DNA from: Lingula anatina
Taxonomy: Eukaryota; Animalia; Brachiopoda
Direction of reading: 5' to 3'
NCBI GenBank assembly: GCA_051362555.1
Contig: CM120640.1
Location: 57,638,788 to 57,702,787 of the forward strand
Length of the DNA: 64,000 bases
Each line of letters begins with the position of its first letter. The first letter of the stretch is position 1. The translations under genes and the position numbers were made by a program. This document shows, in pieces, positions 1 to 64,000 of the stretch. The notes under the pieces are model-generated. The model made no database searches and had not been told where the DNA came from. It saw only the letters and a list, made by a program, of their open reading frames with translations.

Positions 1-2679
1 CTTATGGAGACCAAAAAATTCTGGATTATTCACCTAATACATCAAATGCAAAAAGGGTCCAACAGTATATTCTTGCCAACAGGGTAACATTTTCTGAGCC
101 TCCTATTGTGGATGGACAGAAAGAGACAAGCTTGACTGTGGCAAATTTGGATTGTCTTGATGAAGGCAAATATGAGTGTGATATACGACTGTTTCCTAAG
201 CCTACAGATGGGAATGCATTTTCAAGGCTAACTGTACAAGGTGAGTTTAGACAGATTTTGTATACTTGTGTATAATCTGACATGCTACAATTACTACCAT
301 GATATTTTGTTTGTAATTGTTCTCGCCAAACTTTAAGATAATTCACTAAAAGATAATTCAATGTACTTATCATTTCAGTATTTTTAGAGAAAATAAAATC
401 ATATTTTTGACATTTTGATTTCTTCATTCAGTGAAAGGTAATAAAATATTGTATCTTAAAGAAACTGCAAAATCTTGTAACTGAATGGCTTCTGCAGTTG
501 TGCATTGAAGTGAATCATTCTTGTAAGGATGACTGGTGCAAGTATGGTAAGAAAGGTTAACTTAGTTGGTCCCTCAATTTGCACGCTCCACCTGCCTTAC
601 TCCTGTGTAAATAATCAACTGACCCTTTAGTCTCACCACCATTGTAGGGGAATATAATGAATTAATTTTTGTCTGATGATAAGCAACTTACAACACCATA
701 ATGTAATTAACCCCATATATGAATTTGTTTAGACCAGTGGTTAAAGAAGACAACAATATCAGAGCACCAAGAGGGGAGAGTTTAAGATAATTACAGAATG
801 ACTTAGAGAATGCATGACTTGTGAGTTAAAAAGAAACCTGCTGGTGGTGTTTCTTAGAGGCCCACTCATTACATCCTTTTATGATTAGCTACATGATTTT
901 TCACTTGCAGATCTAATAGAATTATATTAAATAAATATTACCTATTAAAGTTATTTAGACAGGATTTTCATCAAAATGTCCTGTTTGATTCAAGGTCATA
1001 TGGTACATGCAATAATCTTTGGTTCAGCTACATGTACATGTAGGTAGATTTCAATCATGCAATAATCCATCATGTATGTAATACTTGGAGGGATGAAAGT
1101 AAACCCCAAGTGTTGTTCCAGCAGTGCATTTCATTTATTGTGTTTCTGTGCAGTCATTAAAATGACACGGAACATGTTTTACTGTGCTGTGTTTATGCTG
1201 CAGTAAATGAAAAGCCCTAACAATAGTTATGGCTGTTATTGTTCAGAGGCCATTATAAGTCTATGTGACAGTTCTATGTCTCCACCAAACTGTACTGTTA
1301 TGTATTTTCTCAAGTTATTACTATATCAAAGGCTGTTATTGTTTGTTAGTTGCTGTAGATATTGATTGTTTATTTCTGTTTGCTTTGTTCAAATTAAGGT
1401 ACAGGTGGTAGCCATAATACACAAATTGCTAGATTCATTGAAAATCCAACATATTTACACTGTTTAATTGGTGATGACTAATCTGTTAAAAGAGCAAAGG
1501 AACATTATGATTATCAAAGGCATAAAACATTAAATATATTGAGTAACGTACATTTTGGGTATAGTGCAGTACATGTATAATTATAACAGTTTAGTACTTA
1601 AATATGGCATCATTACAGAATAAAAGAAATTGAAAAAAAAGATAACTCAAATAACTGCACATAATTACATTTTATAGATAGGAAACCATAATTTGAGAGA
1701 CGGTAACACTTGAGTTTTAAGTTAATGGTAGTGTTATTTAATAGCAAATTTTTCTTGTTGGGTTCTGTTTTGGGAAGGTATTTTCATAATTGCAAAGTTA
1801 AATATTATTTGGAGGTATTTATTGCTCTTTGTCCATCTACAAGTATCTCAAATTATCCAGTAATGATTGTATATGGTATGTTAAACCCTGTAGTATTTCA
1901 TCTATCTTGATAAAATATTGTTCCATTGTCATTTTCAGTGGCCCCCAGTAAACCCACACTAGAGGCAACATGGATTCAGGAAAAAGTCATCAAATTAATC
2001 TGCAGGAGCCAGTATGGAAAGCCAGCAGCTCAACTGGCATGGTATTACAATCAGGTAAGATATTATGTGCCACCTGCCCTTTTAATATCACCTCTAAGTG
2101 ATGCCTGTATTTGAAGAACTTGTGTAAGGTGCATATCATACATTTTGATGAATAAAAAGCTAGTGCATTTATTACTTAAAATATACATTTGATAAATGCA
2201 AAACTGATGAATGGAACAAAATGGATCATATATTTAGTATATTTTGTTATAAATGTTTACACTGTTATTATTATTTTTTTATTATCTTAGTTATTCAGAG
2301 TACCAAGAACAAAGTCACAACTAAAATATTTTTAATCTAATTCCTATCTAACTGCAATTGGGCATCCTACAACTATCCACAAACACACTTGAAAAATTAG
2401 CATCCTATTTGAACTAGGTTGAGTTGCTTGACAGTGACAGTCGTCTGACCACATACAACACCAACAGTGTTGGCAGGGGATCCTGCAATGTGACAACAAC
2501 TGTTAGTGAGTTGGCCCTGGAGTTTGGCTCCTTATTAGATGAGATCACCTGTGAAAGTAGGCACCCTGCTTTCCAGAAGCCAGAATCCACAAGGATGAGA
2601 CTTGATGAACAATTCTGTGAGTCTCTCTCTCTCTCTCTCTCTCGTTCACAAGGCAATTTGTAAGTTCTTTGATTAAAAA

Positions 2680-2713
<34 letters not shown>

Positions 2714-5700
2714 GTGCACACATGCACACACACTCACACACACGTGAATAAATTAATACAAATAAATGTGTGAGTGACTGCTGCTAAAAGGGTGAAGTTG
2801 AAAGACTACATACTAGTAATGTCTTTGCAAATATGGAGTGATCAGTAAAAATCACTCACTAGCTAATTGTGAAGGCATTTAGTACTGTACTATATTCATC
2901 ATGGTGATGGAGAATGTTAATGCTATGTGACATTGATTGCATTACTATCTCAAAGTAAGCCTGTTGTTCAATAAATCAAACATGCTCATCAACTCACACA
3001 CACCTATGTGCCTGGGATGTAGGACACTGCAACAGAGAAAATAGCAAATCTTTGATATTTTCACAGTAAGAAATTATCCAATAATATATTCAGATTTTCT
3101 AATGGATTATCAATATTTGCTGAATATCCTGATGAATTTGAAATCAAGATATTCAAGCTTTTGACATGACCTGCAACTCTGTAATGTTTTTTCATATTGA
3201 TTTTAATGACCAACTGCCAACTTGCTTGTGGCTTCCTGTTATTCCCCTGTCTCCACTTAGCTTCCTTATCTCACATGATGTCTGCCTGCCTGTTCAGTTT
3301 AGACATCAAATAATGAATCCCTTTAGTAGGTTGCTTCTGTTTTCAGGATACTGCACTACTTTGTTCAACCTACTTGTCAAGCATTTTTTTATTGTGTTGA
3401 ATGCTGCTAAAGTAAATCTAGGATTAAAAGTAGAATAAATCCATAGATAAAAAAATTCCCAATTGGACTGTCAAGTTTTCACATGGTAACAATTCATAAA
3501 TAATATTTTCTTTGCTAATGTGGGGAAATTGATGGTAAATATGAACCATTTTGTAGTCATATATTTCCAGAAACTCCTTTAATGCCCCATGAAACACCAA
3601 ACACATGATTTTACTCATGCATGTATCATAAAAACATTTGTGCATTAGCATTAATGTATGTATTTATAACTGAGTTCATATAACATCATGTATAATCCAT
3701 TACATACCTATACTTTTAGATCCACCCAAGAACACCCCACTAAACATTGCCCAGCTCTCAGATGGTAACTTTAAGCTGAATTGTTCCAAGAATAGCCGTC
3801 CCCCTTCAACGTACCGATGGTACCGGATGGAAAATGGTACAAGAACCTTGGTGTCCCGGGAGGCTACCCTGATAGTGGACAGCCCTAGTGACATGGCAGT
3901 ATACCAATGTGTGGTGGACTACCCTCTCTCCGTAGTCAGAATCACTGTCCATCAGAATTGGACCTTGGGTGGAAGCAAAAATATTGTTACCCTAGCAACA
4001 ACAAGTATGAACTCTTTTGTATGTTTTTTCAGGGCCATTTGTGTTATTTCCAATATCAAGATGCAGCATTATGATTTAAATTCGAGCTTATTAACACATA
4101 TTTTATTTGTGATTAATGTGATTACCAACATCAAAATAAGTATAATAATTTTTAAAATATTTTAAATGCTGTGATACCTCAAAAAGAACGAGGAATTATT
4201 TTACGTTGAAATTAATGTGAAACATGATATGAAATGGCATTGTTCTTTTTACCTCAGCTCATGGTACTGACGCAGGTGCAGTTATTGGAGTTACACTGGG
4301 AATTCTCCTACTTCTGGTGCTGGCAACAATTGCTTTCTTTATTATAAAGAGAAAAGTAGAAGGTATATACCTTATATGGCATATAACAAATCAACCCTCA
4401 AAGATGTGACTTATGGAGAACTATAGGCCAGATTTTACATGGATAAGTTTCAACCTATGGAAAATACTCTCCAAACTAAAGAAAATGCTTTCTTCCAAAC
4501 ATCAACATAAAAATGTAATAGGTACTGTTGCATTTGCTGAAAACAGAACAAAATATTAGATTAAATAACTGGAAAGGGCATGGGACAACAAAATTCAATT
4601 GAAAAAGTGCTGATTAGGCATACATTATTAATATGCCTTCAAATTATTTATTTTCACTGCATGTTTTATTTTAGAGGAAAATGAAGCCCATTTAGAAGCT
4701 AGTAAAGATGGGGTGGTCAGCAATGTCTATGCTGGCAGTGATGTAGAAAGGTCCATTACTGACTTGGTAAGTAGACCAGTACATTCAGCTTGATCTATAT
4801 GTTCTGATACCCATAGAGAGAGAAACAATGCACAAACATTTTGGTGGTGGGGTGGGTGGGGGTGGGTGGGAATGAAGGGGGGCTTCCAAAACAAAGGTAG
4901 CATATGCATACTGTTCCTCACCCCCACCCCCCACTCCCAATCCACCATTTGCTCGAAATGATCTTTTGGTCTTATTTAAAGTTTTTTTGTTTTTTTTTTT
5001 TTTTTGCTAATTGAATGGAATTATTGATGATAGTCATACAGCTTACCTAATTAACATTGGCTTTATATGTTGACAGGTCTGATTCCAGTGAATTGGAGAA
5101 AATCAATAGTACTAAGAAAGCAGAAATGTTGTGTTAATGATCCTTGAGATGTCACAATGTTACCTGCTTCATTAACCAATGTGGTCATGAGAATATCACA
5201 TCTTTTGGTTAAAATTCAGAGTGCTGAACATCTCCATAACCCCATTTAATTGTGATTGAGACAATTTGGTGTTTTAAACTGACAAAAATATATCATCCTT
5301 ATCATTTCCTTTTCTGTCCAGTTGCACAGGTGATGTGCACTGGACTTTTAACCTTCATTTTTGCTGCATAATGCATACATGTTCTTTAATCTGCTTTCCA
5401 TAACAGAATGCCATTTCAGTTCTTTCCTCCACTAGTGAGTCTATTGACATCTATAGCCATCAGTATCAAAAGGCTTTTTGACTGATTACATTAAGGTTGG
5501 TCACACCTTTATAGATCTGTGCCTACGTGTCATATCGAAGTAATGGCAAAAACATACCCTCCATCAGGGTCTCAGAAAGAATTTCTGCACTGGGACCCTG
5601 TGATAAAAAAGGTTAACTTTATGATTAGAGAGTTGGTGACTATTACGTAACTTTCCAGGCACTGCCCCTCTGATATTTAAAAAAGTAAAGATCGGTTATT

Positions 5701-7328
5701 ATGTACTGCAATCCACATGCCTCTCAGTGGGGTTGACATTAGACGCCTAGGCTCATTAACTCAAAAGCATCGCAAATTGCAACTGCATGCAAACGTGGAA
5801 ATCCATCGCTGTTGCCTAACTGGAAGGCATAATTTGCAACTGAGTTCTAATAGCTTTTGAGGCTATTATTTGCGACAAGTAAATCCGGTCGCAATTGCCT
5901 TTGCAAATGCATAATTTGCCATTTTATAGTGTCTTTAATGTAGTTAAACATGGCGGTAAGTTTTGGTAGCTACTGGTAGTCATTATAGCATATTACAAAG
6001 CATGGAAGCTTATAAAAGATTGAGTCACTTGGTGCATCTGATAGAAAGAGCAGTAAATTTTCATGTGAAGAATGCTATGTAATATTTAAAATATTATTTC
6101 ATCAAAGGCCAAAAAATTTACTAATGAACAGTTTATAAAGTCATATTTTATTATGCATAAAAATTTCAAAATTATATATAATTTGATATTTTATAATGAA
6201 AATAATTGATAATAATCATAAGTTTAAACATTTCATTTTCTACACAAAATGAAAAAGCAGAAACAAAGTGTTCAGTCACACCGTAACCTTCCTCAGTGTG
6301 TGTTATTATGAATATGAGATTGAACACTACTCACCAATGTATCAGTAATTGTATCATTCCATAATACCAAATAGTTTTTGTATTGTCAAATATCTAAGTT
6401 CATTTCTCTTAAAATTTTGGGGAAGCTTGGGACTGACGTAACTGTTGCCATTTTTCTTAAAACATCATTGTGCATAGTTTCGGGAAGCCCTTCCTGACAA
6501 TGGGGCTTGTTTGCCAGCCAGATAAGCAGAGACGTGTAATACAGTAGGTATTTAGTACCTAGGAAGTGTTTGGAGTTTTTTGGTGTGCAAACTTTTTGGT
6601 TGCAAGTTGAGATATTTGGTTTTCTCTTACATTTCTCTACAGAGAATTTTTGCACAAAAATGATGTCATCACTCAGCTGTCCTAGGGAAGAGAATAACTT
6701 AACTTTGGCTTAAAATTGAAAATATTTATACCCACTCCAATAGTTATAATCATGGATTGTGTTAAGCAGTTGTTGCGTTGTTGCTGTTTAACAAACATTT
6801 GACTTAGAGCACAATCTCCAGTTTTATTTGACTGACAATGTGGATCTAATCATTTCATAGCATGCCGTACATTATGAGCTACTAATGCAACTCCTAACTT
6901 GTAATTTTGTGGCATTTGCAAGTGTTATCCAATATTGAATATATATATTTATACCTTGATCTTTTATTATGTAGGTGACAGGTGAGATTGTTGAGAATTA
7001 ATTACCTTGACAGCCTGTGCATGTGCATATTTTATGTACTGCTACAGTGTAAAACCAATAGAATAAGACAGATATAAGTCATTATTTATAAAGGTAGTTT
7101 GACAGGTATGGCTATCTCATATTAAAATGTTTTTTAAATAAAATAGTTAACTTTCTATCATTCCAGGATGCACATTCTCTGACAGAAGGTTCAGTTCGCT
7201 ATAGCACACATTTACAAGGTTACATCAACGACTCAGACTATGTTATACCTGATCCAGACCCAATACACTCGGGATCATCTAAAACCAGTATATCTGAGTC
7301 AGCCAACCCCATTGGTGTCTTTATTTGA
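1..7328 (+). CDS. Ig-superfamily type I membrane protein, V-C2-C2 nectin/CADM-like (5'-partial; exons <1-240, 1939-2054, 2418-2616, 3720-4004, 4258-4362, 4675-4766, 7167-7328)
   Basis: GT-AG exons splice in frame. They give a V-set end (SLTVANLDCLDEGKYECDIRLFP), a C2-set domain (LICRSQYGKPAAQLAWY...ITCESRHPA), a third Ig domain (LNCSKNSRPPSTYRWY...VYQC), a TM helix (GAVIGVTLGILLLLVLATIAFFII-KRK) and a tail ending GVFI-stop. Confidence 0.85.
2622..2742. repeat. (CT)n, (TA)n and (CA)n microsatellites
   Basis: Direct reading. Confidence 0.9.
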
Positions 7329-7662
7329 GGGATTAATGCTGATTTGCGAGGGAAGCCTTGACAGATGAAGATGAAAAATTAAAATATATGGAAGGATGGG
7401 CAGTTCTTATATAATGCCCTATGTCACCTGCTGATCATAACTGGAAAGCATGCAAGATTGATTCTGTTTTGCATATTTAGTATATTAGTTGGTTGTAAAA
7501 TTACCTGCATTGCCTCACATGATAGACTATTTCCAGTGATACTAACTTGATTTCATTTTTAGATTTATTGATTTTATCTTGTTTTAATTATATCTAAGTA
7601 GTTTCTAATGAGAACAAAATGAGTGTAAATAGAAATACCATATTTTTCTTGTAAGTTAAAAT

Positions 7663-7696
<34 letters not shown>

Positions 7697-8235
7697 AAAG
7701 AGAGTGTGTCACTGTGAGTGTGTCACTGTCATGAATTAGATATTTCACAGCACTAAATGAAAAGAAAACACTGTGTGCAGTCCATGTTAATGGAGTATTG
7801 AAATTAGAAGCCCTCTACTTGAAGTATGTGTTCTGACTTGCTGGGTAACATTAACAGTATTTACAGGATGCTGAATTTTCATTTCTTCTCACTTTGCAAG
7901 ATAACTAAGTATTCTTAGACGTCATGCTTAGAATAGTGCTGTAATACAGCTGATACTCAAGGATGGAAGTATTGACATTTTCCATTTGTATCGTGCTTAT
8001 GTGCCGATCTGTAGCATTAAGTGATTGTTGATTGCTGACATGTGTCTTTTTTCGAGTGGAACCACTGTTTTGGAGTTTAATATTGTATATATGTTTGTCA
8101 TTAGATGTGTCATGTGTACTTACCAGCTCACCAAAATTTCTGGTGCTTCTTTGAAATGTAACACTTAATTGGTGCTTTCTTGTTATTTGATACCATTTCC
8201 CTTGAATTTTGATTTTTTTCTTATGTAAATACAAA

Positions 8236-8241
8236 AATAAA
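8236..8241 (+). terminator. Candidate polyadenylation signal of the Ig gene
   Basis: AATAAA about 900 nt after the stop codon, where CpG-poor sequence switches to CpG-rich sequence. Confidence 0.4.
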
Positions 8242-8259
8242 TTATAGCATTATGACAGC

Positions 8260-9091
8260 GGATTCGTTTTCTTCACTTGATATGTTTGCATTAGCCCTTT
8301 AGTATATGCTGAAAGAGATCGTTCGATTGTTTTTACGCGAACACTCCTAATTTCTGTTTAGATCACCAATATCACTCCCTAAGGCTTGCTACTCGCTTTT
8401 TCGCTTATGTTTTAAGTAAATGTAAAAGCGGCAAATCGTCCCAATAAAACGTTTTATTAAATCTTTGCCACGGCTGAAATTTTTTAAATATTATTGACCA
8501 GGTCGACATATTGCTCGAAAACATAACAAAATAAAGGAAAAACGGGAGAAAAAAAAACGGGAGAAATTTGTTAGTATTGTTTGTTTCCACCCTTTTTAGT
8601 ATCATCCCATGAGCCATAACATTATGAAATGTAGACTCATTTTTATATTGTTTAGATATTTTAAAGAACAAAAGATGATAGCTTTATTTGAGCAAATGGC
8701 GCTGGTTTTTCGTGAGTATTGTCACGTGAAATCGAAGGAGGCGTGACTGTTCTAATGCCAGCGACACTTGACGATCAAGAAATAAAACGAAAAAGGTTTT
8801 CGTCAGCGATCGTCAATTTCTAAAACACGCAAGCTCTGTCATTTTACAGTTTGGCACATGCAACAGCAATGTGAAACAAGGATAATGAAGAGTAATCAGG
8901 CCTGTAGACAGGGAATTCCTATTGGATTTTATAATAGCCAATATTTCCTTGTGGATTCTACCCTAGCCAGATTAGATAAAACCATCACACATTTTCACTT
9001 TCTGCATAAGGCTGCAATTGAAAGTGTTTCATTTACTTGAAAGGGTCTCATTGGTCCTGTTATCAACTATAACTATGTCTGTCTTCTGTCG

Positions 9092-9132
<41 letters not shown>

Positions 9133-9625
9133 AGAATAGCTTCTAAAGATTTAAGTGGGCGAAATGTCAAAGTGTTAGCTATTAATGGTTCGCTTGTCAT
9201 GATAACACTATCCAAAAGAACAAAATCTGAATCCCATTATCAAAATATCCGTCGATGAGGCGAGTGTAATGTGGTGCTGTCGGAATATTAATTTTCGATC
9301 TGGAGGCTTGCGGAAGTTAGTATGAACACCCGGAGCTAATATCGATCTGACGCAGTCTCTTTATTGTAACCGAGAGGGCGGCCATGTTATTGTTGCCAGA
9401 GCTTTGGTCTTGTTAGAACATACATTTGTTTTAACACGCACACCTGCTGTTATTAGCTTATATTTACACCTGAAGTGTGCCGCGACAGTATATGCGATGT
9501 AAACGCTCTTCTATCTAGCCAACGTTTGTTGCATCGTAAAAAACTAAACATTTTTTCGAGATGACTACATGAATGCATTTTGGAGTATTGATTGCAGAGC
9601 CCATTTGACGTTATAGCTGGTAAGT
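8260..9625 (+). promoter_or_regulatory. CpG-rich putative promoter and non-coding first exon of SYT12 (donor CTG|GTAAGT at 9619/9620)
   Basis: Abrupt rise in CpG density and a consensus 5' splice site. The first SYT12 coding exon begins at an acceptor (19065/19066), so an upstream exon is required; assigning this one is inference. Confidence 0.4.
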
Positions 9626-12600
9626 ACTGTAGGTTTTCATAAATTATCTGTCAACGCTGTTTGAATGGCTTTCATTATTGTTAACATTGAAATGCGTGGC
9701 AGCTTGGTTGAAAATGCCGAGAGAATTTGTTCGTTTTGATAGAATCGTGACCAAAAACCCAAGGTAACTGGGATACACGAAGCATCTTAAATGAGTGTCT
9801 ATATTTATTGAAAGTCGGCCGTCTCGGTACCCAGAATAAACATTAGTTATTAATATTTTTGGTAAATGAGGGCTTTAGTTTGTTTGTGTTAACTTGGTAT
9901 TGTGTGCTGTGTATTTTCTTTAATCCAAAGTTTTATAATACGGATAATTCAACGGGCAAAGATATTTTACACGTTGACCCGTCATTTGACAGCCACTGCT
10001 GTCTTGTCAATATAAACGTTGCCGCCAGCGGGAGGCTGTATACCATCGTTCCGTCGTTTATTCTTTGGTTCTGATCCCACAAAATATTAAAATGCGTGCC
10101 ACATAATACTCAGCTGATGCTGACAACAGTGAGTTTCGCTTCAATTTCCGCTCTTGGGGTCCGCATGGCCTACTGGTTTCTGATGCACGCAATATGCGCC
10201 GGAGATCAATACCGACCATGGTCGGATCATTAGCAAAAGATAATTGAATTTCACCTTATCAAGTTCTATTCGGCTTACCGATTTCTGAAATGCTACGTCT
10301 GCGGCTTACTAGTTCATTGCTAACAAGCGTTGATGACTTTATCTAGTTTTCTGCGAATGCAATATGTGCATTGTGTCTAATGTTTTGTGAGAATTTGACG
10401 AACATTAACTGCCGTACATTATTGAATAAAGTGAACAGTTCGATGTCATTCTAAACCTCTATAACATATATCGGAAATTGAATCAATCTGTTTATGGAGA
10501 TTGTGACAGTTCAATGTAAAGACCAATATGAGCATGGTTTGTAATTGAAAATTGAGTGTTTACGGAAAGGCAGTTTTATATGCATATTTTACTCTCATAT
10601 AACTACTCTGTCCAACGGTGTACTATTCCATTGTTGTTTATGCTTTGAAAATCGAGAAAAAGTGAACAAGCTATTGCAAAAGTAAACCTTGTTGGGCAAA
10701 AAAGTTGCTCTTATGATAAGTATGCGATACAGATAACTGTGTTAAAATTGATAAACGTAGAAACTGTGTAAACATTGTTTTTTCTCGGAATATGAGAAAC
10801 TTACACTTGTCAAAATAGCCAATAGAACTATACAGAAGTTTTTACGTTAATGTGATAAAAATAACGGATTATATTTTATGTCATCTGGTTCTGACGACAA
10901 GGAGGTGGTAAATGGATAAAGCAACACAGCGTGCAGCTTGCGGACCACTATTACAATTTTTTTTTTCATTTTTTTCCGTTTGAGTTGTGTGAATTAGTAA
11001 ATTATTGCCATTTTTTAAACATTTCTGAACATATCATAGTTTTTGGCTAATTGCGCCTGATTTCCGTAGAAAGTAATATCCATGAAGTCTTAGTCTCTCC
11101 AGCTATTGACATCAAGGCTCATAATTATTTGTCACAAAGCAATTTACCTATTAAGAGGTATCGTTTCATGCGATTGGAACCTATTTGAAAGAGGAAACGC
11201 CGAGAATAGCATATCGATTAAATGTGGGAAGAGAAGTTGAACCGAGGGCTATTCTAAACCACGTCAAGTATTTGATTGAGGTGGACTTGCCTTGCATGCA
11301 TTATTCACAGCAATGATATAGTTCTATTGTAAGAGTTCTAAGGCATAAATTCCTTGAGATTTGAAAAAATCTATTTGAAAAAAATAGATAAGACTGGAAG
11401 GGATTGTTGTTCAGAACCCCTACACATGTAACTGTTGCATAACCATGGTACTGCTACAGACACTAGTAACACCCTATCTAGCTTTTATGGGTCTTCCTGA
11501 CAGTTGTGAATATTGCCTTGATAACCCAAAGGCAAGCTGCAGTGATAATTGCATTGATATTTCTGTTTTCAAAAGTGACATTTCGGCATGTGTTTCGTGA
11601 GAAGTAGACGAACTCAAAACTACTTTCTCCTGGCAGTTTTCGTATCTCTATCTACGCGTCATCCGTTTTGCTTTCTTTTTTATGGAATGGGGTGGGCATA
11701 ATAGGTCTGTTGCTACACGCGGTTTTCTACCCGTACTTTACCCGCTTTGCATTATATCCAAGGACTCTCTTTTTATACTGTTAAGGCATGCGAATATGTA
11801 TATATATGTAAGGCATTGATTAAACTGAAATAAATCTATATAAATAAATCTATTTAAATTGTCACTATGTAAACCATGTTGAAAAGATTCAATGTTCTAC
11901 AGTACAGGGTATAATGCCATTTATTGGTGGACATAGCCTCTTTGTCAAAAGTTAAGAAATGCTACATGTACGTATATCAAAGTCAATACGAGGGTTGGGA
12001 TGGGGCCGTAGCACTGCCATTTAAAGCATATTGCGCTATATTTTTCCATCGTGTTTTACCCATAGACATTATGTATTAAGAATGGAAACCAGTCGCTGAT
12101 CAGCTGGCGCTACGTGACTAAAAAACGTACTCTAGGTGGGGCTAACCTTTTAGCAAAAAGGGTGGAACTCTATGTGCAAGGAATGTCGTCTCAGAAAGCA
12201 ATACAGAAATAACACACAAAACATGCTGAATATGTACTGTGGGGCCAAAGACAAATTATACATAACAAAAACAATACGAACAAGACACGTGGATCAGCTT
12301 TTATTAGTTTCTGCACCGAACTCAATTGTTAGTCTGCCATCATTTCAGACACCACGCTTGATTTTATGCTGAGTCGCGAGAATTTATGCTCACTGATGAT
12401 TACCATCACATGATGACCGAGATTGCTACTATTGTTCAAGAAGGTAATTATTTTCGTACCCTTAAAGTACGCGTTCTTCTTATCTCTAGTTTTTATTCCA
12501 CTTGTAATGCAAGAAAGCAAACTGGATCTGCTGACTGTGGAATCTCTGGTCCATTCCCGTTGTTCTGCGATAGTCCACAATTACAAAGCAATCTATGGTA

Positions 12601-13004
12601 TAAAATCGATACCTGGCTAACTAGGACACATCCTGATGCCTTTATGACGTGATGTAGGGCAGGAAATTACCCTACACGTCGATTTATGATACTACTAGAA
12701 TACAAAGATAATCTAAAGCTGTTACCAGCGTCGTAATTATGATTTGTGTACTTAGATATACATAAACATTTCAGAAAATTGAGATTTTATGGTAAAAAAG
12801 TTATTTTATCTTCTCGGTTCTTTTGATTTGATGGACATCTTAAGGGTGGCATTTTGTTACAAGTACGGAGTACTTACATTTTTTCATTCGTCAGTCTTCA
12901 TCAGTTCTTTTCCTGCGTTTTATCGCAGATGTTATGTTATCGCGCACGAGTCTCTTTAACTGATCAGCTGTGACACGGATGCTTTTCATTTAGACTCTCC
13001 CCCC

Positions 13005-13035
<31 letters not shown>

Positions 13036-16000
13036 ACCCATGATGGCACCTAAGATGTGAACAGACTTGGATTTCTTCAAGAACGCCTTAAGGAAATTTA
13101 CTAGTGGCCGCTATTATAATTTTTATCGAGTGTTCCGTAGAGGCACTCTCAACTGGTGTCTTGCTGCATTATTCTTTATTATAACTTTTTGGTTGACTTT
13201 AAATTGCCAGCGTCATAAGTTAAAATATTGTGAGACCTTAACTGTGAAAAAGCAGGAAAGTTGAGTAACTATTTGCTGGATGTTACAATAATCTTCGTTG
13301 GTGTTACATGTAGCGTAACTTCCATGAAAAGGCCATGACTTTATAATAATTATTATAATAAGAACGTACTAATCTGTTATGTACGTAAATCTTTACGTAC
13401 ATAATGCAGGTGAAATGCAGTATGAATCTCGAAAATTGCGAGACAAGAGGCAAGGTGTAAATAAAATCAGCTTAGAATATACATATACCGGCTCAGATTC
13501 TAGAGATTCTGTTAGCATACTCATTAGATGTCTTTGTGGCAGTCTAAAGATCGCTATGCTTCTTTCTCTAAAAAGTGTTGTTACATATCTGGTGAGTTCA
13601 TTTATATGATCTTTCATTTATATAATCTTTCTGTAGAAATGTTATCTAAGAAGTGTGCTCATGTGCATTTCGTTAATTTCTTTCAATTCACTATCACTAT
13701 CGTCATTTGAAGAAACCACGTGATTTAGATCCCTCAGCGCCAGATTAATGTACAAGAGTTCATTTTGCAGACACCAATGACGCCATAAATTAAAAAAATA
13801 ACTGATTTAATGCCATATGTTTTTAGAAAACAGCAGTGTGCGTTCTACAAACTAAAATAACAATTAGTGAGAAGAACTGTTGTGAAAATGGTAGCCCAAG
13901 ATATATTTATAACCTTTGTAACTCCCGTTACATTTCTCCTAAAAAGGTCATTGCAGGAATGTCAATGATACCCTGTTTGCCAATGGCATGCGCGCAGTTT
14001 ATTGAATATAACGTTGATGGGTAGCGAGTGGTATTGAAGCAACTTATCGTTCTCATTGATTGTTTCTCAATTTTAAAGGAATTATGAAAAGACAATATTG
14101 CCGGATATTGAATGAAATCACTGCTTTCTACTCTCACTGCGAACAAACGATGGTGACTGAAAGCAGCAGCAAAGTTCTTAGTTGAAGACAACACTGTAAG
14201 ATTACACACGTTTACTAGTATGTAAATATCCTTAGAATTTTAACCGATTAAGAAACTCGTACCTGGCTTTCCGGAAATACCATATAACAATGATAATGAT
14301 ATTTATTGAAACTTATGAACCATGTACTAGTGAATATGTACAGTTTATGTGTTTACGTTACCTAGGTGACCTGTTTGGTCATAGCCTTTGTACCAAAGTG
14401 TAGTACCAATAACGATTATTATTATTATTTATATTAATAAAAAGTTGGCATTAGACCATCACACAAAAAAATAGACTATAAAATTTCAATTGAAACTAGT
14501 ATCAAGCGTAGCTCATTTGCATATGTGATATATGAAACAATGGAATTTTTGCCTGCATCTTCAATAGAAATTCAGATATCCACTACTTGATAAAAGTCAT
14601 CACCATAAGCCCCTTCTCCGTTCATTTGTGTATGGCTGTCTTAAAGGGATAATTCCCTAATGGCGTGTCCCACAAATAACGTGTTTTTTAAAGACTGCAA
14701 GGGTCACTTTTTAATTGTCCATCAGTAAAATTGTTCATTTAGGTTTATAATAAGTGTCGTGTAATCATTCTCTAGGGACAGAACACATTCTAAAAAGGAC
14801 ACCGAAAATCAAAAGTTTTTTATTGCGTCCTTTAGTTATATTTGGAAATTACTGTCTACTGACGTTTTTCTTGTGTTTTTGGAGATAACTTTTCCATTCT
14901 ATTCAACTGTATGGTGTGCGTGCGGAGTAAAGAGTGCGTACGCATGCGCTCTTTGGGGGGGGGGGATAATGACTTCTGTCTCATATGCAAATGATACGCC
15001 CACTAGAACCAATTGACAAGAACTTGATGTTGGGTGATAAAAGGCAGCAGTGGGCACTAGATGAATATATATCGATCAATTATCCATCTGTAAACATGTG
15101 CTGTTTGAAAAAGACTTTAAAAGGAATCCAGTGAATTAAGAACAGGATACAAAAGCCAAACAGGAATCCATTACAGAAATGAGATTATGATGTTTCTTTT
15201 TCAAATGTACTTGGCCACGGTATTATTGCCATTAACAGTCTTTAATAAAATTATACAGATATCTGAACTATCTTCACATCACATTATCTATGTAAGGATT
15301 TTCCATCAATCATGTCCGTGTGAAATCATGCCTTTCTGCGACCGTAATTAAAATCTGTGACTTTTCTCTGCAAATTGATTGAAACACTGTAGTTAGCCAA
15401 TACACTCTTACACTCCGAAATAAGAATATGGTTTGGGATTACCATAACTAAATAGCTTGGATTACTCAAGTGTTTTATTAAGTCCTGGTTTAAATCACAC
15501 AGATATAAATTACTTTTGTTTGTTAAATCAATCAGGTTTTGCAATGAAAAGGCGTGTATTTCGTCCTTATCCCTTTCACACTTAACTTGAGTATAGTATG
15601 CCAAAGCGAGATGAATATTTTGTATCCAATTTGACAATATTTGCTGATCTTGTCAATGTCTTAGGAGCTAAATGAATGTTTTGTAATGATCACTTATCTG
15701 GTGAAAAAATGTGGTCTTTTTGAAATAACGGTTAGAAAATGCCATAGTTAGTGTTGCCTGAATTATTACTAATAATACAATCTTCCGCATTTGTGTAAAT
15801 AATTACACTCATTTATGATCCATGTCTTGTTACGGGTGTAACTGTCCCTACCTCGGTTCATTGAATACTAGATTTTTTTACTGCGGACTTTATACCAGTC
15901 AATTTGGTGTTCTCGACATTCAGTTTTTGATCATTCTACATATGCCATCAATATTGTGCAGTATCCTGGTCTTTGATGCCCAGAAATAAAAATAATTACT

Positions 16001-18416
16001 TTTTCATCATACTTGTTATTAATTCAAGTTATACATAGTACAGAAAAGATGGTGTAGTTTTTTGTGATTATTTTCCCATGAAACCCTGAGCATTCTTCAA
16101 TATTTTCACTTATACGCGATATGAACACTTATAACCATATTTTTCACTGTCCATCCTTGACAACTCAGTATGACAATGCGAATCCGCAGGTTCATTACTT
16201 TTTTTCAATCTTAATATGCTGTGATTAAGATACCATGAAGTATAATTCACATCAAAAGAATGTAGTAAAATAGAACCTACTCAACTGGAAATTTCACGTG
16301 AGATAACACCATGGTTATGTAGCGCGACAAGAAACTCGCGAAACACGTAGACCAGCCAGGAGACAGCAAAGCCTTGAGGGCAGTTCATGGAATATTCGTT
16401 TTTTTCTCTTTGTGGGGCCGTAAGACAACTTATAAATCTAACTGAAGCTATGAACTCACACGCACCTGCAAATTAATAAATTGGCCCGACTTTCAAAATC
16501 ACATTACCCTGGTAGATATGAGAGGATAAATGACACTGGTTAGGACATCGGGTATTATTGCATGCGGTCTAAAATACGGCAGGAAATTACAAATAGAAGT
16601 CTTGGAATAAATACATTTACATACCTGTATGGATTTTTTGGCCATCCACTTAAAAAAGTTTTCCAAAGCAAACAAAATAGTTATGTCTACAATGCGGCCA
16701 CTGAATCGGCCAGAGTATAATGTACGTGTATGCTACGCTTTGAAAAAGCTCCTTCCACTTTAAGTCCATTCCTTTAAACAATGTGGATGCTATCACACAA
16801 GCTTCATGTATTAACAATTTACTGTTCTTTTCAGAGTGTACAGGTAAGATATTTGTTCAAGATTTCTAGTTTAATACGTGTAAATGGTGAATTTTTCAAC
16901 ATGAGCCCTAATGTAGTTCGCTATCGATCTTTATCAGCTACTGTACCCATTTCCTCTCGCGATGTGATTACTTTTTATGTGTTCTTTAAGTGTTGCTTCA
17001 GAACTCTTAATGATTGACGACAGAGTTATTGAAAAGAGATGAAAGCTTTTGAGGTAGATTCTCGGCTTGTCTCTTAAGATGATAGTTATTTGATGAATCA
17101 TGTAAAATGTCATTACAGTGGACCGAATATTGCTTGGCATATTGAGTATTACATAATGTATTTCCCGTCAGATTTCTGATTCATTATCGCCTTTTAGAGC
17201 ATGAGCATTTCCTTGTAGACAGTAGTTATTTGCATGTTGTTGCGTAACACTTCTCAGTTGGTCATGCAAGACACTGCTGTCTCTGTTCAATTTTAATTTA
17301 ACCTGGATTTCAAAACATCTTCAAAGACCTGTCGTCATTGGACACTCTCTGTGAAACACCTGCATGCACTGGTGGATTTAAAGTTTATGTTAAAAAGGGA
17401 GAGGGCTGGGAAGGGGGGTGTGTTACGGCAAGATTGGCGTCTATACGTAAAGAAAGAAGGCTAGTTCTTAAAAGTAGAATCGTCCTCTGTACCTTTCCCA
17501 TACTTACTCTCATTCCTTGATCATGTTGAGATGCCATTAACTTCTATTATATCTTACTCTATATAAAGTTAGGAATACTTGTATACCGTACTAGACCTAC
17601 TGATCTATAGACATGTAACTATGATATTTGACCGTCTTTTTCATGTTCTTCAACCTATATTTATTTTATTCTGTTTGTAGTCCTTTAAAAATAATGAAGA
17701 CTAAGATCTAAACTGATGACAGAGTAAGATGCACATATTTTTGTGACATCTCACGTAAAACATAGATTAAGATGTCTGCCAACTTTTCCAGGTGATTGAT
17801 AATGATCTTGATAAAGACATCTCGATGTATTTTTCATGGTTTATGGGTTGTTTTGATATACTGTTATTTGATCGATTTCGCCACATTTAGTCTCATGGAC
17901 AGGTGACCTTTAAGTGATAGCATTTGAATAAGCTTGGCTATATTATGTTTATGTTCAAATTGTTGGTTTAGCAAACAGATGGCCACTGTCTTTCCTTTGA
18001 CAGATAATTGTGTGATAAATAAACCGTAGGTTTTAGACGAATCTGTGATGATGAATCAGCATAAGAAGCATGTTGATTATATTTGATTGATTCCATTTCT
18101 TTGCCTTTTTGTGTGCCCACGATAAAAAGGAAAATGCCGTCTATGATGCAGATTGAGATTGACATTCTGTTTTTATTGTCAATTCTTCAAATGACCAATG
18201 TTCAAAACTTTGTTGATAGCAAAACCCAATAACTGACGCAGAACCCAATAAAGATGTATCACTTTAGAATAGCACGTACTTGATGTCTTGTTTCTACGCA
18301 ATGGTATTTAGTTTAGTATAGTTTTGAGAGACTGCAAAAACTGAAATATGGACGTCTGAGAACCGTTCTGAACGTATTCACTTCAGCCACCTTCTTTGGA
18401 CTAGACTGATGACTTG

Positions 18417-18762
18417 GGCTTCGTTCACATGGAAAGTCTATTTTCTAAAAATCTATTTTCTATTCGCGGTATCTTATGATCACTGTCTGTGCCCTGAATA
18501 TCCCGCGGCGTAATTACTGGCAGCGCGAGCCAGTTACTTGTAATTAATTCTCGGCTGTGCTCGGAGGAGATTCTGATACCTTGGCGCATGCGCAGTAGGA
18601 AGTTAGAAAGTTAATGGCAGTCGCGAGAATTAATTACAAGTAACTGGCTCGCGCTGCCAGTAATTACGCCGCGGGATTCTCAGGGCACAGACCGTGATCA
18701 CAAGATATACCGCGAATAGAAAATAGATTTTTAGAAAATAGACTTCCCATGTGAACGAAGCC
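18417..18762. mobile_element. MITE with ~135-bp terminal inverted repeats (PIF/Harbinger-like)
   Basis: GGCTTCGTTCACATGG...CCATGTGAACGAAGCC with long near-perfect inverted arms. 3-bp TSD TTG at 18414-16 and 18763-65. Confidence 0.85.
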
Positions 18763-18815
18763 TTGGTGTGTCTCAGTATTTTTTGCATTAATCCTGTGTC
18801 ATCAAATGTAACAAA

Positions 18816-19035
18816 GGGACCATTCCCATAATCCTATCGTACTAGCAGGATCTATCTCCGAGGGGATTCTCACTGAATTGCATTCAGTTTAAGCGTGCAC
18901 GAAAGTTAATTACCCCTTTACAGCTTCAGTGGGCGTGGCAAACATTTAAGCCGTTTAAACTGAATGCAATTTAGCGAGAATCCCCTTGGAGTTAGATCAA
19001 TCCAGTTAGTACGACACGTTTATGGGAACCCGGTC
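18816..19035. mobile_element. Short palindromic MITE, family A
   Basis: Inverted ends TTCCCATA...TATGGGAA. The internal GGGGATTCTCACTGAATTGCA/TGCAATTTAGCGAGAATCCCC and TTAATTACCCC core is shared with copies near 37664, 46535 and 47859. Confidence 0.7.
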
Positions 19036-19086
19036 AAAGTGATATATTTTCTTGTTGTTTTCCAGACATCTAACCTATCCGCAAAG

Positions 19087-22000
19087 ATGAACGGCTGGGA
19101 GATCGTCCTAATCGTGTTTATCATAGCCCTTCTCATCATGATTGTGGCCATATTTCTGTGCCGGGTAATGGGGATAGGCTCCCTCAGCAAGTGGTTCTCG
19201 TCTGGGGAGGAAAAGCAGTCCCTAACCAAGCATGATGCCATGAATGGATACAACGGTTATGTGGTAAGAGGCAAATTATACAAGGGTTCTACTACCATTG
19301 AAATAAAACATTTTTAAATTTTCAATATCTTGTATTACTAGCCAAAAATGCACCAAAAATGTCTCCTTATCTGACTATCTCAAAAGCACTTAAGAGCAAC
19401 CTATCTTTTAAACAACTAAGTCTTATATCTAAACCATTCCATAACAAAATGACCAGATACCGTAAATCGTATGGAGCAACCTAAACTTTCCACACATTTG
19501 AATGCAAATAAGGCTCGACCTTTGAATTAAAGATGGTCTGTTGAAATGGTAAGTGACCTTTAAAAAGGATTCGGAACATATGTAACTTCCCACGAAACCA
19601 ACTACTGGATTATATACTTAAATGAACAAGTTACAATGTAACAAAATATTTCATAAATTATTTAATCAGATATGATTTTACCCCTCGCCTACAAACGTTA
19701 AGGCATCGCACTGTAATATGTTGGCCAGTGTAGCAATAGGATTATTAAAATTAGTCAAAATAACTTTTATCCCATTTCGTTTATAAAAAAAAGTTTCCTA
19801 GTACAATTATTAATACAGTTAAATTGAACGCTTTTAGGGCGAACATTTCCTTTTTCGTTGTTTTATGCACCACCCCACGCGCTTCAATTTTCAAGCTCTG
19901 CTCCAGTTAATCGTCAGTTTCTAAATTTATAAATTTATAAATTGATGTAAAATAATGATCGGCTTGCGGGGTGACTCCCTAACTAAGTCAAGATATCATC
20001 ATAGAAAATGGCGTGGTTGACGACATAGGTATCATGTACAATTCGTTGCCATCTTTGGCTTTTGATTTTTTTATGATACATGTATACGAGCCCTTAATTA
20101 GATACTTTCTCAAACATCTGCATTATTTCGCTTCTTAACAGATAAATTCAAAAGCAAGCCTTTCAAAAACAATTAGTGGCAACGAATTGTAATACTTACA
20201 GTTGTGATTAAATAGGCGTTGCAACAGTGTGGACAGCAGTTCGGGTGAGCGATATCTGCTTGAATTCAAAAACACCATTTCACGACAAAACGCTGCTGTT
20301 GCGACTTCGGCTCGAATTGGCAAATTCACCCAGATGTATTTTTAATTTGACAGCATTATATCATAACATGAAAAAGTTTATTTCTGCACTATCTAATGCC
20401 CCTATTGCACACCGATAACGAATTCCACGAACCGCCAGGAATTAGTAAATTTCAGAAATCATGAGGAATCGTAGAATTTTGTACATTTCTGGTAGACATC
20501 TTGTTCCTTCTTCGGCTTCATTTCCAAAATGGAAGTTCAACAAAGATCGTGTGTCGATTTCACGATCTTTCATAGTTGCAATAACTGACTGAGAATAAAT
20601 AAGAATCAGTTTAGAGCTTAAAGAATTTATCACGATTAAACTAAGAACCTTGGAATATATCCATTCTTAACAGTTCGTAGAATTCGTAGTCGATGTGGAA
20701 TAGGGGTATAAGTGTATAAGGACATTGGTCCTAATCTATGTATCCACCTTAAGTTCAACTTGCCTATCATATCAGTAAATTGTGAAATCTTATCTTTATC
20801 TGCATTACAATTTTTAACGCTAAAGATCCACTTTTATTGACGCAACTCCCATGAGAAATGTGCTTGCGAATCTGGATTGGGGAATAATCGCTGAATCTAT
20901 TGCAATTTGTATAGTTGACTAGGGGTAATATAGTTTACTTGCCTTTGATTTTTCAGTCGATAATACTGGGTGTATAGATTTTAGTCTTATAGCTAGTACA
21001 TACTTGAAGGGTTTTGAAATGATTTGATTAGAAATATGCCTATGATCACTTCCACTTTCGTGTTGCAGTGATGTCAGTTAGATCCACCACCATATCTGTA
21101 ACATGGCATAGACTGTTGTCTGTAAAACTACCGTAAAATGTAATTATATATCAACAAAATGACGGTTTGGTGCAAATGACATTATGAACTGTGATATATG
21201 GAGAAAGCTTGTAGTCTGAAATGTGTTTTTGTTTTATTTCCCAAACCATGAAAGTAAACACTGCACCAGTCCACCCACGTCCACCGTTCCTCGATCCACC
21301 CAGCGTGTTCTTGCGTTGAGATACATATTATCCAAGGCAGATAATTCTAAATTCCGAGGAAGTTTGCGTTATAGGTTGTATGTCTCCTAGGGTCTCCTTG
21401 CTATAGTTATCAATTTCTGTCGCTGTTGCAAGAGACAGCTTTCTAAATTTAAACACTTAAAGAGAGAGCATCTAAAGCATTTTGTGCATCATTTTAAGCT
21501 ACTTACGCATATGTACAAAATGTATCAATAAATATGCTGGTGTGTATGAAGCTAGAAAACTGCAGCAAAGAAAAAGCTTATCTGCTACCAAGCTCAAATA
21601 ACCTGTAAGCTCATATAGATTGGATATTCTGCCTGCTATTCACTGATTAATGTAACAAGACGATTGAATTTTAATTGTCTTTAGTCGTTCGGTACTGAAA
21701 AGGGAGATGGAGTATACATGTTATTTAACAAAGGAAAACAAAAATACGAAGTTTCGTATTTAGATAAACATTAGGTATCTCTTTTATTCTAAGTTCATGT
21801 ACAGCTAGACGTTTGTTTTGGTTCTGATAATACGATGAATCTAAAATCAATATACCCACCACCAGTTCCATTCTCTGTGGAAAAACACTAATGAAGGCTT
21901 AAAACCCTTCCCAGCCGCAAATGCGGCTTTCCACAACTTGTTTTTGTAGTCCTACACAGCTAAAATGTAAACCATGCTTAAATTGTGAACGTTTCTTAAT

Positions 22001-25000
22001 TCCTCAGTATGTGTATATTTTTCTTGCACGATATTTGTGCAGTATTCTTAAACTTAATTATATGCTAAGACTACAGTCATGTTATTGATAAATCTAAATT
22101 GTGTACAGATGAATCATTAATTTTACAATTACAATCAAATATATCAATAAGATGCTATCAAATACGCATTATCTTGTCAACTTCAATAGCCATTGCATAG
22201 CTATTAACCATCTATTTTTTTATCAGTATTGACATTATGTAAATGTGCCTACTGTTTCGACCGTTTTCCAGCTCTATAAGCTACGTGAACAAGGGTTTTA
22301 ACTAAGCCTTGTTCACCACCATGTATATCTTTATGAATAATCCTCAGTCTTAACAAAATGTAACTTGATCCTGTCCAACTACTTAATATTTTCATTGGTT
22401 GAGCAAAAATGTTCATTGGCTTGGTAGTTGGATCATAAATGAAAGTTATCAAACACAACCTGACTTGTGTTTGATAATTTTCATTTATGATTTTCATTGG
22501 TTGTTTTGTTCGTTTGATGTATTCTTCCTTTCATATGAACTCGGAGTCGGACTTTGCACTTGACGCCTCTGGTAAATATGTTGAGTACGACACGGTGAAG
22601 GCAGATCCCCAGTACCAGAACATAAACGAGACCGCCGAACCCCCGGCTACTACCCCCCAGCACCAGTCTGGGCGCAGCACACCAACCTCTTTATCATCCA
22701 GTATAGGTATTGAGTTGCACGCACAGCACCCACTCACGCACGCACCTATCACTCACGTACACATTTAACTTACCCGGAACTTCCGCAGAAAGGAAACCAC
22801 ACCAGCCTGTTACCTCGTGTACTTTCCTTCTATATTTCTGTAAGAGCAAGGATCTTGGAAAGACTACTTGTAAAGAAAAGTAAACCAATCAAGTAAACTA
22901 TCACTGTATTAATGTATACACATTTAGGATAGAGGTGTTTACAGCACATTTATCATGTGGCAAGTAATGAACATTATGGTCTGGTATGTGTCATTTACAC
23001 TGTATATCATTTTTATCAAATCATTATTCTGATATATGAAGAATCGCAGGTAGGATTCCTTCCTACTCTCCTTTTAATAATTATCATGCAGAAAAAAGGC
23101 GAAAACGTATTTGTTTTCTTGTATGTTTTGGAATAATGTTAAAATAGTTAGTTAAAATAGTTGTGAAAGCTGGATGTCTTTAGTATACTGCTTGGAGCGG
23201 CATTTGCGCTCTATCGCTTTTCAAGGAAAAAAGAAAGACAGTACCGTCTGTCTTTTTTATGCATTCCATTATTTATTTACACTGAGCAAATGTTGAAAAA
23301 AGTTTCCGTTCTTTTCAGCATCAGATTATGACATTGGGCAAGGCCTTACTAAAGCGCCTTCTTGTGAGAGCATTGCCTCCGATTCCTCTATCATGGACAT
23401 CGAACCTGCAGTGGCTGCTATAGGACAGCTGGAATTTGGGCTGGAGTTTGACAGGTTTTGTGATCGCCTGTTTTCCATTTCTGTTTTTCTTTTTACGTTT
23501 TTAAATCAAGCATTTTATTTGAATTTTCTTCAACCATGGCACCAAACGAAGATGGCACCGAAACCAAGCTTTTAAGTTTTTCTTTTTTATTTTGGGATAT
23601 AGTTCATGGAATTCATGGCATCGAAAGTCAGAGTAAAAGTGTTCTGGATTCTAAAATTAAACGTAGCATGTCTTGTACAAGTTTCGTTGTTTATACTGTA
23701 AACAAAACCCCTTTATGAGCCTGCCAATGCGGTTTCAGATAAATGAAATGGTAAATGAGAGTGTTTTCTGGGCAGAGGTAAGGAATCATCGTTCCCCTGG
23801 ACCGCGTTGAGTGGCTTATGTCCTCTACTAGACGTGGTTTACCTTGCCATTTGTATCTTGTGTTTGCAGGGAAGTGTCCGAACTTATAGTCAGCGTCATA
23901 CAAGCTAGAGATCTAGAAGTGAACGAAGTAACGGGAACTGTTGATACTTATGTGAAAGTCAATTTGGCACCAGATTCGGACAGCAAGAAGGTCACAAAAG
24001 TAAGATAAACGAGTACTTAGTTGTATCATTTTTTATTTCGGTATGCAGTTATACACCATGTGGTATTTCGATCCTAGGATAATTGTCTTCCCTTGGCATT
24101 ATCTTGGCAACCATGACGGCGCAAAAGAAAACGAACGTCTTTAAATGTGCGATCTCCATTATAAACTACTGACTGTTCCAGGCGTTTTTGTCTAGTAGTT
24201 TAAATCAATAGATGGGCTAGTCATTCTGTGTACTGTAATTTATCCATATTTTCTTGTCACTTGATAGAGACAAGCTTGAAACAAACATCAATACATTTGA
24301 CGTTACCAACACCCAAACGCGTTTGCCATATATAACTTCTTCAAAGTTAAGTATCTATTACCAGAAATTTACCTCAAAGAAAAAGCAACTATGACCTTGA
24401 TTTATATCTCAGACATTTTGGTACATCGATAGAACACAGTCACCAGAGACCGTCCTCATTGGATAAAGTGTTTAGAAAATATTGGATAAAGACGAAGTAG
24501 AGGACTATTCCTCCTGGAACGAAGCAGGAGGTGTATTTAGACAGACGAGATGGTCAAATGTACACAGAAGGCAAACTCTATAAATTCCCTAGCTCACTGT
24601 GTTTAGTGCTCTTTCCTTAACTTAGTTAAAACAGAAACCGGGAGTTAAAGGTTTTACTTTATACCTGCCTGATCACTTTAAAATAATGCAGCAAATTAAA
24701 TTTGGGACAGTAACTTAATTTTGAAACATGCTAACACAGATATATATATATATATGTCTTAGGTAATAAACGTCTCCTAGACAATTGCTGTTTACCCATA
24801 CGTTTAAGTTAGAAAGTTAACGTTCTGGTCTCTTTTTTAAGTTTACATAAAATAATAGACAAGGATATGTATATGAAATTAATGACTACTTAAAGATCAA
24901 TAATGGCACCTTTTGTTTAACGATTATTTTACCATTTCAGGTTCAGCGCGAGACTGCCAACCCTCAGTACAAAGAACGCTTCTTGTTCCCTGTGGACCCT

Positions 25001-26881
25001 GATGAGCTGGACAACAAAACGATCCAATTTAGCGTGTACTCCTGTGATAAGTATGCCCGCCACAAGCTGCTCGGCCAGTGCGACATAAAACTGGGGGACA
25101 TCGACCTGCGACATGCTGTCAGATTGTGGTTGAACCTGAAGGATATCGACGAGGTATGAATTGTCCGTGTCTCTAAATGAAAAAAAGAAAAAAGAAAGAA
25201 AAGAAAAAAAGAAAAACGTAACCAAACACGAAAATCCTTAATTATTGTTTTGGAATTTCAAGAAATACAATACGATCAATTCCAGTCACAAAGTTGTCAG
25301 TTTGGAACCCGACAGTAATGTACATTTTTATATAATAAATTGTTAAAAGTAAACACAATCAGAAAATGGTTATTTGGAAATAACATATTTGTCGCCGTAT
25401 AAAATGTTCTTATTAAGAACTGAAATATGATAGGTGTCCGGAATAAATGAATAAGGTATGAACCTTGCCGTGCTGATAGGCTGCCGTTGAATCCCAGAGT
25501 AATGGTCGTGGTAGATACAGTTACAGAGAACAAAAGTTAATGTAGACACAAGAAATCTCTCCATGACATGGGTTACATTCAAATCACACACATTAATTAG
25601 AATCGGCAAAGATCCAAGATTATACTAATTGATATAGGCCTTTAGAGGAATAATCATATTTCATTTTTTCCTGCCCTCCTACATCCTTTGTCACGCAATC
25701 AATTGATCATAACTGCAATATAACGTATGGTTCACCAAATTAAATTTTAGATCAGTTTTACTTTTACTTGCCACATAGCCAATAATATGCATTAAAAAAG
25801 ATCGATTTTGCCAATCATACAGAAGCAATCAATATGTGAATATCGATATAGCGGTATAGAATTGATAAAAAAAAGGTCACACACATTTAACATCCACTTT
25901 AAACTAAGAGTAAATCAGTGAAATAAATTGCAGGTTCAGGCGGAGTACGGTGATATCATGTTCTCCCTGAGTTATCTCCCCACAGCAGAGAGGCTAACTG
26001 TGGTGATAGTAAAGGCAAGAAACCTGAAGTGGCATCAGAACAGGGAGGCGGGAGGTAAATCACCAACTGAATCACTGTCATCATGGTAGCCCACATACAC
26101 TTGAGAAACTGGGCCGTAGTGAGAAATTTTCGTATTTCAAGACGACTTTATCATAATTTTAGAATAATGAAAGACGATATACATTATTATTATTATTGAA
26201 AAAGAGAGGGCTTTACCAGTTGCCTTAAAATTAATGGTAGGGTTAACAGAATTTGGAGTAAATTTTCTCTGTATATTTAGATTGTATCCTGTCATTTCTG
26301 TCCTTAGATGCTGTTGTCTACGATTAAAATTGATACTTGGGATCTTTTTCAGACTGTTTTGTAAAGGTGTATCTACTACAAAATGGGAAGAAGATGAAAA
26401 AGAAAAAGACGACTGTAAAGAAAGACGAAAAGAATCCAATTTTTAACGAAGCCATGATATTCTCCGTTCCTTCTTCAACATTGCCAGTGAGTTTTGCATT
26501 GCATGGTGCCAGTAAAATAATGCATGTACTCAAGATGCCTTGAGACTGAGTGCAATTTCAGAAGTTGTCAATAGTTCTGTACCTGGTCATTGATATATTC
26601 ACAGTCAGATGGCAACTGTGGCGTCTTTCATAGCTAACAAATATATTCTAAAGAATTATGTCTATATGGAAACGTTATGATTATATATCCGATATTCTTT
26701 TCAATTCTAGACGGTTCAGCTGAGAATCACGGTAGCCGAACAAATGCCTGAGGGAAAAGTATCATCTATAGGTCACATAATAGTCGGTGCTAATACCACT
26801 GGAACCGAACTGTCTCACTGGAACCAGATGATGACGTCACTACGTAAACCTATAGCCATGTGGCATTCATTGTGTAAATAA
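19087..26881 (+). CDS. SYT12: Synaptotagmin-12 (exons 19087-19263, ~22547(or 22535)-22706, 23319-23454, 23870-23999, 24941-25153, 25934-26054, 26353-26486, 26711-26881)
   Basis: N-terminal TM (MNGWEIVLIVFIIALLIMIVAIFLC), linker and two C2 domains. The C2B sequence FSLSYLPTAERLTVVIVKARNLKW...DCFVKVYLLQNGKKMKKKKTTVKKDEKNPIFNEAMIFSVP...HWNQMMTSLRKPIAMWH closely matches vertebrate SYT12 as I recall it. All intron phases are consistent. Confidence 0.9.
20397..20708. mobile_element. MITE (Harbinger-like) in a SYT12 intron
   Basis: Imperfect TIRs TGCCCCTATTGCACACCGATAACGAATTC / GAATTCGTAGTCGATGTGGAATAGGGGTA with a TAA TSD on both sides. Confidence 0.7.
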
Positions 26882-29777
26882 TGAAATAAAATGGGGGAAT
26901 GGGCGGATGTGTTGCGTTCTTTTCTCAAATTAAATCCCGAAGGTAGAATTTGATCAGTCTGTTATTATTCATGAGGGGATATAAAGATGATTTGAACATT
27001 TGAGACGCAGACCGTCTATTTTTGTCATCCATTAACAGAACCGAAGAGAAGCAAGAAATTATTCCACTTCAAGTATAGGCAGATTGCGTAAAGGACAGAC
27101 TATTGTCTGTTTTATGGACAGATTAGGCTACTAACAAAATCTGCGGTTGTGCCTAGCGGATGTTTGCTGAGACAAGGATGTGCTGAGAGGTTGTTTAATC
27201 CTTGATGTTGTCCAAATCTTGTTCCAACGCCAGCATGCGGGAACCGACCCAGAGCTAATCTAACAACATATATACAGTAGACTAGTGCGCTAGTGTTACA
27301 AATAAAACGATATCCTCCTGGGCTTTTGCGATGTAGACTTCAACTGAACTAGTAAAAATTGGGAAAGTGACAGGGAAACATGATTAGATAATTTTATCCT
27401 ATCAGATAGTATCTTAGACTTTTTGATTAGTGAGATTTGCAAAGGCTGAAGTGATTATCTTTTATTGAACTTATTTTTAGAATCATAATAAACGCGAGAG
27501 AAATATCTGGTGACATATGTACGGCATTCAGTTCTTGTCAATTGGAATGTATGTGTTAGAAAATATTTATGTTGAGATATCAGTAAAGTTGTGTTATTTG
27601 GCTTTTTTAATTGATGTCCAGGATTTAGATTTATGGTCTTAAGCCTTTACCTTTTCTCTTCTGATATGGACTTTTTTATCATTTTATTATACCAACACAT
27701 TCAATTTTCTGCCATAAACATTTTGTCTGAGGGCTCAGGAATATATATAACATGGTTGTGTTTTTCTGACCAGATAAAAACAGATTCGTAATCGAAAAAT
27801 AAGCTGTACATTTAGTTAAACTGATAAAAGCTTAATAAAATATTGATATAGCTTAAACAAAACAACTTGCAGTCGATATATTTTCTTTTTAAAACAAATC
27901 ATGCCTGATTAATGTGAAAATTTTCTTATTTATCATGTACCTTATCCATTAACGTTGTACGGCAAATATCTCTGAACAATTGGCCTGTTATTTTGACCCG
28001 TTAGATGTCCAAACTGTTCATAGATCAGATCAGTTTTTTTTTTTACTTACGTTACGTCTACGTTTCATTTCCACTATGTCCATGAGACAGCTTTTTTTAA
28101 AATTTAAAAGATTAAAATTAATTTACATTTTACAAGTACAGGTACCCTACCCCGGTCCATGACTTTGCTCCATAATGTAAAGTACCCAACACATTGTGCA
28201 TAAACAATAATTATAATTATCTTTGTCTTATTGAAAATGTCCGTGCTTCTGACATGCGCTATGGGGCTTATTTGTCAATTTTGCTAGTCTCCGCCAAAAG
28301 CTAAGTCTTCCGAAGTTTCACTTATTTGATAATGAAATTATCTCCAGATAATAGAGATTTGGTCCCTTGGACTATCTAAGTAACAAAACAGATTTGGCTT
28401 TCTTGAGGTTTATCTTCATTCCACGAAGTTTCTGTCCATATTCACTTTATAAATTGTCCTTCGGGTGTGTCCGCAATAAGAACTGTCAATAGCAATTCAG
28501 AAGCTGTGGGTATTAAGAAAGGTCTTGATCTTCAATTTGTTAGTTCTTTTCGACATTTCCCTCTCTGGATGTCTTTTGCCTAATTCCCCATACGTAAGTT
28601 TCTTTTCAATGGAACTTCAAGTAGAAGTTTCAGTATTTCTCTCATTAGGCTAACTGTACTGAACTGACTCTGTGCACACATTGGGGGTTCATACTTGACA
28701 TTGGAATTTGAATTATTCGTGTCTGGGTATTCCGTTTATTTTAATTTATTTGTTATTTGTTAAAACAGTTAAAAGAGTATATTTGGCGGCAGAATTTGGT
28801 ACGCTGAATGCTCCATGTAGATTTATATTTCATTGTGCTCGGTGCTGCAAGGAAACTGGTGAAATAGTGTTTTTAGCAAAAGCTTTCATTAATACGTGAT
28901 ACTTGATTCTATATGAAACTGCCATTTAAGTTTCGCATATATACACACCGAATTATTGTACAGTGATCGCTTTTTGTATCTTATACATGTATGCTCTGCT
29001 ATCTTGGTCGATACAACCGAGAAAACAATTACGCTTCACACAACGCAGAAAACAATCACACCTACAACAATTGACTGAGGAGAAACTATTAAAAAGAGAA
29101 GTTTATATCTTATGGGTCCCATTAATAAAAATAAAAATAACTGCTAATTAAGCCTAAGCAGATATATCAATTACACGATGTAAAACAAATTTAGTTCACA
29201 ATTATGCGGAAGACCAATTTTAATTCACACGATACTTTAACCCCGACAGTTACTTTCTCAGTGAACCAACTCGCCCAAGCTTTTACGGGGAGGGTGAGAG
29301 GGAATGTAGGGATCTGAAGTTATTCAGATTTGGATCGGCAGGATTAAATATACATAGCTATTATCCAATTCCCTTGTGTTCATGTTTTGGCAATTTCCCC
29401 AAATTCAGCGTTAACCGCATACAGAAATGATAACATGGAATACAAGGGTATCAAAGTGCACGCCGGGTTGTCTCTCTAGCTTCTGCGTGTTGCACCCGCT
29501 ACAAAAATGCAGCAGAATAACGCAAAATAATAATTCTAATAATAAAACTTTGCCAGATTAAAGAACATGTGAATGGCTTTGTGATATCTGAGAGGTAAAA
29601 TCAACCAATACATTTGAGAACATTTGTTTTGCTGCTTTTTATCAATTATTTATGCTAAGATGGGGATCACACGTGCACACTTAATGAAGCAAAAATTTGC
29701 TGCAAAAAAAATTAAGCTGAATTTCATATTTTGTATATTTCCGGTTAAAGAAAGTGTATATAAGTTCATGTAGTGAT

Positions 29778-29779
<2 letters not shown>

Positions 29780-29821
<42 letters not shown>
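29780..29821. repeat. (TA)n microsatellite
   Basis: Direct reading. Confidence 0.95.
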
Positions 29822-29823
<2 letters not shown>

Positions 29824-31521
29824 CAAACAGCACCAATTTTTGTGCTCATATTCGGCAAGCAATGTTTTGACATATGAAATAACAAATGCCGGTGTGACAG
29901 GATTGATAGTTCGCTAGGGACCGTAGTCCGTTCCCCATTCTTTTAAGAGGTGACATTCGTCTCATATACTAACCTCAATACTATGACAAACCCTAACCAG
30001 CAGTAATCATAAAGGACCCTGGACTTCCATTCCTGCCACAGCTGCAATCATCACCTTCTTAAGAGCAAATGAAAACACCCACTTTTAAAAGCCTTAAAAG
30101 CACCTATCAATTTAAAAAAATGACATGGAATTGCCAATATTCAGTGCGCAAACTTTAACTTAACATTTCATATGTAATTGGCACAAATATATAAAAAGTA
30201 CATGGAATCAAAAATCGTTAAGTTACATATACTAAGCTTTCTGCCTGATTAACATCAAGTGACTGGTTTCTGTGCTATGTTTATGCTGCAAGGTTTTTGA
30301 CTAATATTTCTGAGAAAAACCCATTTTATCTCATGCCTAAGTTCTTTAACCATAAACTTACAGAAACACTGCCTGCACCAAATCTTAAGTTTAATTAGTC
30401 TGTTTTTGGTCATTAACATTGATTACAAGACACTTGGTGCAAAGTTTTTTTCAATTTTGTTGATTGTCATAAAATTTAAATTGATTTAACACACAAAAGA
30501 ATTCTAATGCTACCAGCTACTTCGTCAAACCTTAAAAGCATACACAGGCTAAAGCATGAATGTTAAGTTATGACAAATGGGCAGAAGAGGTAAAATTCTG
30601 TTTAAAATAAAAATAAGTATAATAATATAAATAAACCATTAAAAGCCCTTATACTTCTGAATTAAATTACTTGATTATATTTCGGTTATACTGGTTATTA
30701 TAGAGATTGCAACCATTATTACATCATTCAAATCAATTTAACATCATGTAGCTTCCACTATAAATCAGTTAAATCATTACTTTACCAGCGTATCACTAGT
30801 ACCTTCATCAATCAACACCTGAGAGACTCAATGTTACAAAATCTTTCAAGTGTTTTGTCTTAACTCTGAAAACAGGAAATTAACAGGGCAAATACATAAA
30901 ACTTGCATAGTATCAAATTTAAAAATTATCCGATTCACATAAAACAATTAAATCACAAAACAAAGAAAATATGTTGTGTTCATCATAATAAGCAAATGCT
31001 GTAAAATAGCAATGTAGGTTTTTTAAAATACATTGTTTGCAGACATCAATTTTCCAATGTTTTATAAAACTTACTAAAACCCTACTAACATTACTTACTG
31101 CATCAGCAAAAAATAATAATAATAATAAAAAAACACTTCTAACAGTTATTTTGACCATGAGAAATATATCTTATACTGTTATTGTAAAAGGAAAATTACA
31201 TAACTTGGAATTAAATATGTGTTGTGCTTTTGAAAATTCATGAGAACTACATAATTAATTTAGAAAATTTGTAATTTTTTCATTAATTCATTGCAATATA
31301 CAACGACGTTAATGGCTGCACTAAACATGGGGCAGTGTATCTATGGCAAAATATCTGAATATGAATATGTGTATGTATCTACATCTATATATGTATATAT
31401 ATTTGTTCAATATGCCAGACATGGCGCAATTTATACACTCACTTTATCATGCAAAAACATTTACTACTTCCTCTCCAGCACAGCCAAAGTGTAAGGATAT
31501 GGCTGACTATCTCAGATCACC

Positions 31522-34500
31522 TCACTTCCTGTGGTAGAGAATGAGAGCAACAAACACCAGAACAAACGCTGCACAGAAGAAAATGTTCAGCTTCAAATCA
31601 AACACCAGCATGGACAGCGCTGTGGCCACCATCATGGCAGAAGAGATCATGAAGAGACGAGCAATATTACTCGAGTGCTTCATGATGGCTGACATAATGA
31701 GACCTGAAAATGCCTGTAAATTAAGCATACTGCTATTAAAGTTTACAATTTAACCATTTTAAATTACCTACTGAAATATTGTAAATCTGATTGCAATCAT
31801 TTTCAGACAAACAATAAAATGAGCTAACTTAAAGAATTTCTTCTGGTTGAATGACCATAAGGCCAAACAGTGAAGAATAAAAATATGGATTTTTCTTAAG
31901 AATTGTATTGAGAAATGTTGGTGTCACATCCACATGGCTACAAACAAGTGACCTATATTTATTGCAAATGAATCATAAAAGAAAATAACCCTATTACATG
32001 CCCTCTCTTAAATGCTCATTTCAGAGGTCTCTGTAATAAGGGAAATGTTTGACACTGAAGAATGCATACCTACCTGTGTAATAACAATGACCCATGTGTA
32101 GAGACTGTACCCGTGGAATAAATTAAAAGCACCTAGAAAGACATTTAATCTAAACTTAAGTTATATCTTCATTATTATAACTAATCCTATGGTCTATCTT
32201 AACTTTTTAGAAAATGTCTCAATAAGTGCATGTAGTTCTGTGATTTCTAGAGAGCACAAGTATAGTTCATGCTGCTGACAAGGTCAATTCAACTTTTACA
32301 AAATATATTAATTACATAATCTTTATACCAGCACAGGTACCAGACTTATATTGAATTCCATATACAAAAATTGCTTACTGTCAGCAAGCTCAATAAGGCC
32401 ACACTTTTTTAATTTTATGGATGACATCCTGCGCGCGCACCGATTTTCGTCCGTTCTCCAAAAAAAAAAAAAAAAAAAATCCCCCCCCCCCCAAACCGCC
32501 CCCCCCCCCCCCCCCCCCCCCAAAGGAAGTCGGTTGTCGCAAACATCGTTATTGAATTTGCCGGAAAATGCAATCGGCAATTCTCTGCTAATTCCGCAAG
32601 CTCCATACTGTCATTGTCGACTGCGGAGACATCCGAGTAGTTCCGAGTGTGGAAAATGAGCTTTCTGCGCATGCGTATTATCACCACATGGAAATATGGC
32701 CGTTTTGCCGTCAACTTCATCTCTAGCATTAATTTCAAAATACACGACAATTGAAGTCATAAAGAGAACGGGGGCCGTCGTTTTGGATTGGTTTGCCATT
32801 GATATTGGACATGGAGATATCACCCTTTTACAATTTTACGAAAGGCTGGCCGTGGCCAGCAATCATCGCCCGGAAAATTTCAGTGACATTCTGTCCAAAG
32901 CAGCACATACCAGTTTCTTTTTGGAGCGAAAAAAGGGTCGACAAGAGCGTCGCGGTATTTGGTGGACTGAAGGTCGGACAGGCCACCCGATAGTTGGCTG
33001 CTAGTGTGTGAGTCGAAGTAGACAAAATGGCATCGACCGAAATTACCTTAGTAGTAGGAAGCATAGGCCTATCTTTGCTTAATTTTTTAAACAATTCTGT
33101 GAAGTGTTTACAATGCTTTAATTTTCTGAGAGTACAAATAAAGACACGCTATTTATTTGATATTTGTTTTATTGGTTTCTATACCAACAGAATGCATGAA
33201 ATAACCTTAAATAGATTTGGTAATGTGCAGCATATATATTCATGACTTTTTACCTTTCTACGAAGTAGGCCCTATTCACAATGCTTTAATATTTTGAGAG
33301 CATGGATAAAGACATGTTGTTAGTTTGATACGTGTTTCTGTGGTAAATTAGTGTTTCCAGCTGTGTACTGAAAACATAACTTTTCTTAAGCAGTTTTTTT
33401 TTTTTTTTTTTTTTTTTTTTGGACTGTTTTTTTTTTTTTCGCCCGCTCGCACCGACTTTGGGGTCCCCAGAGGATGTCATCCATAAAAACAAAAAAGTGT
33501 GGCCTAAGTATCATTAATCCAGAATGCTATGCTTTCAGCAAAGAGCTTATAGTAAAGTGAGGCCAAGTATTAGCGTTTACTGTATAAATGCGACAGCACG
33601 TGCCTAAAAGAGAGCCCTGGTTTCAGTGCTGCAAATTTCGACAAAAGTGAAGAAGCCCCCACTTCAATGTTGCAGGGTCTCCCGATTGGACAGAGAATTT
33701 TCAAGAATTTTCTGTTTCCTGTTTACACTGATAACCCATTAGTTCCAGATACCGTTTCCCCAACTAATGACAGTTTGCAACGGCCCATGAAATCAACTGA
33801 GTTAACAGTCGCCATAAAATATTGTTTGTCTACGCCAAAATTCCCTATATGTAATATTTATACCAGTACAGGTACCAGACTTTTTATACTGAATTCCATA
33901 CACAAAAAATGCACATTAAAAATTGTTTGCAGGTAAAAAGAATTAAAGAAGCAAGTATCTGCTAAGACAGTTACCTGGAGAGCCAGAGGCTGCTGCCTGT
34001 GACAGCCACATCCCTCCATTCAGCAATATCCCAAATATATACAACAAGATGTTCTGGAGGTGAATTGATGTCTGAAATCACAGAGTGAGGTATAATTTAA
34101 TTTCATGAACATATAGACCACTGCAAATGTGCCACATCTACAGTGACATAGCTTGCTTGTTAACATTTGTAATATCAACACATGTAAGCGTGAATATATT
34201 TTTTAATATTAATAACACTGTGAAATATCAGAATAGACAGCAACACTTCAGTTTTATTAATTTTGTAGCATTTTGTTTTCACCTGATACTGTTTCTTGAG
34301 AATGTACTCTGTGTACACTCCTGCCAGCCCAGATACAAAACAGTATGTTGTAATCATAAGTAGACCCTTGACTGTAATGTGGATGACTCCAGCTGATGTG
34401 ATGCCCTGCTTGGCTTGTAAACCACCATAACTAAATAATAAATATCATTGGATTAATGTAACGGAAACATGAATCTATCTTTATTATCAAATATTTTTTG

Positions 34501-36593
34501 TAACAATTCTTTAACTGAAATATAATTTCACTTATGGTAATATTCACACAAACACACACAAACTGAGTGAGAAAGAGAGTGAGAGAGTGAGTTTGCATTA
34601 TAATTCCAACTCACCTATTACTTATTCCAGCGAGCGCAAGAAATCCAAGAGCTACCCACTGCAATGGGGAGATTGGCCTTAAAATCAAATTAAGATTATT
34701 AAACAAACTTTGATTCACTTAGCTTATACTACTGTGGCAAGAAAAAACGTTGATCAGCATACTAAGCAATTGGCCGCTACTTTGTCAATTAAATAGACCC
34801 TCCTCTCCAGTTGCCAATCGTCATGATTTAATCATTATAACCAAATTCATTTTACACAAAAACTGAAAATTGGCATCATCCCATTTTCTTGGCCTATTTA
34901 AGAGCATTTTATCCGATTATTATTATAGGAGCAGTAAACTACAAGCCAATAACCAAAATAGCAGCATTCATTAAGATATCCACCAACCTTTTGATTATCA
35001 GTCTATAGAGGAATGCTGTAGATAAGATTTTTAGATTTCCCAGCACCTGAAAGGAAAATAATCTTCAGTCAGCAAACAGAAGTCTGCGTTTTCAATGTAA
35101 GGGATTTAAATTGGCATGAATAAAATCAATGTGTTAATCTCTTATGCTTTCAAAGATTCAAGGCAAGTATTAGTACTATTGATATTCAATGTACAAATTA
35201 TGACAGCTTCCTACACAGTTAACCAGTTACAGCTTTCTTATTGTAACATTTACGAACATACATATGTGTGTACTAGTATATGCCAAATCATGTACATAAA
35301 TCAAAGGCTGCATTTGCTAAGATTACCTGATATGTAGCTGGGTCCATCTGGAGTTGCATGTGTACAGCAATATTGTTGTTAAAACAATACAACAGTGCAG
35401 GAACAGCAAAAGGAAGAGCAAACTTAAAACTGGGCATGTTAAAACCTTTCTCCTGCACCTCTGGTATAAACAACACTATGGAGATGAGCAACTGTGAAAA
35501 AAAATTGAACTATTATCTATAACTTGGTAACATGTCACTTAACCTTGCTCAAACGAGCAATTAACACATGCAACTTCACTTCATATCAGATTTACTTTAA
35601 GAAAAAAAACTAACTATTCTTTATTACCTACACTGATGCAATCAGGTCATCATCTTAATCATTATTACAACTACATATATAACTTTAATTCAACGTCAGG
35701 GCAGATGGAAATGTTCACAATATGTCACTGAGAGCACACTTTAACATCAAGCCTTTATACCTTTGATATTTCAATGACAAGAACCATGGAGGATGAGCTG
35801 AAAGGAATCTTCCCATCTACTTCACACAGATGCACCAGGATAGTATAGGAACCATATATCAAGGTCCTGAAAGCAAATTCAAACTACATACCAACACATT
35901 AAATATTTGATATTTTCATCAATAATATGTGAATTCAATGACCAAAAACAAAAGCAAAAAGAATACAACATATATAAATAATATAATCAGATAAGTGACA
36001 GGTGAGTTTGTCAAGCACTCTTTCTATGACTTAATTCATCAAATTAAATCTTAAAAATAAGCTTTTTAAAACTTAAAATTTTCTAATTTTTTAATTTCTT
36101 AAATCTGGAAATAATAATGTTTTGCTTATATAATGCTGCCAAAAGATCAACTACAGATAACTTACCTATAAAATTACACTCACTTTAAGCTCACACATAC
36201 AAGTAATAAAGAAATTGATCAATATTTTGTGAATTGTCTAACAGAAAGACTCACGATATCAGGTACTCACCCTATACAGATCATGACCCTCCACAGACAG
36301 AGGTTAACTGGCTTTGAAGGCTCTGCCAAGGAAGATAACTCATTATCTTTATTTATGGTGACATGAGTGTGCACCTGAAATAAAAACATCAGTTCATGAA
36401 GAAAATTCTGAGAAAGCTTTAAGAACTCAAATGTGAATAGCTCTACATCTTGGATCTATCTTCTTAGTTCAGTTAAAGCAATAATTTATAAGAAAATCAA
36501 ACAGTAATGAAACACATTTTAAAAAACTATATAACTTTTTCATAAAAAACATATTTATAAAATATTTACGCTCTTCTTGTCTGCAGCCATCAT
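31522..36593 (-). CDS. SLC35A4: SLC35A4-like probable nucleotide-sugar transporter, 338 aa (exons 36570-36593, 36271-36374, 35761-35866, 35327-35491, 34988-35046, 34615-34677, 34283-34430, 33975-34071, 32074-32132, 31522-31713)
   Basis: Ten GT-AG exons sum to 1017 nt in frame. Motifs LCEVDGKIPFSSSSMVLVIEISK, PFAVPALLYCFNNN...MDPATYQVLGNLKI, SGLAGVYTEYILK, HLQNILLYIFG and GLIMSAIMKHSSNIARLF match SLC35A4. Confidence 0.92.
32397..33504. mobile_element. Non-autonomous PIF/Harbinger-like DNA transposon in an SLC35A4 intron
   Basis: TIRs GGCCACACTTTTTT..TTTTATGGATGACATCCT at both ends and TAA TSD (32394-96, 33505-07). CpG-rich inside a CpG-poor gene. Confidence 0.85.
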
Positions 36594-37630
36594 GATTAAG
36601 CCTGATAGAACTTGTGTCCCCTATGGTTATCTTAGCACCGAGGCAGAGAAATGCAAATCAATATTCTATTGAAGTACAGGAGATGAAGTACATTCTCATA
36701 AGCCAGCACCAATTGACACCATTTTGTGATCTATACCACCTAGAAGTAAGAACATTACATGTCTGATTTTCAGTCCTGGAAACTCAATGGAATATAACAC
36801 CAAGCTCTGGCCAAATAACATAAATCATGAGGCAAATTTGTATAGATAACAGGCTGTGAAATAAAGATAGTGCAATCAGAAACACTGACACAGCTTATTA
36901 AGATTAATGTAAGGGTTTACTAACATTTCAATCAATAAATTATCAGTTAACCACAGTATAACCTATGTTAGTCTTACTACATGCAATATATAAAGTTGTG
37001 CACAGACTGCTTTAGAAAAGGACACCTTGAGCTTCACAACCAATGGCTTTTTGGGCCAATGGTGATATCAGTATATATTCATAAACAGTGCAGGCTTGGT
37101 CTGATGAGGCCTAAATTAAAATAAGCCAACAACAGAGAGAGTGATTACAATTCCTCTTCTGTGCAATTTGGTCGTATCTGACATTGAGATCAAATTTTAC
37201 CCTGAGTGGACCTTTCCCAGCAAAAAGGGCGGTTCTTTTGACCCCCCCCCCCCCCCGGGCTACGGGCCTGGAGTGTTTGTATGTGTTTGGTCTTGTGCCC
37301 CTGTAAAACGGCCATAAGTATCAAGGTATCTCCAGTCAAAAAATGGAAGCACTACCCACAGAAAACCTTGCTTGACTGAGAAACCCCACTTCCCAACACT
37401 GTTTAACGCCTGCACCTTAAAGTTCTACACTTAGATTTTGAAAAAAAATAACAAGCACGTCGTGAATTTCGTGGAAACCATATAAACGGGTACTTACCTT
37501 TTTAGGTGGAAGACATAAAGAATCGCCGGATTTCTCGTGCCATCTGCTCCACTAATGAGAACCGATACTTTTATTTGTTAGCCCAAGACAGTCCAAAACC
37601 AATGCTCTGACGAGGAAATTGCGACAGATG
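36594..37630 (-). promoter_or_regulatory. SLC35A4 5' UTR (exon ~37630-37498 and exon portion 36739-36594) containing three short uORFs
   Basis: Minus-strand donor AAG|GTAAGT at 37498/37497 and acceptor TTCTAG at 36740. uORFs at 37502-37543, 36696-36722 and 36658-36699. The TSS position is approximate. Confidence 0.6.
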
Positions 37631-37805
37631 TAGGCCCTACTGCGTGGAAATGATGAAATGATGGCTCTATTCCCATAGATTTTAGATCGATCTATCCCCG
37701 CGGGGAGTCTCACTAGATTACTTTCAGATAATCCGACTTAAATGTCCGTCCCGCCTACTACAAGCTGTAAGGGGATAATTAACTTTCGTGTCCGGCTGAC
37801 AGCTA

Positions 37806-39728
37806 GGGGAGAGCGGGGTTGGTTGGAACAGTTTTCACGTTTTTTGCGATATCTCAGCAGTCAAAGCTTTGGGGACAAAAATAAAAAATCTGATAGGGGA
37901 AAATTATATGCCGCACTCATCTATGAAATAAAACATCAAGTAGGTCTTTTTATTTTAGAGTTATAAATGCTCAAAGTTGCCTCCTAAAACGTTCCATCTC
38001 ACCCCACCCGCGGGGTCAGTTGGAACAGGCAGTGGGGTGAGTTGGAACAAGAGGGCGAGTTAGAACGCTTGCATATAAATTCAAAGTATAATTCATTTTA
38101 AGAGTAGGATTATCTATATTAATTTCCCAACAAGTAAGTGTTACTTTGTATTCGTATCTCCATAGTTTGTAAGCATTTTTTACGTTTACAATTCGCCTTT
38201 AAATAGTCTTTTCGATGTATAAACCATATCCAGTTACACTTCATTTCATAATGATAACAAAAGTGGTGTAGTTTAAGAGAAAAGAAATTGAACTCATATA
38301 TCTCAACCTATTAACAACAGTATGTTAGACCTACAAATGAAAACTGTATCTCTTTCAACTCAACAACTCAGAATCAAAATCGCAGTTCTGACATATGTAC
38401 ACTCGGTCACCCTTACAGTCTTCATGTGACCACTTTAGACAAACAATGCATTTAACCCATTTCTCTTTTGGTCGGCTGTTAATGAACGGCTCCCCACAAA
38501 CCAGACATGGCCACTCTTCTTCTGACACAGAATCGCTGGTCATCTTTAATTTCCTTTTTTCTCTATCGACTAGAAATCTTTAACTGTTTTTTATTTTTGT
38601 TGCGCTTGTCCTTTTTAATTTTGTTGGGCTTGGCCTTTTCTTTTTCGAGTAGCTCATTTTCAGGTGTGTCAGTTAGTACTGCACTGCATCGTTTTCTTCT
38701 TTTAATCTTTGGACTGCGACGGTGAGCCTCTGGACTTGAGCTGTTTTGGGGTTTTCTTAAGTGCTCTTTAGTGTGTTGTACCACCTCTTCCGGTGAGGGC
38801 AACTGAGATTTCAACTGAATCTTTGCCTAAGTTACGAGGTGAATGTTTGTCTTTTCTGGCGGATTTTGTACCCTCGTTCACTAAACATTGACAGCAACCC
38901 CCAATCCATTACACAAAGCATTTAAAACAATATCGGCAGAATTGGTGTTGTATAGTTTATCCATAACATAGGCTCTCAGCTAGAATATTTTCATTTTGCC
39001 GCGAAAAGCAGAGTAATAATCGACATTTCCTTCCACATTTAAAAGCAATTTATCGCAAAAAGCAACAGTGGGCATGCAGACCCCTATTCGACCAAACAGC
39101 TAGCAACTGCATTTAACAAGCAGTGACCATCCCCCCTTGTATCTTCTAAACGCATGTACATTCCGGCATCATGGAGATGTTCTATCAGCTAGATTCCGTC
39201 TCCAGTTGGAGTTGTACTGGGTTACTACGTTACTACTCTCTTCAAAGTTGAAATTAAAATATTTAGAGAGGTTTAAAAAAATGAAAAACACCGTGCGGGG
39301 TGGGTTGGAACACCCCTGACAGTGTTCCAACTGGCCCCATGTCAAATGTTCCGACCAGCCCCCATGACGTCATGGCCTACTTATGACACTGTATTTCTTT
39401 AACACGTGGGAAGTGTTTAAAAAAAACGACAGCTTTTTGAACATCAAGGTGGTCCTAAACGCTATGCACAATTTCAGTGATATAATCCTTATACTTTAGT
39501 TTACAGCACGATGAATGTCAAAAATATGAAAACTTACTTCGAGTAGCAAAAATAAGTTTTTTTCGCATAAAACTTTTACTGTATTTTCGAAACTTCCACA
39601 AGTTTACCGGATGAATGACCATGCCACGTGACATTTTTATGCTGAAGGAGCACATGATCGGTCTTGTGGTTTAAGAAATAAAGCCAATGTTCCAACTTAC
39701 CCGCGTTCCAACCCACCCCGCTCTCCCC
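37806..39728 (-). mobile_element. Internally deleted pogo/Tc1-mariner-like transposon with PHD-finger and OTU-like relics
   Basis: TIR GGGGAGAGCGGGGT(T/G)GGTTGGAAC, TA TSD and subterminal GTTGGAACA repeats. Minus-strand frameshifted transposase C-terminus (SAVLTDTPE...; CLVCGEPF...WVKCIVCLKWSHEDC...YICQNC) at 38355-38814. Confidence 0.85.
38355..39160 (-). pseudogene. Disrupted transposon coding relics: OTU-like fragment (38881-39160) and transposase C-terminus/PHD-like finger (38355-38814)
   Basis: MRLEDTRGDGHCLLNAVASCL*, then YVMDKLYNTNSADIVLNALCNGLGVAVNV*, then the Cys-rich finger. Stops and frameshifts are present. Confidence 0.65.
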
Positions 39729-41772
39729 TATTTAGCGTGAACCCCCAGGGAGTTAGGTCGATCTAAAGTAGGTCGATCTAATCTATGGAAATGGGGTGTT
39801 AGATCACTGTTAGATAGCACTATATGAAAAAGTAACACACACACACACACAAAGCTAGATAAATATTTTTTGTAATATTCCTTGATTGTCCATTCTTTTT
39901 AAGGCTGAAAATGCACTGGTGTATTTGATGTAAGCTGTCTATCTGAATATTTTAGAAAACATATTATTTCAGTAATTTTAGCCAGTCTACATGTATTTAC
40001 TTCAACTTTCGTGAATGGCTAGATCGCTGCCTAAATTACTTCACAAATGCATTTCAATAAAGAATATTCTCAATCTTTATTTAAGCAAAAGATCAGCAGA
40101 TAGTGTGGCGAGTTGAGTCGTTGAAAATCCTTTGCTTGCAAAAGTTAATTAAAAAAAACAGTTTGTTCCTAAAACAAGTTGTCATAGCAACAAAATTTAC
40201 GTGGGTACCTATCATTTTTTTATTTACGTCTGTTTCTGTATTGACCATATTGCACGTGCCATGGCATTAGGGGGAAAACAACACCTGGCACGGACAAATG
40301 GATAGATAAATATCTGCGTTATTTTTCTTCTTCTTCTATATGTTCCGATCGTATCGGCGAAGTTATCAACGGAACTACACGTTTTATGTAGCATGTTGTT
40401 TTATAGTCATTTATGGGCGTGTGCTTTAGCATCACAATGATGATCTAGGACAAAATGTCCGGGTGCTTGAGGATGGAGAGATTAAAAATCGATTTAGGAC
40501 CTACAGAACAACAAGTTTAACACGAAAAATGACTGGCGGAAATATATTTCAACGGCGAAGAGTGGCTGATATCAAAACTTTATATCTATCTCAATCTATG
40601 TCAGCATTTATGTGGACTACAAAAAGCGAATGTGTACGTGTAGACCCTTTTAGATATATTTTAGGGATATTTTCTACACGTCAAGAACTCGATTAAGGTT
40701 TTCTGAAGCACTACCGCACGTGTTCACAATCAGTGGCGCACCCATGCACTTCCTTGCGCACGTGTATTAAATGCAGGGTTTGGTTATCATCGGTTTGTAC
40801 AGGTCAGTCCCGTCGTAAATTTCGATCCACTTACGTCACGCTAACCTTAACCTGTACGAATCAAATCTAACAGTCTCTTAACACCAGCGCACTGTGCAAG
40901 CATGATCACGGTAATCTAAACTCCGTGACCTGGCCTCTGGTTGGTGTGATGACTGTAAACACCGTGTTTAAATATGCATGCCCAGTAGAGCGTCTTCATC
41001 CTGCCCAAGTACATGACAGTTGGCGAAAGAAATCGATGCGGAGTCCAGAATTAAATATTTTTCTCGAATGAATACTTCGTTCCTAATATTTTCTTTTCTT
41101 CACAGAAAATGTGTGGTGGTGGGCATTTTTAGCAAGCCATCTTGAAAGAATTCTATAGAAATATTTACAAGCAAAAATGAATTTTTCCTTTGGGGAAAAA
41201 GTTATTTTCTCCTACTGATAAATACACTTCCTTGCACTTTATTATGTTTTATTTCATTTTGATCTAATGGCCAAACGCTAATTAATATTTGGATACCCTT
41301 TGAACACACGTATTTTATTCATTTTCTGTAAGCCTAAGGGGAACACTCCTTTAATTTTGGATAGATTAGAACTGTTCATGGCATATTTTTCGGCCATTAA
41401 GTCTCCCCCCCCCCCCAAAAAAAAATCAATTTGCTTGGCCCAGAGAACGACTCATTATAGCGTATTTACGTCTAAGATGGGTCCAAACTTAAAGATGCAA
41501 TTTAAATGCAATTGCACTGCTCATATTTAAAAATAATACAAAAGGCCTTGGGTACTTGGTACACAAAAATTAAAAAAATACAAAATAAGACAAAGTTTCA
41601 CGGACTTTAACTGAATGTGCAAAAGACTGCAGTTGATATCATCTCTTTATGAGTTAGTAATCAAAGTGTATTGCCCATATTTAATCTGTATACGTGATAC
41701 ATTAAAGTCTTACTCCGGTGATGCCGCGATAATATCGAAGTTGGGCGTGTCGCACTACACGCCTACGATATT

Positions 41773-41775
41773 ACA

Positions 41776-41819
<44 letters not shown>

Positions 41820-41828
41820 CATACACAC

Positions 41829-41840
<12 letters not shown>
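41773..41840. repeat. (CA)n microsatellite
   Basis: Direct reading. Confidence 0.95.
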
Positions 41841-41860
<20 letters not shown>

Positions 41861-43278
41861 CTGCACAGCTACAACTAGCGGAGATAACGATTGTGCTTCA
41901 CGGTCGTGCCAACACAGAAACTATTCAAATGTTGAGGTGTCAAATGTTTTGGCCCGACAAGTTGGTAAATAATCCATCTAGAGTGGGCCTATCTTTCTTA
42001 TCATTTTACATGTACCGTACATGACAGTATTGACAATAGTTTTGTTGAACACATGTATCATGTATATCTAATCGAATGACAAACAAAATTGCTGTAAATG
42101 TGATTTTAATAGCGTAGATGAAAACCTAGATTAAAACTTCATGGTCTTCTTTTATGTCAGACTGACATTAATTTTTCCTAATATTATGCAGATGTTTACG
42201 GAAGGACCTGCAAAGAACATAATCATTGTCAGAGTAAGGGGGCACATTGACGAGGGGCGTTCTCTTCCTTAGCTTCTATAAAAATTGTATTTTTACAGGT
42301 AACCAAACTGAATGAAGCTCAACAAAAAAAGGTGACACATAGACACGTGTGCCCCACACGAAGCCCCCTTTCTTGTGCCCCAAATCCTGGTCGTTAGTGT
42401 GTTCTATTTCAAAGTTTTTTTAGAAATGATTGGCCTGCACGCCCACGCGATTCTAGCAAAGATAGCACGCATGCATGCACGCGCGCATCCGCAAGGAGAG
42501 TGAAATATGACCAGTGCTCGTTTTTCCTCGGTGAGCAGCAAATCTGAATCACTGTTTGGAGGCAATCTCTTCTTGTATCAAAATATGCCGATGTGTAACA
42601 GGTTTGTGGTCACTTATCTTTCCTCCTCTCGCAAGAATTTAAGTCCAACATGCCAATAAGTAAACCACGCATAAAGCCTTTATTTATGTATTTTTTCCAG
42701 TTTTTTAAGAACCCAGTATAATATGCATGGTGTACCACGTTACTTAAAATGCCCACCCTCAATGAGTCAGCAGTAGCAACGGTGTAAGATATTGAAGTTA
42801 CACATATCAAAATGATGGTCCGGAACAAACCACCTATACTTTTGTTCTTTTCCATTCATCACGAACAATTGTTTAAAATATAATAGCGCCTGCTCAATTA
42901 TAAGTCAGGAGTACAGCGTACCATGCGGGTCGGTGTATGCACATTGTAGGTAATTCTGCTCAAAGCGCACGGGTTTGTTCATATACTGGTGGCCAGAGCT
43001 CAAAGCCTGACGTCGCAGGTGAATTTTCCCAGGACGCTGCTCGACCCATTAACCACGAAGACGAGTATTCCTGGTCCATAATGACTGGGTAGGATAAAGC
43101 GCCTCAGGTACAAATGCTACCACCCGACATGCATACGGCTACGAGGCAACTTGGCATTTACCATTTAACGCTTATTTTCTATCAACTACTCTGCAATGAC
43201 TGACGGATGTTAGAAGAAGAGCCCCCCCCCCCCCTCCGGTCCTGACAGCCCGTCTTGTGCAACAGAATGAAATACATA

Positions 43279-43314
<36 letters not shown>
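43279..43314. repeat. (AAT)n microsatellite
   Basis: Direct reading. Confidence 0.95.
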
Positions 43315-43315
<1 letters not shown>

Positions 43316-44747
43316 TTTATTGACCACTATATGATATGAGGATACATTTGCAGGCTCACCAGACTATATTATTTACTGAATATACATGTATAAGGATGGT
43401 AAAAATGTCTGATGGATTTCAGGCCTGCCCCTTTCTCCCTTCTTAAGTTTTTTAAACGGATCGTATTCAGGGTTTCATTACATCTGTTTAGCTCCGCGAC
43501 AATATTGTATTCAATGTTTTATAAAGTTACTAAAACATATATAAATAACATATTCCATAAATTTGTAAAAAAAAAAAAAAAAAAACCACTTTACAACTTC
43601 CGCTAAATCGTATAAAAGATCAGAAATTTAATGTATGCAGTTTTACTTTACGTTCAGAGCACTACTGAACTCTTTAGAGTTTAACGTTTCAAGGCTACTT
43701 GGTTAAAAAGGTCTCAATGAAGCAAAATACTATCATTGCACGGGAGCTGGCTTTGAATTATAGTAATTTCTGTTACCAGTGCAAGGCTGCCCACGACCTT
43801 TGCCGATGGATATAGATCTAGACTTGACACTTTTGCTTGGATATGGTTGTGGACTCAGTCATATGCATGTTGTTTTGCTGCTTTAGAAAATTTTCCTACT
43901 AATTACAAAGATTACATATAACAAGTGATTTATTATATTGCACATATAAGAATTGTGCATCTTTCTTAGAAAAGCATCAGTCTACCTTCCTGCTATATTC
44001 AATGCACAGTTATCTATTGAAGATGCACGGATGTCACTGAATAGATAAGAGGACCAATACGGCGATGATTTTCATAGCTTATGCTTTATCATAAATCAGT
44101 AGACCCATTATCATATCACGCCTGTTTGATTTACCCCTAATAATTAAAGTTTACTTATACTGTTTACGGTCTATACGCTCTTGACTATTTTTGCGCTAAG
44201 CACGATGCAGAATATTAGCCTTTACGTACAAGAATGATTTACGTGATTACGAATAAAGGATTTTGAGCGGACTCTCAATCGTTTTTTTTTTTTTCAATTC
44301 TAAGTTTAAACAGCAATCTGTGGCTGTCTCGCTTTTGTACGGCAGAGCCGTCACGTCTTTAGTTGGTGCAGTCACCGGGTCAAGATGGATGACCGTGTGG
44401 GCAAGATATCAAATTCGTGTCCAGACACTTTAAGCACATTGTTATCACAAAAAATCGCATATTTTCTATAAATTGAACCGGTCAGCCATTACAAATCATG
44501 CTGCATGTGGCGTAGAACAGTCGTTTACTTGTGATGAATGTCTAAAATACAAAATGCTTAATGCAGATAATGCAAATGTGTATAAGGGTTGCATCTTTAA
44601 AAAAGTTTATGTTAATTCGACATGTGCACTAAATATCGATTCTTCATCAACTTTTTTTATAATGGTATGTCTCTTGGCGTAGAATGCACTTATGAGTCTG
44701 AAAAAAGAGAATGATCGATTCAGGCTTTTGTGGACTGGACATAGTTA

Positions 44748-44823
44748 ATAAATAAATATTTGTGCATTTCTTTATACAAATTATAATAAATAAATGTTTG
44801 TGCATTTTCTTATACAAATTATT
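44748..44823. repeat. Tandem duplication, ~37-bp unit x2
   Basis: ATAAATAAAT(A/G)TTTGTGCATTT..TTATACAAATTAT occurs twice. Confidence 0.8.
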
Positions 44824-45171
44824 AGGGAGAGTCTCTCTCTCTCTCTCTCTCTCTTTTCCATCGGTCACTTACATCATTGATACATGTATCACTTCTGCAT
44901 TCGCACACGTGTGGATACTCGTGCATGTAGGTACAGATGTAGCCTACATGTACATGTGCGTTTTTGCAATCAGACGCATACACTGTACGTGTACTTCCAA
45001 TAATTAAATAATTTTAAATGCAGAATATTCATGACAGAACTGACAGTCTGCCAAAAAACAGGCTAAATTTTGATTTAGGCCCTACGAGTAAAATCTTCAA
45101 TTTTCTGAAAGATAATTTCACACTTAAAATCATCGAAGTTTAACTGTCCAAAACGCAGTTATCCTTTAACC

Positions 45172-45269
45172 CACAAAGATGTGTGACATGAAATCTACAG
45201 ATGGTCATTCTGTAGATTTCAGGTCACACATCTTTGTGTGTGACATGAAATCTACAGATGGTCATTCTG
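45172..45269. repeat. 30-bp-stem hairpin followed by a direct copy of the first arm and loop
   Basis: CACAAAGATGTGTGACATGAAATCTACAGA-tggtcat-TCTGTAGATTTCAGGTCACACATCTTTGTG (one mismatch). 45237-45269 repeats 45180-45212. Confidence 0.9.
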
Positions 45270-45629
45270 AATTCATCTCTAAGTTGTTGTCATGAAGTCA
45301 TGCATTTCATAAGCAGCGCTTGTTGATTCTGTCCACTCTTTTTATCGGATTGATCAGATAACTTATTTTGACCAATCAGAGGCGCCCTTTAGAAGACTCA
45401 GGGCCATTCGAATGACCAGGGTTATTGTCTCTTTCGTGGTCACCACCTATTCTAAAAGAAAACAAAAACATATTTTAGGGAATGACAGATCTGTTTGATA
45501 CTCCACTACATGGACACACCCGCTGAGGGTAACAGTACATATTGCATTGTCTGTAGCCAACAGGCTTAAATTTTGCCGAACGTTGGTTGCAGGCGACGTG
45601 AAGTTCACGCAGTTCCAAGCTCCAACATC

Positions 45630-46002
45630 ATGGGAGGTGGAAGAGGACAGGGAAGAAATGTAGGAGGCTGCGAGTTAAGTTGGGTCACGGGTTTGGTCTT
45701 GGTGTTTCTTGCTGTAGCAGCATGCGTTGGCACTGCCGTCGTCACATATTTCATAACTTATGAATTTGTGAAAGATCGGTTACTTGAAACAAAACTTTCA
45801 GAATTAACAGCACACAGCGCACAAGGAGGAGAGTTCCCCAATAAAAAGAATTATCTAAAATTAGGTGAACTTTATGAAGTTGACAATGGGAGATCTTCGA
45901 TCAAACTCACTGCGGCCAGGTCTAGACTTGCTCGTCATGTGGAATCCGTTGACGGGGGCATTATGTCTTCCCAGACCAGCGGCAGTTCCGTGGGGAATAA
46001 TG
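45630..46002 (+). CDS. First coding exon: short cytoplasmic tail, signal-anchor TM helix and stalk
   Basis: MGGGRGQGRNVGGCELSW-VTGLVLVFLAVAACVGTAVVTYFITY. It ends at a G|GTGAGT phase-1 donor, in frame with the acceptor at 53502/53503. Confidence 0.75.
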
Positions 46003-49000
46003 GTGAGTGCCCCAATGTAATTTTTAAGTCAATGACAGTTTCACTTATTTTATTTCGCTTTTTTTTTTACAACATGATGGACAGAAAATTAAATACATAA
46101 TTGTTTATTCCGCAACGCCTCGAATGTTGTTGATAAAGATCACGTTTCAAATCGCTGTATCAAAAGAAAACAGCTGAGCGCTTTTGAAATAACAACAAAG
46201 AATATGATAAATATACCTGCCTGAATAAAATATATTCATTAATACTTATACAAATTACTTCGATAGTAACCTAACTAATTTGTCTGATTTATTCTAAATT
46301 AAGATGTCATATTTCATATCATACAAAAATGCTGTGACACGAAGATGATAATGGTTTAGTGGTCCATAATTGTATTTTACATCTAAGCAGTGCGTTTTGC
46401 CAATTTTCCTGCTACTATACAAAGAGATAAGAGCGGATTTAACATGTGCTAAAGATAGATAAAAGAAGTGATTATATTTTGTTAAGACTTTATAAACAGT
46501 GTCCTACACCCGGGTGTATAACTTAGTACCCACACTTAGTCCGACCAAGGAATTGGATATCTAAGATTGGGTTCCCATCCCTAGATCGATCTAACAGGAT
46601 CGGTCCATCTCCACGGGGTTTTTCGCTAAATTGATTTCAGCATGTGGCTTAAATGTCTGGGACGCCTACTAAAGCTGCTAAACGATAGTTAATTACCCCC
46701 TATCAACTTCAGTAGGCGTGACAGACATCTAAGCCGCTTAAATTAATTGCAATTAAGTGAGAATCCCCTTGGAGATAGTTCGATCCAAAGTTAGTACGAT
46801 AGTCTCTGGGAATTGTTTCTAATTCCTTGGTCTGACCAAGGAGTAGCATGCTGCAACTTCTTAAGCTTGGTCTGAAATAGCCCAAGATTTTTTAAATGGA
46901 TGATTCAGTTGACGTCCAATGATAGTTGCAAAGTGTCAAAAATATTATATTCTATATTTTATAACAATAACAAGAGCAAACACACTGGAAAAAATGAACG
47001 CGGGGTTTACACAATCACGTCTTGATAGTAAGTCACGTGCGACCAAAAAAAAAAACGCTGTGACCCGTGGCCATGACGTGGTAATTCCTATAGACATTCA
47101 AATGTAATAGAAATTAGATGAAACAGAGGAAAGCGATAAAAACACCGAATACACAGTTCACAGAATTTTGTTATTAACTGAGCGCATGCCGATTTTCAGC
47201 TTTCAGTGAACCGTTTGCAGAGTTAAACCCGGTACAGTCGATATTTTCCCATTTTCTTAATAGAATAGAAAGGTATTATAGATATTCGCCTATTTTTATT
47301 TTATGTGTTCCCCTTTTCTGTTTTCAGATTATGAGCAAAGCATCAATCTTGTAAGAGTTTTGTTCTTTTCTATAAGAAACCAGACTTGTTAAATACATTT
47401 CACACTGAAATGCAAATTTGACCATTGAAAATAATACAATTTAATACTTCTGCTTAAATCAGGAAGCCGCTTCTGACAAAACTAGGCCCTCAAAAGTAAA
47501 CTCTTTTCTTTTATAATCCCAGCGGCTACCTATTCGGTAAACCATACATTACCGAACCCCAGTGCGTCAAATAATGATATCAGGTAGTTCAAAAGACCAG
47601 GGTGTGCGACATTAACCACTAATAAGGTCCTATTTACAGGGTACTTTCTTGATAAGCCCTTGGTACCAACATGGTGGGTATGATGATTCCAAGATGATCT
47701 TTATACTTAAGGGAAGTTACATTTGTCACAGGTTTATACAAATATCAAATAATACTCTCCTTTCATAAGACAGAGTAAGGTATATCTTCACATTTGAACA
47801 AGTATAGCTGCATTCGGAGCTGACCCCTAGCTCAACAGTAAGAGCCTACTGAGCCTTAGGGAGCGTTCACATAAACCCATTGTATTAGCTGGATCGATCT
47901 GACTCCACGGGGATTCTCGCTAAATTAAGCCCACACGATAGTTTATTACCCCCAGCAGCTTGTGTAGGCGTGCCAGACAATTAAGCTGCAGCGACAAGCC
48001 CCCGCATAGTTAGATCGACCCAGCTGGTGCGAGGGGGTATGTGAACGCAGTCCAAACTTTTTAGTCACTGACAATACCCTATAGAAGGGAATGAAAATTT
48101 AAAGGGTGCGATCATAAAGAATTTGTCGTTCTAATGCGCACTAACTCTACGAGGACTCTCGCTGAATGCAGTCATATTAACAAACAAACACGCCTCTCCC
48201 TGGCGTTGAATATAGAAAAACTGGTGATTATACGCGTACGTTTGAGACAACTCTGATAATCTGAATGCCTTTAGCAAGAGTTGAGTTAGTGTGCCAGTAC
48301 GATAGATTCATTGTGAATGCACCCTTAGTGACTAGGGCCACACAGATCGCACATCAACATAGCTCTGTGTATGATCCTAATAGGCTACAGCTAGAGAAAA
48401 TAAGCTTTTATTCATGGATGAACTATTTGGCGTCCAAAACAGCAACGGCGTCAGTTTGTTTCCACTGTTATCATAATTTTTCTTACGTACCTCAAAGTTG
48501 CAAGAAACTAAATCTATGAAATTTGTGCAAATTTCTAGAAAAAATATTTCAATTATCACCTCAATTTTTTTTTTGTTTCAAAATAGATACTTTGTCGAAA
48601 ATTTTTCGAATGAAATATAGAATGCCTGTGAACCCTTTATCTGAAAGTAGAAAGGATGCGCTTTTTCTTTTTATTTCATACTGTATGGGCTCATTCACAT
48701 TGAAACTATGGGTCTACTTAGATCGATCCAACTCCACGGGGACTCTCGCTGAATATAACCAGTTTAACAGATTAACATGCCTCCTCCAGGCTTTAAGGCC
48801 GGTGATAGTAAAAGGACCAAAGTCATAGAAACAAAGCCCTGGGCTTATAAGTTTTTATAAAAAATTAAAACAAACTTCCCAAAAGGCCAATTAAAGACGG
48901 GGATTAAGTACAGTGTCCAACGGATGACGCTCTGGCGCCAATTTGAGGGGAAAAATGCCGTTTTCGGTATTGGGATTTTCTCTATAACCAAGACAGCTAT

Positions 49001-52000
49001 TCAAGTGATTCAAAAGGCCTCATAAAGCTGGGTGAAAGCACTTCAGCGCGGTACCAGGGAATTGTCTTAAACTATTTACTTTTGATTTTATCATCTTTTA
49101 CGTTAAATTACCCCATATTTCAATGGCTTATTCACTTCAAAAGGCGATATCTTTCAAACAAACAATTTTCTCTTAAACCCCTGATATCATGCTGTAGTCC
49201 ACATTCCTAACAACAATAGGTGCAACTTTTGTAACGATCGGTTGCTCAGATAGTGAGATATACTTGGCAGCGATTCACTTATCTTGTCAATATAGAAAGC
49301 TGTTAAAACAGCCAAAAACGTTCACAGGTTGGTTAACAGGGCTTATTAGTCAAATGCTTAGCTGGCAAATTTACCTGTTATCGGTTATACGATCAGCTGG
49401 AACCATTGCTTATTGTCATCTAAAAATATTTTGTTTGGGTGCTTTGAAGGGGCAGAAAATCGTGCTTTTGTTACATTTTCCGACCACTCGTTAGGCATGT
49501 AAGCGTGCCGCCATTTTGATTGACAGCTCTGGAGAGGGCCCTAGCCTAGTGATGCCCAGTAGGGTGTCAAGGATATGTAGAAGGAAGCGCTAACAAAGGC
49601 GATTACGTTTAACCGCAATTAAGAGGTGTGAAGTCGCATTTGAACGTTTCAATGGCTCTTCCTCGGCAATCGAGTAATTTTACCTGAGAGATTCCTTCTT
49701 TGTTATCGGCAAAGTGATCAGATAAAACTGTGTCGAGAGCAAGTGTCCGTCACTTGTGTTGATACGAGTTTTTTGACGGGTAACGCTGCAGGATTATTTT
49801 GCACGGCACTTGGTAGTCGTCAGATCAACGGAAAAATCCAGTGATTACTTCAGAGCGGTCTCGCTCAAAATGCCAGCTAAGATAAAGGGGAGACGCTCAG
49901 CTGCACAAGATTCAGCGGTAAAAGTGGCTGAGAGAAGGCTTTTGAATAAATATTTTATTTTTACACACATGACACTTAGACCCTATTTGCTTTTTACCTG
50001 CTAGCCTTGACTATTCTCGGGGTCTTTTTGTGATTTTCATTTTTGGACACTTGAACTCTTTCTTCCCGCTTGATCAGTGATTTTGAAATTGTTTTTCTCC
50101 AAATATCGCAAAATGCAAAGCCGCTAACATGCGTTTTTATTTTTATTGTTTTAATCATGCTGTCCAGCTTTGCTTGGATTTCTCTTGTTTGGCCATTCAA
50201 ATCACAATTTTTCGCGTGTCTCTCAAGCTCCATGATATCATATCTTGGAGAATAAAATTTTATTTTGTCAACATTAGATTTACCTTTTGCAAACGGCGAC
50301 CAACAATCATTTCCGGTTTCGTAACGTGTCGCAGATACGCTCGACGATATATATCGTAAAAATTAAAGGCTAGGCTAAGAGTATCCTTTTTTAGCTTTTT
50401 TTATTTATGTTTTTATCGATTTTTCTTTCATTTGTCAATTAATTTAGACGTTTCGATTAACTCTTTCACCCATTTATTAGGTATACAGAAATCAGTCATC
50501 CGACTGAACAAATAGGGCCGGTTTTCCCCAACCGCCACGCATAGGCCTTACTCTCAAAATTTTCCTTCTTTCCTCTGGAAAGGGACTTTTAACACGAACT
50601 TTTCTCTTCCCCATAGTGTACTAGCTAGACTTCTTCGCTGCTAAGCTGATGTAAGACTTATGACCTATTACCGCACACGTAATCGGCTTATAACTCATTA
50701 ACTGTGCTCCGACCCCCTCATGGCAACGGCCCTTAGTAACAGAGGCGTGGCTTAGTTGTCAGCCTGACTGGGGCGCGTGCCGGTTGAAAAACTCATCAAA
50801 AGACGCATTTTGCGATGCAAATTCATAAAAATTATTACATCCAACGTTAGATACTTTTTTGATTAATATAAACACACAAAAAACTCAAAAACACGATTTT
50901 AAGCGTATTTAACCCTATCACCGGCCTTAAGTATTAGCTTTAAGTATTATTTAATAGAAAGGCTGGTGATTATATTACAAGTACGTTGAAATCAAGGATG
51001 AGCCCTATGGCTTGAACGAAAGCTTATACCTACTTAATTAAGGGCGTATAATATTTAAGGCCGACTACTCAAGCGTGACCGAAAGACCTTGACTTCACTC
51101 CTAACTTATGTAACTTAAAACCGTAAAGCGAGCACACGCACGTTAATCATTATATAATGGTAAGTGCGTGACAACAATGTCATGCCTTACCAAACGTCGG
51201 TAGCGTGGTTGTGCACAAAGGGAATGGGGTATGGCCGTCTGATTTTTGTCTTATATCTTTTTAACTGCATACCATCGATCAGATACTTGAGCTGGATGTT
51301 TTCGTATCAAATGATATGTTTGTCCAATGACAGACAGTTTTTTCAACCGATCTCTTAAATTATTTTAAGAAAAATAATATTATGACCCCCACAGACGTCT
51401 ACCTGCTTATTTCTGCATAACAGGACACGTGTTTTTTCACGTGTCACCTCTGAACACCCATTTACTAGTAGATTGACAAATGTGATGGCCTGTTCCCGCA
51501 GGAGTTCCTTTAATATGTTTTCGTGGTTTTATTACTTTTAAATGTTCCTGTCCAGTAGGTTGTAGAGGAAATTGCGTTTGTTACTCATCTTGTATCATAG
51601 AAATCAGTTTTTTTTAACGGAGATATGAAAGATAGACAAACTAAGTTTTTTTATGGTGTTCGCTCCAGTAGGTTGTAAAGGAAACCGCGCTTGTTACTCA
51701 TCTTATATCACAGAAATCAGTTTTATTCTTTTACGGAGATATGAAAGATAGACAAACTTAGTTTTTATGATGTCCACTCCCACTTACTAATAAGCACAAT
51801 GATTCAATGCTGAAGTCAAAATTGTCATTAAATTGAAATAAATATCTCTTAACTGTTCCAATATTAACAGTGCCACAATTGTCATAAAAGATTAAATTTT
51901 CAGACAACATGTCTTGATTGTAATGATAAGATCATTAAATTGCAATTCTTTGCTCAATATTCTTTTTTCATGAGAATAAATTTATAAGTACTTATATGTC

Positions 52001-55000
52001 TATAATAACCACTCCCAAATGCATTTTACAACGACTTTGACAAGCGAAAGAAGACGTTGAAGCACCATCATCTTCAGTGCAGAATTAGCAGGTGAAACGG
52101 AAATATCGAGTGAAAATCAGTTAGATGCTTATAACATTAGTAATTTTAGAACAGCGCCCCCATTGATTTGATACGATTGAATCTTTGACTTAATAAGTTA
52201 ACGGTCTAAAACGAACTCATTTTTTACAGTCTGGCCTCATCAAAGCTGCTCTTACTGTATTTTTCAATATTTTGTGCCAGTATGAAAATGTACTACTGTC
52301 CTAATTGAAGTTACCTATATTCGGTAGTTTATTTTGCCGTTCACCATTAATTATCAAGCTTTCCTTCTCGTCCATCAGAGACCAAATAATAAATGTCAGC
52401 CAATCGACATGTACAATGTACATTAATGGCTCATTACACATTTGTCACGACCTCAGGTCGATTTTTTTTTTTTTTTTGCCCTTTAAATGTTCGCCAAAAT
52501 TAAGTTTTACTATAGGTAAAAGGAACTAATGTTAGTTGAGAATTATTGACCTTGTATGTTTGTGGCGGGTATACTCATCCCCCTTTCCAAGTGAAACAAC
52601 GTCGTTTGCACCCAAGTCTTTCTCTTGTCGTTGCTATTCAATTTCGCTGAGAAGGGTGGGAATGTCACTGTTAATCGACTGTTTACCAGTTTTATGAGCC
52701 GGTTTTGAAGACAACTCTTTTTCGCCACTATATGTTATCGGCATGATCATTCATTACAGGTATACTGGAATGGTCATTGTTCTGGAATCAGCTTTGGTCA
52801 TCGGAGCATTTCTTGAAGGTGGTTAAATCGAAAACTGGTGTTGAGCATTATAATCTTCTTCGTTCTTGACATATTAGTCATTTTGCCTTTGAGCAGTCAT
52901 TTTCTTGATAATGTAGGCTAGTATTGGTTCAGTCACAGGCCAAAGAGACATTGCCCTAATACCAAATGACATCCAGGTATATGGCATTCAATTTTTTATC
53001 AAGCCAAGTTTATCCTTGCTCGTAACTTACGTCTTATCGTTTAAAGAAATTAGAACATATTGGGGACTTATAAGGTTTTGTTGTTGCGACTCGAGGCTGT
53101 ATTAAAAGTACAAAGGAACATTAACTATAAATGAAACACAGAATTGGACATAGAGTCAAAATAATAAGATAATGAAAATTGATTCTAATCCTGGATCTTG
53201 CCCTGTAGGTTAAAATGGAGATGACGACGTTTCGACCTTATCACAAAGTCGTCTTCAAGTGAACTGATTCCAATTGTCACCTGTGTGTCCGTTTCAACGT
53301 ATATAATCGGATGGATAAAAAAATTCATTTTTAAGTGAAATATAACACTTTAATTATTAAAATGTTATGTCAAGTTCTTGTATCTAACTTCTTGTTTTGA
53401 AATACAGTCTAGTAATTATCCAAAATATTCCACCCTCCATGAAAGTAATGTTGCATATCGTTTTGCTTCATTAATGTTGTTTGGAATATTTCTTTACTTT
53501 AGTTAGGTCGGGGAGCATGACACAAATGACGGGAGCCAAGGATGCCAAGGGCAACGAATATATGGTGATGTTTACGGAAAATATGTTAATGGATGACTTC
53601 TATGAGAAAAACCCCATCAAAGAACTGTTTATTTCTGCTGGAAATAGTTTTCAGTCGGGCAGCTCTGTGCAGGTCTCATACTACAATGGCGCCACCTTGA
53701 TGAATAACACATACCATATTCCGCAGGGCAAGACCATTCGAGTGGACTTGTCAAACTTGGGTTTAGAACTCAAAGGATCTACAGTGGGAAGGAAAGGTAT
53801 CGAAATAAAGTCTGCCACAGAGATTGCTGTGTTTGTCATGAACAAAGACACATTTACCAGTGAGGGATACTTGGCCATCCCTAACGACGGATTGGGAAAG
53901 GCATATATTACTGTGAGCTATCCACCGTACCCAGAAGAGAAAGCATCTATGTCGGAGTTGGGAGTGGTCGCTCCTGAAGATGGTACTGTAGTTATGATGC
54001 AATTGCCAATGGTTCGTGATCTTACTGTCACTCTGAATGGACAGGAGTACTCAGCCGGGAGCATGATAGACGTATCACTGAACAAGTTCGATGCAGTCCA
54101 AATTCAAAGTGACAAAGACCTGTCTGGAACCTATATTACGTCCAATAAACCAGTAGCCGTCTTCAGCGGAAATGGCCGCACAGCAATTCCAAAAACCAGA
54201 GCTTCTCGAGACCATTTAGTGGAACAACTCCCACCCGTGGACTCCTGGGGGAACGATTTCGCCACCGTTCCGATACCAAGACGAACACAGGGAGACTATT
54301 TCCGCATCACGGCGGCAGAACCAAATACAAACATCAGGGTCCAAAGTAGCAGTGGTTCTGTTTTCACATATGCCATTTCCAAGGCAGGAAAAAGCATCCA
54401 GGATATCAGTAACTTCAAGTCAACCGACCTCTACCGCATTGTGTCAGATAAACCTATAATGGTAGCCCAGTTCGTCTCCAGTCAGCTGAAAGCAGGAGCT
54501 GCAGAAAAGGCGGACCCATCAATGATAATCATCCCACCCATACAACAATACAGCAGAGATTATTTCTTCGCTCTTCCCAAGGCTGCCAGTGATTTAAGTC
54601 TTGTTGCTCCCCCATTCAAGCATCAGGTTATGGTCGTAATAGCAGGCAGCAAGAGAAGCGGTCTTATGTTGGACGGGGCGCCAGTTCAGCTTCCAGCAGA
54701 TGCCATGTGGAAACAGATTCCAAACAACCCAGAAGGAGATCTTGAATCTACTAACCTTGTCGGAGCATTCATTGACGTACTCAATGAAGACGCCCATCAT
54801 AGTTTGCAGCACACCGATCCGAATGTCAGTTTCATGGCTATCATGTATGGATCCGGCGACAGAGAAAGTTATGCAATGCCCATGGGTATGGAGCTTGCTT
54901 CGATAAACCCCAATCCGGTGAGCAAATAAGGACTAATTTGGGCTTAATCGCTTATTAATATGTTTTTGCTTCATCTGACAGTATAGAACTGCGTTATGTA

Positions 55001-58000
55001 TTATATTCTGCATTCAATTCTTTTTTTTTTTTTTTTTTTGTAGGCGGGGGGAGTTATTTAGGACGCTCAATAATACTGTTACAAGTCCTTCTATACTGAT
55101 GAATCATGTTAAATTTTGTTATAATAAATAAAAATTGTTTCTAAAAACAAATTCAGAAACTTTGACATCCCGTTTTTTCCATATTTTAATTACAGATTTT
55201 GCCTGCCTCTGTTGATGTAATGGATGGCACAGGAAAAGAATATATGATAATGTTCACAGAGAACATGCTGATGGACTACTATCATGAGAAAAATCCAGTG
55301 TTAGAATTGTTCATTTCCCTCGCTAACAAAAGAGTCCCAGAAGCTATGGTATACGTGTCATACTATAACAATAGTCGCCTAATGAACGTGTCTTACGAAA
55401 TTATTCCCGGTGTTATGAAACGCATTGATCTCTCTAAAGCTAATCTAGAGATGATAGGGACTGGTGTGGAGCGAAAAGCAATTGAAATTAAATCTACTGA
55501 GGATATTTTAGTTTACGGTATGAATAAAGATACTTTCACAACGGACGGCTTTCTCGCCGTGCCCAGAAGCGGTGTAGGTAGTAATTATGTTACTATAAAC
55601 TATCCACCATATCCCGAAGATACCGCCTCAAGGGCAGAATTTGGCATAGCACCATTTGAAGATGACACCAAAGTGATCATCAAAATGCCGTCAAGAGACT
55701 CCATGTTTATACGTCTTAATGGTAAAACATACAGTGGTGGTTCCAACGTTGAGATAACATTAGACAAGTTTGACGCCCTACAGATCCAGAGTGGTAAGGA
55801 CCTGACAGGCTCTTACATAAAAACCAACAAGCCTGTGTCGGTATTTAGTGGTAACGGTCGCACAGCTATCCCGAAGTCTAGAGCATCAAGAGACCATCTT
55901 GTTGAGCAGATGTTGCCGGTTGAATCATGGGGAAAGGTCTTCTTGACAACGCCATTTCCAGATAGAACAGAAGGAGATTACATTCGCATCATAGCATCTG
56001 AGGCTGACACAGATGTTTACATATACCGCAACGATGGTATGAGCAGCTATTTCAACATCCGTATGTCCGGGGGAGACATTTCTTTCGATGGCGCTAATGA
56101 GCCTTACAGGATACAGGCAAGCAAACCGATTCTTGTTGTTCAATTTGTAACCAGCCAGCGCTCGGTTGACGACCCTGAAAGGGCCGATCCAGCTATGTTG
56201 GTCATCCCACCGGTTGAACAGTACAGTCGAGACTACACCTTTACACTGCCATCAGCAGCAAGCGTTGGGAGAGATGGTTCTCCATTCAAACACAAGGTTA
56301 TGATCATCGTACAAGAACGATATAAGGATGACATAGCACTGAATGGCCAGCCTCTTGGACTGTCACCCGATAGATGGCAAGACGTCCCAAGCAAGTCCAG
56401 TGATGATTTTCCAGAAAATGCCTTCGTGTCGACATCACTAAGTGTGACAGGGGAAGATTCCGTTTCCCACACCCTAGCCCATCCTGATCCTGATGTCACA
56501 TTTATGGCAGCACTCTATGGAGCTGGTGACAGGGAAAGTTATGCCCTGCCCATGGGAATGAAATTACGGCCAATCAATTCCGAACCGGTAAGTCAGCTGA
56601 TTTCATTGACTTATATTTTCATGAGGCTGTGTATTTTGTCAGTTTATCTTTCAAAAGTCCAGCATTTAGTAAATGTGTCAAACAGTTAAGCATTTACCAG
56701 TCAAACGAAAAATTGCTTTTCCTAAGGACAGCACTTTGGTCAAATGCCCGCGGGCCACTAGATTTCAAATCAAATCTAGATTTCAAATCTCTTATTTTCT
56801 TTTCCTGTATCTTAATTCCATAGTATGGAATCTTGAAGGCGCTGCGTTGACACTCCGAACGCTAAGCTTTTCCATTCCACGAAGCCCATGTTTGTCCATC
56901 TAATAACTAAAGCATCTAATAATCTTAAATATGGATTAAGAAAAGCAGTTTGAAATCATATCCTCTTCAAGAATAACACCTTGATTAATTCAATATGTAT
57001 ATATATATATGCATTTTTGAAGCACGTAATATTAGTAACTAATTCGTTTTTAATTTTTACTTATAGCCAACTCCACGCGGTAAGTCATTTTTAAGAAAAA
57101 CCTCTTTTATTAACTTTAAACCGAGAATGACTTTATAACATCAGGTTTTACACGTAAGCATTTCGAGAACAATTTAATTCACAGCGAAATGGAATTCTCA
57201 TTTGGGAAAATCAAGATAACATGTTGGTTTTGTATCAAGTCCTAAGACTTATTTTCGACTTGTTTTCGTCTCCTTTCTTTACCAAAACAAAAGGGCAGTT
57301 GCTTAAAAAGAAAATGATTTTACACTTTGTTAAGGTAAAAAGAGAATTTTGAATTGTAGCAATTCTTTCTTGTAAAAGTAAAAATGCATTAAGAACACAT
57401 ATATTGGGTTAACTGTTTTGCTTGTTTGACTTTTACCACCCCACCTCTGCACAGGCATGCTTGGCGGAGATGCTAGCGCTCCATCAGGCGAGGTTCCAAT
57501 ACCTATTCAAGACATCCGCTTGCCATCTTACGTCAAACCAGTTCACTATGGAATTATCATCCAACCTAATTTCTACAATAAGATGCCACACACCTTTGAC
57601 TTCAATGGCACTGCCACCATCACTTTCTCTACAACCAGGGACACGAATTCGATCACAATGCACTCGAGAGATCTGAATATAGATCGGAGTAGCGTCGAAC
57701 TCAAAGGACCAGATGGCATGGTGGAAGTAACAAACATCAAGGAAGATAAGCCGCGAGACCTCATTATTTTTGACACTGCCAGCATGCTAAACCCACAGAC
57801 GAATTATACTATAAAGATGAACTTCCGAGGAAAGATGAATTCTCAACCCATGGGCATGTTTTACATCAATCTTAATACCGACGATGAACCAGAGTATGTT
57901 TTTAACGTCGCTTGAGACAACCTCAGTATAATCAGTATAATCAGTATAATCCACTCTTCAGTTGTGTTCCACGGGAACTTACCTGAGGGGACATTGTCCT

Positions 58001-61000
58001 AAAATGATGGCTTTTTGAAAATGAGGATCTTCATTTTTTTGTTTATTTTTTTTTTCGGGTAACATTTGTGTATCATATAAATATATAAATCTGAATTGTT
58101 TCTTGATTGTTATAAAATGCAATCGATGTTAAAGAAACTTGATATATAACACAACTATGTAATTCCAATCTATACATGTATGTTGCATTGGTGTTTTAAA
58201 ATTAACGAGCATAACACAGCAGTTTATTTCATTTTATAAGGTATATGGTTTCCACAAGCCTCAAACCGAATTATGCCAGAAAGGTTTTCCCATCCTTCGA
58301 CGAACCAGGGATGCTGGCAACTTATAGCATATCAATTGTAAGAAAGGAACCATGGACGTCAATGTCTACCATGCCTCTTGAATATACAACTGAAAGGTAC
58401 CAGTTTATATTTCATACTATAATCATCTGGCGATACCCTATGCCCCATTGAAATAACCTTTAAGTTGAAATTAAAATTTGTAAAAGATTATTTTCAGAAA
58501 CTATTGTATTTTATGTTATCTTCATAAGCAGAGATTATTGAATCTGAAATATTAAATGTTACAGACCAGATGGAATGAAAGAAGATCGATTTGAAACCAC
58601 GCCCATGATTCCACCTTATGCTGTCTCTATGACACTTTCTAATATGACAAAGAATAAGGAATATAGGACAACAACTGGTGTAAATGTAAGTAGTACATTT
58701 TGCTCACGATCTTCTTATTCTAAAGTCAGTGGACATAATGTGTTTCTTATTTTCTTTAAGTCTTAACTCATTTTAATCAGGTATCATTTTCTCTATTATC
58801 TTCAGAACCCATTTGCAAGCCAATTAACTAAAACATTCAAATATCAGTTAGACCATTTGTATTTAGTCTTATTATAATACGTAACTGACTGGAATAAAAG
58901 CCCGTTGTCTTTTTAAAGGTCCGATTATGGACACGGGAAGACGCCCCAGAATTGATGCCTCGTCTTTTGGAAACCACCGGCAAAACCATTGAAACCTTGG
59001 AGACGGTTTTAGGAACGCCATATCCATATAAAACATTAGGTAAACTTGAATTGGGTTTTTAATACATGGTTTTATTAGGAAAACATGTTTTATCCCATTC
59101 TTGTCCTGTGTGTTTAAAAAGTATGAAAGACCATGTGTTTAAACTATTTGGACGTTCGCTAGAGAGTAACATATTGGAACAACATTTAAATGACTATTCA
59201 GGGAGATAATTATGTAATATCGATTTTGTGAAAATACATTATTCCAGATATATTAGGGATCCCCAACAGGCAACAATCAGTTGAAGGAACCTACTTGGAA
59301 CCAACTGCTAGTGCAGGAAGCGTAAACATCCCGGAAACGGAGTTAATGGCGTCTCGTACCTCACCAACGGACAGTCTAAGCCGCTTTGTGTCAAAGTATA
59401 ACAAAGACATAATTCAACAGGTGACTTAATTTCAAGTACACGCAATCATTCTGTGAAAAGCCGTAGTATAGGCTCAATTCTGCGGCAGAATGACAACAAT
59501 TGTTTGAATCAACTTGGCTCGAAGTAAAGAAAGGATGCATAGGGTCTGGGATAGCTTAAGTAAATAGAAGAAGATTTCGTATATTAACCTATAGTGTTCA
59601 GTGCATACATTGTTCTTTATCAGTTTTTTTTTTCAAACATGGTGGATTGAAATAAATACTTGAACTAAATGATTAGATAATGGGAACGAATATGTAGTCC
59701 AAATGGAGCGTAACTTTTTTTTCAATTTTTCAGTTGATTGGTACAAACGTGCCTCCTACGTGGTGGAATAGCGACTGGGTCAACAATGGTTTGGTCAGCT
59801 ACTTGGAAAAAATAGTGTATCCACTCTCGGGTGGACAGCAACTGGTATGTGTTTCAGTAGACGTCACGCGATTCACCTGTTGGTAAAGGACTACTTAAAT
59901 ATTGGTAAAAGGTTTTTTATGTGTTCAGCATGACGTACTCCTGTCATATGATTGATTCTTTTAAGCTTCAAAATGAACGAGCCAGCAAATTACATTACAT
60001 ATGGCGTGTTTGTTTTGCACGAAAATTTCTAATTTTTGAAAAATGGACAGCGTCTATGTGGTGTTTCTATTAGATTTTGCAATAATTATATATATACTGT
60101 TACAATTCACTTTAAAAGGAGGACCAGTATATCCTGCAGTCAATTCTACCGACCATGGAGGCCGATTCCGTCCTTGGGGTTCCCGCATTAAATACACCCA
60201 TTAACAACCCGACTATGATCAGCGATGGGCCGACACCTCTTCCCGGTACTAAGGTAAGTTAAGGGGTAGATGCAAAGGTATGTCATCGCTTTTGTTTGAG
60301 GTCAAAGTAACAAGGGGGGATGTTTCCTAGCTTAAAGGACAACTCCTTTAATTCTGAGGAACTGCAGCGACATATATTATCGAGAAGGAAATGGTAGCCA
60401 TGTCCCTGTGGTTACTGAGTATGTGCAGTTATTGTATCTTAAAGTACTTATTATTTTCATTATTATTTGTTTATATCATTTTATATAGGTCAACCTCTTA
60501 TATTTCTAGGGTGGAGCTATTTTACGCATGCTAGCGTCTGTCGTAGGAGAAGACACTCTGAATAAAGCAATTAAGGTAAGATTTTATCCTTATTAAGAGG
60601 CAAAGATATTGTATAGTTTTGTTGTTAGCTTTAATTATAGATGAATGCTTATCATTTATATATACAGTTTATTTTATAATCATCACATTAAACAGAAAAT
60701 TCTTCAAATATATTCAATGCAGAACTCACATGTGTTTGAATATCTTAAACTAGCGCTACGTAACAGACATGGCAGGGACATCAGCAACAGAGGAAGATTT
60801 TTGGGAAACGATTTCTGAGGTATGTGAAGTTTTCGTAAATTTCATATACAAAAAACTATTATTATATTATCGTTATTGTCAAGGCGTTAACGTTAGCAGT
60901 AAAATATTCCGTAATAATTCACAGTAGTTCCACAGCATGGGCGTACTGTATGAGGGGGTCTGGTGGCCTCGCCCTGTACATCGCTGTTGCCTTTTTACTT

Positions 61001-63957
61001 CTTACTTTATTTCAACCACCCCTAGCCATAAGCGCAGAAAGTAGGGTAATTCCCACAACTAGTTCTTTTCCAAACGGTCCCCCCCCCCCTTACACATACG
61101 CACACACATACTACTAAAGTTTGCTTCCTATGCCCCTGCACACTATTTTTTATCATTCATGGATTTAACCACAAGGGATATAAACACGGTGGAAATAGTT
61201 ATATGGTGTCCTCTATTATAGCAAGTAAACGAAGAAGGAAGAAGAATGAACATCAGAGACCTGATGACCCCTTGGTCTACACAATCAGGCTATCCAGTAG
61301 TGACGATTGACCGCTCAGCAATGAACAGGCCTCCGTCTGGTGGAGCCACCGTCTTCCAGAACAAGTTCACTGTCCAACCTGACAGCCAACCCTACGAGGC
61401 CGTGACGTCATCAGATGACGAGCCCAATGGGGAATTAGGAACAACTCCAATGAACAGGCAAGTGATCAGTAATTGGCAGGCTGAAGTATGGATAGTATTC
61501 TGTATACCTTATATGATAGTAAACAAATATATTGTACCCTATAATAAAGGATTATTATAACGTGTTATTTTAAAAAATGTAAATCTTCTTGAGACTCGAT
61601 TTTATGAAGATTCAAAATAACACATTACCAAATGTTATATTTTTTGTATTCAAGGCCAACATGGAATATTCCTGTTACATATATTACGAGTAGAAGTCCG
61701 AACACTGATAGCAGCAAGAGATTCTGGATGCATGAAAACAACGGTACGTGTTGTATCCTACAATTTATTAATCGCATCGTTTGTGTAAAAAAAGTTTGAC
61801 AACAATGTAAATGGGGGAATATGATAAATGAAGGCATTCGATATTAGACATCCATGTTGGTATTTTTAAAACGAATAATGCGAGCTGGTTTCTATCCATT
61901 ACTCTATGGAATTATTTTTTTGACATCTTATATATCTTTATTTAAACTGATATCAATTAAACGTTTAGGTACAAAAATGAGTCAAAATGTGAATATTTAA
62001 AACTAAACTTAATTTTTTTAGATAACCTTGTTAAGTCATTTTAATCGACGGTATATATATTTAAGTGTTTGGTGATCACTTTTTAATGTACAGAAAATAA
62101 ACCTATATTTGTTGATAAAACTTCAGCCCAAGGATGGAGAACAATAACTGTAATTTAAGTGACTGATTGAAGAAATCACACCATAAAATTGATAAAGCAA
62201 GCGATTAAATTATTTACTAGTATTTAGAATAACTTTTTTCTACTTTACCAGTAACAATTAGCGATGACGCTATGAACTACATCGGAGACAAAGACTGGAT
62301 TATTGGTAATGCTCAGATGCCTAGCTACTACCGTGTAAACTATGACATCGACAACTGGAACAATATAGTCGATCAGTTATTATCGGATCACGAGGTAAGG
62401 AATATTTAAGGAATATTTCGACTTGGCGACTTTTTATAACCTAATTTCATTATTGAGTTCCGTGTATCATTTTCTGCAACATATAATCGTTGTTTTAGTA
62501 ATGGGTTGTTGTCAATGCTATCACTGTACCACTATCTTATAGTCGAGCATCTTTGTAACATATATAATCGCATAGGTTGTGCTGTACTATTGATTATGAA
62601 GTTTTGTCAAGGCATATTGTATATTGAAAATGTTAATATCTGCATTAATTACCAATCTGCTTCTATTAAATTTTCATAATTTTACTATTTATTCATGTTT
62701 ATACTATTTTTCTCCTAGAAAATTGACCCCATTAACAGAGCACAAATCATAGACGATCTTTTCAATCTGTTGAGGTAGGTTGTGTATTACAGATTTAGCG
62801 GCACAAAGGTGAATTACTGGCAAAAAAAACTCCCCAATACGCACCTTAACCTGCTTTAGATACTAAACGTTCAATTCCAATTATACCATTTTCTTTTAAA
62901 TAAAACGCTGTGTTTAAAGCCGTTTTCTTAGTATTTTTATCTTTGCCCCCTCCCACTGACCAGTCTCTGTGTTTAATTTTGCTGTAGCATTGCAAACGAC
63001 GCGTTTTCATTTGCCAATTAACCCGGCGTGATGTTATCTCACTAATTCAAAGTAATGGATATCATTTGATCGATTCGTCTATAAAAAACATGTAACAAGG
63101 CCAAATATAATCATCATCACATATTTAGAAAATAATATCTAAACAGGCACATAACACATCGAGAATACGCCCTCTTCAGTGAACTGTATTATCATGTTTT
63201 GGTAATTCCAGAGCTAATGTTGCTCCAGTGGACGTCAAGTTAGTGATGCGTGGAACTAGATACCTCGGAAACGAGACCGCTTTCTTGCCCTGGGCGGTGG
63301 CACTCCGACATCTTAATAGCCTAGATTGTATGCTGAGGAAAACTGAGGGATACGGAGACTTTAAAGTAGTTTTTTTTAATTTAAATTTTTTTATTGACAA
63401 ACGACTAGCGTGACACCTTTAAAAGAGCTCAAAAACATTGTTTTATTTTGTGTCATCATTTTTCTGATTTACAAAGATTTATTCATCTGTGAACAGATAT
63501 AACTAAGGAAAAATATTCATTCGACGTGTCATCTCTCTAATGTCAATTTTTTTTCATTATCCTGCTCTAGCGTTACGTCGAGATGCTTATAGGTCCGCAG
63601 ATTGAAAGGCTTGGTTGGGAGGATGATGGAACAACTTCGAATAGGTAAGCGTGTCTCGCGTTTGTTATTCTTAGGCCGTTGTAGCTTGCTTTGAAATATT
63701 CAATTTCGCCATGAATTGTTAGAATTTATTATGCATGACAGAAATTCTAGTGAAATGTTTTGAAAAGCTGTTGTCTCTATTTGAAGTGTATAAATTGTAA
63801 ATGCATCATAAAATCATATCATTTACTTTGTTTCCAGATTGTTAAGACCACTCCTTTTGAAAGTGGCTATGAATCTGAACCACGCTCCGTCCATAGCTGA
63901 GGCACTACGTCTTTTTAATCAATGGACTCAAAAAGAAAATCCAGATACGGAAAACAC
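45630..63957 (+). CDS. Type II membrane protein: TM anchor + 2x IgGFc-binding domains + catalytically dead M1 (aminopeptidase N-like) peptidase + ERAP1_C-type domain; 3'-partial, >=1817 aa
   Basis: Exons 45630-46002, 53503-54917, 55196-56587, 57067-57079, 57455-57893, 58241-58396, 58565-58685, 58919-59039, 59248-59420, 59734-59844, 60119-60253, 60510-60575, 60754-60819, 61222-61457, 61655-61743, 62252-62394, 62719-62774, 63212-63365, 63571-63644 and 63838-63957 splice into one open frame of 5453 nt. APN motifs include DIRLPSYVKPVHY, ARKVFPSFDEP, KGGAILRML, WSTQSGYPVVT, YYRVNYD and NRAQIIDDLFNL. Confidence 0.85.
46535..46839. mobile_element. Family A-related palindromic MITE
   Basis: Outer inverted repeat CTTAGTCCGACCAAGGAATT / AATTCCTTGGTCTGACCAAG and an inner family A core. 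Confidence 0.65.
47859..48054. mobile_element. Family A-related MITE
   Basis: GCGTTCACATA...TATGTGAACGC inverted ends and the shared core. Confidence 0.6.
48104..48324. mobile_element. Degenerate MITE related to the 48687 element
   Basis: GGGTGC...GCACCC ends. Shares GGACTCTCGCTGAAT and CTGGTGATTATA with the 48687-51005 arms. Confidence 0.5.
48687..51005. mobile_element. MITE (GGGCTCAT TIR, TAT TSD) interrupted by the Kolobok-like element
   Basis: TAT-GGGCTCAT...ATGAGCCC-TAT. Arms at 48687-48796 and 50927-51005. Confidence 0.6.
48797..50926. mobile_element. Non-autonomous Kolobok-like DNA transposon (2.1 kb)
   Basis: Perfect 12-bp TIR GGCCGGTGATAG / CTATCACCGGCC flanked by TTAA on both sides. 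Purine-initial termini with a TTAA TSD fit Kolobok rather than piggyBac. Confidence 0.75.
51551..51780. repeat. Tandem duplication, ~113-bp unit x2
   Basis: TCCAGTAGGTTGTA...ACGGAGATATGAAAGATAGACAAACT starts at 51551 and again at 51664. Confidence 0.9.
53503..54917 (+). CDS. IgGFc-binding (FCGBP N-terminal-like) domain 1, single ~472-codon exon
   Basis: Family motifs ITSNKPVAVFSGN, DHLVEQLPPVDSWG, IVSDKPIMVAQF, DPSMIIIPPIQQY and YGSGDRESYAMPMGM. Donor CCG|GTGAG. Confidence 0.9.
55196..56587 (+). CDS. IgGFc-binding (FCGBP N-terminal-like) domain 2, single 464-codon phase 0-0 exon
   Basis: Paralog of domain 1 (IKTNKPVSVFSGNGRTAIPK, DHLVEQMLPVESWG, DPAMLVIPPVEQY, YGAGDRESYALPMGM). Acceptor TTACAG| and donor CCG|GTAAG. 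Confidence 0.9.
57455..63957 (+). CDS. M1 aminopeptidase N-like region (N-terminal beta domain, degenerate catalytic domain, ERAP1_C-type domain)
   Basis: Sixteen exons with APN-type sequence. The Zn-binding and GAMEN motifs are substituted. Confidence 0.9.
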
Positions 63958-64000
63958 GTAAGATAAAAAAACCTTCTCTCCCTTATAGTCTGGATGACTG

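Follow-up and report, generated by a model that had tools for sequence, protein, structure and literature searches.

Does the Lingula anatina window analyzed here (the whole stretch of 64,000 nucleotides) encode one surface protein, in which two IgGFc-binding domains sit in the stalk of an aminopeptidase N-like (APN-like) M1 scaffold, or do its exons belong to separate genes? The first-pass annotation had claimed that a transmembrane (TM) exon, two IgGFc-binding exons, a microexon and 16 M1 exons fit a single frame, and our recomputation agrees in both frame and length: the 20 exons at 45630-63957, joined by their coordinates, give 5453 nt and 1817 aa without a stop. That the exons can join in frame is confirmed, and their actual joining in mRNA is predicted from the genomic sequence. 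All parts lie on the forward strand:

45630..46002, + strand: first coding exon, with a 17-aa N-terminal tail, one hydrophobic segment (aa ~18-42), a ~80-aa stalk and a phase-1 donor, GTGAGT
53503..54917, + strand: FCGBP_N (IgGFc_binding, PF17517) exon 1, phase 1 to 0, 471 complete codons, lacking both Cys and a signal peptide
55196..56587, + strand: FCGBP_N exon 2, phase 0 to 0, 464 aa, sharing 50% identity with exon 1
57067..57079, + strand: predicted 13-nt microexon, phase 0 to 1, which brings the M1 part back into frame
57455..57893, + strand: first M1 exon (domain I, RLP..P.HY start), acceptor 57455 or the better-scoring 57512, both phase 1
58241-58396, 58565-58685, 58919-59039, + strand: M1 domain I/II exons
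59248-59420, 59734-59844, 60119-60253, + strand: M1 exons with the degenerate active site
60510-60575, 60754-60819, 61222-61457 (GC donor), 61655-61743, + strand: M1 domain II/III exons
62252-62394, 62719-62774, 63212-63365, 63571-63644, 63838-63957, + strand: ERAP1_C (domain IV) exons, the last ending in a donor

The gene runs past the end of the window, within which the ERAP1_C profile is covered to position 163 of 318. The acceptor of exon 12 was placed at the AG before 60510 because 60489 yields a stop, and exon 14 ends either at the GC donor at 61457 or at a GT at 61468, the latter combined with donor 61747 of exon 15. Two IgGFc-binding domains had been proposed, and PF17517 indeed matches both exons (E 1.2e-65 and 8.2e-58; 222 and 196 bits, gathering cut-off 25.6). 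The further claim that both exons have a donor just before their ORF stop holds for exon 1 (3 codons) and fails for exon 2, where 33 further codons follow.

To compare the chimera-defining splice sites with the ordinary sites of the gene, we trained a scoring matrix on the M1 exons alone and applied it to the former. The donors score 6.6 (46002), 5.8 (54917), 10.1 (56587) and 9.7 (57079) and the acceptors 7.1 (53503), 8.1 (55196) and 6.9 (57067), on par with the ordinary sites. The acceptor at 57455 is poor (-7.8) and that at 57512 scores 6.8, giving a stop-free variant of 1798 aa in phase 1; the best-scoring acceptors within the open reading frame of the first M1 exon (57512 and 57488) are both phase 1, matching the TM exon, which ends in phase 1 at 46002, and the microexon. 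The microexon, with acceptor and donor at 6.9 and 9.7 bits, is the sole such site in 56588-57454, and leaving it out breaks the frame, with 55 stops. Two look-alikes occur in the 12,021 bp of the gene's remaining introns, and ~0.15-0.2 of any phase would be expected in 867 bp.

The FCGBP_N pair and microexon together form a cassette of 2820 nt, divisible by 3 and running from phase 1 to phase 1, and this frame-neutral cassette may therefore be included or skipped in splicing. The TM exon spliced directly to the first M1 exon is likewise stop-free (877 aa in the window), which also fits a different arrangement of two same-strand genes, a catalytically dead APN gene of conventional length and, within its first intron, an FCGBP_N gene that starts and ends independently. 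Such a nested gene could begin at a candidate first exon with a hydrophobic run at 52770-52818 or at in-exon ATGs (53517, 53526), and proteins that stop right after FCGBP_N do exist (3 of the 13 loci listed; P0003 and P0004). Against this, the candidate exon is weak, since its donor (GTGGTT, 4.6) departs from the consensus and its hydrophobic run includes a Glu, strong donors end both FCGBP_N exons, the second being among the best of the gene, and a phase-correcting microexon is present where so few look-alikes are expected. Moreover, neither AATAAA nor ATTAAA occurs in 56588-57454, although the two hexamers are likewise missing from 11% of 2000 shuffles. One AATAAA occurs at 55123, in the interval that separates FCGBP_N exon 1 from exon 2. 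A protein-level tally of read-through at the donor position discriminates weakly, with Val at offset 14-18 in 25 of the 32 records that end there and 26 of the 58 that continue, and at the DNA level a phase-0 GT follows the FCGBP_N domain in four of the 13 loci listed, representing two distinct sequences. We regard the nested-gene arrangement as unlikely.

A second division of the locus would place the TM and FCGBP_N exons in one gene and the M1 exons in a separate downstream gene without a membrane anchor, starting from the in-frame ATG at 57458. The poor score of acceptor 57455 and the report of insect APN isoforms without signal sequences (10.1101/849612) are in its favor, while the good phase-1 acceptor at 57512, the five N-glycosylation sequons in the M1 part and the short distance between the parts, less than 900 bp of AT-rich DNA lacking a polyadenylation hexamer or first-exon candidate, make it very improbable. 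Searches from ATG to donor returned no first-exon candidate in either 54918-55195 or 56588-57454, that is, ahead of FCGBP_N exon 2 and ahead of the M1 part. Based on the splice-site scores and an M1 part devoid of a first exon, inclusion of the cassette with the M1 exons is predicted with good confidence.

The M1 part carries domains I-IV in order (PF17900, PF01433 and PF11838, with domain IV partly in the window): PF17900 matches at E 4.3e-14 and 9.8e-12, PF01433 weakly (0.075) and PF11838 on three exons. It aligns to an intact bacterial M1 protein over 689 residues (E 6e-29), and the best PDB sequence matches of single M1 exons are ERAP1, glutamyl aminopeptidase, ERAP2 and APN; when the first M1 exon served as query in a word search, none of 155 candidates was significant. 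In the alignment to the bacterial enzyme the GxMEN position reads EPTAS (59298-59312), and xMEN occurs nowhere in the 1817-aa model. The HExxH position reads KDIIQ (59403-59417), in a register fixed by the alignment of exon 10 to human APN 396-419, and the third zinc ligand, a Glu ~18 residues after HExxH, is replaced by Asn (59785-59787), with WLNEG of human APN aligned to WVNNG. The Tyr of the M1 motif Y-x-K-G is the transition-state residue, and here this catalytic Tyr is Gly (60245-60247; GTKGG vs YNKGG). No HExxH-type or GAMEN motif occurs at the active-site place in the other forward frames.

With all zinc ligands, both catalytic glutamates and the Tyr replaced across the four motifs tested, the M1 part is catalytically dead as judged from its residues, and it is therefore likely to serve as a non-enzymatic binding scaffold. 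The chief argument for such a role is this pseudo-enzyme state, which the first-pass annotation had not recorded. That the catalytic motifs are lost and the sequence has diverged strongly from every M1 protein in the databases could also point to pseudogene decay or to an artefact of assembly, but there are no stops or frameshifts over 1817 codons and 19 introns, the splice sites are canonical (the GC option of exon 14 aside), pN lies well under pS between the FCGBP_N exons, and GC and GC3 are similar across the parts, so that we consider decay or misassembly extremely improbable.

The sole strong hydrophobic stretch of the 1817-aa model is aa 21-39 (KD19 2.47; next best 1.13). It is predicted to be a type II signal-anchor, with an N-in, C-out orientation suggested by homology to APN, and the flanking charges (+1 vs 0) are not decisive for orientation. 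The TM exon has no match in Pfam, the PDB or the Atlas (best Atlas match 0.85, with low recognition), and since no homology between it and the N-termini of APN proteins is detectable, phase and position are what tie it to the M1 part. The stalk holds RLAR at aa 99-102, a minimal RxxR convertase motif; of the convertase consensus, RLAR satisfies the minimal form only.

The two FCGBP_N domains group as sisters in a quick 54-domain tree (SH-aLRT 99), and the nearest relatives among the best matches listed are ~39-42% identical. Over 463 codon pairs, exon 1 and exon 2 differ with a pS of 0.86, at which synonymous sites are saturated, and a pN of 0.33; the duplication is therefore old and the two exons are under purifying selection. 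An AF2 model of exon 2 (pLDDT 93, pTM 0.93) is a compact all-beta unit of three homologous beta-sandwich repeats and a fourth part. Repeats 1-3 are mutually homologous by HHalign (Prob 85, 51 and 96), and the fourth part has no homology to the repeats. Repeat 1 matches the ASRAH protein TM1070 in Foldseek (E 2e-4, TM 0.62) and in VIA (Z 10.8, rmsd 4.5, 108 aligned), where ASRT ranks second (Z 7.0), at 10-14% identity. Repeat 1 is thus predicted to have the ASRAH fold, an eight-stranded beta-sandwich, and repeats 2 and 3 may share it via their homology to repeat 1. The whole FCGBP_N model has no global fold match (TM ≤0.16 among the matches listed, best Z 7.5), and an FCGBP_N profile of 82 sequences retrieved nothing from the PDB at E 10.

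Domains of the ASRAH superfamily form dyads or tetrads and have been proposed to bind sugars; the paper that describes them, for prokaryotes alone, contains no mention of FCGBP (PMC2739507). Their sugar binding is itself a prediction, and a common fold demonstrates no function; among the literature matches listed, we found no published link between FCGBP and ASRAH. The function of human FCGBP's N-terminal domain is stated as unclear (PMC11796319). IgG binding was considered as a function and rejected, since a human FCGBP construct with the N-terminal domain bound no IgG (PMC8267560); the label "IgGFc-binding" used in the first-pass annotation is a misnomer.

To assess the distribution of this architecture, we searched for other proteins combining FCGBP_N and M1. 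None was found among 265 homologues examined, drawn from 8831 library matches (the best 150 listed), and the M1 and TM parts gave no match to these 265 FCGBP_N proteins by BLAST (E 1) or phmmer (E 10); the same M1 query recovers a bacterial M1 at 6e-29. PF01433, PF17900 and PF11838 are listed in none of 126 word-search matches, M1 or TM similarity was absent from 79 metagenome loci, most of them bacterial-looking or short, and a Prevotella region yielded no usable M1. Among the literature matches listed, no description of an FCGBP_N and M1 fusion was found. The word "peptidase" does not occur in the main text of PMC4948705, and three peptidase terms are absent from two supplementary files; the architecture list of Fig. 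S5 may be in a further one.

Compared with known systems, the model resembles APN, ENPEP and the ERAP-IRAP enzymes (PF17900, PF01433 and PF11838) in its single N-terminal membrane segment, stalk and ordered domains I-IV. APN has a short linker or stalk (PMC5385526), whereas ~940 residues are inserted at this place in the Lingula model, and unlike these enzymes its M1 part has lost the catalytic set. It shares two full FCGBP_N units with FCGBP and invertebrate FCGBP_N proteins, in which tandem copies are common. FCGBP_N is usually N-terminal, in secreted proteins, and is joined to many partner domains in invertebrates (PMC4948705). Unlike those proteins, the Lingula model has no vWD-C8-TIL, TSP1, EGF, collagen or Cys-rich DNDCDG repeat, its FCGBP_N domains are cysteine-free and stand behind a predicted signal-anchor instead of a signal peptide, and its partner is an M1 scaffold. 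Features of FCGBP proper were not found inside the window, with no vWD match, no GDPH cleavage site and 3 Cys in 1817 aa. The ASRAH proteins TM1070 and Anabaena sensory rhodopsin transducer are alike in being the top structural matches of predicted repeat 1 in two programs and in having tandem repeats, as in amidase-linked tetrads; the low identity, the lack of a PDB sequence-profile match and the fourth part set FCGBP_N apart. Tma108, an M1 pseudopeptidase, and ADAM-type surface pseudopeptidases also have a peptidase fold repurposed for binding, although Tma108 is cytosolic and retains most active-site residues, and it is the only M1 pseudopeptidase, with none extracellular, among the rows listed from the review (PMC11266112).

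Taken together, the frame, phase, splice-site and homology evidence supports the earlier proposal of a chimeric architecture, exon shuffling and a binding role, here taken as non-enzymatic, and favors none of the suggested choices of mucosal defence, microbe binding or biomineralisation; a term search of two biomineralisation papers returned no link. We place about even confidence in the full reading of a membrane-anchored protein of ~2000 residues with two FCGBP_N units between the anchor and a dead APN-like body, likely acting as a non-enzymatic binding scaffold. The product is best read as a lineage-restricted, exon-shuffled, non-catalytic surface or shed binding scaffold, whose ligands are probably glycans. 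Alternatively, the working end of the same chimera could be the dead M1 head, binding peptides or proteins as a receptor, decoy or adhesion molecule, with the FCGBP_N pair as a pedestal raising it above the glycocalyx. The M1 body is membrane-distal in this topology and its whole scaffold is open and alignable over 689 residues, yeast Tma108, an M1 homologue, binds nascent chains in its pocket (PMC11266112), and viruses use APN as a receptor at places other than its active site (PMC5385526). Yet the GxMEN glutamate, the anchor of peptide N-termini, is also lost, where Tma108 keeps all active-site residues but one (PMC11266112), and purifying selection on the FCGBP_N exons is compatible with either role; a working M1 head seems to us rather unlikely.

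For the scaffold built around FCGBP_N, a plausible origin would be that an APN-like gene took up a single-exon FCGBP_N module in the phase-1 intron of its stalk region and that the module then duplicated in tandem, with the 13-nt microexon rendering the cassette frame-neutral and a short isoform without it possible. The FCGBP_N units, composed of ASRAH-like repeats, may bind glycans of mucus, matrix or microbes. APN dimerises via domain IV (PMC5385526), and the dead M1 body could do likewise and serve as a rigid, glycosylated spacer, so that each dimer would present four binding units; if the stalk RxxR were cleaved, a soluble cross-linker could be released whose new N-terminus is FCGBP_N. The most specific version, an extracellular M1 pseudopeptidase working as a lectin-like surface or shed cross-linker, in which splicing toggles the cassette and human FCGBP_N is a sugar-binding module of tandem ASRAH type that bacteria share, we put forward tentatively. 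If true, it would be the first extracellular M1 pseudopeptidase, and the FCGBP plan of N-terminal FCGBP_N and C-terminal dimer would have been rebuilt from unrelated parts.

It is already known that FCGBP_N combines with many partners in invertebrates; the predicted M1 fusion is seen in one genome. The predicted ASRAH-like repeats give FCGBP_N, a cysteine-free, single-exon domain expected to be easy to express, a concrete hypothesis, glycan binding, of wider use than the Lingula gene. Extracellular pseudo-enzymes are barely documented in the M1 family, and if the transcript is confirmed, this gene would represent a clean example of an enzyme body that has lost catalysis and come to serve at the membrane as the scaffold of a binding module acquired by shuffling.

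On the forward strand of the window, 20 exons between 45630 and 63957 join into 1817 codons with no stops, confirming the exon coordinates and protein length given in the first-pass annotation. The gene is of the spliced animal type, with AT-rich introns (GC 0.35 vs 0.45-0.47 in exons), and consists of the following parts:

45630-46002, + strand: exon 1, a short tail, a single hydrophobic segment and a stalk
53503-54917 and 55196-56587, + strand: exons 2 and 3, each with one complete FCGBP_N (IgGFc_binding, PF17517) unit
57067-57079, + strand: 13-nt microexon, after exon 3 and before the M1 part
57455 (or 57512) to 63957, + strand: 16 M1 aminopeptidase exons with correctly ordered matches to PF17900, PF01433 (faint) and PF11838

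The chimeric architecture proposed earlier is thus real as an exon set in one frame, on the sequence of a single genome. The exon edges stand overall, with small doubts at two: the first M1 exon may use an acceptor at 57512 instead of 57455, and the exon 14 donor is probably of the GC type. The last exon in the window reaches profile position 163 of 318 and is closed by a donor, which would put the complete protein near 2000 residues.

Elsewhere in the window, we identified further features:

1-4165, + strand: part of a gene that begins before the window, its exons encoding an immunoglobulin-domain protein (match to Ig_3 at 3674-4162)
18964-26881, + strand: synaptotagmin-like gene with two C2 domains (PF00168) and a hydrophobic exon at the N-terminus
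31522-35509 and probably further up, - strand: nucleotide-sugar transporter gene (PF04142)
38355-38826, - strand: Lys-rich ORF, then a Cys-rich finger with a weak C1_2/FYVE_2 match

The transporter gene lies next to the chimeric gene on its upstream side and runs in the opposite direction. The ORF at 38355-38826 looks like the C-terminal end of a protein from a DNA transposon and is presumably a remnant. By eye, intron 1 of the chimeric gene holds three copies of a short interspersed repeat (about 46583-46730, 47890-47990, and 48720-48755), and a direct duplication of ~35-40 bp lies at 45177-45270, about 400 bp before the start codon.

By a splice-site matrix trained on the M1 exons only, the transmembrane (TM), FCGBP_N and micro exons have donors and acceptors that score like ordinary sites. 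The microexon is the sole site of its kind in the 867 bp separating the second FCGBP_N exon from the M1 part, and its phase is the one required to join its neighbors; look-alikes number two in 12,021 bp of remaining introns, and the first 45 kb contain 11. No first-exon candidate was found ahead of exon 3 or of the M1 part, nor a polyadenylation hexamer after exon 3, a signal also absent from 11% of shuffles. A weak alternative first exon at 52770-52818 and one AATAAA between the two FCGBP_N exons count against a single transcript, as does the TM exon, for which no homology to aminopeptidase N (APN) was found. We consider a separate, nested FCGBP_N gene unlikely and a separate M1 gene without an anchor considerably less probable. 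The cassette of both FCGBP_N exons and the microexon is frame-neutral (2820 nt), and TM-to-M1 skipping is therefore equally open (877 aa). We regard a chimeric mRNA, with the cassette included in at least one isoform, as likely from these signals.

The M1 part aligns with an intact bacterial M1 over 689 residues (E 6e-29). In this alignment EPTAS stands in place of GxMEN and KDIIQ in place of HExxH, while Asn replaces the third zinc ligand and Gly the Tyr preceding KGG (motifs as defined in PMC5385526 and 10.1101/849612). The Glu-to-Asn change is seen again when exon 10 is compared with human APN 396-419, and no M1 catalytic motifs occur in alternative forward frames at the active-site location. 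The peptidase is almost certainly catalytically dead. A pseudogene or artefact is hardly credible: the reading frame is unbroken, and between the two FCGBP_N exons pS is 0.86 vs pN 0.33, indicating a maintained pseudo-enzyme.

From 82 sequences, AlphaFold2 predicts the FCGBP_N unit with high confidence as a compact all-beta structure (pLDDT 93, pTM 0.93), and structure searches found no PDB match to the whole unit. Profile comparison resolves three homologous repeats (HHalign Prob 85, 51, and 96) and an unrelated fourth part; the repeats, predicted beta-sandwiches, span 55223-56218 (residues 10-341 of the second FCGBP_N exon). Repeat 1 predicted alone (pLDDT 91) has TM1070 as its best match in both Foldseek (E 2e-4, TM 0.62) and VIA-align (Z 10.8, rmsd 4.5, 108 aligned), the VIA-align runners-up being Anabaena sensory rhodopsin transducer (ASRT; 7.0) and alpha-2-macroglobulin (6.7). 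TM1070 and ASRT define the ASRAH superfamily, proposed in a section of PMC2739507 to be sugar binders forming dyads or tetrads. We found no FCGBP_N-ASRAH link at the sequence level, and our literature search found no paper connecting the two. Passages on human FCGBP describe an FCGBP_N domain without IgG binding (PMC8267560) and term its role unclear (PMC11796319).

A quick tree built from 54 domains (two short matches left out) places the two FCGBP_N units as sisters (support 99), which fits tandem duplication in place. The library homologue P0131 adjoins the pair (support 96), and all three fall in a group of 29 including Lingula, Watersipora and Patella (support 95), a placement consistent with a probable lophotrochozoan host. 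P0131, on a 4240-bp contig, is the closest relative among the library matches examined and has two insertions in common with the FCGBP_N domains of the window. Three other homologues (P0047, P0049, and P0144) each sit on an 8714-bp contig, perhaps a single tandem array; the surroundings of all four might carry the same fusion. Some animal-looking loci (4 of the 13 loci listed, two distinct sequences) likewise end the domain at a phase-0 donor, so that FCGBP_N acts like a modular exon. Exon shuffling classically leaves such a pattern, a phase 1-1 cassette within a stalk intron.

None of 126 word-search matches bore an M1 family label, and similarity to the M1 or TM part was absent from all 265 fetched FCGBP_N proteins and 79 loci. 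Among the best 150 of 8831 library matches the nearest relatives are ~40% identical; the lineage is thus poorly sampled and absence of the fusion elsewhere is not established. A literature search found no description of an FCGBP_N-M1 fusion; Lang et al. (PMC4948705) report many invertebrate partners for a usually N-terminal FCGBP_N, and their main text never names a peptidase. The architecture, built from known parts, is probably undescribed, and is known here by sequence from one genome.

We propose, with about even confidence, a type II membrane protein in which the dead M1 body would form a rigid, dimerizing frame and the FCGBP_N pair would bind glycans of mucus, matrix or microbes; cleavage at a minimal RxxR (aa 99-102) could free a soluble multivalent cross-linker. 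We give a small but real chance to the identical chimeric protein acting through its M1 head. Among the functions suggested in the first-pass annotation, nothing found singles out biomineralization. The pseudo-enzyme and the ASRAH-like fold, both absent from that annotation, make up part of the value of the finding, and the repeat structure would extend to human FCGBP-N1 and to bacterial members.

Follow-up and report, generated by a model that had tools for sequence, protein, structure and literature searches.

A gene of Lingula anatina appears to carry an aminopeptidase of the M1 family that no longer works as an enzyme. We report that, in a stretch of 64,000 nucleotides (the window), an open plus-strand gene model contains an M1 module in which the zinc ligands, the transition-state tyrosine and the amine-binding glutamate of domain I are all replaced while the order of its domains is kept. 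The product is likely a non-enzymatic surface protein, predicted to start at a membrane anchor, to continue through a pair of IgGFc-binding domains and to end, farthest from the membrane, in the dead aminopeptidase. A dead M1 site is by itself ordinary, as animals have repeatedly made such proteins; the unusual part is the fusion with IgGFc-binding domains.

Gene model and domain structure

The window holds intron-rich genes in AT-rich animal DNA and contains no N. Our model runs on the plus strand from 45630 to 63957, in a gene that exits the window at its right edge, and its 20 exons translate into 1,817 residues with zero stops. Of the 19 introns, 18 have GT-AG ends and one has GC-AG ends, all of these being predicted splice sites. 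The M1 aminopeptidase-type module takes up 16 exons, stop-free from 57455 to the window edge, and its part inside the window comes to about 750 residues. The first-pass annotation had described its splice sites as intact and, as predictions without read support, all 15 introns within the module do show consensus ends (14 GT-AG and one GC-AG).

Pfam assigns PF17900, a weak PF01433 (E 0.075) and PF11838 to the module, and once spliced it matches a profile of 80 bacterial PepN proteins with an E-value of 6.5e-47. That profile was made from the loci that gave a full protein (80 of 82), every one of which has both GAMEN and HExxH-x18-E (80/80). Taken together, Pfam by exon, the PepN profile and PDB matches place an N-terminal domain, the scaffold of the catalytic domain and an ERAP1-like C-domain colinearly and in the order of the M1 family. 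Specifically, the N-terminal domain begins with the exon at 57455-57893 (PF17900, E 5e-14; matches to ERAP1, APA and APN; Atlas 0.96) and continues at 58241-58396 (PF17900, E 1e-11; alignment to IRAP), and the end of domain I and the start of catalytic domain II lie at 58565-58685 and 58919-59039, placed by the PepN profile and alignment. Three exons with altered motifs follow at 59248-59420, 59734-59844 and 60119-60253. The profile assigns the remainder of domain II, and domain III, to 60510-60575, 60754-60819, 61222-61457 (with the GC donor) and 61655-61743. PF11838 and human APN place the ERAP1-like C-domain at 62252-62394, 62719-62774, 63212-63365, 63571-63644 and 63838-63957, and this domain would run on for about 180 residues beyond the window edge. 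PF11838 is found on three of these C-domain exons with E-values from 1e-6 to 2e-3, each of them singly under the curated cut-off. The GC-AG intron occupies 61458-61654 and is preceded by about 25 residues, acidic and of low complexity, that are inserted in domain III relative to PepN.

IgGFc-binding domains

Two exons upstream of the M1 module each encode one IgGFc-binding (FCGBP_N) domain, IgGFc1 at 53503-54917 (PF17517, E 1e-65) and IgGFc2 at 55196-56587 (PF17517, E 8e-58), with scores of 222 and 196 bits against a curated cut-off of 25.6. They are 50.5% identical to each other, and their closest relatives, at 32-36% identity, come from Lingula, Watersipora and bivalves, which points to a lophotrochozoan host. 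In a quick tree of 29 domain segments from 19 of 46 proteins together with the two window repeats, these repeats are sisters (SH-aLRT 99) and are nested in a group made up of repeats from Lingula, Watersipora and one ENA protein (support 98). The two repeats agree at 73% of second and 32% of third codon positions, which indicates long purifying selection, and dS between them is saturated.

With an input of 10 sequences IgGFc2 was modelled as an all-beta fold (pLDDT 87, pTM 0.90), and its single-sequence fold was poor (pLDDT 38). Searched with Foldseek, the model returned generic tandem beta-sandwich proteins only, with TM of at most 0.17 among the matches listed, and a PDB sequence search with IgGFc2 gave no relative. 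No M1 Pfam domain was present in any of the 46 long IgGFc relatives (813-2,320 residues) obtained by a word-based search, and VWD had no match among the 13 exons scanned with Pfam. The gene thus departs from FCGBP proper, described in the available part of its source as FCGBP_N followed by VWD-C8-TIL repeats (PMC4948705), where the window gene has its M1 module. From the same partial source, FCGBP_N combines with many partner domains in invertebrates and is linked to mucus, its function being given as unknown; its main text never uses the word "peptidase", and a supplementary figure of all architectures could hold a fusion with M1 (PMC4948705). In the paper listings that we searched, subscription papers aside, no IgGFc-M1 fusion was described.

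Predicted membrane anchor, micro-exon and fusion

The first coding exon is predicted at 45630-46002 and would provide an 18-residue tail, a transmembrane anchor (residues 19-39) and a stalk. It starts at the first ATG after an in-frame stop, the anchor has a Kyte-Doolittle hydrophobicity of 2.47 over 19 residues, and the exon is the sole hydrophobic first-exon candidate in 40000-53502. We infer that it is joined to IgGFc1 over an intron of 7.5 kb. Between IgGFc2 and the M1 module lies a predicted micro-exon of 13 nt (57067-57079), with a TAG acceptor preceded by a pyrimidine tract and a GTAAGT donor. The phases run from a phase-1 anchor donor through IgGFc1 (1 to 0), IgGFc2 (0 to 0) and the micro-exon (0 to 1) to the phase-1 acceptor of the M1 module; IgGFc1, IgGFc2 and the micro-exon together make a symmetric phase-1/phase-1 cassette that is in frame with the module. 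A further candidate exon of 23 nt (47328-47350) was left out, as its phases do not fit. We predict a type II topology with, from the membrane outward, the stalk, IgGFc1, IgGFc2 and the dead M1 module.

The same phases permit a different product. Since the anchor donor shares phase 1 with the acceptor of the first M1 exon, the anchor exon could be spliced directly to 57455. A functional dead M1 protein would then be made mostly without the IgGFc domains, as an ordinary surface pseudopeptidase of the MNP-1 kind, and the IgGFc exons would be either a cassette used only at times or part of a transcript of their own. Such a product would be consistent with the missing M1 domain in the 46 IgGFc relatives and with the fact that no read joins the parts. 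Against this, the micro-exon gives exactly the phase change required and such sites are rare: at two of the three thresholds, 65,000 nt of background contained 0-1 of them, a count to be read knowing that the strictest filter misses the micro-exon itself and that the threshold was partly picked after the fact. Moreover, the IgGFc exons show purifying selection, carry consensus donors at their ends and do not encode a signal peptide. A first exon belonging to the M1 module itself was sought in 56588-57454 and none was found. We consider a mainly cassette-free product to be rather unlikely, although it is the strongest competitor of the fused protein.

RNA evidence

Eight of nine RNA runs assigned to the species by label, from three studies and unspecified tissues, were mapped, with 6-30% of each run read. 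In X1, X4, X7 and X8, mapped on 45001-64000, depth was 0 to 0.34 in the bins covering 53243-64000, one intron repeat excepted, and there was no exon-exon joint among those listed. In X2, X3, X5 and X9, mapped on 36001-56000, depth was 0 to 0.07 over the anchor and IgGFc exons. The latter four runs do match this genome, since the junction 36737-37496 of a neighbouring minus-strand gene is crossed by 68, 92, 4 and 9 of their reads, respectively; this control junction and the M1 exons were examined in different runs. The gene is without broad expression in the sampled runs, and restricted expression and recent silencing both fit this result.

Silencing would mean that a selected pseudo-enzyme was shut down too recently for stops to accumulate. 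The near absence of reads in eight runs from three studies is what it predicts, and under a neutral model the chance that the 1,817-codon frame stays open is 0.075 at 1% divergence, such that a very recent death leaves no trace. It does, however, require that the death of the gene falls within a short span of time, and expression limited to one tissue or one stage would account for the missing reads just as well; the runs, too, were read only in part. We hold silencing to be improbable, more so than a cassette-free product. On the preferred reading, the fused protein would be expressed only in some tissue, or at some stage, that is absent from the sampled runs.

Catalytic residues of the M1 module

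The residues compared here have roles in M1 catalysis that are stated in the available text of one source (10.1101/2023.05.30.542994), and the available parts of three others also define the motifs (PMC7293236; 10.1101/849612; PMC5995572). In the exon at 59248-59420 the HExxH motif is replaced by KDIIQ (59403-59417), so that the two His become Lys and Gln and the Glu becomes Asp. The PepN profile aligns these positions with high posterior, and MAFFT likewise places KDIIQ on the HELAH of bacterial PepN, which bears out the replacement claimed in the first-pass annotation. Exactly 18 residues past the HExxH position, in the exon at 59734-59844, the third zinc ligand is Asn instead of Glu (AAT at 59785-59787), again as claimed; human aminopeptidase N and ERAP2 have WWNDLWLNEG where this exon has WWNSDWVNNG, and query position 18 corresponds to residue 411 of the 967-residue chain 9cam_B. 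This exon match is weak (E 0.04-0.06), but each of the 52 matches at E of at most 10 is either a named aminopeptidase or an AGAP entry from Anopheles.

The loss of the transition-state Tyr motif likewise stands, as the profile puts Gly (60245-60247, in the exon at 60119-60253) on the Tyr of YxKG. In domain I, TSLK (58254-58265) aligns with TQFE of IRAP (E 2.4e-7), which upholds the reading of TSLK for TQF(Q/E) and replaces the amine-binding Glu by Lys. The alignment with human aminopeptidase N that had been proposed as a check was run exon by exon and recovered both the third-ligand change and the YYRVNYD motif of the module (E 9e-6). When the exons 59250-59420, 60119-60253 and 58919-59038 were searched singly against the PDB no relevant chain was returned.

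It is the GAMEN region where the earlier description has to be modified. This segment has seven extra residues relative to PepN, and the EPTAS to which GAMEN had been equated is one of three possible registers. The profile puts the Glu of GAMEN on a Glu at 59298-59300 (GTyLE) with a posterior of 1-4 of 10, and MAFFT sets the motif a few residues earlier than the profile does. As read from these alignments, GAMEN is missing in every register and a single Glu of it may survive. The loss of the motif is thus sustained and its exact replacement is uncertain. The broader claim that all catalytic residues are replaced holds for the zinc ligands, the Tyr and the domain I Glu, and not securely for the Glu of GAMEN. 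Within the insertion, 59286-59306 contains two near-copies of 10 nt (9/10 alike) 11 nt apart, which may be left over from a small tandem duplication. An alternative exon with intact GAMEN or HExxH, which would have spoken against the first-pass annotation, was looked for and no usable one was found: none of the frames of the four introns in 59040-60509 contains HExxH, SYxKG or a motif like GAMEN or WLNEG, and a six-frame scan of the window has no such motif in the M1 frame.

In sum, all four positions of HExxH-x18-E are altered, and HExxH, the third ligand, GxMEN, the Tyr and the domain I Glu/Gln, by which an active M1 enzyme is recognised, are each missing. Judged from these residues the module cannot form the zinc site, and automatic annotation would miscall it as an enzyme. 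It could still be argued that the module has weak or altered catalysis through its remaining acids, with the Asp as general base and possibly the GAMEN Glu, or through another metal. The change from Glu to Asp is conservative, the profile does set a Glu on the GAMEN Glu, and mouse APN in which individual active-site residues were mutated retained part of its activity when assayed indirectly in oocytes, according to the available part of that report (PMC3408045). In this module, however, three zinc ligands are replaced together (by Lys, Gln and Asn), along with the Tyr and the domain I Glu; in the accessible text of 10.1101/2023.05.30.542994, HEXXH-x18-E makes the zinc site and the change of Tyr to Phe alone lowers the kcat of PSA 1000-fold. 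We regard residual catalysis as very unlikely.

Selection versus decay

Importantly, the module does not have the pattern expected of neutral decay. In a neutral substitution model covering 752 stop-free codons, 15 intact introns and divergences from 0.01 to 1.0, the joint chance of five changed catalytic codons together with an open frame and intact introns peaks at 5e-9, with indels ignored, which favours decay. From this probability we infer that the module evolved as a pseudo-enzyme, and the claim that this is not a decaying pseudogene is well founded. Three of the five catalytic codons need two base changes, and the replacements are spread over four exons. Ordinary decay of a once active aminopeptidase gene into a pseudogene, or an artefact of assembly, agrees with the lack of observed expression and can otherwise be dismissed as extremely improbable, given the joint probability, the spread of multi-base replacements over four exons, a window with no N and an open frame that refutes it, save if orthologues at >98% DNA identity had intact motifs.

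Conservation within the module points the same way as the model in that invariant PepN columns are retained about twice as often as variable ones (21/54 against 15/92 in domain I and 34/111 against 13/76 in domain II). Though unbroken, the module has diverged far: it scores 128 bits where the solved M1 chains of eukaryotes and archaea that were listed score 293-457, a comparison that used a two-sequence PepN profile and, for the window gene, a part of only about 750 residues. No orthologue was found by word-based homologue searches with two M1 exons (0/155 and 0/1 candidates), which is weak evidence, and a lone metagenome match (L001) was spurious as it falls in a secretin-like ORF. Based on its sequence the gene appears to have stayed under selection for a long period following the loss of catalysis, its present-day activity being a separate matter; the frame is open as far as the window edge, and a break could lie in the 3' end beyond it. 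The proposal that selection retains a non-catalytic scaffold is therefore upheld for the dead site and for past selection, and not for present-day function, where RNA reads are near zero, and the peptide-binding cavity named in the same proposal is a conjecture.

Comparison with known systems

Functional dead M1 homologues are already known. In the available portion of its description, MNP-1 of C. elegans is a membrane-associated M1 homologue, presumed inactive, that lacks three of the four zinc-site residues and is required for muscle and neuron migration and for a gut defence response (PMC10368266). The window gene resembles it in combining M1 homology with replaced zinc-site residues. The two differ in that all four of these residues are changed in the window gene, and in that MNP-1 has 781 residues and no IgGFc domain mentioned in that portion of the source (PMC10368266), compared with about 2,000 residues for the Lingula model. 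It is more likely that catalysis was lost independently of MNP-1.

In domain order the gene resembles the M1 ectoenzymes APN, ERAP, IRAP and APA, with which it shares a predicted type II anchor, PF17900, the catalytic scaffold and an ERAP1-like C-domain in the same order, whereas it lacks GAMEN, HExxH-x18-E and the catalytic Tyr, has an IgGFc pair in its stalk and reaches a far lower profile score. AgAPN10 of the lepidopteran Anticarsia gemmatalis is also an APN paralogue without complete GAMENWG or HEXXH-x18-E, but is a signal-peptide midgut protein with no IgGFc domain reported in the available text (PMC11554492). TAF2, a TFIID subunit, uses the M1 fold as a scaffold without the GxMxN motif; by the part of the source available, it differs in being nuclear and of pre-LECA origin, in often retaining HExxH-x18-E and in lacking an anchor and IgGFc domains (PMC6672047). 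The invertebrate proteins with tandem arrays of FCGBP_N (Lingula, Watersipora) share PF17517 domains at the 32-36% identity given above, and the described members are mostly secreted whereas the window protein is predicted to be anchored.

Proposed function

We propose that a duplicated gene of the aminopeptidase N type may have gained the cassette of IgGFc1, IgGFc2 and micro-exon in its stalk, and that catalysis would have been lost long ago while the fold was kept by selection. The IgGFc domains could lift the M1 module off the membrane and contact mucus or matrix. APN-type ectodomains form dimers, and the M1 module might serve as a binding head and dimer scaffold, in the way that MNP-1 acts without catalysis. 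Lys in place of both the amine-binding Glu and the first His suggests that the pocket may no longer capture free N-termini. A more specific version, which we offer tentatively and think doubtful rather than probable, is that exon shuffling in a lophotrochozoan lineage made a new surface receptor by placing two mucus-type IgGFc modules in an APN stalk and left, at the tip, a zinc-free and charge-reversed pocket, with lysines replacing an acid and a zinc ligand, that binds acidic ligands. In that case the gene would be the first example of FCGBP_N joined to an M1 pseudo-enzyme, and could help to find the ligands of FCGBP_N domains. If the fused transcript is real, a pseudo-peptidase and the widespread, mucus-associated FCGBP_N would be found in one anchored protein with a clear history of exon shuffling, and there would be a concrete protein for a study of ligand binding by both modules.

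Neighbouring genes and repeats

The 3' part of a gene for an immunoglobulin-domain membrane protein (PF08205, E 2e-5) occupies 1-5100 on the plus strand, and a synaptotagmin-like gene, coding for a hydrophobic N-terminal segment as well as C2 domains (PF00168, E 5e-12), lies at about 19090-26880 on the same strand. The minus-strand gene that provides the control junction is a multi-exon gene at 33970-37562, spliced at 36737-37496 in 4/4 runs, and reads like a nucleotide-sugar transporter of the SLC35A type; the one exon of it scanned with Pfam had no match. Each of the three frames of its exon at 36617-36739 contains a stop, which suggests a long leader with short upstream ORFs, and position 36657 is G for A in all covering reads. 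Also on the minus strand, 38380-38826 has a Lys-rich ORF and then, in another frame, a PHD-finger-like Cys/His pattern; it resembles the tail of a DNA-transposon transposase and is presumably a remnant. Dispersed repeats at 37660-37800, 39728-39800, 46560-46820 and 47880-51340 attract many RNA reads at 85-95% identity, and opposite-strand joints at these repeats suggest inverted-repeat elements.
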